This document shows positions 1 to 64,000 of a stretch of DNA of 64,000 bases, in pieces. The DNA lies in the NCBI GenBank assembly GCA_010909165.1, contig MU008210.1, positions 248,001 through 312,000 on the forward strand, given 5' to 3'. Source of the stretch: Anthoceros angustus (taxonomy: Eukaryota; Plantae; Anthocerotophyta). The notes below the pieces were generated by a model, which did no database searches, was not told where the DNA came from, and worked only from the letters and a program-made list of their open reading frames with translations. A program made the translations under genes and the position numbers. Position 1 is the stretch's first letter; each line of letters starts with the position of its first letter.

Positions 1-8
1 AGGCAGCC

Positions 9-470
9 TTGTTGACAATTGACCAAGAAGGATACACCTTCGAATGGACAATGCAGAGGAGGCTTTTCGGTGAAGGACGGCTTGGTGAGCGCACCAACGT
101 TACAACCGCGATTGGAGAAACCGTTTCACGTATCGTGGATGTGTCCGCTTATGCCATTGGGACCGTCTTAAGCGGAAGGGCGAGAAGAAAGCGGGATCAT
201 CCGATTTTCTATGCGAGGCGGCTCACGGATCGAAGAACTACTCAACCACGGAGGGAGGGTCTTGGTATCATTTACTCTGTAAGAAGTTTAGACACTATCG
301 CTTGCTTGCAAGGTGGCGTTCATGTTGACCATTTTGCGTTGAAGTACCTTGTCAACAAGCGGTTGTCGGGAAGGATTGCCGGATGGGTACTACTGCTGCA
401 AGAGTTTGATTACGTAGAAACTAGGCGGGAAGCACATCAAAATGCTGATTTTATTTCTCGAAACGAGAGG
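9..470 (+). pseudogene. Ty3/gypsy pol fragment: RNase H domain (RT-associated)
   Basis: ORF 9..527 contains DVSAYAIGTVL, HPIFYA, EGLGIIYSV, VDHFALKYLVNK, RIAGWVLLLQEFD and HQNADFISR, the typical gypsy RNase H motif series. Confidence 0.9.
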
Positions 471-1149
471 CGGACCACCGATTTCACGAGGAGTTGGTCG
501 CCACACTGGTCGAAGGGGAGGACGTGAGCATGTTGTAGACGGCCTAAGAATTGATCAGCAAGTCTTGTTGCCGGAGAGGCCAAATGAGCAAGAAGGAGCG
601 TTGTGCGGGAAAAGCTGCAGGACAATCTGGAAATCGGGAGATAGGATGGCGCCAGCGAGGAGGAGGCTGAATGCTCCTCAAGGGTGAGCAGTCGGAGGGC
701 TGCAAGTGGAGGCCACGAGTTGGCAAAAGGAAGGAGGTGCACCCCATGACAAGTTTGAAGAAAACTGGGAGAAGGAGATGGCATTCATGGGAAATCACTC
801 GAGGAGGACATGGAGGTGCAGGCAAGAGGTCGCCATGGGAGCACGAGTGGACCTAGACACGAGGCTAGACCAGCGAATGGAAGAGATCAGCCGTTGAGGA
901 GGAGCATGCACACTGCGAAGGCGTGCGGCATGGGCGAAGCGAGGCGGATTTGTAGATAGATCCACGCCACAGGGCTACTGCAACGAGCTAGCGAGGAGGC
1001 GGCGTAGTATGCCCGGAAGGAGGAGATTAGAACGTGAGGGGCGTTCATGCCCAAGATATCTCTGAACGGTGAAATCAGTTCTGGAGCATGGAATCATGCC
1101 CGATGGTTTGTCAGGAGGCGGGCTGTTTTCTCCATAAAGCCTCGCCCCT

Positions 1150-2250
1150 ATTGCCTAGGAGCGTCTATACAAGCTTGGGCCGGACGAGAAGATCCGGAGG
1201 TGCCTCGAGGTTGAAGAGGCTGCACTCGTCACGGAGGCACTACATGCAGAAGAGGCAGGTGGACACTATTCGGTACAGGTGACCGTTAAGAAGATCTTAA
1301 ATGCAGGGTTCTGGTGGGCTACGATGCAGAAGGATGTGTGGGAGTTCACTCGGAGGTGTGATGCGTGTCAGAGGGTTGGGCGGCCTACGTTGTCGACACA
1401 ATGGCCTCTCACCTACATACTACCGTTAGCACCATTCGAGAAGTGGGGAATCGATTTTGTGGGGCCGATCAAACCACCAACCCAATGGACGAAGAAGCAG
1501 TACATTCTGGTGGCCACAGACTATTGCACGAAGATGGTGGAAGCGGAAGCGACGAGGAAGGACGACGCACCTGCAGTGGCAAAGTTTTTATTCGAGAACA
1601 TCATAACGAGGTACGGGTGTCCTTTAGAGTTGGTCAGCGACCGAGGGACACATTTCCTCAACTCTGTCGTTGAGTCCCTAACCACCTACTTCAACATTCG
1701 GCATCGAAAGACGACCCCCTACAACCCCAAGGCGAATCGGATTGACGGAGAAGACGAATGGGTTGCTGCACAATCCTCACCAAGGTGTAAACACACATGT
1801 ATGATTGGGATGCTAAGTTGCATTGACCCAGTGGGCCTGAGAAGGTAACCACCAAGAAGACCCTTATTATCGGCGTATGGCATGTCACCTGTGATGCCGT
1901 GGAATTTGAAGTACCTACCTACGGGATCATGGAGGATGAGCATGGTGTAGAGGATAGTCGTAGCTAGGTTAGAATCTTTCATAGAGCAGGAGGAACGTAG
2001 GGAAGATGCTTTAGAAGAAACCCGGATTCGGGGCTCGGAAAGACGGCATGATGGGAGGTTGAGGAAGCGAGAGGCTATCGTGGCGGGATTTGGTTCTTCT
2101 ATGATAGTCGATACCTAGACTTTCCAGGAAGCTTAGATGAGATGGATGGGACCTTACGAGGTGGTAGCGGTATGAGAATGGATCTGCAACTCCGGGGGCG
2201 GAATTTACCGAGTGAATGGGTGGAAGGTTAAGAAGTACCTTCCCAGGTAC
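1150..2250 (+). pseudogene. Ty3/gypsy integrase (frameshifted): HHCC zinc domain, core and GPY/F motif
   Basis: Frame before the ORF reads EALHAEEAGGHYS and joins ORF 1279..1848 (CDACQRVG, WGIDFVGP, LVATDY, LVSDRGTHF, TTPYNPKAN). GGACCTTAC (GPY, in WMGPYEVV) lies at ~2149. Confidence 0.92.
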
Positions 2251-2679
2251 TGTTGTTTGCGAGGGCGCAAAAGTGAGGAGGGAGTATGTGGAGCATAAAG
2301 TTTGGGCAACCAGTCAAAAGAGCCAAGACAAACAAGTTTGATTTTTTGGCTAAAACGATTGAAGAGGAGCATGCCAGAAATTTTCGAGAATCTTGAAGCT
2401 GGGTTGTAGGATATTGTTAGGAAGTCGAGGATATCCAGGAAAGAACGGGTCAAACGACCCCAGGCGAGGCGAGGCGAGGCGGTGGTGAGACTAAGTGGCT
2501 GCCACACTACGCCCGAGGTGAGAAAAGAGCACTACGGTGGTGACAAAATCTCGGAAAGGAAATTAGAATAGGGGATATCCACTATATATGCTCACCAATA
2601 GGGAATAAATATATAGATTAATTAGGGGTAGCGATAGAATAGGAAAATAGGTAGATAGGATTAGGATTTTGGAATGATG

Positions 2680-5400
2680 AACCAATCTAGGGTTGTGCAG
2701 CCTCTGGCGCATCCAAAGAGGGCAAAGTGCGATTTTGGGCGCGCTCCTCCCTTGAGCAAGAAGGCGGAGGAGTTGGGCGTAAGGCGAAGGAAGGAAGGCG
2801 CCATCGCGAGGAGGAGAGGCCTACATCCACCAGGAGAAGGAAGGCGCCATCGGAGGAGGAGGCGAGGCGAGGCGGCGGTGGTGAGGAAGCGAGCGCCACG
2901 GCGGGAAGAGCTCTGCTGGACCAGGAGAAGGAGGCGGGAGGCGAGGCGAGGCGGCGTGAGTGCGGTGGAATTGAGGCGGGGAGGCGTTGTGACATTGGTG
3001 GCGGCGCACCTGGAAGAAGGCAGAGAGGGAGCGGTGGGGCTCAAACCAGGGCTAACGTGCTGCGGGGAAGTGGGTTGCCACAAGGAAGAGGTGCGTGTGG
3101 AATTTTGAAGCTCTTTGGAAGTAATTTCCTTCCTTTTGAAGCACTTGGAAGGCACCATGCCTCGAGCGGAAAAGGCAAGGGAAGGAACCGCAGGGCTCCT
3201 CGCGAGGAGGAAGGAAAGAAGGCAGCGGAGGCTGCCGCCGAGGAGAGTCGAGATGCCCCAATTCACTTGCTTTGCGGCAGCTCAACCCCGATTTGGTTGA
3301 TTTTCGGTGAGGAGGATAACATCCAATTGGGATGGGTGTATGGCCAATGGGCCTACACCAATTTGGAATTGATTGAGTGTTCATCAATCTCCATCAATCG
3401 AGGGCCCGCCTTCGGAAAGGAATGCTCGACGGATCCCTGCTGGACCGTGAGCATTCGACAGTGTATGGGAGGCCGGAGGAGAGCTCGGTGCTCTCCTCGA
3501 GAGGACGAATGGAGGAAGAGGACGGCCCTCTCCATTCCGCAGAGTTCCTCGACATGATGGATGGAGGTGAAGGCCCATGCCAAGAATGGTGGAAAAGCGA
3601 GCATCAAGGAGCTGAAGTGGAGGCTCTTTGCAAGATTGTGCTGGGGTTGGTGAATTACCAAAGACTTCTTATTTCACTTCCTCCAATTTTGTGGAAGATT
3701 TCAATGGGAGCCAAGCATTGGGGCACCATCATGTATGAGGCCTACATCCACCACAGAAGCTCCTCAAGCCAAATTCGTGGATGAGGAAGGGCCAAGGCCA
3801 CCTACCTTAGCACCTATTTGGTGCATTTGTGGGAAACCGAGGGACTTCTCACAAGCAAGGAGTTGGAAGATGCTTGGCATCCTTGAGATAATTCATCTCC
3901 AAGCTTGGAAAGGCCTTTGCCTTTTGCATTGAGGAAAAGTGGGAGGTCGACCTCCACAAGCATGCTAGGGCAAGGCGAGGAGGATGTAGAGGCAACAAGG
4001 TTGCGGAGTGGGAATCTTTTCCCCACAGAGCAAGGAGGAGGAGAGGAGCAGGAAGCCGAAGGCCGAATGGTAGTCTATGAGAGGAGGACTACCACGGGAG
4101 GGTGTGACCCCAAGGGTGGGGAGTCCCCACCATCTCATTGTGCCTAGAGAGGCACCCCAGCTACCTGAGGCGGCCTACCAGGGTGGGCGGACTACCACGG
4201 TAGGTAGGCGACTACCACGGTAGGTAGGCAGACTACCACGGTAGGCGGCCACCGCGGGAGCACCTGCAGCACCCTCGGTGCAGCTCTACGGTAGGGAAGG
4301 AAGGAGAAGCACGGAGCGCGGGCGCCTACCACTACCGCGCTGGAGGAAGGCGGATGGGCGGCAGTGAGGGACCCCACCGCCGTGGTGATGGTGAGGAGGG
4401 GCTGGAAATTTCCAGCAAGAAGGCGGAGGGTGGAATTAGGACCCCTAGAGAATTGCTGAGTGCTTGTGAGCACTTTGGATTTGAAGGGGCTAGGGAGCTA
4501 GCAGCCTCCTTGTGGGCATGTCAGGAGGAAGTCAAGCCCAAGAAATGACGGAGAGGAGAGTAGGGACTAAATGGCAATTGGAAGCCATGGAGTCCGACGA
4601 GAAGGCAGCCAAGCTGGAGAAGGCTGTGGAGAAACTCCAGCGGGATCTCGTGGACCAGCGGAGGCGGAGAAGGTCCTAGAGGGGAGGTTGTCACAGACCG
4701 AGGAGAGAGCCATTCGGGCAACAACCAGGATTCTTGGAGGCGAGGAGGAGCATTTTGCCCAATTGAGAGAAAGGGCAAAGCAGAGGCTCTAGGAAGGAGA
4801 AGGTGGCGATCCAACAAATGGATGCACAAGAGCAGGTGATGGCTACCAAGCCATCAAGATCCGGGACATGGAAGAGGAATTGCGAAGGACCCGGTTCAAT
4901 TTGGAAGAGAAGCGGAGCTAAAGGCTCAAGATCGGGTACAGAGCTAGGCGAGGAAGTGAGTGGCAAGTGGAGAAGGAGAGACTTGCCAAGCAATGGCCTG
5001 GAACAAAGGAGGTTCCAGAGGAAGAGCACAAGAAGGTGGTGCAGGATCTTGGTGGTGAGGAAGAGGAGATTTTGGGCAGATTATGCCCTTCAAGCAAAAT
5101 TAGCCAGCTAGCTGAGGAACGCAAGGGAGGAGAATGTGACCCTCCATGTCAAGGTGGGAGAATTGACCACCGCAAGGGACGCCTACAAGGGTAGGTGTGA
5201 GGATGGAGAGTGGCCCACGGAGATTGATGATCTCCAAATGCAGTATCATAGCTTGGGGGCTCACCTCCACAATAGGATTTTGAAGGCCAACAACGAATTC
5301 TTACGGTTGGCCAAGAGGAGGACAATAGGTCCTCATGATGATGACAGGAAGGAGCTGCAACAAGTGCAGCGAGGCCTCGACTTTGATGAGGTGTGAGTGA
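2680..5400 (+). pseudogene. Extra 3' (env-position) ORF of the gypsy element: conserved globular block plus coiled coil, frameshifted
   Basis: Reads NIQLGWVYGQWAYTNLELIE, KIVLGLVNYQR, WGTIMYEAYIHHR and TYLSTYLVHLWETEGLL; homologous blocks occur at 17.0-17.9, 20.4-20.9 and 23.6-24.2 kb. An E/K/R-rich coiled-coil tail lies at 4550-5400. Confidence 0.7.
4191..4245. repeat. Tandem repeat, ~20 bp unit ACTACCACGGTAGGTAGGCG, ~3 copies
   Basis: Directly visible; a variant of the 6514 array. Confidence 0.85.
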
Positions 5401-6513
5401 CATGGACTCAGGAATCGAGAGTCGGAGGCGAAGGAGGCCGTGGCGCCAAGGAGGAAGATGGCGCGGAGGAGAGGAGGAGGACAGCCCGCCACAGGGGTCA
5501 CCCTACCACGGTGGGTGACCACCTACCACGGTAGTCTGCCGGACTACCACGGTGGGTGACCACCTACCACGGTAGGTAGGCGGACTACGGTGGGCTGGCC
5601 GCGGGGAGGCTTCTGGGAGTCGGCCGGAGGCTGGTGAGGAAGGAGCCGGGGTGGTGACACCCTGGGAATAGAAGAGGAGGTGGGAGACAACCAGGAGGAG
5701 GAGGCGAGGATCCGACCCGTTAAGGAAGAAGGAGGGTGAGAAGTTCCCTCACCCACGAGCAAGGGAAGGCCGAGCCGAGGAGGAGGCGCGAAAGGGCCGG
5801 AGGATTAGTGAAAATCGTGACAATTGGGGAGGAAGAATCTTTGAGAATGCTCCATGATAGGTATGGACAAATCAAGAGGAAAGGAGCACGGATTCCAACC
5901 CAAGGCTCAGCGAGATGGGAGAAGAAGAAAAATGAAGATCGGACTACCATGGTAGGTGTTAGTGGAAGGCCTCCTATAAGAGGAGGAGGAGGAGGAGGCG
6001 CGAAAGGGCCGGAGGCTGGAGAAAAGGCGCCTTGCTTGTTTAGAAGGCTGAGAAGGAGGCCGTGGCGCCAAGGAGGAAGAGGATGAGGAAGGGGCAGATT
6101 GTACTTGCCCACACATTAGGAAGGATAGGTGGTGTGGTGAGGAAGCAAGGAGGAGAATGTGACCCTCCATGTCAAGGTGGGAGAATTGACCACCTCAAGG
6201 GACGCCTACAAGGTAGGTGTGAGGATGGAGAGTGGCCCACGGAGATTGATGATCTCCAAATGCAATATCATAGCTTGGGGCTCACCTCCACAATAGATTT
6301 TGAAGGCCAACAATGAGGTCTTACGGTTGGCCAAGAGGAGGACATTGGGTCCTCATGATGATGGAGAAGGAGCTGCAACAAGTGCGGCCGGAGGCCTCCG
6401 ATTTTGATGAGGCCATGAAATGGACTCAGGAATCGAGTCGGAGGCGAAGGAGGCGGAGGCGAAGGAGGAAGATGGCGCGGAGAGCAAGGAGGGGACAGCC
6501 CTCCCGGGTCACC

Positions 6514-6605
6514 CTACCACGGTGGGTGACCACCTACCACGGTGGGTGACCACCTACCACGGTGGGTGACCACCTACCACGGTGGGTGACCACCTACCAC
6601 GGTGG
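6514..6605. repeat. Perfect tandem array of 20 bp CTACCACGGTGGGTGACCAC, 4.5 copies (shorter copies at ~5500-5590 and ~6990-7040)
   Basis: Directly visible, no spacers; each unit contains the mini-hairpin GGTGG-GTGA-CCACC. Confidence 0.95.
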
Positions 6606-7476
6606 TGACATCCTTTAAGGATGATCTTAGGTGAAGTTACTAGAATAGAAGAGGAGGTGGGAGAAGAAGGATAGGTGGTGTGGTGACACACCCTGGGAGG
6701 AAGAGGAGGTGGGAGAAGAAGGAGGGTGAGAAGTTCCCTCACCCCACGAGCAAGGAGGGTGAGAAGTTCCCTCACCCACGAGCAAGGGAAGGGCCGGAGG
6801 AAGATGGCGCGGAGGCTGGAGAAAAAGGGCCGGAGGATTAGTGCATCGGTGACAATTGGGGAGGAAGAATCTTTGAGAATGCTCCATGATAGGTATGGAC
6901 AAATCAAGGAGGAAGAGGAGGACATTGGGTCCTCATGATGATGATGGAGAAGAAGAAAAATTGGAAAAGGTGACTGCGGTAGGGTCACCTACCACGGTGG
7001 GTGACCACCTACCACGGTGGGTGACCACCTACCACGGTAGTCTTGATGAAACAGCGCGACGGTGCGGAGGCTGGAGAAAAGGCGCCTGGTGCGGAGGCGA
7101 AGGAGGAAGAGGAGGACATTGGGTCCTCATGATGATGGAGGAAGGGGCAGATTGTACTTGCCCACACATTAGGAAGGACGTAGAAATGGCGCGGAGAGCA
7201 AAAGGAGGGCGAGGGAGCCAATCCACAAGGGACATGTCGCCACCCCAGCAAGATAAGGACTGAGAATGGTCAATGACCATAAATGAGCTTGGGGAATAGG
7301 AAGGATAGGTGGTGTAGACTGACATCCTTTAAGGATGATCTTAGGTGAAGTTACTAGAATAGAATTTACCAAGGATCAGACAATAGACTTAGGTGCCAGG
7401 CATTAAATGCTGGCGGTAGGAAATAATAGAAAATTGGAAAAGGTGACCTGCAGTAGGGTCACCTAAGGGAGGTTGT

Positions 7477-8696
7477 ATGTGGAAGGCCTCCTATAAGAGG
7501 AGGAGGATTTCACAAAGTAAAGTATCATGTCTTGCGCTTCCATACTCGCGAGTCCTTTGCCCTTGTAAAGGAATTTCGTGCCGTGAGCCTAAGGGAGGTT
7601 TTTGTCATAGAAGGGACGAAATCGCGGTGGTCGGAGTGCTTGGTGGAGGACTTGCTCTGCAAGTGCCTAAACGAGTTGCTCCCCTTGTGAATGGTTCTTT
7701 GTGAAATTGCTTTGCTTTGGGTGTGTGGCAATGCCGGGAACTCTCGGCTTGAGGGTAGACTACGGGGAAAGACTCCTGGAGGTTCTCGGCTGGTGTACTC
7801 TCCTCCGTTATCTGCTCAATATGTCGGATCCAGCACCACTATGTCTTTGAGCCATTTTCGAACTGAAATGTGGAGGGCATGACTCTTATGATGCAAAATG
7901 TACAGAACAATATCGACTCCATTCATCTATGAAGGTTATAAAGTATAAGGCACCTCCAAAAGAAGCGGTAGACATTGGTCCGATGGTATGAAGAATACTA
8001 GGGGCTCTAGACAAATCTTTGTCTCTAAAGGGCTGTGAGGCAGCCTTCTTTGGTTTGAGCATCACGGAAAGCATGGGTGTCAAACTCATAGCAACCGCCC
8101 AAGGAAGAACTTGTTGGTGGAGGCCGACCCAGGCGGTTGTGCCGTGAGCCTAAGGGAGGTTGTATGTGGAAGGCCAGGCGAGGTTAGAATAGGAGGAAGA
8201 GGATGAGAAGATGAGTAGAGGATTAGAGGTGTAGGTGTTAGTGGAAGGCCACAGGCGAGCCTAAGGGACGAATCCCAAATCTCAAGTAAGAAGTCTTGAC
8301 ATCCAATAAGTACAAGTCATTATATGGGGTTCTGAGAAGAGTGGTCTTAGAAGTAGGGACGAAATCGCGGTGTGGATCGGGGGTCCACAGGCGCCGTGAT
8401 AGGCTCCTTCTGCTAAGGCGGGACACCAATTGTGTTGTGTCGTTGTAGGTCGGGGGGTGGTCGGAGGCGAGCCTAAGGGAGGTTGTATGTGGAAGAGGAT
8501 GAGAAGATGAGTAGAGGGCACCTTGCTTGTTTAGAAGGCTGAGAAGTGTGTCACTGCAAGTAGCGATCGGTTATCACAAGACCTCGAACTTTCACACAAG
8601 TCTCATGGGACGAAACCCAACGTACGAAGCGACAATGGGATAAGTGTGGCCGCTAGAGGGGGAAGCCACGGAAGCCCCGGGGTTTTCCCTCCCACA
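7477..8696 (+). mobile_element. Mosaic of gypsy LTR family A fragments ending at the LTR 3' terminus ...CCCTCCCACA (8696)
   Basis: Shares GAAATTGCTTTGCTTTGGGTGTGTGGC and TAAGTGTGGCC.CTAGAGGG...CCCACA with copies ending at 33373 and 47925 and, inverted, at 10504 and 57463. Confidence 0.8.
7886..8089 (-). pseudogene. Ty1/copia integrase N-terminal fragment
   Basis: QPF...RAPSILHT(..)GPMSTASFGGALYFITFIDEWSRY matches the copia rve entry motif. Confidence 0.85.
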
Positions 8697-8900
8697 AGCA
8701 GCCTGAAGGATCAAAGCAAATACAGCATGCGTGCTCTTGGGATAGTTTAAGAACAGACATGAGGTTTTTTGTCATAGAAGGGACGAAGAGCACACCTGAC
8801 AGGGTGATTATTGACCTATCCGACAACTCTATCCTCACTATTCCAGAGCCCTTGAATTGGGCTTTAGCTATTCCCCTCCCGGCTCGCAGCTGGAAGGACG
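8697..8900 (-). pseudogene. Ty1/copia protease C-terminal fragment
   Basis: KGSGIVRIEL...ITLSGVLFVPSMTKNLMSVLKL is the typical copia protease tail; it is cut exactly at the LTR-A terminus. Confidence 0.8.
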
Positions 8901-10503
8901 TAGAAATGGCCGCGGCGTTGGTTTTAAGGGCATATTGCAGGAAGCCACGGCACGCAGTGCTGTGATCTGTACATTTTCGGTAGGTCGAACCTGCACACTT
9001 GCAGAGAACGAAGGAACGCAGCACCGCCAGCATAGCCCTAAGCCCCGAACGCGTGGCGCAATGCACCACCGCTAGCACACCCCTAATTGCCGGTTTTGGC
9101 TAGTGCTGAACATTAACGTGCAAACCCTGCAGAGCGCATGATTGTTTCATTGGTGCATGCACCCACACGTGTTGGCACCCTACCTGTAATTGTTATCGTT
9201 CCGCTGACGATCTTCAAGTATTGAGTTTGTCGGCCATGTGCGCCTCCAGCATGATCGACATCCAGACCATGATGTATGCCAGTATGCCAATCCATTGTCA
9301 TGAGCCAATGACGTTCGCTGAGTCGTGATGTGACCTCAACGCAATCGCTTGAACCTAGGTTTTTGGCGTCCTTGGATTATGGTGTGCCAAGGTATGTCCC
9401 GGTTGGCATGGTGCTATTTAATTATGTACCACGGAGAGGCTCATTTGCCTTTGGAGAGGAAAGGGCCGCGGTCGACCAATGGCGGCGGTGATGTCATGTC
9501 GCGAATATTTCAGGGCACGCAGCATAGTTGGACTGGCAATATCACGCGCATCTGACTCGAACTGCGGTGTAACGAATACACGCATCAACGGCTTGAATTG
9601 CATCCATACTAAGGTCGGGAGGCAGGGAGAGTGTCCATACGGGCTTTCACTGTCGATTCATGTAGGTCCGGCCTCGCTCTCCTTCAAGGCAAGAGCACCA
9701 TTGAGGTCCTCCTCCTCTACCTCATCTCAAGCTTATATTTGGGGATGCTTTGGTTGTGTTGCAGTGCATGAGGCTGTTTTGTGGGCATGACAGGTTTGAA
9801 TGCCCGTTGCGGTGGGTGTTTGCAGGCGAATTAGGGGATGGCGGCAGGACCAAACGGAAGCGGTGACTACAGCCGCTTTCTTGCGTGCATAGAGGGCAGT
9901 ATCAAGCAAACCTGGGCGGATTCGTGGGCACTTTGGCAGCTTCCGGAATGCCATCCAGACTTTTTAGACAACGACGCCCGGATGTGGGTAGCATTACTGC
10001 GAAGGCCGGACGCCACGTGCGTGCTTATTGTTGGGAGGTGTTGCTCGAAATTACACAGTGGATGACCACACTGCCTAACCTGAGGATCGGTGAATGGTTT
10101 GACAAGCAGCGCCGGATTTGGTGGGCGCTTTTTTCAGCTTTGTAGAGTCGAGTCGGGCAAGGATGCCATTCCTCCTGCGCAGTATCTCGTATGGCCACAC
10201 CGGTTGCGGGCATGGCCCAGCATCCAACTGAGGTAGACGGTGCACGAATTGATTATAGGTGATGGTAGAAATTACATGGCGAGCCGTCGGATGAGTCTGG
10301 GTCGTGATGCCTCTAATTGCAACTCGATATTGGCAGCATGAAGTTGGCTCGGTTCATTGAGCTTGATTCGACATTTCACTGTCAAGCCATGTGAGCTCGC
10401 AATTTGCGTGCAGAGACAAAAGCATACTTGTTTCTTGGAATGCAACCGTAATAGCGTATGCCCAAAATACAAAGTTTAATGTTGTAATAAAGTGTTCCGT
10501 CTC

Positions 10504-11990
10504 TGTGGGAGAAAACCCGGGGCTCCCGAGATTCACCCTCTAGTGGCCACACTTATCCCACTGTCACTCAGGACGTCGGGTTTCGTCCCATAAGACTTGT
10601 GTGGACAGCGGATTCGAGAGATCAATCGTTGCCTTCACCCATTCACAACCTCGGCCCCTCAACAAGCAAGGCGCCTCTAACTCTCCCTCTACAATGCACC
10701 ACTTCACTGCTCACGAAAATTCACCAACTCCCGACCTACAACAATACAACACAACTGTAGGCCATGCCTCGTGGAAAGGAGCCCACCACGGCGTCCGGGG
10801 ACCCCATGACCCACGCGATTTCGTCCCTACCTCTAAGACTAACTCTTCCAACAATTTGAGCTCCCTCTTGTTACAAATTTGGGATTCGTCCCTAAGGCTC
10901 TGCTTGTGGCCTTCCACTATTTCCTACACTCTAATCTTCTACTCATCATCCCACTCATCATCATCCTCAATGCTCAACTCAACTCATCATCCTCCTCCTA
11001 ATCTAACTTCACTTCAAGCTCACTGGCCCCGGCTTGCTCTTACGGCATAACTGCCTGGGCTTTAGGGTGCCGCCTACAAGCCAGCAAGTTCTTCCTTGGT
11101 CCGGTTGCTATGAGTTTGACACCAGACAGCGAGAACCTCCAGGGAGTCTTTCCTTGTAGCTACCCTCAAGCCGAGAGTTCCTTGGGCATCGCCACACACC
11201 CAAAGCAAAGCAATTTCACAGCAGCCATTCACAAGGGAGCAAGGCGCCCTCTAACTCTCCCTCTACAATGCACCACTTGCCTGCTGAAAATTCACCAACT
11301 CCCGACCTACAACAACACAACACAACTGTAGGCCATGCCTCGTGGAAAGGAGCCCACCACGGCGTCCGGGGACCCCATGACCCACGCGATTTCGTCCCTA
11401 CCTCTAAGACTAACTCTTCCAACAATTTGAGCTCCCTCTTGTTACATTTGGGATTCGTCCCTAAGGCTCGCTTGTGGCCTTCCACTATTTCCTACACTCT
11501 AATCTTCTACTCATCATCCCACTCATCATCCTCCTCAATGCTCAACTCAACTCATCATCCTCCTCCTAATCTAACTTCACTTCAAGCTCACGGCTCGCTC
11601 TTACGGCACAGGTTTAGGGTGCCGCCTACAAGCCAGCAAGTTCTTCCTTGGGCCGGTTGCTATGAGTTTGACACCGCATGAGAACCTCCAGGAGTCTTTC
11701 CTTGTAGCTACCCTCAAGCCGAGAGTTCCTTGGGCATCGCCACACACCCAAAGCAAAGCAATTTCACAAGGGGAGCAACTCGTCGAGGCGCCCGAGCGAG
11801 CCTCTACCAAGCACTCACTACCAAACTTCCTCTCTACCGGACCTGCGTTAGCTTCTGGTACGAAATTCCTTCACAAGGAGCAAAGGACTCAGTATGGAAG
11901 TGCAAGACGTGATACTTTACTGTGTAAAATCATCCTCCTCTTATAGGAGGATCCCCATATACAACCTCCCTCGGGAGGTTGTATATGGGG
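10504..11990 (-). mobile_element. Gypsy LTR family A (inverted), partial, with an internal ~550 bp duplication
   Basis: Starts TGTGGGAG (reverse complement of the CTCCCACA terminus). Segment ~10660-11235 is repeated at ~11236-11770. Confidence 0.85.
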
Positions 11991-12755
11991 ATCCTCCTGT
12001 TGCAACGCCTCTCTGTTTAGATATGAGGCTTAGCAAAGACCAATGTCCTGCAACCAATCACGAGGAGGAGGAGATGAAGAACATTCCTTACAGACAAGCA
12101 GTGGGCAGTATGATATTTGCCATGGTTGCAACTCGTCCAGATCTTGAGAAAGCTCGAGGTGCTGTGAGCCAATATATGCAAAATCCTGGAAAGCCACATT
12201 GGATTGCAGTGAAGAGGATAATGAGGTACTTGAAAGTCACACATGACATGTACCTTGAGTTTTCAGGTTCAAATGAAGGACACGTCTTGCTTGGATATTG
12301 TGACTGGATTGGGGAGCGATCTTGATGATCGGAGGTCCACAACCGGATATGTTTTATCCTAGGGGAGGTGCCATCGGTTGGAATAGCAAAGCAACCAACT
12401 GTTGCAATGTCTGATGGAGGCTGAGTACATGGCATCCACACAAGCTACAAAGGAAGCCATTTGGTTGAGAAGGTTCATGGAAGAAATTGGGTATCAACAA
12501 GTGTACCCAACTGTTCTTCAAAGTGACAACCAGGGAAGCATGGCATTGATCAAGAACCCTGTGCACCACTCAAGGACAAAGCATATTGATATCAAACATC
12601 ACTTTGTTCGTGAAAGGGTGAAATCATTGGAGGTTCCATTTGAGTATTGCAAAACAGAGGATATGGCTGCAGATTTCTTTACCAAGACTTCGAGCAAGTT
12701 CAAGTTTGAGAAGTGTAGAGAGGTAGTTGGATTAAGGCAAACTCAGGTGCGCTGA
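11990..12755 (+). pseudogene. Ty1/copia RT C-terminus and RNase H
   Basis: PYRQAVGSMIFAMVATRPDL, HWIAVKRIMRYLK, EAEYMA, SDNQGSMALIKNPVHHSRTKHIDIKHHFVRE, ADFFTK. Confidence 0.95.
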
Positions 12756-12762
12756 GTGGGAG

Positions 12763-13032
12763 TGTTGAGGATGCAGCTTCGAGTTTGTTAAGATGGATAT
12801 GACTATGTAAAAGATGTAGGTGATTGAGCTTACTATAAGTATATAGAAGTGGGTAAATGGGAAACATATACCCCATATTGAGTAGGAAACGTGAGTGACA
12901 CTTTTAGGGTTTAAAAGGGTGAGACCAGCTAGCTATAGTAGGTTCAGCTCTTTGACTATTGTCTTTGTGTTGTTTGCTCAAAGTTGCTCTTTACTTGTGT
13001 TTTAAGGCCTCGTTTAGTTTTGCAATTGAACA
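12763..13032 (+). mobile_element. Canonical copia 3' LTR (TGTTG...GAACA, ~270 bp) preceded by PPT GAGTGGGAG; second copy at 14561-14823
   Basis: The PPT follows the RNase H stop. Both copies share the same downstream junction CTTACTTTCTTGAC, so the second is a segmental duplicate. Confidence 0.85.
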
Positions 13033-16000
13033 CTTACTTTCTTGACACTTGTGACCCTCTTGAAGCATGGCTAGCTTCCAATCTCAACAGATCAGCCTTG
13101 ATCCTAACTAGTCTATTCGCCGAATTAAGGTGTAGGTTGCGATATTTGTTCTTCAAATCTTCCAAGTCTGCAGGCCACTTGCCTGTCTCACACTTCGTGT
13201 GCAAGGCATCCCTTTCCATAGCCAACTGCCCCACTTATATGGACATAGCGTGATACCCTTCTCCGCATCATGGATGCGCCTCAACATCCTCTTTTGCGGG
13301 CATGATCGGCTCGAACCTTCTCTTACGCACAACCATCAAGCGGCGTACCATGTCTTCAACTTTCTTGCAACTCTCTTCCTCTTGCGAGGCCCTACGATTA
13401 GCTTCACTCACAGCCCCTTGGCTTCTTCTAACTCGCTTGGAGGAGTCCCATGACTCTTGTAGAGTCTCCTTCTCCCTTCTCAATTCTCCTACCTCGAGGT
13501 CCTTGCCATTTAATAAGTCATCCTTAGCCTTTGCAAGGCCCTGGACCTCCTTTACATCCTTCTTGGCCATCGCCACGGCATACACCAACTGTCGGACTTG
13601 TTCTCGCATCCCTCGATTCTCCAAGGCCCATCCTTCCTTCTCCTTAGCGCGTGTCACCATAATGCCATCCAATTCTTGCACCATCTCTTGATGCCTCAAC
13701 TCAGCTCCCTCAAGGTCCAATGTAAGTCGCTTTTCCCTTTCAGTAAACCTACCTACACTTGACTCTAGCTCTACAATCCTAGTTTGAGCTGCCCTTAATT
13801 CTTCTGTATCCACATTTCCTACCGGGGCAGCCCCAACGGCTAGGCCTAAATATCGGTTCGCCAGGGTACGGCTTGGCGAACCGACATGCCATGCCATGAG
13901 CATGGCCTTCCTCTCCCTGCCCCTCTCTCTCGTATCCGTGCCAACCCGCGATCGGGCCACCGGGGGCAAGGGGAACTAATTCAAGTTCCGTGTCACGAAT
14001 ACCGGCTATACTCGCACGATACAAAGTCGAACTCGTCGGCCGCATCATTGAAAGAAAATTTCCCTCCACCGGGCCTCACAGGCGCAAAGGACAATGCGAT
14101 ATAACCTCATCCATCACTTGAGCACGGTTATGCTAGCCCTTCCTACCTTGAGGTCCTTGCTATCTCACACTTCGTGTGCAAGGCATCCCTTTCCATAGCC
14201 TTCTCAATTCTCCTTCTCCTTCTCAATTCTCCTACCTCGAGGTCCTTGCCCAAGTTCCGCCGACTTGCTAGTTTCTCCTTCTCTTCCTCGGTGCTGGCAT
14301 AAATAAGAGAGAGGAGTAGGAGAGGAAGGCCATGCTCATGGCATGGCATTGATCAAGAACCACATGCACCACTCAAGGACAAAGCATATTGATATCCAAC
14401 ATCACTTTGTTCGTGAAAGGGTGAAATCATTGGAGGTTCCATTTGAGTATTGCAAACGGAGGATATGGCTGCAGATTTCTTTACCAAGGCTTGAGCAAGT
14501 TCAAGTTTGAGAAGTGTAGAGAGGTAGTTGGATTAAGGCAAACTCAGTGCTGAGTGGGATTGTTGATGCAGCTTCGAGTTTGTTAAGATGGATATGACTA
14601 TGCGTAAAAGATGTAGGTGATTGAGCAGTATATAGAAGTGGGTAAATGGGAAACATATACCCCATATTGAGTAGGAAACGTGAGTGACACTTTTAGGGTT
14701 TAAAAGGGTGAGACCAGCTAGCTATAGTAGGTTCAGCTCTTTGACTATTGTCTTTGTGTTCTATGCTCAAAGTTGCTCTTTACTTGTGTTTTAAGGCCTC
14801 GTTTAGTTTTGCAAATCTGAACACTTACTTTCTTGACACTTGTGACCCTCTTGAAGCATGGCTAGCTTCCAATCTCAACAGATCAGCCTTGATCCTAACT
14901 AGTCTATTCGCCGAATTAAGATGTAGGTTGCGATATTTGTTCTTCAAATCTTCCAAGTCTGCAGGCCACTTGCCTGTCTCACACTTCGTGTGCAAGGCAT
15001 CCCTTTCCATAGCCAACTGCCCCACTTATATGGACATAGCGTGATACCCTTCTCCGCATCATGGATGCGCCTCAACATCCTCTTTTGCAGGGCATGATCG
15101 TCTCTGAACCTTCTCTTACGCACAACCATCAAGCAACGTACCATGTCTTCAACTTTCTTGCAACTCTCTTCCTCTTGCGAGGCCCTACGATTAGCTTCAC
15201 TCACAGCTCCCTTGGCTTCTTCTAACTCTGCTTGGAGGGAGTCCCATGACTCTTGTAGGGTCTCCTTCTCCCTTCTCAATTCTCCTACCTCGAGGTCCTT
15301 GCCATTTAATAACTCATCCTTAGTCTTCGCAAGGCCCTAGACCTCCTTTACATCCTTCTTGGCCATCGCCACACCAAGCTCGGACTTGTTCTCGCATCCC
15401 TCTATTCTCCAAGGCCCATCCTTCCTTCTCCTTAGCGCGTGTCACCATAATGCCATCCAACTCTTGCACCATCTCTTGATGCCTCAACTCAGCTCCCTCA
15501 AGCTCCAATGTAAGTCGCTTTTCCCTTTCAGTAAGCCTACCTACACTTGACTCTAGCTCTACAATCCTAGTTTGAGCTGCCCTTAATTCTTCTGTATCCA
15601 CATTTCCTACCGGGGCAGCCCCAACTGCTAGGCCTAAATATCGGTTCGCCAGAGTACGGCTTGGCGAACCGACATGCCATGCCATGAGCATGGCCTTCCT
15701 CTCCCCTCTCTCTCGTATCCGTGCCAGCGATCGGGCCACGGGGCAAGGGAACTAATTCAAGTTCCGTGTCACGAATACCGGCTATACTGCACGATACAAA
15801 GTCGAACTCGTCGACGCATCATTGAAAGAAAATTTCCCTCCACCGGGCCTCAAGGCGCAAAGGACAATGCGCTCCCTACTTGGTTATGCTAGCCCTTCCT
15901 ACCATTCTCTTCCTTGCACCAAGTTCCGCCGACTTAGTTTCTCCTTCTCTTCCACCCATACGGCTCTTCTTGCAACTTCCTTCGCAATGGAAGCGCCTTG

Positions 16001-18000
16001 ACTCTCTCAACAAGAGCTTTTCACTCTCCACCGCCGTGGAGGTGGCTCAACTCACCTCTTCCTACCATTCTCTTCCTCGGTGCTCTCACTAGATGAACCT
16101 CTTCTTCTTCTTCCTCCGTCTGCGTAGGACACCGAAGTAGGCAGGATCCTCCATCGCTTCCTTTTCTTCCCGTCTCTTGTTGCGGGGACTTCTCTCACGG
16201 GCTTAGGGATTCCTGCATCCAATGGTACCTCTTGGAAATCCATCTTAGAAAACTCCAATTCTCCCTGCTTCAATAATCCTTGGAGCTCATAAATATGAAT
16301 CGGGTAGGTGGAGAGGTGCGTATTTCTGCGTGCTCTTGGATTCCTGCATCCAATGGTACCTCTTGGAAATCCATCTTAGAAAACTCCAATTCTCCTTCTC
16401 TTCCTCGGTGCTCTCACTAGCGAGCCCCAACACCTATAAAGGTACCTAGTTCTACTCCTTCCCGCTGATTTACGAGGGTAGCCCCACTTAGGAGGGTAGC
16501 TACAACATGGGCAAGTCTCCTCGCATCCAAGGTCCTTGCTATCTCACACATGCGCCATGCCTCTCTCAAAGTGTCCAAGTCGCCACGGATGTTTGAGACA
16601 TCCATGGGTTGTTCCAATTCCAAAACCATGTCATCCTCTAGCTCCACTCTCTGGCTCATGTGGCGCTTTGGCCCCTCCATAAGCCTCCACATGCCATGCC
16701 ATGCCATGCCATGCCATGAGCATGGCCTTCTTAGGTGCAGGCGCTTTCACCATCTTGCACCCTAGCCACACCGTCATAGGGGACTCGACCTACGCTCACT
16801 CCCTACCTCGAGGTCCTTGCCCTAGCTTTCCCTTGCATGCACAAGCTCTTCCTCGGTGCTCTCACTAGATGAACCTCTTCTCCTTGCACACAAAATCCAC
16901 CAAGAAGAATCTTTACAAACATTCTCCATTTCTCTTCTCTTCCACCCATACCACTCTTCTTGCAACTTCCTTCGCAATGGAAGCTGCCTTGACTCTCAAC
17001 AAGAGCTTTTCACTCTCCACCGCCGTAGGAGGTGGCTCCGACTCACCTCTTCCTACCATTCTCTTCCTCGGTGCTCTCACTAGATGAACCTCTTCTTCTT
17101 CTTCTTCCTCGTCTGCGTAGGACACCGAAGTAGGCAGGATCCTCCATCGCTTCCTTTTCTTCCCGTCTCTTGTTGCGGGGACTTCTCTCACGGGCTTAGG
17201 GATTCCTGCATCCAATGGTACCTCTTGGAAATCCATCTTAGAAAACTCCAATTCTCCCTGCTTCAATAATCCTTGGAGCTCATAAATATGAATCGGGTAG
17301 GTGGAGAGGTGCGTATTTCTGCGTGCTCTTGGATTCCTGGCATTGGGCATAAGCAACCTTGCGCGATGTGCAGTATAAACATCATACATTACCATTCCCC
17401 AATCCGAAGTAGCCCCCCTAGACAACCTCCAAATGAAATACAACTGTGCATCACTAAGATGTCTTCCGTTGAGCACTCACCAATCCAAGAAGAATCTTTA
17501 CAAACATTCTCCATTTCTCTTGCATCAACCACCTTTCCTCTAGACTTATGCGTCGTAACATGTCCATGGCCTTCTTAAGCAGCTCATGACAATTCCTATT
17601 CTCCTTTTTCTCTTCTCCTTTCTCCTCAACCTTCCTTTCAAGCTCCATGATTGCAATCCCCTCTTCAGCCTCCTCATTTGGCCTTCCATGTACCTGTCGA
17701 ATGTGTTGGGTTGTCCGGCACCCTGGATCAGTCCTTGCATCCCTATTTTCCAGTTCCTCAAGTTCCTGCCGTGGCATGTTGAAATTTATAAAGCATTCCT
17801 CTATCATCTCCAAGTTGACGTAGGCCCAATGGCGGCCATACACCCATTGCAATTGTATGTTGGGCTCTCCAGCAAACCGTCTGAATGCCACCAAATGCCT
17901 AGCCTCCACACACAACTTCTTATGCACGCACACCTCCTTCTCCTTGCACACACCTCCTTCTCCTTGCACACACATGGGCACCGCGTTCTTACCGAGTCCT
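13033..18000 (-). pseudogene. Extra 3' ORF of gypsy family A (conserved block plus coiled coil), partly duplicated and frameshifted
   Basis: ORFs 17454..17981 (NIQLQWVYGRHWAYVNLEMIEE; WRMFVKILLGLVS), 16913..17476 (FIWRLSRGATSDWGMVMYDVYTAHR; THLSTYPIHIYELQGLL) and 13268..13969 / 15320..15739 (coiled coil). Confidence 0.75.
14345..15870. repeat. Direct duplication of ~12530-13990 (copia end, LTR and coiled-coil ORF)
   Basis: Near-identical sequence; the ORF-track proteins 12984/14748 and 13034/14825 are essentially the same. Confidence 0.9.
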
Positions 18001-20200
18001 TGCCCTAGCTTTCCCTTGCATGCACAAGCTCTTCCTCGCGATTCCTCGCAGGCTTCCTAGGTGCCACTCCCTACACACCCAGCTCGCATGGCCCTTTGGT
18101 AGTGACAGTGAAACTAGCCCGTTGATTCCTTGCCATGTGGCACCATTTCCACCATCCTCTATTTAGCAGCCCTATCTGTTAAAAGCACCCTACACTACGT
18201 ACCCTACATATTTATATTCTATTATTCCTAATATATCCTATTTATCCACAACCTTGCATATACAATCCTTTTAACAACTTCCTAGGTTGGAACACCTAAT
18301 ATGGAAAGCTTGCTTCCCAAGGTATCCAAGTAGGGTGTCGCACCCCACTTCCACTTGCGTGAGTCCTCACCACTCCTTATGGTAGGAAGACCTCTCATCC
18401 TACCTACCTATCTCCCCAACTACCGTCCGTGAGCCCCGCCACCCTCGTCCTATCTATGTATGGTCACCCTTATCATCCTAAGCCTCATCTATGTAGGCCC
18501 TTGCCACCCTACGCCTCATCTATGTAGGGTCACCCTTGCCACCCTCGTCTCATCTATGTAGGGTCACCCTTGCCACCCTACATACTATCTACCAAAAGAG
18601 CCTCTCCGTCCACATGTAGGCGCTCCCCTACTTACTCCCTCGTGTAGGGACACGGTGTCGTCTTACCCACATACATACATGCAGGGACCCATGACCTATC
18701 TATGTAGGGTCACCTTTGTCACCCTACGTCTCATCTTTGTAGGACTAGCTTTTGACACTCTAGGCGGCTTAAACATGTCCATGGCCTTCTTAAGCAGCTC
18801 ATGACAATTCCTATTCTCCTTTTCTCTTCTCCTTCTCCTCAACCTTCCTTTCAAGCTCCATGATTGCAATCCCTCTTGACCTCCTCATTTGGCCTTCCAT
18901 GTACATCGGATGTGTTGGGTTGTCACCCTACGCCTCATCTATGTATGGTCACCCTTGCATCCCTATTTTCCAGTTCCTCAAGTTCTGCCGTGGCATGTTG
19001 AAATTATAAAGCATTCCTCTATCATCTCCAAGTTGACGTAGGCCCAATGCCATACACCCATTGCAATTGTATGTTGGGCTCTCCAAATGAATGCCACCAA
19101 ATGCCTAGCCTCCACATGCGGGAAGCAATTCCTTCACACACAACTTCTTATGCACGCACACCTCCTTCTCCTTGCATGCACAGCGTTCTCACCGAGTCCT
19201 TGCCCTAGCTTTCCCTTGCATGCACAAGCTCTTCCTCGCGATTCCTCGCAGGCTTCCTAGGTGCCACTCCCTACACACCCAGCTCGCATGGCCCTTTGGT
19301 AGTGACAGTGAAACTAGCCCGTTGATTCCTTGCCATGTGGCACCATTTCCACCATCCTCTATTTAGCAGCCCTATCTGTTAAAAGCACCCTACACTACGT
19401 ACCCTACATATTTATGTTCTATTATTCCTAATATATCCTATTTATCCACAACCTTGCATATACAGTCCTTTTTAACAACTTCCTAGGTTGGAACCTACCT
19501 AATATGGAAAGCTTGCTTCCCAAGGTATCCAAGTAGGGTGTCGCACCCCACTTCCACTGCCCACGTAGGGAGTCCTCACCACTCCTTATGGTAGGAAGAC
19601 CTCTCATCCTACCTACCTATCTCCCCAACTACCGTCCGTAGGGAGCCCCTGCCACCCTACGTCCTATCTATGTATGGTCACCCTTATCATCCTAAGCCTC
19701 ATCTATGTAGGCCCTTGCCACCCTCGCCTCATCTATGTAGGGTCACCCTTGCCACCCTCGTCTCATCTATGTAGGGTCACCCTTGCCACCCTACATACTA
19801 TCTACCAAAAGAGCCTCTCCGTCCACATGTAGGCGCTCCCCTACTTACTCCCTCGTGTAGGGACACGGTGTCGTCTTACCCACATACATACATGCAGGGA
19901 CCCATGACCTATCTATGTAAGGTCACCTTTGTCACCCTACGCCTCGTCTATGTAGGGCTAGCTTTTGACACTCTACGCATTGGCTTAAACTGTCCATGTA
20001 GGGAGCTCCTCTCCATTCTTGTAGGGCCAGCTACCACCTTACACCTACCCCTCGTAGGGTGCACCTCCCTATGGTAGGGAGTACCATGTCCTATATCTAT
20101 AGGATAACATACCCTTCCTACCCATCTTTCCCTTGTGTAGGGGCTGCCTGCCACATCATTCACACTCGCTTCCTCCTATATGCAACTCCTTCCTCCATGC
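17930..20200 (-). repeat. Gypsy family A 3' internal non-coding region, duplicated (~17930-18750 vs ~19150-19960), with ~30-32 bp tandem units TCATCTATGTAGGGTCACCCTTGCCACCCT
   Basis: Directly visible; homologous to 59.7-61.8 kb and, inverted, to 45.3-45.9 kb. Confidence 0.85.
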
Positions 20201-20349
20201 AAGTGGTTTGCCTCTACCTAGATCTCTACTTGCACTCACTTGCGTCTAAGCTTCCACAAAGAAATACCTAGCAAATTCTTTTGGCACTTTTCCGAGTCCG
20301 TTTTGATCCAAGTTTTGTCAATTCTAACCAAAAAAAATAAAGGGCCCAA

Positions 20350-20942
20350 ACTTTTGCATTTCACAAGGCAATGGACGAAGGAGGATAACATCCAATTGGG
20401 ATGGGGGTATGGCCACCAATGGGCCTACACCAATTTAGAGCTGATTGAAGAATGCTATGTCAATCTTCACCAATCAGAGGCAGCCCTGGCCGCGTTGCGA
20501 GAGAGGAATGCTAGGACTGGTCCCCATTGGACAATCGGGAGCATTCGTCGGTGTATGGAAGACCGAGGAGGAAAGCTCAAGTTGCTCTTACATACCCGAG
20601 GTTTTGGACCTCATCGATGGAGGGATGAAGGCCAAAACCAAAAGCAGCTGGAAGACGGAGAACATCAGGGAGCTCAAGTGGATGCTCTTCTCCAAAATTG
20701 TCTTGGGGTTAGTAAATTATCAGCGCACCTCTTATTTCAGCACCAACTTCTTACAATTCTTGTGGAAGATTGTAAGAAGAGCCAAGCCGGATTGGGGAAC
20801 AATCATGTATGAGGCTTACATCCACCATAGGGAGAAGCTCCTCAAGCCCATACCACCCTCTTTCTCGCACTGCACGCGGATCAAGAGCATCTGGTCAACG
20901 AAGATATTATTGTCCCAATGTATAAGAAACAAAGTCCTGTAG
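20350..20942 (+). pseudogene. Another copy of the extra-ORF conserved block
   Basis: KEDNIQLGWGYGHQWAYTNLELIEECY, then a frame change to KWMLFSKIVLGLVNYQRTSYFSTNFLQFLWKIVRRAKPDWGTIMYEAYIHHR. Confidence 0.8.
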
Positions 20943-21274
20943 AATTCCCAAAGCGAGAGTATAGTCTTATGATTGGTGGTTCGAGTGAAAGGTTGGTCTT
21001 GCAAACAAACTTGCGCACTAGAATCACAAGCCCCAAGAACTCTAAATGTTTGCACACGTGCGATTGTGAGAATGACCTTCTTTTAGGAAGGCTAAGAATT
21101 GGATAAAGTTTAAAATCAAATACGTTTGTGCGTATATAAGACCTAGACTCTTCAAAATGGCCGTTTTATTGCGGATTTTTAGCATGCAATTTAGGGTTTG
21201 CGAAGTCCGTGTGCAAAAGGGGTTACCAGAGAAACCCTTTCTACCTAGATACCACTATTAAGGGATATTCCAGC

Positions 21275-24200
21275 CTAACCTCTTGAATGAGGAGCAGCCC
21301 AAGTTTTAAAGTTGGCATGCCCTCGAGGCGTTAGGATGCAGATCCGTCTCCTCTTCCTCCTCGTTGTATTTTTCCTCAATGGCTTCCGGAGGTTGTTGTA
21401 GTAAGTGGCCACTCTGCAACTTTCCCTCTTTTGTGTGTCCATGATTGACTTGTAGTGGGTTGACGCGTTCTTTCCACTCAACCATATCGCCACCTTCGTT
21501 CGGTCTCTCTTCGATCTCCGCCCTTTCCGGTTCAAGGTGAGCTTCCCAATCTCTTCATCTTTTGCTTGGCTTGTCACCAAGCGCTTCACCGCCGTGGCTC
21601 TAGCTTGTTCTTCCACGAGAGCTTGTCGCCTTTAGGGTGTGTCGAACCGTCAGCACTTCCTTCCTACAATTCCTTGCCTCCGTCCCGTAGGCATTGGCAA
21701 GGTGGTTTGATTGCTATCGCTGCTGGTCCAGGAGTTCCCTTGTGATGCGGAGCTCCTCCCTAAGTCCTCTAGCCACGTTGTCCCATTCCTGTTTCTCACT
21801 TGCTAGGCCATCAGATTTCCCTTTATAGTATTCCTTTCACTTGTCCATGGCCAGCAATCTCTTTTGTAGGAGGTCCTTCTCATCTTCAAGGTCCTTTCAG
21901 GCCTTGCTAGCTGTGGTAGTGGCTGCCTCCTTTTCTCGATTCACTTCTCCTACCCTTTCTAGTGCCGCTCTCAAACGCTCTTCCGCCTGACTCTTGGCGG
22001 CTTCCATCTCCTCAGCCTTCTTGGTTAAACTGGCTTCCCTCCCCAAGACTTGGTCTATCATTTCCCACACATTCATCAACTTCGTGGTGAGTCTATCTCG
22101 CTCTTTGGCCAAGTCCACGACAGAGTGTTGCTTCTCGGAGGTTCTCTTCAGAGCTCCCATGAGCTTCTTGTCCACATCATCCAACTCCTTCTTCACATCC
22201 CGAAGTTCAGCACGAACTTCAGCCGCTTCCCTCAAACTTTCTACCAGGGCATCTACTAGCTCTAGTCCAATCTCCTACAGCTCGGTAACCATTCTCCGAA
22301 AGATTCCGTGCTCTCATCACACCTCCCTCGCTCCTCTTCCTCCTCGTTGTATTTTTCCTCAATGGCTTCCGGAGGTTGTTGTAGTAAGTGGCCACTCTGC
22401 AACTTTCCCTCTTTGTGTGTCCATGATTGACTTGTAGTGGGTTGACGCGTTCTTTCCACTCAACCATATCGCCACCTTCGTTCTGTCTCTCTTCGATCTC
22501 CGCCCTTTCCGGTTCAAGGTGAGCTTCCCAATCTCTTCATCTTTTGCTTGGCTTGTCACCAAGCGCTTCCTTCTTGTGGCTCTAGCTTGTTCTTCCACGA
22601 GAGCTTGTCGCCTTTAGGGTGTGTCGAACCGTCGGCACTTCCTTCCTGCAGTTCCTTGCCTCTGTCCCGTAGGCATTAGCAAGGTGGTTCGATTGCTGTC
22701 GCTGCTGGTCCAGAGTTCCCTCGTGATGCGGAGCTCCTCCCTGAGTCCTCTAGCCACATTGTCCCATTCCTGCTTCTCACTTGCTAGGCCATTAGATTTC
22801 CCTTTGTATATTCCTTTCGCTTGTCCATGGCCAGCAATCTCTTCTGTAGAAGGTCCTTCTCATCTTCAAGGTCCTTTCGGGCCTTGCTAGCTGTGGTAGT
22901 AGCTGCCTCCTTCTCCCTGTTCACTTCTCCTACCCTTTCCAGGGCCGTTCTCAAATGTTCTTCTGCCTCATTCTTGGCGGCTTCCATCTCCTCGGCCTTC
23001 TTGGTTAAACCGGCTTCCCTCCCCAAGACTTGGTCTATCATTTCCACACATTCATCAACTTTGTGGTGAGTCTATCTCGCTCTTTGGCCAAGTCCACGAC
23101 AGAGTGTTGCTTCTCGGAGGTTCTCTTCAGAGCTCCCATGAGCTTCTTGTCCACATCATCCAACTCCTTCTTCACATCCCGAAGTTCAGCACGAACTTCA
23201 GCCGCTTCCCTCAAACTTTCTACCAGGGCATCTACTAGCTCTAGTCCAATCTCCTACAGCTCGGTAACCATTCTCTGAAAGATTCCACGTGCTCTCATCA
23301 CACCTCCTACTGCTCCTCTTGCTGGTGCGTAGGTCACCAACATTCCTCGGCGGTCTTCCTTGTCGCCCTCTACTCCCATGGCGACAAGCCCGTCCTGTCC
23401 TCCTTTGGTAGGAGCTTGTTCTCCTACTGTAGGTCCCTCTTCTGCTGTAGCTCCTCCCGTAGGAGCTACTTCCTTCGTAGGTAGTCCGGTTTCTACCGGG
23501 CCATCCCCTGCTGGTGGTGACTGCCTACCAATGTGAAGCCCCATGGTAGGTGGTCAGGAGTCCTTTCCTACCTTCTCCGTAGGAGGCGCCATAGCTCCTT
23601 CTCCTTCCCTTGTCGTTCTTGGTTCACGATCCACGAGGCTTCATCTTTGGTGGGGTGGGGTGGTGGTCTCTTTCCAGATGGTCGACTGTCTACCTCCTCC
23701 TGGTCCTCTGCTGCCATGGACGGCTCTCCTTCCACCACTCGGACCAAGGAAGCTTCTATCTTAGCTTCCTCCAGTTCCTCCTCCTTTAGAACTTCCTCCC
23801 TATGGTATAGATGCACTAGGAAGGTGGAGACAAAACTGATTTTGGCCTCCTCACTCATCAAATGATTCCTATGAGCCACCACCTGCTCATAGAGAATGCT
23901 TGCCCAATCTACCAACTTGCCCTTGGACATCTCATAGATCATCATAAGGTGGGAATTGCCTATGTAGGTCTTCCTAGCGGCACAGATCAATCCCAGCCAA
24001 ATCTTGGCGAAGAGATTCCACTTCCTCTCCTTGAACATGGAAACTCGCCAACCATTACCAGGAGACCAAACTCCTCCTTGGGTCGTAGGAACATATCCAT
24101 GGTCGCTTTCAAAATCTGATTCTTGGAAAACTGGGCCGATGGGATGATTCCTCCTTTGTGCGCCTCGGGTATCAAGTACGTTTGCTGGAAATGGCGCACC

Positions 24201-26700
24201 TTCCACGTTCTAGGATGACTTCAGACTGTGACGTCCTCGGGCACCCTGGCCTCCGCTCTTGTGGCTCGCAACCACCGCGCACACTCCTCAGCATGGATGG
24301 ATTCAGACACCACCTAGCACCCACTCGCCTCTTCCTCAGCTTGCAGCTCTCTAAGCTCGCGCCTTCTTGCACAGAGCCTCCGCGCTCAGCTCGCTTCGCG
24401 CCGCAGTCGCCTCCTTCAGAAAAGTCACAAGCCTCCTCACGCCTTCGTCGTTCTTGCTCCAGAAACATGGGTGGTTCCCTTCTCCTCTCCTGAAATCGCT
24501 AGACCGTCCTCTTTCATCATAAAACTCCTTCTTCCATTTCGCTCAGCGTCTTCCCCTCTTGCTCGAAACATGGGTGGTTCCTTCTCCTTCCGTTTACTTC
24601 CCAAACGACCAAACCACAGCTTCGAGGGTTTTGCAGTGCTGATTTTAGTAGGGATTTCTCAATTCACGCGATGTCCGCCACGTGGCACCATCGATGGTGC
24701 TTCCATTCAAAACTTGATTTGCTATATCGCCTTTAGCATATATAGTCCTCCTCACTCCTCTTGCTCGATTTGAGGACCAAGGAAGTTGCCTTCCTTGCTC
24801 TTGAAATAATCGCTCAACTTTCCTACCAAGGCCAAGGGTCACCTACCGCATCCTCACGAGGATCAAGGTACTTTTCCTACCACGACCTACCAAGGTCCAA
24901 GGACTTTTGCTTATAAAACTAAGTACATTTGTTAGCCTCGAGTTTCAAGGGTTAGTACCCTATTGGAAAAATTCAAAGTCCCATTCCTACTACACCTCCC
25001 ATCGCTCCTCTTGCTGGTGCGTAGGTCACCAACATTCCTCGGTCTTCCTTGTCGCCTCTACTCCCATGGCGACAAGCCCGTCTGTCCTCCTTTAGAACTT
25101 CCTCCTTCGGTAGGAGCTTGTTCTCCTACTGTAGGTCCTTCTTCTGCTGTAGCTCCTCCCGTAGGAGCTACTTCCTTCGTAGGTAGTCCGGTTTCTACCG
25201 GGCCATCCCCTGCTGGTGGTGACTGCCTACCAATGTGAAGCCCCATGGTAGGTGGTCGGGAGTCCTTTCCTACCTTCTCCGTAGGAGGCGCCATAGCTCC
25301 TTCTCCTTCCCCTTGTCGTTCTTGGTTCCTGATCCTGAGGCTTCATGCTGGTGGGCTGGGGGTGGTGGTCTCTTTCCAGATGGTCGACTGCCTCCTTTAG
25401 AACTTCCTCCTCCTTTGGTAGGAGCTTGTTCTCCTCTCCTTCCACCACTCGGACCAAGGAAGCTTCTATCTTAGCTTCCTCCTCCTCCTTTAGAACTCCT
25501 CCCTATGGTATAGATGCACTAGGAAGGTGGAGACAAACTGATTTTGGCCTCCTCACTCATCAAATGATTCCTATGAGCCACCACCGCTCATAGAGAATGC
25601 TTGCCCAATCTACCAACTTGCCCTTGGACATCTCATAGATCATCATAAGGTGGGAATTGCCTATGTAGGTCTTCCTAGCGCAGATCAATCCCAGCCAAAT
25701 CTTGGCGAAGAGATTCCACTTCCTCTCCTTGAACATGGAAACTCGCCAACCATTACCAGGAGACCAAACTTCCTCCTTGGGTCGTTGGAACATATCCATG
25801 GTCGCTTTCAAAATCTGATTCTTGGAAAACTGGGCCGATGGGATGATTCCTCCTTTGTGCGCCTCGGGTATCAAGTACGCTTTGGAAATGGCGCACCTTC
25901 CACGTTCTAGGATGACTTGACCGTGACGCCCCTCGGGCACCGGCCTCCGCTCTTGTGGCTCGCAACCGCGCACACTCCTCGGCATGGATGGATTCGGACA
26001 CCACCTAGCACCCACTCGCCTCTTCCTCGACTTGCAGCTCTCTAAGCTCGCGCCTTCTTGGTTCACGATCCTGCTACACTGGTCAACAACCTCCTACCTA
26101 GATGACCAAACTTCCTCCTTTAGAAAAGTCACAAGCCTCCTCACGCCTTCGTCGTTCTTGCTCCAGAAACATGGGTGGTTCCCTTCTCCTCTCCTGAAAT
26201 CGCACCTCGACCGTCCTCTTTCATGCGCAAAACTCCCTTCTTCCAGCTCACGCTCGCAAGCGTCTTCCCCCTCTTGCTCGCGGCTGCCGTCTCCTTCCGT
26301 TTACTTCCCAAAACGACCAAACCCTGGCTTACTGAGGGTTTTGCCAGTACATGCAGATTTTAGTAGGGATTTCTCCAGTTGCGGCCCACCGCGATGTCCG
26401 CCACGTGGCACCATCGATGGTGCTTCCATTCAAAACTTGATTTGCTATATCGCCTTTAGCATATATAGTCCTCCTCCTTTAGAAAAGTCACAAGCCTCCT
26501 CACTCATCACATTTTGCATGACCAAGGAAGTTGCCTTCCTTGCTCTTGAAATAATCGCTCAACTTTCCTACCAAGGCCAAGGGTCACCTACCGCATCCTC
26601 CGAGGATCAAGGTACTTTTCCTACCACGACCTACCAAGGTCCAAGGACTTTTGCTTATAAAACTAAGTACATTTGTTAGCCTCGAGTTTCAAGGGTTAGT
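21275..26700 (-). pseudogene. Diverged extra-ORF subfamily (conserved block plus long coiled coil), present as overlapping duplicated segments
   Basis: ORFs 23568..24206 and 25560..26066 read KWNLFAKIWLGLI...KTYIG...IYEMSKGKLVDWASILYE...SFVSTFLVHLYH. Coiled-coil ORFs 21897..22235 and 22784..23047 are duplicates. Confidence 0.75.
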
Positions 26701-27184
26701 ACCCTATTGGAAAAATTCAAAGTCCCATTCCTACTACCGACCTCCCAACATCCTACCACCGTATATGACGTCTCGAATCACGATCCTGCTACACTGGTCA
26801 ACAACCTCCTACCTGTCGACTTTCCTATATCCTACCTAGATGACCAAACTTTTCACTCCACACCGCCACATGTCACCCTATGGCACTAGGACATGTGAGC
26901 ATGTTGGGTTTCAAAATTCAAACTATAATTAAATAATCAAGGATCATTAATCATAATTTATTATTGAAAATTATTTAAAGTGACAAGAATTTCTTCAATC
27001 AATCTAAATTATTTTTAATATTATATAATGTATTCGGACTACTCAAATAACTCAAACTACTTTTTGATTTGTCTTTCATGTTTGAAACTTTACAATTTGG
27101 TTGGATAATGTTGGCTTTGTGGGAGGAGCCATTACCCCTTACCATCCTTAGCGCTATGTAAACTTAGCATCCTCGACATCGCCT

Positions 27185-27290
27185 TTAGCATCCTAATCAT
27201 CCATCCTTAGCATCCTAATCATCCATCCTTAGCATCCTAATCATCCATCCTTAGCATCCTAAGCATCTTCCCTTAGCATCGTAAGCATCG
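27185..27290. repeat. Tandem repeat, 22 bp TTAGCATCCTAATCATCCATCC x3 plus 2 degenerate copies
   Basis: Directly visible. Confidence 0.9.
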
Positions 27291-27329
27291 CAACCTACTC
27301 GACAAGAGCTAGATCCTTAGGCATTCCCT

Positions 27330-28943
27330 TTCACCACATCCTTGTGCCTCAACTTGTCAAAACGTAGTGTGATGTTTGACTCATCACATTTTGCATGACC
27401 AAATCCAAGGGCATTCCACATTCGACATCCTTTTGTGGCCATCGATAAAACGCGCATCTTTCAACTCGCGGATCTTGCACACATGTCCCACACCAGCGAT
27501 TGGCAACAAAAAGTTAGTAGGCTGCGCATTCGAGCCTGACAAATGCATAGGGTTTGAAGGGCAGCATTAAAGATTCAGCAGCTCTCAACTCGAGCTCGAC
27601 AAGGATGGCTTGGGACCGATCGCGATCTCGTCACGCCAAATTGTTCACTTTTTCTTTTGGTCCTTCACCGAGGTGGAGCTCCGGCTTAGTGGATGAGTGC
27701 ATCAAGCTCGGTTGATCGAGAATCGGCGGATCGAAGGTAATCAAACATATACTGCCGGTGCATTATACATCGAGGCTCGAACTTCACCCCACTAACGTGG
27801 TGAAGTACAAAATGTTGAACCGCCATCCGCGCGGCTACTACTTGCACACTCCGGTAGCGGTGGGACTGCCAACCCGGTCGGCTCAGATTCAGCACAGGCA
27901 ACTCCCTGTACGTCTTGGTCACTAGATTGAAAATGCAAGAATCTAGTGATACCATTGGATCCTCCCCATCCCGCGGACTTGTCTCAGCGACAACAATGTA
28001 GCCGTCACCTGTGGCTGCTGCGAACACGGTGTCGGGAACCCACAAGGCACTCCGCCTCAAGCTCAGATCGCAGCACCAAAATAAATCGCAATATCTCCGT
28101 GGAAGGAAGGACAAATCCATCTCCGACGGCCCTTGAGCTCCTAGGCCTCTCTTCAGCAGCTCTCAACTCGGTAGCTCGACAAGGATGGCTTGGGACCGAT
28201 CGCGATCTCGTCACGCCAAATTGTTCACTTTTTCTTTTGGTCCTTCACCGAGGTGGAGCTCCGGCTTAGTGGATGGGGTGCATCAAGCTCGGTTGATCGA
28301 ATCGGCCTCGCGATCGAAGGTAATCAAACATATGCCCGCCAGTGCATTATACATCGAGGCTCGAACTTCACCCCACTAACGTGGTGAAGTACAAAATGTT
28401 GAACCGCCATCCGCGGCTACTACTTGCACACTCCGGTAGCGGTGGGACGCCAACCCGGTCGGCTCGATTCAAGAGGCAACTCCTGCGTCTTGGTCACTAG
28501 ATTGAAAATGCAAGAATCTAGTGATACCATTGGATCCTCCCATCCAGCGGACTGTCTCGGCGACAACAATGTAGCCGTCACACCGCTGCTGCGAACGTGG
28601 TGTCGGGAACCCACAAGGCACTCCGCCTCAAGCTCAGATCGCAGCACCAAAATAAATCGCAATATCTCCGTGGAAGGAAGGACAAATCCATCTCCGACGG
28701 CCCTTGAGCTCCTAGGCCTCTCTTCAACAGGGCGCGCTCCACAACGCACATTGTAGCAGGACCTGACTCCACATCCTGATCATTAAATTTTGCAGCATGC
28801 TCCTCCAAGAAAAGAGGCGACCTCATGTACGTGTACCACCGTCTACACGCATGCTCGAAGCGAAATGCGCTTGCCAATGGCAGAGAGGACAGCACTTCGC
28901 CCACAACGTCGTCAGGGAGGTTCTCCCACAATGTTGCGTCCAT
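27330..28943 (-). pseudogene. F-box protein with FBA/kelch-like C-terminal region, disrupted by an internal ~600 bp duplication and frameshifts
   Basis: N-terminus LWENLPDDVVGEVLSSLPLASAFRFEHACRRWYTYMRSPLF is an F-box. Downstream MDLSFLP and CIFNLVTKTYRELP are typical of plant F-box-associated domains. ~27590-28170 is repeated at ~28180-28730. The 3' end is approximate. Confidence 0.85.
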
Positions 28944-29799
28944 ATCGGGGCCCCCATCGCTACGACTTGGGGTCCAAAACAGCGAGCCGTAGCATCACCT
29001 GATGCGCCATATCTCGCTCTGCACCAAGTTCCCAAGCAAGTGCACAACAAATTGTAGATTTTTGCTGCAACTTGGAACTCAACGGTTCAATGATATTGGA
29101 CTAATACAAAACCCTACATATATAGCCTGAGACTAAAATTGACGAAACAAAGAACATGATAATCCTAGAAGGGGATTAATATACGAACCCCCTTCCACAC
29201 TTTCAAAACCCCCTTCACAAAAGACATCGTTAAATGCGCATTATGGCGAATCCACGATTAAGCGCACCATGCTAAAACCCTTTTCTTGGAAAACTACAGA
29301 TTCAAAAATCCATGAAACAAAAGGTCTTTGTTGGCGCGGCGATCGAACTTCCTTGCCCACTATGGTTTCTTACAAAGGAAATCATGATCTCACAGTTTCA
29401 AAAACCTCTTCTGTCCCTCCAAAAAAGTCTTCCCTCTACAAAGATCCTTCATGCGGACTGATTCATACTGTGCTTGGGTGGCTTCTGAATCTAAAATAAC
29501 TGCTAGGTTGCGCATGCATTCCAATTCTACTGCGTCGAAGCTGTCATTTTCTGCAAAAGTCTTGCGTCTTCATCTTCTTCGTTGTCTCTTTCCTCCTTGT
29601 CGCCACCACTCGCAGACTGCCATATAGTGTCCAGGGTTTGTGGTCCTTCCTCCAGCAAGTCCCCTGTTTGCGTTTTCATCCTCCTTGCACTAAGTAGAAC
29701 AACCTGAGCCCTCAAACAATTTTTTCACTCATACAAACCTCTTTGGCCCAGACCTGTGCTGCTCCTCTCTGGTGGGCGTCGAATGTGAGCTCCTCTTTC

Positions 29800-32730
29800 C
29801 AGTCTGGCAAAACCTCGAAACCTTTGTTTCGAGGTTAACATCTGCTCGTTCTGCGTCCATGGATTACCTTGGCTCCTTGACGACACCGCTTCTTCCAACC
29901 AGTGACCTTATGGTGAGTTTTCACTCAGCCCTTTGTTTTCCCGACTCTAGTCTTCTACCTTCGCTCCCTCCTTGCCTCTTCACCTCAAGCATCCATCCCT
30001 ATTGTTCCTGCTCGAGAGGGGGAAGATGAACAGGCCATTGTTGATCCTTATGAAAACAGAGAAGACTTTGGTGCTCTTAATCCACAAGACCCAGAGACTG
30101 TTCCTGCTCCACCTTCTCCTGTAATACTTGATCCAGCCCCCGAGCGAAGATATCCTTCGCGTCATCGTCAACCGAGACACCTCTGGAATGAGATCCCCTT
30201 TGATTTAGAGTTCAATCAAGCTGGCTACACCACCACTGCTGTAGGTCATTTCAACGCCTTCAGTGTTGCCCCTTCAGAGGGAGATCCTCTCACTCTTCAA
30301 GAGGCATATTCGCGACCTGATGCAGCTAAGTGGAAGTTCGCTATTGATGATGAATATAATTCTCTTATCAAAAACAATACTTGGACTCTAGTAAACTTGC
30401 CTAAAGGCAGAACTACTGTCAAATGCAAGTGGGTTCTCAAAACTAAATTCCAGGAGGTTGAACCTCGTATTCGCTATAAGGCGAGACTAGTGGCTAAGGG
30501 TTATAGTCAGAAAGAGGGAGTGGACTATCAGGGCGATAAGGTTTATTCACATGTAGTCAAAAGCTTGAGAATGCTCATGGCTTTATGTGCCGAGCTTAAT
30601 CTGGAAATTTATCAGCTTGACATTTGTATTGCTTTCCTTTATGGTCATCTGCAAGAAGAGATCTATATGGATCAACCAGAAGACTATGAAGATGAGCAAT
30701 ACCCAAACAAGGTGTGTAAACTTATTCGTTCTATTTACGGACTAAAGCAAAGCCCACGTTTATGGTATGAGAGAATGGACTCTTACCTCAAGAAGATAGG
30801 TTTTATCCAAAGTGAAGCAGACACCAATATCTATGTACTCCGCAAGGACAGCTCCCTTGTGCTGGTTGCACTATATGTTGATGACTTAGTTATTCCTGGC
30901 AACAATATTGAACTAGTTAACAAGATTAAAGCTGACCTTAGTAAAGAATTCGAGATGAAGGATCTCGGCAAAGTTAAATATATTCTTGGTATGCATGTAC
31001 ATAGAGATACCACGGTGCTATCTATCTCCATCAAGGAAGATATGTGGTATGTTAAAACACTTTAATTTGGAGAATGCGTCGGCCACAGGCCGTGGGTGTT
31101 AAGCTTTCATCGCTACATCCACAATCGAGCAGGAAAAGAAAGAGATGGAAAATATTCCTTATCATATGGGAGTTGGTACTCTCATGTTCTTGAGTAATCA
31201 GACCGGACGATATCTCAAATCATAAATGCTATTGCTCGGTTCTCGAGAATCCGAGGAAAGGATCACGGGTTGCTCTCAAGCGCATCATGCGGTACCTCAA
31301 GGGTACTCCAAATTATGGCCTCTGCTTCAAGCCTAGCGGAAAGAAGCATCTCTTGACATGCTTTGTCGATGCATTGGGCTTGACACGAAAAAGTATCTCA
31401 GCATATTGCTTTCTTGCTGGCTCCACTGTTGTTAATTGGTCTTGTAGAAACAAGCTGCAATATCACTTTCATCAACAGAATCGGAGTACAAAGCACTCAC
31501 TGAAGCCACGAAAGAGGCTGAATGGGAAAGAAAGCTATGTGAAGATTTGGATATGAAGCGGGAAGAATAGCTTAATTGTGACAATATGTCAGCCATTGCT
31601 CTTGTCGCTAATCCGGTCTTTCATGCGCGCACGAAGCATATTGAGATTCAACACCATTATATTCGTGACGCTGTTGAGAGAGGAATTGTTAAGGTATAGT
31701 ATGTACCCACAGATGACAATACAACAGATATACTGACAAAATCCTTGCCGAAGTTCAAACACTGCTTCCACAGAGAAGGGCTTGGATTGGTTGGTATGTG
31801 ACTTTTGCACTTGGACCAATCACACATTTGGTGAGGCGCATCTTATCTCGAGCGTTCGATTACTTGAAGTTGTGACTATTGTAGACCGCTTCAATTTGGA
31901 GAATGCGTGCGGCGCCACACAGCCGTGGGTGTTAAGCTTTCATCTGCTACCTATCCACAATCAGAACAGGAAAAGAAAGAGATGGAAAATATTCCTTATC
32001 GTATGGGAGTTGGTACTCTCATGTTCTTGAGTAATCAGACCAGACCTGATATCTCAAATACTGTAAATGCTATTGCTCAGTTCTCAGAGAATCCAGGAAA
32101 GGATCACTGGGTTGCTCTCAAGCGCATCATGCGGTACCTCAAGGGTACTCCAAATTATGGCCTCTGCTTCAAGCCTAGCGGAAAGAAGCATCTGCTACTG
32201 ACATGCTTTGTCGATGCAGATTGGGCTTCAGACGCTGACACCCGAAAAAGTATCTCAGCATATTGCTTTCTTCTTGGCTCCCATTGTTAATTGGTCTTGT
32301 AGAAAACAAGCTGCAATATCACTTTCATCAACAGACTCGGAGTACAAAGCACTCACTAAAGCCACGAAAGAGGCTGAATAGGAAAGAAAGCTATGTGAAG
32401 ATTTGGATATGAAGCAGGAAGGGCCAACATTGCTTTATTGCGACAATATGTCAGCCATTGCTCTTGTCGCTAATCCTGTCTTTCATGCGCGCACGAAGCA
32501 TATTGAGATTCAACACCATTATATTCGTGACGCTGCTGAGAGAGGAATTGTTAAGGTACAGTATGTACCGACAGACGACAATACAAGATATCGACAAAAT
32601 CCTTGCGAAGTTCAAACACGCTTCCACGAGAAGGGCTTGGATTGGTTGGTATGTGACTTTTGCACTTGGACCAATCACACATTTGGTGAGGCGATCTTAT
32701 CTCGAGCGTTCGATTACTTGAAGTTGTGAC
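29800..32730 (+). pseudogene. Ty1/copia pol (integrase tail, RT, RNase H) with duplicated RNase H segment
   Basis: DPLTLQEA...[91 protein letters not shown]. ~31060-31880 is repeated at ~31880-32730. Confidence 0.95.
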
Positions 32731-32876
32731 TATTGTAGACCGCTTGCTTCAATCTTACTTGCGGCCGGTGATCGGTGAGTTGAGTTTAGTTGAAGACCGT
32801 AGTACTCATACAATACTCCAGTGACAAATGATTATTAGTTCTTTGATTTAGATAACCCAACTAGTATGAGAGGGAG

Positions 32877-33067
32877 AGTTAGAAGTACATACCGCGTTGG
32901 TTATGGTTAGCTTAGCTTAACCAAGCGTGGTCATACCCTTTGGTATCTTGTACCGAAGAGGTACAACTCTTCATACACAGGCTATAAAAGCCCACCTCTT
33001 GTAATCAATTGTATCAATTAGTAAGCACTAAACTTTGATCAAACGCTTCCGCAAAGCACCTCAAACT
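32877..33067 (+). mobile_element. Copia 3' LTR, ~191 bp, non-canonical termini AGTT...AACT, preceded by PPT GAGAGGGAG
   Basis: The PPT lies ~140 bp after pol; TATA-like CTATAAAAG is inside; inverted copies at 41058-41241 define the same ends. Confidence 0.85.
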
Positions 33068-33373
33068 CTGGGCGCCCGTGGTGGACTCCTTTCCGCTGAG
33101 GCATGGCCTACAGTTGTGTTGTGTCGTTGTAGGTCGGGAGTTGGTGAATTTTGAAGCAGTGCAAGTGGTGCAGCTGCTGTAGAGGGAGAGTTAGAGGGCG
33201 CCTTGCTTGTTGAGGGGGGTGAGGTTGTGAATGGGTGAAGGCAACGATTGATCTCTTAGAATCCGGCTATCCACACAAGTCTCATGGGATGAAACCCAAC
33301 GTACTGAGCGACAGTGGAATAAGTGTGGCCACTAGAGGGTGAATCTCGGAAGCCCTAGGATTTTCCTCCCACA
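33068..33373 (+). mobile_element. 3' end of gypsy LTR family A, interrupted by the copia
   Basis: Ends ...TTTTCCTCCCACA like the copies ending at 8696 and 47925. Confidence 0.85.
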
Positions 33374-34184
33374 TAATCATCACTTGCTCAAAGTATCTCT
33401 AGCATTAAGCAGATAAACAAAAGTACAAGTGTTTATAAAGTCTAGGTAGTTACTGGTAGTTGTAACCAAAATAACCAATTAGCTAAAAATGAGTGACTAC
33501 TTCTAGCCCCAGGATTTAATTAAATATTAATCTAGACACTTCTAGGTGCCCTAATAAATAGTGTCCAAATTATCTTAATATTTCATCAAATTCCAGGATG
33601 TTGAAGTCCATGATCGAGATTTGAGAAACCGCTATCGAGAATTACACCTTCGAACAACTATATATGTAACATACTGGGATTGAATAATTAGAGCATTCGC
33701 AAGCAAAGCTCTATTTAGGGTTTTGTTTTGCATCACTGCACCGAATCTGCAGCACATTTGAGGGCACATTTGAGGGCACGGCATGGGGGTGAGCGCAACT
33801 TCCTAGCACTTAGTGGTTTAGGAACAGAGGACTTGCACGCGAAGGCCTCCGATCGCGAGGTCTTTCACGCGAAGGCAACCCACAAGCGGGGCAGCCAGAA
33901 TTGCAGCGGCGCACCAAGCCTGGTTCGAGCATCAATGTTCCGCAAAGGTATGCAGCTTTCAACGCTACAGTCTCACATGGAGCATGTCGGTTTGGAAACC
34001 CTGTTGGGTTTGAAACCTTGACATGTTTTGAAACCGAGATACGGTTTCAAAACCCTTTCAAGTTTTGAAACCGAGATATGGTTTTGAAATGGCATACACT
34101 CTTGTTGTAATCAGTCTTTTGCTCGTGTTTACGATTTTGTAATCAGTCTTATGCCCTCATCCTTGTTTGCTTTGCGCTTCCACC

Positions 34185-37100
34185 ATGGCACGCTCCCAAC
34201 AGCGGAAGAAAGTTTGGTTTGAAGCGGCTTTTGGGGCTGGGGCACAAAATCAGAACAATCCTACGCTTCATCCCGACGTGACCTTGCGCAAAGGAAGTTG
34301 AGGAAAAGCGCGTGAAGGCCACCAAGTCCAAAGAGCATCCGCGGCGAACCAATCCTTAGTGCCTCAAGACTAGGACGATTGTGCAAAGGTAAGCAGGCAA
34401 AATCTTTGTGGCTTCCTCTTCGATGGCATGTGCAAATAAGGACTTATGAGGATGCATGTTGGTTGTCCTCTATGGTTGCATCTGGAGACTTCATGCCAAT
34501 GCTTGCGAATGGTGCTGCGTCTGGTGTGCTTGAATTGTCAGTTCAGGGCATCTTCACTCTAATGATCTGTGTAGCAACAATAAAGATTTCAGGGCAGCTC
34601 TTGTTTTGTTTGCTTGTTCGATGCCTTTTACATTTTCCTCCTCCGGCCCTCCCGCTTTGTTAATTAGTAATTCCCACCTAACCTAGTGCCTTGTGCTGCC
34701 GTGGTGACTAAGAACATGGAGATTTTGCCTTGTGCAGATGGTTGGAGGCACACGGAGCAAGGACGTTTTGGTTGTCTCTGATCCTAGAGAAGTAGGCAAG
34801 GTTGGCAAGAGGAAGCGCAACGACGAGCAAGCCAAGACCCGCTCCGCCGATCGCCCAACTGCGGATCCGATTCCAGCAAGCAAGGAGGAGGAGATCAGGT
34901 CCCCTGGCGAGAGTGCTAAATGCAAGAAGGCCTCGAAGTCCACCTCCGTCCCTGGTGGAGGAAGACCCACGAGGCCTAGTGGAGGCGTGGCTATCGATAA
35001 GTCGACTGATCAACACGATGCTAGAGGGAAATCGAGGGAGGAACAATGGCTGGAGGCAAGCCTTCTATAAGTGCAGCAGAAATTGCAGGCCAGTGCAAAG
35101 GAGGTGGACCCAAACCACAAGCTAAGGCTGGGAGCTCTCACTCAAAAGCAAAGCATCAGAATGCTGGCAAGCTTCAATTGAGCGCTCCAACAATTGTGCT
35201 CAAAGATTAACTCACGTTGAGCGGCCTGTGGCCCCCTTCAATCGCAAGCAAAGTGTAATTGTGAAGAAACTGAGAGAGGTTGTCCACTCCAAGGTTCTTT
35301 TGGAGAATGAGTGGCATATTGTTATGCCCACCACCTCGGATGATGAAGATAAGCCTTCCCCTCTCGTGGCGCTTTGGGTGAGTGGATTGGAGGTTGCAAA
35401 TGCCAATCAAGCATTGAGGGCAGGTTGGATAATCTGGGCTTGGCTGTCCACAATTGAGGCAGATATTACAATGGAGATCCTGTGCACGGTGAGGCCGGGA
35501 CTGCCTTTGTGTGACTCCAAAGACGACTATAGGATGCTCGTTTTGACCCTAGATAAAGTGGAAGCACGGCGTTGCCTGCCAACAGATGTGAAGATCAAGC
35601 TCAAGGCCGCCCAGCACGTGGAGGATGTGAGTCCTAACCACTTTTATTTTTCATGCTTGTTTCTTAGACTTTAAAAGGAGGGTGCACAGCCTATGGCGCA
35701 CCCTACTGGGTGCGCCGCCTACCATCGCACCCAAAGGTAGGCTGCGCACCCTCTTTTATTTCTAAATTGTTCATCGGTTTTGAGGAGGGTGCACAGGCCT
35801 ATGGCGCACCCTACGCCAACCTGCCAGCACACCCTGCCTATGGGTTTATGGCTTGCCGGTGCACCCTACCTGTGGGTGCGCCGGTAGGCCGGCACAATGA
35901 GGGTGTGCCGAGGCCGGCGCACCATCGTTATTTTCTTAGTTATCCTTTGGTTTTTTGTAGGGTGGGCTAGCTTACCGAGGAGGGTGCGCAGGGTACCAGC
36001 GCACCCTCCCTCTTGTTTTCTCTCTTTACATCTTGGGATTTGTTTATGGTGAGCGTTACTAGCTGAGTATAGCTTCTAGTTTTGTTCCTAACTTTCATAT
36101 TTCATTCATACCAGAATGGGGAGGTTTTCTATAGCATAATCCTACGGTTCATCGTGGATGGAATCAATGACAGCCCACTTTTGAAGGATGAGGGACAAGG
36201 CATCCAGCGAAGTCTCTTTGCGGACACCATGTCGCAAGCTCTGTTCTTCCAGTTGGTGGGAAGCGGGTGAATTTTTCAGACCAGCTGAACAGTGAAGAGG
36301 ATGTAGCAGATGATCAATCTGGGGACAAGGATGCATCCGAGGAAGATGAGGATGTTGGACAGGCGGAGCAGGTTTCGAATGTTGAGGGGCAGGAAGAGGT
36401 CGAGTTAGAGGATGACTCTCTTGCTCCCGCTAACCTCACTGACCTAGAGGCCACGAGGGAGAGGTTGAATCAGACCTTTGTGGCATATCACCAGGATCTG
36501 AGCCCTTTAGCCCCTAAAGACATGGGCATGAAGGCGCCCGAAACGCAGCAGTGTGGTAAGGGGAAAGGCAATCAGACTGGTGAGGAGAAAGGGAAGCAAA
36601 AGAAAGCAACCAATGAGAAATCACCTAAACAGTCAAAGAAGAAGAAGGTGAAATCTCCTACTATTCTGACCCGACCAATGTCAACGGACGAGGATAGGTT
36701 GCAGCAAGATGTTGTGCAAAAGGATCCCTTGAACCTTCTGCGCGAGAGTGCTAAGAAGAAGAAGATCCAGCCCACAACAGCAATCATCCCTCTTCACTGC
36801 CTGAGGAGTGCGGAATATCTGACCCAAGATGCCATGATCCGAAGAATCGACACCTCCTGGTCCAGCTTCCTCGAGCGGGAGATTCGCAAGGGGCATGTGG
36901 AAGAGGGCGTCTTGCCCATCTTGGTCATGGTGGACCCTCAGCAGTGTCCGACCCGGAAAGGCGGGATGAACTGATGTTTGAGAAGGAAGAGTACACTTTG
37001 GCGTGCTTGGCGGCAACCATTGTTTCAGTGTGAGGAGCCTCACCACCGCAATTCCCAACCTTGCCGCAGACAAGTATATGGAGGGTCACATGTATGTGGC

Positions 37101-39851
37101 TAACACAAGAGAGATGAGGGTGCCGCAATGACCACAATGTGATAGCGGACGGGAGGAAGAAGAAGATGGCGTTCATTGAACAAGTTCGCTATGTGAAAGA
37201 CGAGCTGGAGATCTTGAAGAGCTGTGGCATCTCAAAGCCGTCTTTGACCGGAAGTGGATCTGCAGTTCTTTTGGGGCTTGTGGAGCATGCTAGTCTGCGC
37301 GAGTGTGAAGCAAAAAAAGGTTGACCATAAGACATTGAACTCCGCATTGCAAAGTGCAGTGGTCTGGTTTGGTCAAATGTGAATGAGATATTCACAAGAT
37401 GGGAGAAGTTGGAATTGCCGGAGCAAAAGCACCAAGCTGTGGCTGGGGTGTCTAAACGTGCGAAAGCCCTACGCAAACCTGGACAGCCGGAAGAGCAATC
37501 AGCAAGCGGTGCAGATGCAAGCGGGGACAAAAAAGACATATGTGGCAAGATGTTTAGGTGCTTCCAGGGAGTTCCAGATGGGGAAGTAGGGGAGAAAATG
37601 TTGTTGAGCGCAACGGAAAAAAGTCATCCAGGGGCACTTGGACTTGAAAGGCATGTATACTAGGTGCAACAGAAGAAGCATCTCCACGTAATTCAGACAG
37701 CCATGGCCAAGCACCTAAGTTGCGCAACGTTTGCGGAAGTACAGCAAAAGTATCTGAAGCACGCCAGAGATGATGATGTCGCGAAGTTTCAAAGCTGCTT
37801 TGAGATTGTGGTAAGTTATTGTTCATGCGTTTTGTGCTCCTGCGCGCTGTCGGTGCCCCGGCGATGCACCCTTTGGTTTTTTTGTGCCTTGAGCTTTGGT
37901 TGTGGAGTGCGCCGTTAGGCTGTCGCACTCTTTTGAGGGTGCGCCAGCCTATCGGCACACCCTCTATTTTGTTCTTTCAGTTTTGAGTAGAGTTTGCCGG
38001 TAGGCCGGCCTAGCGACGCACCATCCATTTTATTCTTCATTGTTTTTTTGGTTCTGTGGAGGGTACGCTAGTAGGCCGACGTACCCTCAAAAGAGTGTGC
38101 ACCGGCCTACCGGTGCCCTACCACTGTACCCTCCATTTTCTTTTTTATTTGTTTTTGGTTGTTCGCAGAGTGCGCCGGTAGGCCGGCGCACTGTGCTGTG
38201 GGTGTGCCGGCCTATTGGCGCACACTCCATTTTGTTCTTTCTTTTGCTTTGGATTTGAGCAGAGTGCGCCGACCTATCGGCGCACCCTCTATATATTTCT
38301 TTCTTTTGCTTTGATTTTGAGCAGAGGGCGCCGGCCTACCCTCTCTTTTTTTGCCGGTTTGGTTTTGACAAGAGTACAACGCACTCTGGTGTGGGTTTGC
38401 TGGACTATTGGCGCACCCTTCTTTTTTCTTTTGTCGTTTGCATTGGTTTGCGCCCATAGGCCAGCGCACCCATAGTAGAGTGCGCCAGCCAACTGGCACA
38501 CCCTCCATTTGTGTCGTGTGTTTCGCTTTGGTTTTAGGGTGCTCTTGTTTGCTTTTCTTACGCGTGGAGGTTAAACAATGGTTTCATGGCTGCCTCTATT
38601 CAGAAACCATCGGATGTGAATGTGTTGAAGAACCTTCCCAATATTTTCCAGGACTGGATCTTGGCTGCGAAAGCCTGGAAGAAGATGGAAGTGGAGGCTC
38701 GACAGTTGGCGGAAAGCTCAATAGACAATGAGCTGCAGGAGTTCATTGTCCCTGGTTCGGCGAAAAAAATGAGCTATCAGATTTTCAACAGGCCCATGGA
38801 GGAGTTGCTTGGTTTTGGGCGGAAGAGGAACTACACCCTTCTGATCATGGACCTGCCAAGGGGACATGGCTTGGGTTCAAATGATGCTCAGGTGTTATCT
38901 CCGGACGTTCTTTTGGCAATACTTAATCACTTCATGGAGATCACAACTGCAGAGACATTTCGGGTGGTCGTCCTTCATGGTGCAGATCAGATGGTGGATG
39001 TCCGCGAAGCAATGCGCCGGGGTTGCAAGTCCGGCAAGATGTTGACATTTGTCTGGGAGAAGACTAATGTTAGGGAAGACAATCAGGTGTACAACAACTC
39101 GGATTATATTCGTGGGTTCAGTTTGAAGCCGTGTTGAACTTTCAAGCTGCGCCTGTTGCCTTTGGCATCACATTGGGGTACCAAGGCATGGGTTCCGTGA
39201 TCAAGTGCGACGATTGTGAAGAAGCTGGTGTACTCGGCAATGGATAGGAGAGTGGTTTCTCCGTGCAGCGGAGTGATGTCCACACTCATCCAAACCTTCT
39301 CCATAGGAGGCGGGTTATTGACGGGTTTGCGGGAGTGGCTCGGCGGCTTTGGCTGCCTGGAATGGGAGAAATGTGATAGCGGTGGATTCGGACCACCGTT
39401 GTGCAATGTTCATCACCCAGCGCATAGTCGGCTATCATGCTTTCCCAAACGTCAATGAAGAACTAAATATGCTTCCGTTTAAGCGTGGGAAAGGATCCTT
39501 TTGGCCAAAGGAGATCTGTCTGGGGATGAACCTTATTCCTTGTGGGGTGTCATTGAACATGGTTTCTAAACGCCCGCCCTACCATAGTCTGCTAGTGTTG
39601 GAGGCGGTCAAATCACTCGAATAGGGCTTCGGATGTGCAAGGTGACAAGGATGGCGAGGAAGATGAAGTGAGGCTCCTCCGAGCTGTGGCACCAATGATC
39701 GACTTGGGTGCTGATTTGGACGACTTGGGAATGACAAGGTGGTCGTTCAAAACACAGGACCAAAACATGGAGGATGCTTCGATGCGGACGGGAGAACCCT
39801 TCTTTGTCTGTGGACATACCCATCAAGTATTGCGGGCTTTAGGGTTATCCT
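34185..39851 (+). CDS. Spliced, frameshifted gene: unknown N-terminal domain + ParB/Srx-like domain + beta-class N4-C/N6-A DNA methyltransferase
   Basis: Proposed exons: 34185-34388 (CACCATGG start, donor AAG/GTAAG), 34738-35626 (TGCAG acceptor; donor GAT/GTGAGT), 36115-37810 (CTAAC...CCAG acceptor, phase 0; donor GTG/GTAAGT) and ~38570-39851. ParB-like IIPLHCL...RRIDTSWSSFLEREI...PILVMVD, GVLGGNH (37009-37020) and NDHN (~37130). MTase LLIMDLPRG (38850), LTFVWEK, GVMSTLIQTFS, VIDGFAG (39314), GSAALAAWNGRNVIAVDSD. May be intact or a pseudogene. Confidence 0.8.
35627..36114. repeat. Intron filled with GGCGCAC/GTGCGCC repeats and hairpins
   Basis: For example GGCGCACCC-TACT-GGGTGCGCC at 35695-35716. 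Confidence 0.8.
37811..38569. repeat. Second intron with the same repeat family separated by T-rich linkers
   Basis: For example GTGCGCCGG-TAGG-CCGGCGCAC at 38170-38191. The 3' splice site is uncertain. Confidence 0.75.
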
Positions 39852-40021
39852 AGTTATAAATGAGCAGACCACATTGGTTACCTCTAACTAGGCCTAAGCT
39901 ATTAATGTAGTTACACAACCCTTCGTAATTGTTTAAATGCCCACCTATGATCCAGAAAATTAATTCATTGTTAATATAGCTTCTGTTTGATGCAAGACAC
40001 TTCCGCATGGCACCTCTAACT
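39852..40021 (+). mobile_element. Diverged copia-type 5' LTR, ~170 bp, AGTT...AACT
   Basis: Aligns to the 32877 LTR (GCCCACCT; TTTGAT..A.AC.CTTCCGCA..GCACCTC.AACT) and is directly followed by a PBS. Confidence 0.8.
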
Positions 40022-40033
40022 TGGTATCAGAGC
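40022..40033 (+). promoter_or_regulatory. Primer-binding site for initiator tRNA-Met (TGGTATCAGAGC)
   Basis: Exact canonical plant PBS-Met immediately after the LTR end. Confidence 0.92.
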
Positions 40034-41057
40034 AATGATCCGCCCCGGACTTGCTTGCTATCTCTTTCTTGCTGCTTCTAGTATAGGGAAATAGGAGATA
40101 GCATATCATATTAAATTTGTGATGTTCTTAAGAGTATTATGGACCCTTATGGTCTATGGTTTACGTCTTAGGAATATAAAGATGCAAATGATATGCATAA
40201 GTTCAAGTAAGCAAATTTACAAGATAAGGTTTTCTTCAATAGAGTATTCTCTTAGGTAGATTCAGATGCTAGTCTAATTAGAATTTCTAATCAACAAGAA
40301 ACGTATCTCTCTAGATCTAAAATTCTTCAAGAGCATGTTGAGGCACATTCCCCATCCACGTCCTGATCCGTTCCCTGGACGCTTAATCGTGGAGTTCCCT
40401 TAGAAACCGTGGAACTACCATGCTACTCTTGTAGCTTACATAAACATAGGCTACAAATACACAAGACGGAAAACAACTCTATTTTCGTGATTTCAGGGGT
40501 TGCTGAATATGGGTTTAAGAACCCACCTTTGGGACCTTTGCCCGTATCGCTTCTCCCAATTTGCGACCTTCGCCTTGCTAGATTTCAATCAATTCACAGC
40601 GAGCGGATGGCGTAAATTGACGCTCAAACATAGGATCCAGGCGAAGATTTGATGACCTATAATGCTCCAGAGGGTGTACGCATCCTTGCACCAATCAGCA
40701 GTCTTCTACCACTTTCTTTGGCAGGGCTCAAGCACCCAGAGAAATCCAGTTGCTTTTTAATCTGGCTATCAAGAATTTGTTGGCTCGCTTTCGGCATCAA
40801 GGCTGGTTGGCAGCCCATAGAGCAGCACAATCACCGGATGGCTCTCATTGCATTCCTTACCCTACTGCCCAACCTGTGTTTCCCACATGAGTGGCGCAAC
40901 CGATACTAGCTTGCTGATTTCTCTCTCGGCTTGTTCATTTGGAGGATCCAACCGCCCAATGGGATCTCCCTCCTTACTCAGATACAGAGGAGGACACCTT
41001 CTGGGATGCCCATCCAAGCCTCTGGTGGTTGGAGGACCTTCTTATACAGGAGCATCT

Positions 41058-42525
41058 AGTTTGAGGTGCTTTGCGGAAGCGTTTGATCAAAGTTTAGTGC
41101 TTTACTAATTGATACAATGATTACAAGAGGTGGGCTTTTATAGCCTGTATGAAGAGTTGTACCTCTTGATTACAAGATACCAAAGGGTATGACCACTGGG
41201 TTAAGCTAAGCTAACCATAACCAACGCGTGCACTTCTAACTCTCCTCTCACTAGTTGGGTTATCTAATCAAAGAACTAATAGTCATTTGCTGGAGTATTG
41301 TATAAGTACTACGGTCTTCAACTAAACTCAACTCACCGATCGTCACGGTCACAAGTAAGATTGAAGCAAGCGGTCTACAATAGCTGTCAACTTCAAGTAA
41401 TCGAACGCTCGAGATAAGATCGCCTCACCAAATGTGTGGTGGTCCAGCTCTGATCAACCAATCCAAGCCCTTCTCTGTGGAAGCAGTGTTTGAACTTCGG
41501 CAAGGTTTTTGTCAGTATATCTGCTATATTTTCGTCTGTGGGTACATACTGTACCTTAATAATTCCTCAGCAGCGTCACGAATATAATGGTGTTGAATCT
41601 CAATATGCTTTTGCGGAAGCGTTTGATCAAAGTTTAGTGCTTTACTAATTGATACAATGATTACAAGAGGTGGGCTTTTATAGCCTGTATGAAGAGTTGT
41701 ACCTCTTGATACAAGATACCAAAGGGTATGACCACTGGGTTAAGCTAAGCTAACCATAACCAACGCATGCACTTCTAACTCTCCTCTCACTAGTTGGGTT
41801 ATCTAATCAAAGAACTAATAGTCATTTGCTGGAGTATTGTATAAGTACTACGGTCTTCAATTAAACTCAACTCACCGATCGTCACGGTCACAAGTAAGAT
41901 TGAAGCAAGCGGTCTACAATAGTCAACTTCAAGTAATCGAACGCTCGAGATAAGATCGCCTCACCAAATGTGTGGTGGTCCAATGCAAAAGCTCTGATCA
42001 ACCAATCCAAGCCCTTCTCTGTGGGCAGTGTTTGAACTTCGGCAAGGTTTTTGTCAAGATATCGCTATATTGTTGCGCATACTTTACCTTAATAATTCCT
42101 CAGCGTCACGAATATAATGGTGTTGAATCTCAATATGCTTCGATGCGCGCATGAAAGACCGAATTAGCGACAAGAGCAATGGCGACATATTGTCACAATT
42201 AAGCACTATTGGTCCTTCCTGCTTCATATCCAAATCTTCACATAGCTTTCTTTCCCATTCAGCCTCTTCGTGGCTTGAGTGCTTTGTACTCCGATTACAT
42301 TGATGAAAGTGCAGCTTGTTTTGTACAAGACCAATTAACAAGAGTGGAGCCAGCAAGAAAGCAATATGCTGAGATACTTTTTCGGGTGTCAGCGTCTGAA
42401 GCCCAATCTACATTGACAAAGCATGTCAGTAGCAGATGCTTCTTTGCGCTAGGCTTGTAGCAGAGGCCATACTTTGGAGTACCCTTGAGGTACCGCATGA
42501 TGCACTTGAGAGAAACCCAGTGATC
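41058..42525 (-). mobile_element. Inverted copy of the 30-33 kb copia 3' end (RNase H, PPT, LTR 41058-41241; duplicated partial LTR ~41611-41780)
   Basis: ORF 42295..42675 reads DHWVSLKCIMRYLKGTPKYGLCYKPS...DWASDADTRKSISAY. The LTR is the reverse complement of 32877-33067. Confidence 0.9.
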
Positions 42526-42810
42526 CCCTACTAGAAAAGGGCAGCCTATGTTACACTTTATGTTAAGATTTGGACCCTTGGATATAATCATGTTGCAATT
42601 TTGGGGCCATGTAACACTTTTGGGGCTTGTTACACTTTGGCTTGGAAACCAGACCACGGCTGTTGTTGCAATCATGTTGCAATTATGTTAAGATGAAGTG
42701 AGAGGTGCTTTTGCACTATCTCAAGATTGCAACATGATTGCAACATCTAAAGTGTTACAAGAGAGGTCTCGTAACACTTTTGTAGGCTTGGTACCGAACC
42801 TCCTCCCCAT
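42526..42810 (+). mobile_element. CACTA/EnSpm-like terminus (CCCTACTAGAAAA) with subterminal repeats
   Basis: One mismatch to the CACTACTAGAAAA-type TIR, located where the copia homology stops. It is followed by repeated TGTTACAC and ATCATGTTGCAAT units and a perfect 20 bp inverted repeat (42664-42683 / 42726-42745). No partner TIR was found. Confidence 0.55.
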
Positions 42811-43859
42811 CCACCATTGCACTTTTACTTTTGCCCTATGGAATACCACGTTTTACTTGGTAGTTACCATTGGTACGCAATACGACCACATATAAATACT
42901 TGTATCAATACATCCTTCATACTATATGCATATAATCTACGGTGATAAATGTACTATATTATTTTAAGTGCTATACTGCCGTATTCAATTTCGTATAAAA
43001 GAAGTTTGTATATCACGCGTGTTACGTACGTACACTGGTCTGTACATATTCATGATACGATACTTTGTATTTACTATTTGTGTAAATATCGATGGCCCTT
43101 TATACCCCTACTTTGTAGCATACCGGCATGCGGTTTGTCCTTCCCACGTCACCAATAGCCATCGGCTTCCTGCCGTGGCACCCACGAAGATACTGTCCCC
43201 ACCTATCACCTTATTGTGACGCATCACTGTGAGGTTATGGCCCTACAAGATTGTGCTATGCGGAGGCGATTTGGTATGCGCCGGCTTATGCTTTTCTGCC
43301 TCCATCTAAGGCACTTCCTACTCGTCATCGTATGCACATATAGGAAACTTCCGCCCTCCCGTTCGATTCGCAATTTTCTTCTTCCCCTCCCGCTTGCGTT
43401 CGGCCGAGGCAAGCTTTGCCATTTCCATCGCTTCCCTCCCTGCCTTCTGCAGGCACACTTTGCACATACAAACCAGCTTGCCCATCATGAGTTATCCAGC
43501 GTTAATGGGTTTCGACAGCAAGCTGTCCATTTGCCTTACCTTGCTTGCAATCCCTCCTTTTTTCTTCTGCCCTTCTTGCTGGACATTTTCCTCTTCTGTC
43601 CTCGTTCTTCCGGTTGTCGCAGCCCGTGCCCTTGTCACTCGCCCACCGCCGGCTGCCTCCTCTTCTCCTCCTCCCGTTTTCCTCTTTCGGCCTCCACCCT
43701 TTATCACATGTGGCGTTGCCTCAACTGGGGCTCCACTGTGCAGGTCCATGCTCTCAGCATCCGAGACTGCAAGGTATGTGTCTAGCACGAAATTAGGCAC
43801 ATCGTCCACTTCAGCACCCGCCTCCTCTGCTGCGTCCGTCCATGTTCTCTGCAGCGTTC

Positions 43860-45320
43860 CCCCCACATCCTGTCCCCCCCTGGCCTCCATCTGTGCACTG
43901 GCCTTTGCCGATATCAAATGCACCTGCATGATGCCCTCTTAGTCCTCCATCATTCTCTCTCCCCCTCGACAACTGCCTCATGTTTATTACGCCTTTTGCC
44001 CGACCATGGGCACCTTGGGCAGCAAGCTTTGCCATTTCCATCGCTTCCTCCCCGCCTCCGCCACCCGCTCCTCCCAATCCCCCGTGATTTTTGGCTGTCC
44101 ATAGTGCACACAAGTGTGTTACTTCACGTGACGGCAGTCGCCCTCGTGCTCCGACCCGACTCTGCTGCACACACCATCTTCCGCCTCCATCGGCTTCCGC
44201 CTCCATCGATCCTAGTGGCCTCCACTCTCCGCATACAAAGGGTGACCCTACATAGGTAATACATGTATGTTAAGGTAGTACATAGGGTGATAAGGGTGAC
44301 CCTATATAGGTAGGACAGGGTCCCTGCATGTATGTAGGTGGGTAGGACGGTGTGTGTCCCCCATCCTGTCCCCCGGCCTCCATCTGCACCGGCCTTTGCC
44401 GATATCAACTGCTCTGCATGATGCCTCTTAGTCCTCCATCATTCTCTCTCCCCTCGACAAGCTGCCTCATGTTTATTACGCCTTTTGCCCCTCGCCCACC
44501 ATGGCCTGGCTGATCCACTGTTGTCCGTCCTTCGCCACCCGCTCCTCCCAATCCCCCTGTGATTTTTTGGCTGTCCATAGTGCACACAAGTGTGTTACTT
44601 CCTGGTGACGGTATAGTCACCCCTCTCCGTGCTCCAACACCCGACTCTTGCCCTGCACACACCTTCTTCCTGCCCTCCATCGGCGTCGTCACTCCATCTG
44701 AACCCAGCGGCCTCCACTCTCCGCATACAAAGGGTGACCCTACATAGGTAATACATGTATGTTAAGGTAGTACGTAGGGTGATAAGGGTGACCCTATATA
44801 GGTAGGACAGGGTCCCTGCATGTATGTAGGTGGGTAGGACGGTGTGTGTCCCCCATCCTGTCCCCCGGCCTCCATCTGCACCGGCCTTTGCCGATATCAA
44901 CTGCTCTGCATGATGCCTCTTAGTCCTCCATCATTCTCTCTCCCCTCGACAAGCTGCCTCATGTTTATTACGCCTTTTGCCCCTCGCCCACCATGGCCTG
45001 GCTGATCCTTGTTGTCCGCCTCCGCCACCCGCTCCTCCCAATCCCCTGTGATTTTTGGCTGTCCATAGTGCACACAAGTGTGTTACTTCACGTGACGGAT
45101 AGTCGCCTCTCCGTGCTCCAAACCCGACTCTGCTGCACACACCTTCTTCCCGCCTCCATCGGCCGCCACTCCATCTCGATCCTAGTGGCCTCCACTCTCC
45201 GCATACAAAGGGTGACCCTACATAGGTAATACATGTATGTTAAGGTAGTACATAGGGTGATAAGGGTGACCCTATATAGGTAGGACAGGGTCCCTGCATG
45301 TATGTAGGTGGGTAGGATGA
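43860..45320. repeat. Three tandem ~490 bp chimeric units (unknown GC-rich segment + gypsy-A 3' internal repeat)
   Basis: TCCTCCATCATTCTCTCTC recurs at ~43945, ~44433 and ~44925; each unit ends with GGGTGACCCTACATAGGTAATACATG...GGTCCCTGCATGTATG. Confidence 0.85.
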
Positions 45321-45490
45321 GAGTGTCTCCCTACCCATGTAGGGTGTTAACAAGTAGGGGAGAGATGTAGGTAGTATGTAGGGCAGCCCTGGTCACCCCA
45401 CATGGGTAGCATGTGGGGCAGCAAGGGCTCCCTACATTTAGGGTAGTTAGGTAGGTAGATGGGTAGGATGAGTGTCTCTCTCCCTACCGT

Positions 45491-45674
45491 AGGGAGTGGT
45501 GAGGTCTCCCTACCATAGGGAGTGGTGAGGTCTCCCACCGAGGGAGTGGTGAGGTCTCCCCTCGAGTGGTGAGGTCTCCCACCGAGGGAGTGGTGAGGTC
45601 TCCCCTCGAGGGAGTGGTGAGGTCTCCCTACCGTAGGGAGTGGTGAGGTCTCCCTACCATAGGGAGTGGTGAGG
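45491..45674. repeat. Array of GGGAGTGGTGAGGTCTCCC (~8 copies) with 3-7 nt linkers
   Basis: Directly visible; unit ends GGGAG/CTCCC are complementary. Confidence 0.9.
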
Positions 45675-46049
45675 TGGGGTGCGACACCCTTCATGGGCAC
45701 CTTGGGCAGCAAGCTTTCCAGATTAGGCAGAGGACGGTGGAAATGGTGCCATGGCAAGGAATGAACGGCCTACATCAAGTAGTTTCAATGTCACTACCAA
45801 GGGGCCATGTGAGCTTGGTGTGTAGGGAGTGGCACCTAGGCAAGCTTGTGAGGAATCGCGAGGAAGAGCTTGTGCATGCAAGGGGGCCAAGCTGCAAGGA
45901 CGAGGTTGGTTCCGGAGGAAGCCAGGTATGGATGTCATGAAGGGTTTTTGAAGGACAAGGAAATCCCAAGCTTATGAAGCACATGGTGGTAGTTTGGAGT
46001 GTGAGCTTGTTGCTGGAAATATTGGGCGTGGGACTGTGTGTGTGAGGCT

Positions 46050-47925
46050 TGCAGTAATTGTGGAGGGGTGGAGTGCAAACCACGGGAAGAGCATGGGTCT
46101 CTTCTCCACCAAGCTTTAGATTTCATGATGTTGAGTGTGTGGCTCAGAGGAGCCAGCTGTGGAATTATGCGGGAGCGCCGTTGTGGAGTCAATGCTGAGG
46201 CAAGTGGAGGATTTATGGTAGATTGGTTAGGATTTGGAGTGAGAACTCTTAGGATTTTGGCGCGCAGCTCAGGCTGTTACTTATTGTTAAAATAGGGAGA
46301 TTGGAGAGTTTTCTAGGCTGATTGTCATGATGACTGAAAGCGAGTGGGGTAGTGGTTTTAATGCTGGCTTTAGGCGGCTATTAGTTTATAGTGGTTGAGG
46401 AAGAACGTAGTGGAAAAGTAAGGGGGAGGTGTGGCCAAGGGGAGGCCTTATGTATGAGCCCTATATAAGGGGCAGGTTTTGAGAAGAAAAATATCGCGTC
46501 TTGCGCTCCCAAACTCGCGAGTCCTTTGCTCCTTGTGAAGGAATTTCGTGCCGGCTGCAAGCTAACGCAGTGTCTGGTAGAGAGGGAGTTTGCGGTGGTC
46601 GGAGTGCTTGGCGGAGGGCTCGCTCCTTGCGGGCGCCTCTGCAGGTTGCTCCCCTTGTGAATGGTTGCTGTGAAATTGCTTTGCTTTGGGTGTGTGGCGA
46701 TGCCCAAGGAACTCTCGGCTTGAGGGTAGACTACAGGGAAAGACTCCCTGGAGGTTCTCGCTGTCTGGTGCAAACTCATAGCAACCTGCCCAAGGAAGAA
46801 CTTGCTAGCTTGTAGGCAGACCCCAGGCAGTTGTGCCGTAAGGGCGAGCTAGGGCCAGTGAGCTTGAAGTAAGGTTAGATTAGGAGGATGAGGAGTTGAG
46901 TTGAGGTGAGTGTTGAGGAGAATGTGGAGCTGAATGTTGAGTAGAGGAGTAGGTAGAGATTAGGAGTAAGAAGAAGGCCCAAGTCAGAGCCTAAGGGAGG
47001 GGTCCCAAATCTGCACCAAACCGAGACTGGAAGCTGGGCTAAGGTCTCAAAATCACGGGGTGGAGAAGTCGCTGCCGTAGGGGGTCCCTATGTGCGTAGG
47101 CGATGGACCTACCGCCGTCGGGTGGGACCTACGTAGGATGTCGTTGTAGGTCCAGGACCGGAGATCTGACGGAGAAAAGTGCGGAGGTGTCGTGGCTGCT
47201 AGTGTGGAGTTTTGTGGGCGCGGGTTGTAGTTGGGCGCCATGGCACGGAAGTTGGAGGCCTTGAACTAGGGCGAGGTAACCTATCTTTGCGCCGCAGTGC
47301 GACCCTACCGGTGGTAGGATGCGCCCCTGCGTGCGTTGGGATAGGGTGTCTCCTCCCCACGTAGGAATGAGGGTGTGCTGGCCCACAGTGCACTAGATCT
47401 CCTACAACTCTCCTACAAGTGGTAGGAGGGGTAGGCCCTACAATTGTTTGTTGTTGGTTGTAGGTCCTGAGGCGATTCGACGGAGCAGCGCGGAGGCGGC
47501 GCGGCTGCTGCCAGAGTTGGTGGTTGAGGATGTGCCAATTGTGGGAAGGCAATGGGAAAGGAATAGTGGAAGATCACGGGGTGGTGAAGTCACGTTGCAA
47601 CGTAGGGGGTCCCTATGTGTGTAGCCTGTTGACCTACTGCCGTGGGGTGTGGACCTATAGTCATAGGGTGTCGTTGTAGGTCTGGAAGCGGTGATAAACA
47701 GAGCAGCACGGTGAGGCGTGGTTGCTGTCTGTGGAGTGAGTTGAGGTTGCTCCAGTTGTATGAGGGAGCTTGGGGGTGTGAAGAGGTGTGTGGTTTGTGC
47801 CTTGGATGCTGGTGACCTGACAAACAAGAGTCTCATGGGACAAAACCTATTGTACTTAGCGACAGTGGGATAAGTGTGGCCACTAGAGGGTGAATCTCGA
47901 AAGCCCCCGGGGTTTTCCTCCCACA
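46050..47925 (+). mobile_element. Gypsy family A LTR, ~1.8 kb (5' boundary approximate)
   Basis: TATA (CTATATAAG at ~46460), terminus ...CCTCCCACA at 47925; colinear in reverse with 57463-59130. Confidence 0.8.
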
Positions 47926-48754
47926 AATGCCTTGAAAGAACTTGGTGAGGCACATCCGCGAAGCTATCGTGGAGTGCAGTGGGTTCCCCCCTCCCCCCTC
48001 GTGACGGCCCCTGGAGTCAACTATACCTTGACGAGTATGGAACTCAGCGCCGCGCATTTTGGCACAAGAACGAAGGCAGTATCGAAATCAACTTCAACAA
48101 TGCAAGGAAGAGTGCAGCTACCCAGCCAGCCGAGAATTCATGAAAAATTTCATATCGAAATTTGAAGAATCCACAATTAGACCAAATTGCAGTTTACGCT
48201 ATCAATTCAAACGATGAAGGGAATTTTCAGCTACATCAATTCCTTCTTTGATCAATATTACATCTGCCCGAGTTGAAGTCATAATTTCTCAGTTGTACAC
48301 ACGCTAAGATCTCTTCTTGTCTGCGTTACAAGACATGGAGAAAAGGCTGCAGCACGGTATTACAGTCGATTCGACATTGATCGGGAATTCAACGCATTCT
48401 GAGTTCTGCGCTCCATGGATCTTACCTCTTCAACCACACAGAGCTTGGGGCACCACGGGCATGCTCGTCCTTACAACGCTGTTCCATGATTCTTCTCTGT
48501 GGATGGAGGGCTTTATGCTCCATTGCACTTGTTGCAATCCGTTGCTACTCAAAATTCAAAGGGTGCCTTGTGGCTACATGCATTCTAGCTTTCGCTGATT
48601 GGTGGCTTATTAGTTTCCTTGCCACATGATAGTTTAACCCTAATTCAAAAACCATAACTAGAGTTCACATTAGGGTTAGTTTTTCACATGCTTACCACGA
48701 CTTCGCTTGCTTTTCTCTTGTGCACTTGCATGGTCTCCCCTTCCTATGACCATC

Positions 48755-49304
48755 ATGGCAGCCTCAACTTCATCTTCCACTATGCCATCACCACACAAAC
48801 CTCCCTACCTGTCCCTCCCGGCTCCACCCCGCATTCACCTCGAGTTAAAGGAGCGTGATCAATTCAATGGAACAAAATTTGACATTTGAGAGTTAGGATG
48901 AAATCTACCACAGTTGCAAGAGGAGTTTGGGAAGTTGTTGGTGGGGCCTTGCACGATCCTGGTACCGAACCCCACCACTGGTCTTTGTAGTGACAATTGC
49001 ACAAAAGGCCGATGGGATCAACTTAAGATTGCCTTCGCCTTGCTCATTGCTAGACTTGATGCTGATCTCGTCCACGAGTGGAGTTTCTTAGCAATGCACA
49101 TGAGATCTGAGTCAACTCATCGAGACATACAAGGTTCAAAATATGATGACCCTGTGTGCTGCTCGACAAGAGTTCTACAATCTCAAGTTGAAAGAAGGAG
49201 AACCTGTCACCACATTTTTCAGCAAATTCCGGCACTTACGTGCCCAGCTGACTTCCCTTGGCAGCACCATGCAAGAGGTCGATGTAGTGGCCCAGTTCCT
49301 CAGT
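48755..49304 (+). pseudogene. Ty1/copia gag fragment, truncated by an LTR insertion
   Basis: FNGTKFDI(W)...RGVWEVVGG, and in a shifted frame EFYNLKLKEGEPVTTFFSKFRHLRAQLTSLG...DVVAQFLS, typical of the copia gag UBN2-like region. Confidence 0.85.
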
Positions 49305-49518
49305 AGTAAAACGATCTGAAGATCTCACACGGCGGTGCAAGGAAAGGGAAGAAGGCAAGCATGCGGTAGGAAGGAAAAACAGAACAACGGTTATCTCACA
49401 CTAGAGCACATATACATAAGAGTGTGTAGCAGTTGCGTAACAAATAACTGAACATAAGTCTATATAATTGTAACCCTAAGTGAACTTAAGGTAGAAAAGT
49501 ATTGGGGTTTTCTTTACT
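49305..49518 (-). mobile_element. Copia 3' LTR, ~214 bp, termini AGTAAA...TTTACT; PPT (AAGAGGG on the minus strand) at ~49519-49526
   Basis: Lies between the interrupted gag and the 3' UTR of the minus-strand copia pol; 6 bp terminal inverted repeat; TATA-like TATATAG on the minus strand. Confidence 0.7.
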
Positions 49519-49779
49519 CCCTCTTAGACGTAATGTTTAGATATTTAATTAAGGAAACACGAGGAACATCAAGGCATCACGCCAAGATGGTAACACGGGC
49601 TTCTCACTCAAGCATCATTGCACATGAACCTTTACGTTCAGCTCCCTCTTACACTCCACTCCCGCCAGCTCCTTTCTATATCACCGCTGGCGCAAATGGA
49701 CAATCTCTATCTCTACACCAGTCTCCTTACTTGCGCCCAGTTTGTCATCTTCATCTGCTGTAGAGTCTAGATAGGCCTG

Positions 49780-50340
49780 TTGCGCTCCTGCTCTCATTGT
49801 TGTGTGCTCATGACTCCACCTGCGCGTGGCATGGAGTGTCTACACTGTGGAAGGCAGTGGGTGCCACCCTCTGCATTCTCTCCAAGGCAGTGGATTCTCC
49901 ACATGGTAACTTGCGAGCATCCCGCAACGGACATTGATGCTAGCAAAACAGAAGAAGAACAACTGCAGATGGATAAGGCTGCCAGGAGGTTGCAAACCAT
50001 GATACCTCTACGCTCTACCAGGGCAGAGGTGTGGCATATGCCTCCTTATGTGGCCTTTCCTGAGACTCACGCTGACAAGAAGATGAGAATCACAAAGGAA
50101 GAGTACAAGGAGATGATAAAGACGGCATTTCCCAGAGACGAAGGAGAACTTGACTACTACTACCAGTACAAGATTACTAAGGACAGCCACGAAGCTATGG
50201 AGGGAAAGGAAACTGGGATTCTGGTGCGAACTACACTGGTCCAAGCACAACTCGCTCCTTCAAAAGGTGAAGAGTATGACAAAATACCTGACGATGAGGA
50301 CAATAAGCCAGAAGGGCAGACAACGCTTGTATGTAAGTGA
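49780..50340 (+). CDS. Uninterrupted 186-codon ORF antisense to the copia, in its 3' UTR, with CxxC...HxxxC
   Basis: MECLHCGRQW...WILHMVTCEHP followed by a charged helical region. Protein-like composition; no family recognised. Confidence 0.55.
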   Translation: MRSCSHCCVLMTPPARGMECLHCGRQWVPPSAFSPRQWILHMVTCEHPATDIDASKTEEEQLQMDKAARRLQTMIPLRSTRAEVWHMPPYVAFPETHADKKMRITKEEYKEMIKTAFPRDEGELDYYYQYKITKDSHEAMEGKETGILVRTTLVQAQLAPSKGEEYDKIPDDEDNKPEGQTTLVCK

Positions 50341-50430
50341 TGCTTCATCCACTCATCTCCCCATGGCTTCTGTCATTCTTATGCCAATAATCTATTCTAA
50401 AGCTAAATGCTCTCACTATCCTGCAGGAAA

Positions 50431-51360
50431 CTAAGAAGATAGCGAACCTTCTTGATCAGCTGAAGCAAAGAATGCATGACCTAGATTACCTGAAGAGGGA
50501 AGAGTATGCTGGACTAGGGGTTTAGTGAGCTTTCCTTTCATAGTTGTAGCAGGCACCAAAAGCAAGCCTGCTGCTGTCGTGTGCTTCTGATGTAATGGCT
50601 TGGCGAGGGCCTTCGTCAATAAATTAGCAATGTTCTCGCCCGTAGGAATGTAATGAACTGTCACTTCTCCTGTATCTGCTGCTTGTCTTATGAAATGGTG
50701 AGTTATCTCTATGTGCTTGCTCCTGGCATGGAAGATGTGGTTCCTTGGATGCTATGGGTCGTGGTTGTCACACCATAGCCTGGTTGCTCCAGAACTGGGC
50801 TGTTGCAACCCTCTGAGAAATGATCTTATCCAGATGATCTCCCTCGCTGCCTGAGACAACGCTCCATACTCGGCCTCAGTAGAAGAAAGGCAGATGGTAG
50901 TTAGTTTCTTGCTACTCCAGGAAATCACTGTCCCTCCAAGAAGATTGCAATAAGCAGCTATACTACGTCGACTGTCTGGGTCACCAGCCAGGTCGGCGTC
51001 ACAGTAAGAAGTGAGCTGCAAGCCTCCTGCTTGTCGTTGATATCTCAAACCATATCTAGCAGTTCCCTTCAGATACCTAAAGATGCGCTTTACAGCAGAC
51101 CAGTGTGCCTCACCTGGATTCTCCAAAAACTGTGAGTCGTGAAATATCGAGCCTGGTCCATGCAGCAAGGTAGATGAGGCAACCAACTGCCTGCCTGTAA
51201 GGCTTCTTGGACATCAACTCTTTCTCATCATCAGTCATTGGGCACTGTTCTTTAGATAGCTTCTCTCCAGTGGACATGGGTGTAGATACTGGACGACAGT
51301 CCTCCATGTTGAACCTCTTGAGAAGTTGCTCCACGAAGTGTTCTTGGTGTATGTCAATCG
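50431..51360 (-). pseudogene. Ty1/copia RT C-terminus and RNase H
   Basis: PYRQAVGCLIYLAAWTRLDI, HWSAVKRIFRYLKGT, YCDADLAGDPDSRRS, SSTEAEY, LWCDN, ANLLTKAL. Confidence 0.95.
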
Positions 51361-54300
51361 TCGCCACAGATCACGGAAATGCAACTAAATGCCCAACGAG
51401 AAAGTAAGTTGGCCTAGATCTGTCATTTCAAAGCGAGCCAAAAGCACTTTCTTGGTGTGGACTACGGACTTCCCTTAAGGTTAGGAAATGAGTCGGGTTT
51501 TGTTTTTTTTCATAGGTCCGAAGTAGAAATAAGGCGGAAAAGGAGGAATAAGCACGGATGGCGCTCCGGACTGGGCTCCGGAGTATACACCGGACTCCGG
51601 AGTGGGTAACGGACCCCGGTACCACTATGGCGAGCTCCGGACTACGCCCGGTAACGGGATAAGTCCGGACCCCACTCCGGGTCAAAACAGGATAAGTACG
51701 CCAGGGAAAGTAACTTGGAAGTTGAGTCGTGAGGACAGACTAAGCGGCGCCACGTGGACGGCCCTGAGTGGAGGTCGGGCATGCAGCAGGCCAGGACCGT
51801 AGCCTTGCCAGGGGCCGTTATAAGCAGGTATTCACGCCCCGCGGACTGCGCGGCGGCGTAAGGCCAGAGTACGCGGCGGCGTAAGGCCAGAGTAAGCGGA
51901 GGCGTAAGGTCAGAGTAAGCCATGCAGACCTCTGGCAGTTACGGACAGGGAAGAGGCACCTTCCCGGTATTACATTAGCCGACGAGGAGGGTCATTTCTG
52001 CGCAACCTCAAGACAATTCATGATCTCTTGCGCCCGCAACCCGCTCTGGCGCTATCTCTTTGAATGCTCGGGCATCTTCGCGTGGCTCACCGTTGGGGTT
52101 GGAGCGTGACGCGAAGAGGGCGATCGTGCCAACGGTCTCCGCAAGCGGCCTGACGAAGGGAGAAGAAGGCGATGGCACCCAAAAGGCTGGAGGTCTAGGA
52201 GCCATGGAACTGGTAGAGCGCAACATTGTGACCCGCTATCCGGACTTTGGGCCACTGGAGGAAGGCGGGAGGATTAGTCGAGGAGTGGCACTTAGGCGTG
52301 TTCGAGTGTGGGCGTTTGTGGTGTCACTCCGGAGTTCGCCGGAAGATGTTGGCGGCCAACAAGGAGGTTCGTCCAAGAACCTCCGGGAGGATCTAGGCGA
52401 TGGACCTTGAGGTCCCGAGGGCGGCCTACAACCGCCCAAAGGAGGAAGATGGGGCGTGGTCGAGCCCCTCAAGGCGAGGGGAAAGATAGAGCCGCAAGGG
52501 TGGCGTCGAGGCCCGACGCTGGACAATAACCAGGTTGATATCGGACTGCGGAGAGTGAGGGTCAGGTCGGATCATTGTCCATTGAACAAGGTGGATCACC
52601 TTGGTGATAATTCTTAGTGTTCTGCATGCGTTCTGACGGGGAAGAGGCGGTGGGAAGGATTATCTTCGCCGGTTGAGCCGAGGCCCAGGTGAGGCGAGAA
52701 GCCCTCGCCATTCGGACTATCCCCATACACGATCCATGTATGGGGACATTCACGAGCTCTGAAGGATGGGGAGATCGAGCGGGCGCCCGGAAGATGTTGG
52801 CGGCCCTACCGTAAGGAGCGGGCGCCCGAGAGACCAGAGTAGAGACCCAGCATACCGTCATGGACGGTATGTTTTGGGGTCTCGCGAACGAGAAGACCGA
52901 AGTAGAAGCCACCCGAGGTGGTGCTCCTCCAGAGCAGCTTGGAGGCGGCCCAGAGGCAAGGAGGAAGGCAGAAGCTCTCGGTCGCATCGAAGAAGGGAAA
53001 CGCAGGGAGGCCGAGAGGGAAGTCTGGTCCATTCGACAGGACCGGACTAAATTCCTTGTGGGTGGCGGTGAAGCGAGGAGGCCCAAGCACGGGCTGAAGA
53101 CCTCTGCGGGCGGAGGAGGAAGCGGGAGGCGGAAGGAGGCGGGCGCAAGCGAGAAGGCTCGTGACTGGCGGCGGCCCAGAGGCAAGGAGGAAGGCGGAAG
53201 GAGGCGGGCCGCTAAGGCCGTCGTGATCACTATCGGGCGTGATCGGAACCGGTGGAGGGAGACGGCAGGGATAGCTGCGGCTAACCTGAAGAAGGAGCAG
53301 GAGGCGGCGGAGGCGGCCCAGAGGCAAGGAGGAGGAAGCCGCGGCAAGGAGATGGAGGATCTCGGTCGATTGCGTGAGGTGGGCGCGTGGCGAGATGGAA
53401 GACCGCAAGGAGACTGGGCTGCGGCTCAAGTTACCATTGAGAGGAATGGTAATCTGCGGGCGTGATCTCGGATCACGAGCGAGAAATAGCGGCTCCGGCT
53501 ACATTGGCGGACGGAGGAAGTAAGGCGATGGAGCAGGAGGCGGGGCGTCGCGAAATGGAGAAGGACACAGGCGAGGCCCATGAGGCGGAGTTGCCCGACC
53601 GCTGGAGAGGAGATGGCGGAGCTAACGCCGTAATAAACGGGAGCGAGAGCACCGGACGTAGAAAAGAAGTCACCGGGTCCGGGCCATGAAGCGAAGGAGC
53701 GCCGCGCTATGGCCGGTAAGCCAGCTGAGCGAAGCGACGGAGCCGGAGCAGCAAGCAAGGGTTGCAGAGGTGACCGAGGCGCCTTGTGGCCTCACGAGAC
53801 TCGGCCCGGCCCAGCCTAACTGAACTCCGGCAGAGGGATGGTCCAAAGAAGTTTGACACACGCCCGGAGCACCAATGGCGAAGGGAGTACTGCCCGCACA
53901 TGTGGAAGAGGCAATCCAAAGAAATTGACTCGGATTTTGCCTACTACCACGCCGAGCTCCTTAAGGCATTGAAGCCTCACTACAAATAGACGGACCTGGA
54001 AGGCTCAAGGGATGAAGGGCATGGGGACAAGACGGACCCTAGTGGCCCCTGCTTGGAGACGACGGTAGTGGGGAGAAGAGCCTGTGAGGAGTGGACGCCA
54101 ATACAACGAATCCTGTGGTAAGTCCGCGCAACCGCCGGAAGATAGAGGCGCTGAAGGGGGCGGAAGGAGGCCAACCGACCCAAGACAAGGGTCGGTGGGA
54201 AGGGATGAGGACCTAGTGCAGGGGTCCGCAGTAAGGGTCCGAGCTTGGGACCGGACCTGACAAGTTCCCCGAGGTCCGAACAGCAGATGAGACCGACCCA

Positions 54301-54683
54301 GCAGACCGGACTCGGGGAATAAGATGACTCCGGTTCGACTGAGTCGAGACCGACCTCGAGGTCCTGACTCGAGTAAGGAGGAGCCCCTCCGACTTACCGG
54401 GGAGCAGACAATGGTGGCCCTACCAAGGGACCCACCGGGGCCAAGGGGACGACGTTGTGGTAACGGGCGGTCCGCAGAGCTCCAACCCGACAGTGATTCC
54501 TGGAAGGGAAGGGGTCTCACGATCATCCGATTGTGCGCCTGCAACTGCCAAGACGGGAGATTGGACCACCAATCCCGAGGCGGAACCGGGACCTTCCACA
54601 CCGCCGACGAAGGAGATAGGAGGAGGAATAGGATGGTAGGCGGCCGACATGCATGCATCAGCCGCCACCACTTCTAATAGGGG
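51361..54683 (+). mobile_element. Gypsy family B 3' internal region: repeat-rich spacer plus degenerate extra ORF, ending in PPT AATAGGGG
   Basis: Homologous to 62430-63914. Includes 23 bp repeats CGCGGCGGCGTAAGGCCAGAGTA (51849-51917) and coiled-coil-like ORF 52860..53465. Confidence 0.65.
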
Positions 54684-55283
54684 TGTAAAGACGCCGACTG
54701 GGCGAGTATAAGAGGGCCGAGGTCATTGAATAAATCATCTTTCTCTTGGGGTAGCGCGTTTTCTTGCGACCCTTGTGAGTCTTCTTGCTAACGTGAGGCC
54801 CAGTCATGGCGAGCCACGACCCGGAGTCAAGGTCACAGTGGCGGACCCTAACGTGTGGTGGTGTGTGCGGAAGAGCGACGGACCCTTGCTCGTCCGGGAG
54901 CGGTCAGCGTCGGAAGGGCCGGGCAGTGAGCGGAGGACTCGGGAGGCGTGTAGAGCCGGACGGAGGCGGAAGGAGGAGGTCGGGCGCTGCACCGCGTTTT
55001 CTTCTCAAGGGCAGAGTGTAGTGTAGTGAGAGGAGCGGACTAGAGGAACGTGGCGAGCGAGAGCGATCTGACGGACGGGTCCTTAAGCGTTTGGCCACAC
55101 GGGCTGTTGCGGTGGTGAACGTAGTTAGGCAAAGCGATGAATGTGTGCGTTGAGTGAGCAGACGCAAAGTGAGGTGAGAATCGTCTGAAAGCAGTGGCAG
55201 AGCCTATCATTCCCGCGGACTCCTTACTACAACGACACGGGATTGTGCGGCGCGGCGGCCGTCGGTGAGTCGCGCGCGCCACA
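54684..55283 (+). mobile_element. Gypsy family B LTR, 600 bp, TGTAAAG...GCCACA
   Basis: Preceded by a PPT and followed by a PBS. The second copy starts TGTAATAAAGACGCC at 63915. Confidence 0.8.
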
Positions 55284-55286
55284 TTT

Positions 55287-55302
55287 TGGCGCCGTTGCGG
55301 GA
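55287..55302 (+). promoter_or_regulatory. PBS, tRNA-Asp type (TGGCGCCGTTGCGGGA)
   Basis: 3 nt after the LTR CA; near-match to the Athila PBS TGGCGCCGTTGCCGGGGA. Confidence 0.85.
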
Positions 55303-55321
55303 ATGAAATCGTTCCGTAAGC

Positions 55322-56243
55322 GTGGATGCGTGGAGGCGTGAGGTAGTTAAGGGCAATTCTTTGAGAGTCGGACGTTGTGTTGCCGAGGCGCTCCGGCGAG
55401 CACGTGAGGACGCAGCTCGAGCGAGGACACCAATGGGTAGCGGTGGAGTTAGCCGGATCGTGAGGAGGCGACCAGTCGGTGGCGGTAAGAGGGCGGTCCT
55501 CACCCCACTGCGCGATGATGGCAACAACACGACAAGCCTACTCCCTCTTTGGGGAAAGAAGGAAGCAGGATGCGAAACCTTTGTGGAGGATTTCGATCGA
55601 GCGAACTCAGCGGAGAAGGATCGGATGCACGACTCATCCGGTTTCGAGGGGGTCCTTAGGGAGCAGTGACTCTGCTGGTACCGAAGAAATCACCCGCGAC
55701 CTCCCCTACCTTGAGCCGAAGGATGCCTTCTTGGAAAGATTCCAGCGGAATCGACCGGGAAGGCTCGTCTGTCAAGCTTGAGAATCTAAGCGGGGCAAGG
55801 CGGAGAAGCTGGATCGTACATCGAGCGGTTCTATGCCCTTCGAGATCGGCACCCCACCACACCACGATGCGGTGCTGGTTCAGCCTACCTAAGCCAATGG
55901 CTAAGCATGTCTCATTGCTTGCGAGAAGGATGTGAGTAAGGCGGTGCGGCGGAGAACTCTGAGTCGATGCACCAACAAAGAGGCGAGAACAACTCGGGAG
56001 GAGAAGAAGAAGAAGAGGCGGGGAATCGAATCCAAGATGAAGAGCCCTCGAGAGGAGGAGGAAGAACCAGGCCACTTGGAGGAAGAGGAGGAGATTTCAG
56101 TGGAATCAAAGCCTCCACGGAGGCGGAGGAACCGCATCATAAAACCAAGAAGAAGGCGTGGTGAAAGCGGAGGCGAGAAGAAGGAGGTTGCGATACTAGC
56201 TCGGTCAGGCACCTCAGGACCAGCCCTTGAAAGAGTGGTTTGA
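55322..56243 (+). pseudogene. Gypsy gag (retrotransposon gag domain), frameshifted
   Basis: ETFVEDFDRA...FEGVLREQ...WY...YLEPKDAFLERFQ follows the PBS. Confidence 0.75.
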
Positions 56244-56399
56244 GGAAGACGAGAGAGTCATAAAGAAGGTGGAGGAGTTAACGATCAATACGCTTCATAG
56301 GCTGCAAACTTAGGAAACTGCAACCCTTCAGTGCAATTGCCGCAGTTTAGTTATTCTTNATAAAGATTGTCCAGGTGGCTCGGATACCTTCTCCACGCC

Positions 56400-56545
56400 A
56401 TGCTATGTGATGAAGGTGAGTGACAAAAATGAGAGGTCTTGGAATCATCTACTGTAAGAAGTTTAGACATTACTATCGGGTTGCAAGGTGACATTTCATG
56501 TGGATCATTTCAAGGCTGAAGTACCTTGTGAATACAAGCTAGATT
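56400..56545 (+). pseudogene. Gypsy RNase H fragment
   Basis: GGAATCATCTACTGTAAGAAGTTTAGACA...GTGGATCATTT parallels nt 265-350 (GIIY..KKF.HY...VDHF.LKYLVN). Confidence 0.75.
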
Positions 56546-56549
56546 TATC

Positions 56550-57438
56550 AGATGATAGCTGGTGTGTACTTACTGCAAGAGTTCGATTTCGATGTGGGAA
56601 CCAGGCCAGGGAAGCAACATTCGAGCCTTGAGATTTCATTTCTCGCCTAAAGGCGGAGAACGCCTTCTGAGGCCACCACGACCTAGGTTCCCTGACAAAG
56701 AATTGGTTGCCACAACGAATGTTGAGGAGATGGGTGAGCAGCCAAGCTTGGCCATGACGAAGCCCAAGGAGAGGTGGTGGAGCGCTGTTAGGGCACTGCA
56801 GGGAGCCAAAGTCGCGTCCCGGGGTGAGCGCAATGGGAGGTTGCTGTGGAGGCCATAAGAATACATTAAATGCTGCCTCGCAAGCGGGATGTACTATACA
56901 TGATTGGGACAAGGCGCCTATCCTCCTAACAAGCAAGGTTGAAAGGGAGCAAGTTGGGCAATTTTTCGATCAAGACCTTGCGAAATATTAGCCATTAGAT
57001 TTCATACCCCAACTTCTCCTTTGCCAAATCTCACCCTCTTGCCTTCCCACAAAATCGAGCTAGAAGAGCTCGACAATCCACGCCAAAAAGTCCTCCTGCG
57101 TGGAACGGAAGATGTACCTTTGAAATTAACCGGCCTCGGATTCTTGACCCTCACCCTGATCAAGAACTCCTTGGCAACAACCTCCTTTCTCGCTGTGAGT
57201 ACAACCTCCTCCCCGCCTTGGGACAACCGCCTTTCTTGCTCAATGGAACCCATGTAGCTTCCTCCGCAAGAGCCTCTCCGCTTCTTCCTCTACACGTCAT
57301 GCAACTCTCACACCACTTGCAAAAATCAGCGGGGGCGATTTCCTCTTTATGTCTGCTATAGAACTTCTTCCTCTCATCCCCCGATTGAAGATTCTCAACA
57401 ATGTTCATGCCTCCTCCACTACCAACTTGCCAAAGCAA
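56550..57438 (-). pseudogene. Gypsy family A gag-to-protease fragment (degenerate)
   Basis: Directly downstream of the minus-strand PBS. STFVV...NLGRGGLR resembles the protease tail LLGRPWL. The assignment rests mainly on position. Confidence 0.5.
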
Positions 57439-57442
57439 AGAG

Positions 57443-57459
57443 TCCCCGCAACGGCGCTA
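57443..57459 (-). promoter_or_regulatory. PBS, tRNA-Asp type (TAGCGCCGTTGCGGGGA on the minus strand)
   Basis: 3 nt from the LTR terminus (TGTGG at 57463 on the + strand). Confidence 0.85.
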
Positions 57460-57462
57460 AAA

Positions 57463-59130
57463 TGTGGTGATCCAGGTCAGATTCACCCCAGTGGCCACAC
57501 TTATCCTAATCGCTACAATAGGGTTTCGTCCCATGAGACTCTTGTTTGTCAGTCACAAAATCCAAGGCACAAACCACACACCTCTTCACACCCCCAAGCT
57601 CCCTCACATGAGCAACTCAACTCACTTGACATAAGAACGCCTCACTCAGGTCGCCAATCACCGCTGACCTACAACACCCTACGATTATAGGTCCACACCC
57701 CACGCAAGAGGTCATCACATGCAATTTCACGCTGTAAACGCGACTTCACCACCCGTGATCGTCCACTATTCCTTTCCCATTGCCTTCCCACAATTGGCAC
57801 ATCCTCAACCACCAACTACAGCTCAAGGCTACTGTGCTCCGCAATCGCCGCCTCGGGACCTACAACCAACAACAATTGTAGGGCCTACCTTCCTACCACT
57901 TGTAGGAGAGTTGTAGGAGATCTAGTGCACCGTGGGCCAAGCACACCCTCATTCCTACGTGGGAGGAGACACCCTATCCCAACGCATGCAGGCGCATCCT
58001 ACCGGTAGGGTCGCACTGGCGCAAAGCATACACGCCCTAGTTCAAGGCCTCCAACTTCTGTGCCCCGGCGCCCAACTACAACCGCGCGCCAAAACTCCAC
58101 ACCGGCAGCACGATTACACCTCCACCGCCTCCCATGGGATTCCGCCTTGACCTACAACGACATCCATACCAGGTCCCACCCTACTGGAGGTCCATCGCCC
58201 ACGCATAAGGATCCCCTACACAGCGACTTCTCCACCCCTGTGATTTTGAGACCTTAGCTGCCTTCTAGTCTCTGGTGCATTTGGGACCCTAGGCTCCGAC
58301 TTGGGCCTTCTTCTCCTAATCTCACCTACCACTACTCAACATCTACCCACATTCCTCTCAACACTCACCTCAACTCAACTCCTCATCCTCCTAATCTAAC
58401 CTTACTTCAAGCTCATCGCCCTAGCTCTTAGGCACAACGCCTGGGTCTCAAGCCAACAAGTTCTTCCTGTGGCTATGAGTTTGCACCAGACGGAGAACCT
58501 CCTGTGAGTCTTTCCCGTAGTCTACCCTCAAGCCGAGAGTTCCCTGCATCGCCACACACCCAAAGCAAAGCAATTTCACAGAACCATTCATTCAAGGGAG
58601 AGCAACTGCAGAGGCGCCTGCAAGGAGCGAGCCTCCCAAGCACACCACCAAACTCCTCTACCAGACATCGCTAGCTTGCATGTACAGCACAAATTCCTTC
58701 ACAAGGAGCAAAGGACTCGCGATGAGTTTGGGAGCGCAAGACATTGTATTTTCCTCAACCTCGCCCCTTATATATAGGGCTCATACATAAGCCCCCACAC
58801 ACTCTTAGTTTCCTCAACCACTATAAACTAATAGCCCAAAGCCAGACAAAACCATCACTCCCACTCGCCACCATCATGACAATCAGAAAACTCTAATCTC
58901 CTATTTTAACAATAAGGTCACTGACACAAGGCCAAAATCCTAAGAGTTCTCACTCCAAATCCTAACCAATCTACCATAACCTCCACTTGCTCAGATTGAC
59001 CCACAACGGCGCCCCAAGATAATTCCAGCTAGTCCCGAGCCACACACCCCACATCAAAATCTAAAGCTGGAGAAGAGACCCATGCCTTCCGTGGTTTGCA
59101 CTCCATCACTCCACATCGCAGCCTCCGCAC
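57463..59130 (-). mobile_element. Gypsy family A LTR (inverted), ~1.7 kb
   Basis: Reverse-complement colinear with 46050-47925; TATA visible as TTATATATAGGG at ~58770. Confidence 0.8.
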
Positions 59131-62100
59131 ACACTGAGCCCCAACCCCTGCCTGAGCCACACCTAAGCCTACCAAACTTTCACCTGATGCATCCACGACC
59201 GCCTGTGATCCCACGGATGTAGGGCCACCTCTACACCTCCTATGGACGAGGGTCAACTTATACCTCCACCACGAGTAGGGTCAACTCTATGGCCCCACCG
59301 CCCACACTCCAAGAAGGTCTCCGTGGAGCGGATCTTGCTCCATGCCTTCCTCTTCCTCCGAGTCATCCTCTCGGCCTTCCATATACCGCTTGGATGTTTC
59401 TGTCCAAAACCATCCACGCCTCCTAGCTCCACCTGCAAGGAAATACCAATTCGGCATCCATGCCTCTTCTCCTGCTCACCAGCTTGCCTTCTTAGGTGTG
59501 GCCACCATCTTGCACCCTTCAAGATTTTTCCTCTCACTCCACATGCCCCAATTAGCTCACTTGATGTCCTCACAAAGATAGCCTCCTTATGCGCCCAAAT
59601 CCCTCACTCATCCCTACACAAAAATTCAGCTCCGCTGCCCTCTTCTGCCCAGCTTCAAATCCCTTCACACACAACCCTTATGCACGACATCTCCTTCTCC
59701 TTGCACACACATGGGCACCGCTGCTCTCACCAAGTCCTTGCCCTAGCTTTCCTTGCATGCACAAGCCTGCTTACCCTGCAGGGCTCCTAGGTGCCACCTC
59801 ACACACCCAAAAGCATGGCCCTTTGTAGTGACAGTGAAACTCCTTGATATAGGCCATCATTCTCACCACTCCTCCCATGGAGGAGACCTCACCGCCTCCC
59901 TATGGTAGGGAGACACTCATCCTACCCATCTACCTACCTAACTAATGCCCAGGGAGCCCCTCACACCCTACATTCTACCCATGTAGGGCCACCGGGTCAC
60001 CCTACATACTACCCGTGATCTCTCCCCTCACTTGTTTCCTACATCGGGACGCGAGTCGCACCATCCTACCCACATATCCCCTACTTATGGACACAAGACG
60101 GATAGTGCAGGGACACGTGCCCACCCACATATCCCCTACTTATATACACCGCCCACCCACATACATAGGGGACCTCGCCAATGGCGTGGGTCACCTTGTT
60201 ACCTCACGACTACCTAACTCGTCTGACTCCGCCTACACTGCCTGTAGGGTGCACCTCCTCCCTACGAGGGGAGTGCCATGCCCTCACCACTACCACCCCA
60301 CACTGCCTCACAGGGGTGCACCACCTCCCCACAAGAGGGGTGCCGTGCCCTACGGCCCTTCCATTCTCGTGAGTAGCCACCGCTACACCGCCTGCTGTGA
60401 GGGTGCACCATCTAAACACTCTCCCAATTAGTTCCCATATGACTTCTGCAAATATAATAAGCTGAAACACCTTACACAAAAGGCACCCCATCTCAATAAT
60501 GATCCACCCCTAGGGTGCTTAACTTTGGAGTTCTTACAATTCGTTGTCCAACACACCAAATTGACTTGTGCACAACACTTGACTTGAATAAACTGCACTT
60601 ATTTCCCAATGAACTCCTCACGCCTCAACAACATCTCGTATCAACCTCCTCACCCATTTCCTCGCGCCACCACAACGCCTCCCTTCACTTTGACTTGCAG
60701 CTCCCACCGAAATTCCGCCCGCCATGATGCACACCCTGCTAGATCCTTCACCATGTTGCAGCTCAATTAAATAATCGCCTTCCTATGGTTTGGCACACCT
60801 CCATCTTGCGCCCAGCTACAAATTCAGCCTCGCCGTGAGTGCTCCTACCGGCCTTTCTAGTTCAACACACGGCCCTATCATGCCATTCTCACATCGTGAC
60901 TCCATTGAGAGCACTTCCATGTGCCTCGAGTCATGGCCTCCTCTTGCAACCCTTGTGGCTGCTCACTCTAAAACATGAGCTCCTCGCTCCCCATCCTTGC
61001 ACCAATTGTCGCCTTCTCTCGCATGCCGAGCTCCCACCCTAGAGCCCTGCACAGATCTTGCACACCCACCATTACGGGCACTTGGCCCATCTTCCCAGCA
61101 ACCATGCCACATCTCTACCTCCCTCCCATCGCACCCAGTAATATGAGCACCCGCCCATGTCTCACTTCTTCCACACATGTGGCAAATTACTTTGCCTCCC
61201 AAGACTACCTCTGCTCCTTGCCCCACGGTCTCTTCGCCGCCATCATCTCCACGCCTTGGTGGTGGTCCCCAATAATCAGCCTTTGCCTCGCAAGCCTATC
61301 AACAATTTGTGCAAAGAACCTCAAGCTACTTCTTGGCTTAATTGCCTTCACCTCTCTACTCCTTATTCTCCAACAAATTGCCTCAAGATCTTCTCGACAC
61401 TGTCTTCCACTTCACTTCAATTCTTCACTGCTCACTCTGCTCGGTTTTGCTCTAGTTTGATCCCTTTTGATCCAAAAAGTAGGAGTGCCTAGACTTTCAT
61501 GTTCCATAGGAGTCCCTGCTACCCTACATCCTACCCATGTAAGGGCCACCCTGGTCACCCTACATACTACCTGCATCTTTGTCCCCTACTCATGGACACG
61601 CACCGTCCTACCCACATACATACATGTAGGGACTCCTGCCCTACCTATGTAGGGTCACCCTTGTTACCCTACGTACTACCCTACGTACTACCTTAACCTG
61701 CTCCGCGTAGGGTGCACCTCCCTCCCTACAGTAGGGAGTGCCATGCCCTACGTCCACTACCACCCTACACCTCCTCCGCGTAGGGTGCACCACCCAAACA
61801 CTCTCCCAATTGGCTCCCATGTGACGAATATAATGTTTGACACCTCACACAAAGGCACCCATCTCGTCTTGATCCACCCCTAGGATGCTTAACTTTTGGA
61901 GTTCTACATTTCATTGTCCAACACACCCAATTGGCTTGTGCGTGTCATTTGTCATGAATAAGTGCTTATTCCCGGTGAACTCCTCACACCAACAACACCT
62001 CGTATCAACCCTCCTTGCTACCATTTCTCCTCGCGGCCACCACAACGCCTTCACTTTGACTTGCAACCCACTGCCAAATTCCGCCGTCATGATGCACACC

Positions 62101-62420
62101 TCAGTTGTGATCCCTTCACCATGTTGCAGGCCACAACACGCTTTGCCTATGGTTTTGCCACACCTCCATCTTGCGTACCTGGCCTACAAATTCATTGAGT
62201 GTCTCGCGCCTTTCCTTAGTTCAATACACGTCATCCTCACATCGTGACTCCATTGAGAGCACTTCCATGTGTGCCTTGGCATCGCCATGGCCTCCCTCCT
62301 CTTCACAGCCCTTGGCCAGGTCAGCCACTTGAACATCAACTCCTCGCCCCATCCTTTTGACCGATGGTCGCTCCTCTCTCGCATGGTGAGCCCTAACCAG
62401 ACCTCGCAATGATCCTCGCA
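59131..62420 (-). mobile_element. Gypsy family A 3' internal region (degenerate extra ORF plus repeat region, with an internal duplication ~60.2-60.95 vs ~61.7-62.3 kb)
   Basis: 59400-59540 aligns with 16580-16760 and 59690-59840 aligns with 17930-18120. Confidence 0.75.
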
Positions 62421-62429
62421 TACACCCAC

Positions 62430-64000
62430 CATTATGACCTGGCCGAGGCGGCTCGGCCGAGCAACACCACAAGCCCGGAGGCTCGGAAGCGGGCGCAGGG
62501 AGGTCGGGTCGCGCAATTTAAGACCGGTCGACCATTACCGACTGGATCGGAATCGGTGGAGGGAGACGGGGTGAGCGGCCACGGCTAACCTGAAGGCTGA
62601 GGCGAGGTGGCAAGGGCCGAGTTGCCACGGACCCTAAGACCACCGAAGGAGATGGCGAGCTCTTGAGTGCCGTATGTAATGGAGGAGCGAGGGCCTTAGG
62701 GCGTAGAAAGAAGCCGCCGGGTCCAGCTTGAGGAAGGCTAAGAGGGGAGCGCCGCGCTCATGGCAAGTAAGTCGGTGAGGTGCGGAAGGCGAGGGGCTGA
62801 GCAAAGTGAGCAGTGAGCGGGCGTTTGCAAGTGAAGTGACGAGGGGCTTGGCCAGTGGCCTCACGAGATTCCGCCCACGCTCCAACGCAGATAATCCGCG
62901 ATGGAGATGCAGCCGTCCAAGTCGAGGCGGCCACGCCCACCGCTTTGAAGACACTCCCAGCTCGGGCGGAAGGGAGATTCGGTGCTTTCCCGGGCAGCAT
63001 GTGGAAGAGGCAATCCAACAAGTCGAATCAGTACTTTGCCTACTACCATGCCGAAGACTCCTCAAGGCTTTGAGGCCCCGCGCCAACCGCTTTCACTAAT
63101 TGATGGACCTCCGAATGGATCAGAAGGTGGGGGCGGAGAAGAAGGGCCCGGGGATAGCACCGGGGCCTTGGTGGCGTTGTTCGGGACGACGGGCAAGCAG
63201 TGGGGGAGAGCCCCTGTGAGGAGCGCAGTAACACGGCCCACTGGTAGGCATAGCAGGGCATGAGGTGGCCCGATGAACACCCTCCGGGGAGGGAAGGGAC
63301 GAGGGCCCCGAAAGGGGTGGAGAGGGAGAGGACCAGCGGGACCCAAGCCAAGAGGGGGGTCCGGTGAGTGGGAATGGACCCCGTGGTCGAGAGGGTCAAG
63401 GAGTCGTGAGTCCGGACTTGAGGTCCGTAGACTTTAATAAGGTCGGTTGACCCCAAGGTCCGAACCCGACGATTGGTGAGGCCGACCACGAGGTCTCAAC
63501 TCTAGAAATAAGGTCAAATTCCCGAGTGATCTCGGACTCCTGGGTCGAGACCGGACCCCCAGGTCCGGACTTCGTGAGGAGAGGGGGGAGTCTGCACCAC
63601 CGACTTGCTCAGCGCGGGCGCTCAGGCGATCTGGGTGGACCATGCCAGGTGTGACCCACCCGGGCTAGGAGAGGAGGATGTGGTGGTTCCTGGTCGGACT
63701 GCCCAGAGCCCAACTCGACAGGTCTCGGGAAGGGGAAGGGGCCTCCGCTGGATCATCGATTGGGTGCGCTACAACTGCTGTGGTTGAATCATCTCGAGGT
63801 GAGCCAAGGGCACTCCCAGCCCACCGCCATCAACACGGAGATAGAAGCGAAGAGGGGAGAGATAGTAAGCGGCGATTAGGGCACGCCGAAATGGCCACTA
63901 GCTCGTAATAGGAGTGTAATAAAGACGCCTACCATGAGTATAAGAGGGCCTGAGCTGCTCTAGTAAAGAATCTTTTTCTTGGGGTGGATACTGCGTTCCT
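62430..64000 (+). mobile_element. Second diverged copy of the gypsy family B 3' region, PPT and LTR start (63915)
   Basis: Shares CATGTGGAAGAGGCAATCCAA...TTTGCCTACTACCA and AATAGG.GTGTAA.AAAGACGCC with 53.9 and 54.68 kb. Confidence 0.8.

Follow-up and report, generated by a model that had tools for sequence, protein, structure and literature searches.

General features of the locus

The 64-kb window (the whole stretch of Anthoceros angustus DNA that was analysed) holds, at ~35.1-39.85 kb on the plus strand, one copy of a gene that belongs, by homology, to a multi-copy streptophyte family. The copy is laid out as follows:

35126..35626, plus strand: putative exon or ORF upstream, frame 1, with a GTGAGT donor at its end; candidate part of the gene
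35627..36114, plus strand: putative intron 1, GTGAGT...CAG, holding palindrome array 1 (~35676-36009)
36115..37810, plus strand: main 5' exon, frames 2, (1), 0, 1, 2, 1
~36276-36770, plus strand: acidic and Lys-rich N-terminal region, within the main 5' exon
~36786-37216, plus strand: ParB-like core, within the main 5' exon
37217-37810, plus strand: conserved middle domain, within the main 5' exon
37811..38603, plus strand: intron 2, 793 nt, phase 0, GTAAGT...TTCAG
37906..38501, no strand assigned: palindrome array 2, in intron 2
38604..39621, plus strand: methyltransferase exon, frames 2, 1, 2, 1, 0, from KPSDVNVLKNLP to a stop after KSLE
39602..39850, plus strand: open stretch, possible acidic C-terminal tail (putative), frame 1

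Homology is collinear from 36675 to 39465 when relatives are compared with the window by tblastn, with collinear matches of ~2.8 kb to seven independent loci; the main 5' exon is collinear with L001, L002, L003, L006 and L007. Three parts of the locus are matched by 65 unitigs and are therefore multi-copy. The open stretch at 35126..35626 is multi-copy by unitig matches, and its comparison with the conserved upstream ORF of relatives by hhalign gave P=0.016 and a probability of 2.9%; in the relative L003 one spliced transcript carries both an upstream ORF and the gene. No significant alignment of the possible tail to relatives was obtained. Acidic tails are present in the relatives' proteins.

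The gene is hidden from ORF calling by small indels, as the earlier note had proposed, and its reading frame switches several times. Frameshift-aware alignment gave at least seven breaks (7 to 9 in all), the N-terminal half needing four shifts and one stop and the methyltransferase half three to five shifts. Aligned to the intact 488-aa ORF of L007 (140/455 identities), the main 5' exon has frameshifts at 36973, 37118, 37254 and 37337 and a stop at 36979. Those of the methyltransferase exon lie near 39133, 39146-39213 and 39328, plus a pair around 39303-39334. The surviving long open stretches are of 260 and 199 codons.

Introns and palindromes

The earlier note had proposed exons bounded by GT-AG introns, with a phase-0 join at 35626/36115. 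For intron 2 this is upheld by homology to a spliced relative, since its position coincides, to the codon, with that of the 112-nt intron of L002 (5199-5310), which is absent from transcript L003. At the putative 35626/36115 join the splice signals are good (GAT|GTGAGT ... ACCAG|AAT). The methyltransferase is split by a spliceosomal intron and forms one gene with the conserved region upstream, again as first suggested.

GC-rich palindromes are confined, within the window, to the two (putative) introns of the gene. All seven window copies of GGGTGCGCC fall in array 1 or array 2, and array 2 has ~11 copies of the 22-nt unit GTGCGCCGG-TAGG-CCGGCGCAC, in both orientations, some of them arranged in 62-nt tandem units. 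L006 and L007 carry similar palindromes in this intron too.

The ParB-like region

Four core strings, PILVMVD, VLGGNH, NDHN and VRYVKDEL, mark this region at 36915..37216 on the plus strand, three of them in different frames:

36915-36935, plus strand: PILVMVD, frame 2
37003-37020, plus strand: VLGGNH, frame 0
37127-37138, plus strand: NDHN, frame 1

They align to VVML / YVLGGNHS / TDHNS / VRYIRHE of L007, P0023 and P0022, and the same core is found in the Riccia sorocarpa locus L018 (9475-9786). The strings and the conserved upstream region of the segment described earlier as ParB/Srx-like stand. The ParB/Srx assignment itself was not confirmed, as Pfam, PHROGs, NCBIfam, a PDB profile search, hhalign and AlphaFold2 returned nothing or were uninformative; only language-model features (an atlas feature search) suggest a ParB fold.

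The methyltransferase region

The methyltransferase strings quoted earlier are all in place on the plus strand, and with the motifs they are arranged as follows:

38838-38864, plus strand: LLIMDLPRG, frame 2
38850..38864, plus strand: motif IV position, DLPRG in place of (D/N/S)PP(Y/F/W)
39045-39062, plus strand: TFVWEK, frame 2
39252..39302, plus strand: degenerate motif X region
39270-39302, plus strand: GVMSTLIQTFS, frame 2
39314..39393, plus strand: motif I, VIDGFAG then GSGS, split by a frameshift, then NVIAVDSD
39314-39334, plus strand: VIDGFAG, frame 1
39331-39360, plus strand: GSGSAALAAW, frame 0
39370-39393, plus strand: NVIAVDSD, frame 0

The 183-aa ORF at 38586-39134, which carries LLIMDLPRG and TFVWEK, has 15 matches with E<1e-3 among 1.84e9 proteins (phmmer), the best at 1e-13. 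Relatives of this ORF pass the Pfam cutoff of 26.7 bits for PF01555 (N6_N4_Mtase), with 50.1 bits for P0004, 47.3 for P0006 and 49.2 for P0012 (profile positions 3-218), so the beta-class methyltransferase homology is real, and the proposed N6_N4-type amino-methyltransferase with motif IV before motif I holds. The relatives also match phage DNA methyltransferase PHROGs and, weakly and through the motif X-I block, CcrM-type NCBIfam models. The exon is matched in tblastn by P0001, P0004, P0006, P0009, P0012 and P0014, with 55.6% identity to P0004 over 36 aa in the motif I region.

At motif IV the DLPR of the window has Arg in place of the aromatic residue and is conserved across its clade (DLPRG is common to P0001, P0002, P0003, P0004 and P0006), the sister clade having D[IV]P[YF]G. 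Without the aromatic residue, it is doubtful whether even intact relatives are active methyltransferases, and the earlier suggestion that the gene writes 4mC or 6mA is not a safe one even for these. The motif X region of the window reads VVSPCSGVMSTLIQTFS, relatives having VVSPYQKPxRLxKxLxxxFS; this copy has lost YQKP and is shorter there by three residues.

A resemblance produced by chance through the choice of frames, with no gene at the locus, would agree with the outcome of searching the window's gene pieces singly, which gave no Pfam, PHROGs or atlas match. This reading was rejected on the phmmer match (E 1e-13 against 1.84e9 proteins), the ~2.8 kb of collinear tblastn matches at seven independent loci and the conserved intron position.

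Relatives and transposon context

In two relatives, L007 and the liverwort Riccia sorocarpa L018, the gene and a DUF7869 DDE-type transposase are arranged head-to-head. The DUF7869 ORF of L007 is divergent from the gene (Pfam 1.7e-49), and the layout on Riccia sorocarpa chromosome CM100800.1 is the same. For the DUF7869 atlas cluster that matches best, the model resembles ISAzo13/DDE_3 transposases. Because of the head-to-head arrangement, the gene is taken as an accessory, or passenger, gene borne by a cut-and-paste DNA transposon. No transposase homologue was detectable across the 64-kb window, and neither terminal inverted repeats nor a target-site duplication turned up at the locus; transposon membership of this copy is therefore assigned by homology only. 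Copia fragments of one family lie on either side:

30397..33067, plus strand: Copia fragment, RVT_2 (Pfam RVT_2 3.2e-59), internally duplicated, its end abutting the segment at 33067
41058..42526, minus strand: Copia fragment, same family, inverted, its end abutting at 41058

The gene copy is flanked on both sides by the ends of these two elements, which are 100% complementary (33023-33067 against 41058-41102).

The lone bacterial gene settled in a plant that the earlier note envisaged is not what these data show, given a multi-copy streptophyte family with a DUF7869 transposase adjoining in relatives. Direct horizontal transfer of a bacterial or phage ParB-methyltransferase that gained introns and became a host 4mC/6mA writer, like Marchantia DN4MT1 or rotifer N4CMT, is accordingly very improbable. 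The fold family is of prokaryote or phage type, phage and plasmid methyltransferases share 35-54% identity with the motif X-I region over 50-80 aa, and a spliceosomal intron is present, all of which such a transfer would accommodate. However, the closest relatives are without exception eukaryotic, multi-copy and transposase-adjoining, the prokaryotic matches are limited to the C-terminal quarter of the domain, motif IV reads DLPR as against the TSPPY reported for DN4MT1, and the window copy is frame-broken.

State of the gene copy

We consider it likely that the segment is a transposase-less, probably dead copy of a streptophyte transposon passenger gene combining a ParB-like region with a beta-class methyltransferase fold. 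With no transposase, at least seven frame breaks and the loss of motif X (YQKP), activity of this copy is unlikely, and it probably no longer makes such a protein.

The frame breaks also bear on a different reading, in which the host has retained an intact gene, as a domesticated or 'stranded' transposon gene that is expressed, spliced and functional, and the frameshifts are long-read assembly errors. Immediate tandem duplicates in the assembly have as many indel events as mismatches, and most differences between matching unitigs and the window are indels of 1-2 nt. Given how frequent small indel errors are in the assembly, some or all of the breaks could be artefacts and the copy could be intact; the two long open stretches, the conserved DLPRG, GSGS and NVIAVDSD and the intact splice signals also agree with a kept gene. 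Against this, the 7 to 9 breaks are concentrated in the most conserved cores, three of them falling in ~170 nt of the ParB-like core and two in ~30 nt of motif I, and the replaced and shortened motif X cannot be explained by one indel. Among the unitig differences listed, those at 39420 and 39497 would probably bring the alternative frame to a stop and not repair the reading, and the copy sits between two Copia insertions. A gene kept by the host is therefore unlikely, and a dead passenger gene copy is the preferred interpretation.

Comparison with known systems

Passenger genes of DNA transposons with ParB-like and DNA-methyltransferase parts are already published, in Ectocarpus Sola1 (2025) and, as cited there, by Iyer, Abhiman and Aravind (2011); the window therefore holds a further, probably dead, copy. 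The accessory gene of Sola1-1_Ec32 in Ectocarpus is part of a cut-and-paste DNA transposon, its transcription running opposite to that of the transposase, and its protein is proposed to bind and modify its own element (Genome Biol 2025, PMC12477816). The divergent layout recurs in L007 and Riccia L018. The Ectocarpus host is a brown alga, however, and the window copy has no transposase and carries DLPR at motif IV; the likeness noted here is one of description and layout. The 2011 work, on eukaryotic ParB-fused N6A methylases, is cited in that paper (reference 50) for similar proteins in green algal transposons.

In Bostrychia moritziana, the Plavaka passenger genes PAG2 and PAG3 encode an N6-adenine methylase domain and a ParB-like domain, and tandem inverted-repeat arrays adjoin the ParB-like gene (bioRxiv 10.1101/2025.02.11.637652). 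These arrays resemble the palindrome arrays of the window, which here lie inside the introns. In contrast, the two red algal domains reside in different proteins, joined there to SET and 2OG-oxygenase domains, in a Plavaka element. The features that stand out at our locus are the clade-conserved DLPR and the GC-rich palindrome arrays filling the introns.

Prokaryotic and phage beta-class N6_N4 methyltransferases (PF01555; CcrM-type, phrog_67/498) share the order of motif IV before X and I, but have (D/N/S)PP(Y/F/W) at motif IV, and the plant gene differs in having spliceosomal introns and additional domains at the N-terminus and in the middle. The matches retrieved from phages and plasmids are stand-alone methyltransferases of 214-323 aa without ParB. 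Marchantia MpDN4MT1a/b, also prokaryote-type amino-methyltransferases in a bryophyte-grade plant, are sperm 4mC methyltransferases with TSPPY, late spermiogenesis expression and 4mC activity in vivo (bioRxiv 10.1101/2021.02.12.428880). Compared by description only, they differ as host genes for which no ParB-like part is mentioned.

Proteins of the family comprise an acidic, Lys-rich N-terminus, the ParB-like region, the conserved middle domain and a C-terminal N6_N4-type methyltransferase fold. In intact members, the N-terminal domain may bind the palindromes of the element itself (half-site GCRCMGG, 4-nt spacer), and the methyltransferase domain may mark, or merely hold, the palindrome DNA. 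If this is true, palindrome binding and marking would provide the transposon with a function of self-recognition or self-marking.

Gene structure and splicing

Homology to the relatives is collinear over 36675-39465 of the window (tblastn and tblastx) and divides the gene into the parts listed below.

Parts of the gene in the window
First part of the gene, + strand: acidic, Lys-rich N-terminal region (collinear homology)
About 36786-37216, + strand: core termed ParB-like in the earlier note (collinear homology)
Up to 37810, + strand: conserved middle domain (collinear homology)
37811-38603, + strand: 793-nt gap in the homology, an intron (GTAAGT...TTCAG, phase 0)
38604-39621, + strand: methyltransferase exon (collinear homology)

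The relative locus L002 has a 112-nt GTAAGT...CAG intron at the same codon as the 793-nt intron of the window. A second sequence, L003, is 99.7-100% identical to L002 minus three such segments, the 112-nt intron included, so that L003 represents a spliced transcript. The evidence that the upstream and methyltransferase parts form one spliced gene, as had been claimed, is thus indirect but good: the two parts are separated by a phase-0 intron at the very codon that is spliced in L003. The transcribed copy is itself frameshifted, and a stop in frame separates the two halves of its methyltransferase domain, so decayed copies are also transcribed and spliced in that organism. Regarding the more upstream join proposed at 35626/36115, the splice signals are good (GAT/GTGAGT and ACCAG/AAT), and the L003 transcript also carries an upstream ORF. 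However, the upstream ORF of the window has no significant similarity to that of the relatives (hhalign P=0.016, probability 2.9%). This first intron is putative.

Methyltransferase domain

All the peptide strings on which the gene had been proposed were found on the plus strand, at the positions claimed.

Peptide strings in the window
36915, + strand, frame 2: PILVMVD
37003, + strand, frame 0: VLGGNH
37127, + strand, frame 1: NDHN
38838-38864, + strand, frame 2: LLIMDLPRG
39045-39062, + strand, frame 2: TFVWEK
39270-39302, + strand, frame 2: GVMSTLIQTFS
39314-39334, + strand, frame 1: VIDGFAG
39331-39393, + strand, frame 0: GSGSAALAAW...NVIAVDSD

No piece of the window, taken alone, matched Pfam, PHROGs or the protein-atlas feature search. 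An exhaustive phmmer search of 1.84 billion representative proteins with the 183-aa ORF at 38586-39134 gave 15 matches at E<1e-3, with 1e-13 for the best of them. These matches themselves exceed the threshold of PF01555 (N6_N4_Mtase), and for this reason we regard the methyltransferase homology of the gene, as read from its sequence, as real. Against a Pfam gathering score of 26.7 bits, the related proteins P0004, P0012 and P0006 score 50.1, 49.2 (profile positions 3-218) and 47.3 bits, respectively. Relatives also match PHROGs of phage DNA methyltransferases, and there is a weak match to the CcrM model of NCBIfam. The motifs follow in the order DLPRG (38850), motif X region (39252) and motif I (39314-39342), and the relatives show the same circular permutation. 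Judged by its motifs, with IV ahead of X and I, the domain has the beta-class arrangement; together with the relatives that pass PF01555 at 47-50 bits, this supports the proposed N6_N4-type assignment. Motif I, the AdoMet-binding motif of FxGxG type, reads VIDGFAG plus GSGS in the window, where a frameshift near 39328 splits it, and V(I/L)DGCSGSGS in the relatives. Motif X ((T/Y)QKP followed by a helix) is SPYQKP in all relatives, whereas the window has SPCSG in a region three residues shorter.

Motif IV departs from the (D/N/S)-P-P-(Y/F/W) of the beta class, reading D-L-P-R with an arginine at the aromatic position. DLPRG is present in the window and in all five of its nearest relatives, which are about 30-35% identical to it, and the window clusters with the DLPRG proteins in the tree (support 88/85); the motif of the sister clade is D[IV]P[YF]G. 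As the motif is kept between proteins only about 30% identical, the change is probably under selection. An arginine conserved at this position speaks against random decay and suggests either that the mechanism has changed or that the protein is a pseudo-enzyme.

The ParB-like region

An intact ORF of the relative locus L007 contains the conserved core VVML, YVLGGNHS, TDHNS and VRYIRHE, to which the pieces of the window align at 28-52% identity. Members of the family share the pattern LPILVMV ... VLGGNH(C/S), but the Arg following the His is absent. LPILVMV...VLGGNH may correspond to the ParB box, the pattern of which is a strand (hPhhV), a Gly-rich G-x-H/R-R box and a helix. No ParB-type domain (PF02195 clan) was found by Pfam, PHROGs, NCBIfam, two PDB profile searches or tblastn against phages. 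The hhalign probability against a Burkholderia plasmid protein annotated as ParB/RepB/Spo0J was 0.08%, the target itself having merely a weak HTH_ParB Pfam match and no ParB_N. AlphaFold2 models of the region, from alignments of 11 and 9 rows, reached a pLDDT of 46-47, too low for meaningful Foldseek output. In the atlas feature search with the intact L007 domain, an unnamed eukaryotic cluster scored 0.97, and its model superposes on ParB_N families at TM 0.58-0.65; the scores were 0.95-0.96 for DUF3723 clusters, 0.92 for a ParB_N cluster and 0.90 for DUF6551. No relative was confirmed by scanning metagenomes with ParB-like peptide patterns, and no ParB-methyltransferase fusion that could provide a ParB profile was obtained, the eight phage and plasmid methyltransferases examined all being stand-alone. 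The segment described as ParB/Srx-like is thus a conserved core with suggestive language-model features, but it has no profile match and no confident model; the ParB label is plausible but unproven, the language-model feature search being its only pointer.

State of the window copy

Frameshift-aware alignment to intact relatives reveals four frameshifts (36973, 37118, 37254 and 37337) and one stop in the 5' exon. The methyltransferase exon has three to five frameshifts, near 39133, 39146-39213 and 39328, plus a pair that shifts the frame of VIDGFAG. Of these breaks, one lies between REM and NDHN; since L001, another relative locus, reads straight across this point, the break is not an intron. 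We consider it likely that this copy is a relic that has lost both its transposase and its reading frame.

The main rival, which we hold to be improbable, is an intact gene kept by the host, the frame of which is hidden by assembly errors. The assembly is indeed noisy. There are many immediate tandem duplications, between whose copies small indel events are as numerous as mismatches, so that every frameshift in the window is suspect. Among the listed differences between the window and the unitigs of X1, a short-read DNA run, are 11 substitution sites and 27 indel sites. Some of the frame breaks may therefore be artefacts. Head-to-tail duplications of 0.4-1.8 kb with 89-97% identity lie at 12538-15871, 15938-17343, 17557-19998 and 21348-23320, and others of the same kind at 23300-26747, 27574-28730, 31060-32745 and 41067-42140; they are more readily explained as an artefact of noisy long-read assembly than as biology. 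Only three short parts of the locus are covered by X1 unitigs, 65 in all, and these parts are accordingly multi-copy. The search for RNA runs matching the locus listed none. Just 3' of the gene, at 39849-40000, the X1 unitig depth is about 116, so a high-copy repeat starts at about the end of the gene. As a transposase-less and probably dead relic in an error-prone assembly, the window copy adds little alone.

Transposon context of the family

The annotated proteins among the relatives are KAL3677677 of Riccia sorocarpa and GBG86584 of Chara braunii. The others are P0012, a protein from ENA, and contigs from public runs, with at least seven distinct loci from SRR33208241/42. Word-indexed protein searches with the related proteins P0001 and P0017 and with the ParB-like region of L007 retrieved nothing but paralogues, all from a single sequencing project.

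Divergent from the gene in L007 is an ORF of 619 aa that matches Pfam DUF7869 (1.7e-49), and the model of the best-matching DUF7869 atlas cluster resembles ISAzo13/DDE_3 transposases. The Riccia locus on CM100800.1 (L018) has the same layout: a minus-strand DUF7869 gene of 903 aa, which shares 39% identity with the L007 ORF, is followed by the ParB-like core (E 1e-10) and the methyltransferase. Because a divergent DUF7869 transposase stands beside the gene in both loci, the family is, as read from its gene order, a passenger gene of a DDE cut-and-paste transposon. The gene had been presented as a bacterial-derived gene that acquired introns in a plant; these DUF7869-associated relatives do not bear out the picture of a lone bacterial gene. 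In the public annotation, positions 7907-11922 of the Riccia locus hold a 330-aa gene and a 453-aa "DNA methylase N-4/N-6 domain" protein, and the ParB-like core (9475-9786) lies unannotated between these two gene models. L002 is a 16-kb contig (SRR33208241_14892) that also has a Peptidase_C48 (Ulp1-like) ORF and a RecQ-type helicase ORF, at 11918-12892 and 15394-15961; the gene copy on this contig is frame-broken but transcribed. Large DNA transposons of plants have commonly captured genes of both these kinds.

When the 64-kb window was searched with the transposases of L007 and Riccia, neither a DUF7869 nor any other matching transposase, remnants included, was detected. Around the gene, no terminal inverted repeats or target-site duplication were found, and the sole long inverted repeats are two Copia fragments, which delimit the following segment.

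Gene-bearing segment
33068-41057: 8-kb segment carrying the gene, its edges being the ends of two Copia fragments that belong to the same family and lie in inverted orientation

The 1.5-2 kb inverted repeats at 31.1-33.1 and 41.1-42.5 kb were considered as terminal inverted repeats and rejected, because Copia RT/RNase H is encoded within them. Elsewhere in the window, an integrase ORF (rve, H2C2) is present at 1279-1848.

Palindrome arrays in the introns

The two introns, the first of them putative (35627-36114), contain GC-rich palindrome arrays.

Palindrome arrays
35676-36009: GC-rich array in the first, putative intron
37906-38501: GC-rich array in the second intron

The palindromes in both are built on GTGCGCCGG-TAGG-CCGGCGCAC. 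With up to five mismatches this sequence has 12 sites, all within the two arrays, as are all seven window copies of GGGTGCGCC. The pattern TGCGCC-N(4-16)-GGCGCA has two matches, against 0.01 expected. Palindromes of the same design occur in the homologous intron of a further relative locus, L006, and of L007 (TGCACAGGAYRTCCTGTGCA twice; GCACCGGTCAACCGGTGC twice), and at one site of the window the arms are identical to those of L007. A half-site pattern, GCRCMGG-N4-CCKGYGC, is common to the lineages; it was derived post hoc, so its count across loci has no independent statistical weight. Another palindrome array, unrelated to these and with a 10-nt periodicity (GGTGGGTGACCACCTACC / CACCTACCACGGTGGGTG) lies at 5497-7033, inside a tandemly duplicated block (5113-5886 versus 6138-6920), with no gene linked to it.

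Possible function and significance

Transposon passenger genes of the ParB-like/methyltransferase kind have already been published. The Ectocarpus element Sola1-1 encodes, opposite its transposase, a 1104-aa protein with ParB-like and 4mC/6mA methyltransferase domains (PMC12477816). In the relatives described here the passenger likewise lies on the strand opposite the transposase, here a DUF7869 protein with DDE-like structural neighbours. In Bostrychia, inverted-repeat arrays adjoin a ParB-like gene (bioRxiv 10.1101/2025.02.11.637652); palindrome arrays are also near the ParB-like gene in the window, where they occupy its (putative) introns. MpDN4MT1, a sperm-specific host gene with the catalytic motif TSPPY (bioRxiv 10.1101/2021.02.12.428880), is set apart from the DLPR gene of the window by its published description.

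The C-terminal fold family, the gene structure, the transposase neighbourhood of the relatives and the palindrome arrays are shown here; the mechanism that follows is proposed. In intact elements, the N-terminal domain would bind the palindromes of its own element, and the methyltransferase domain might then methylate or occupy the palindrome DNA, leading to self-recognition or protection, an idea put forward in the algal papers (PMC12477816; bioRxiv 10.1101/2025.02.11.637652). More tentatively, and with rather low confidence, an old, transposon-borne DLPR clade of streptophytes may recognise its own element through the intron palindromes, its protein acting there either as an AdoMet-binding pseudo-enzyme or as a methyltransferase whose motif IV has no precedent. 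If true, this would be a so far undescribed transposon self-marking system in land plants. The conserved arginine in motif IV poses a clean biochemical question, that of an active variant versus a pseudo-enzyme. If intact members are active, plant transposons would carry their own 6mA or 4mC writer, aimed at their own DNA. Besides DN4MT1, such members would become candidate sources of the non-5mC methylation signals of bryophyte-grade genomes, and would bear on the dispute over the existence and importance of 6mA and 4mC in plants.
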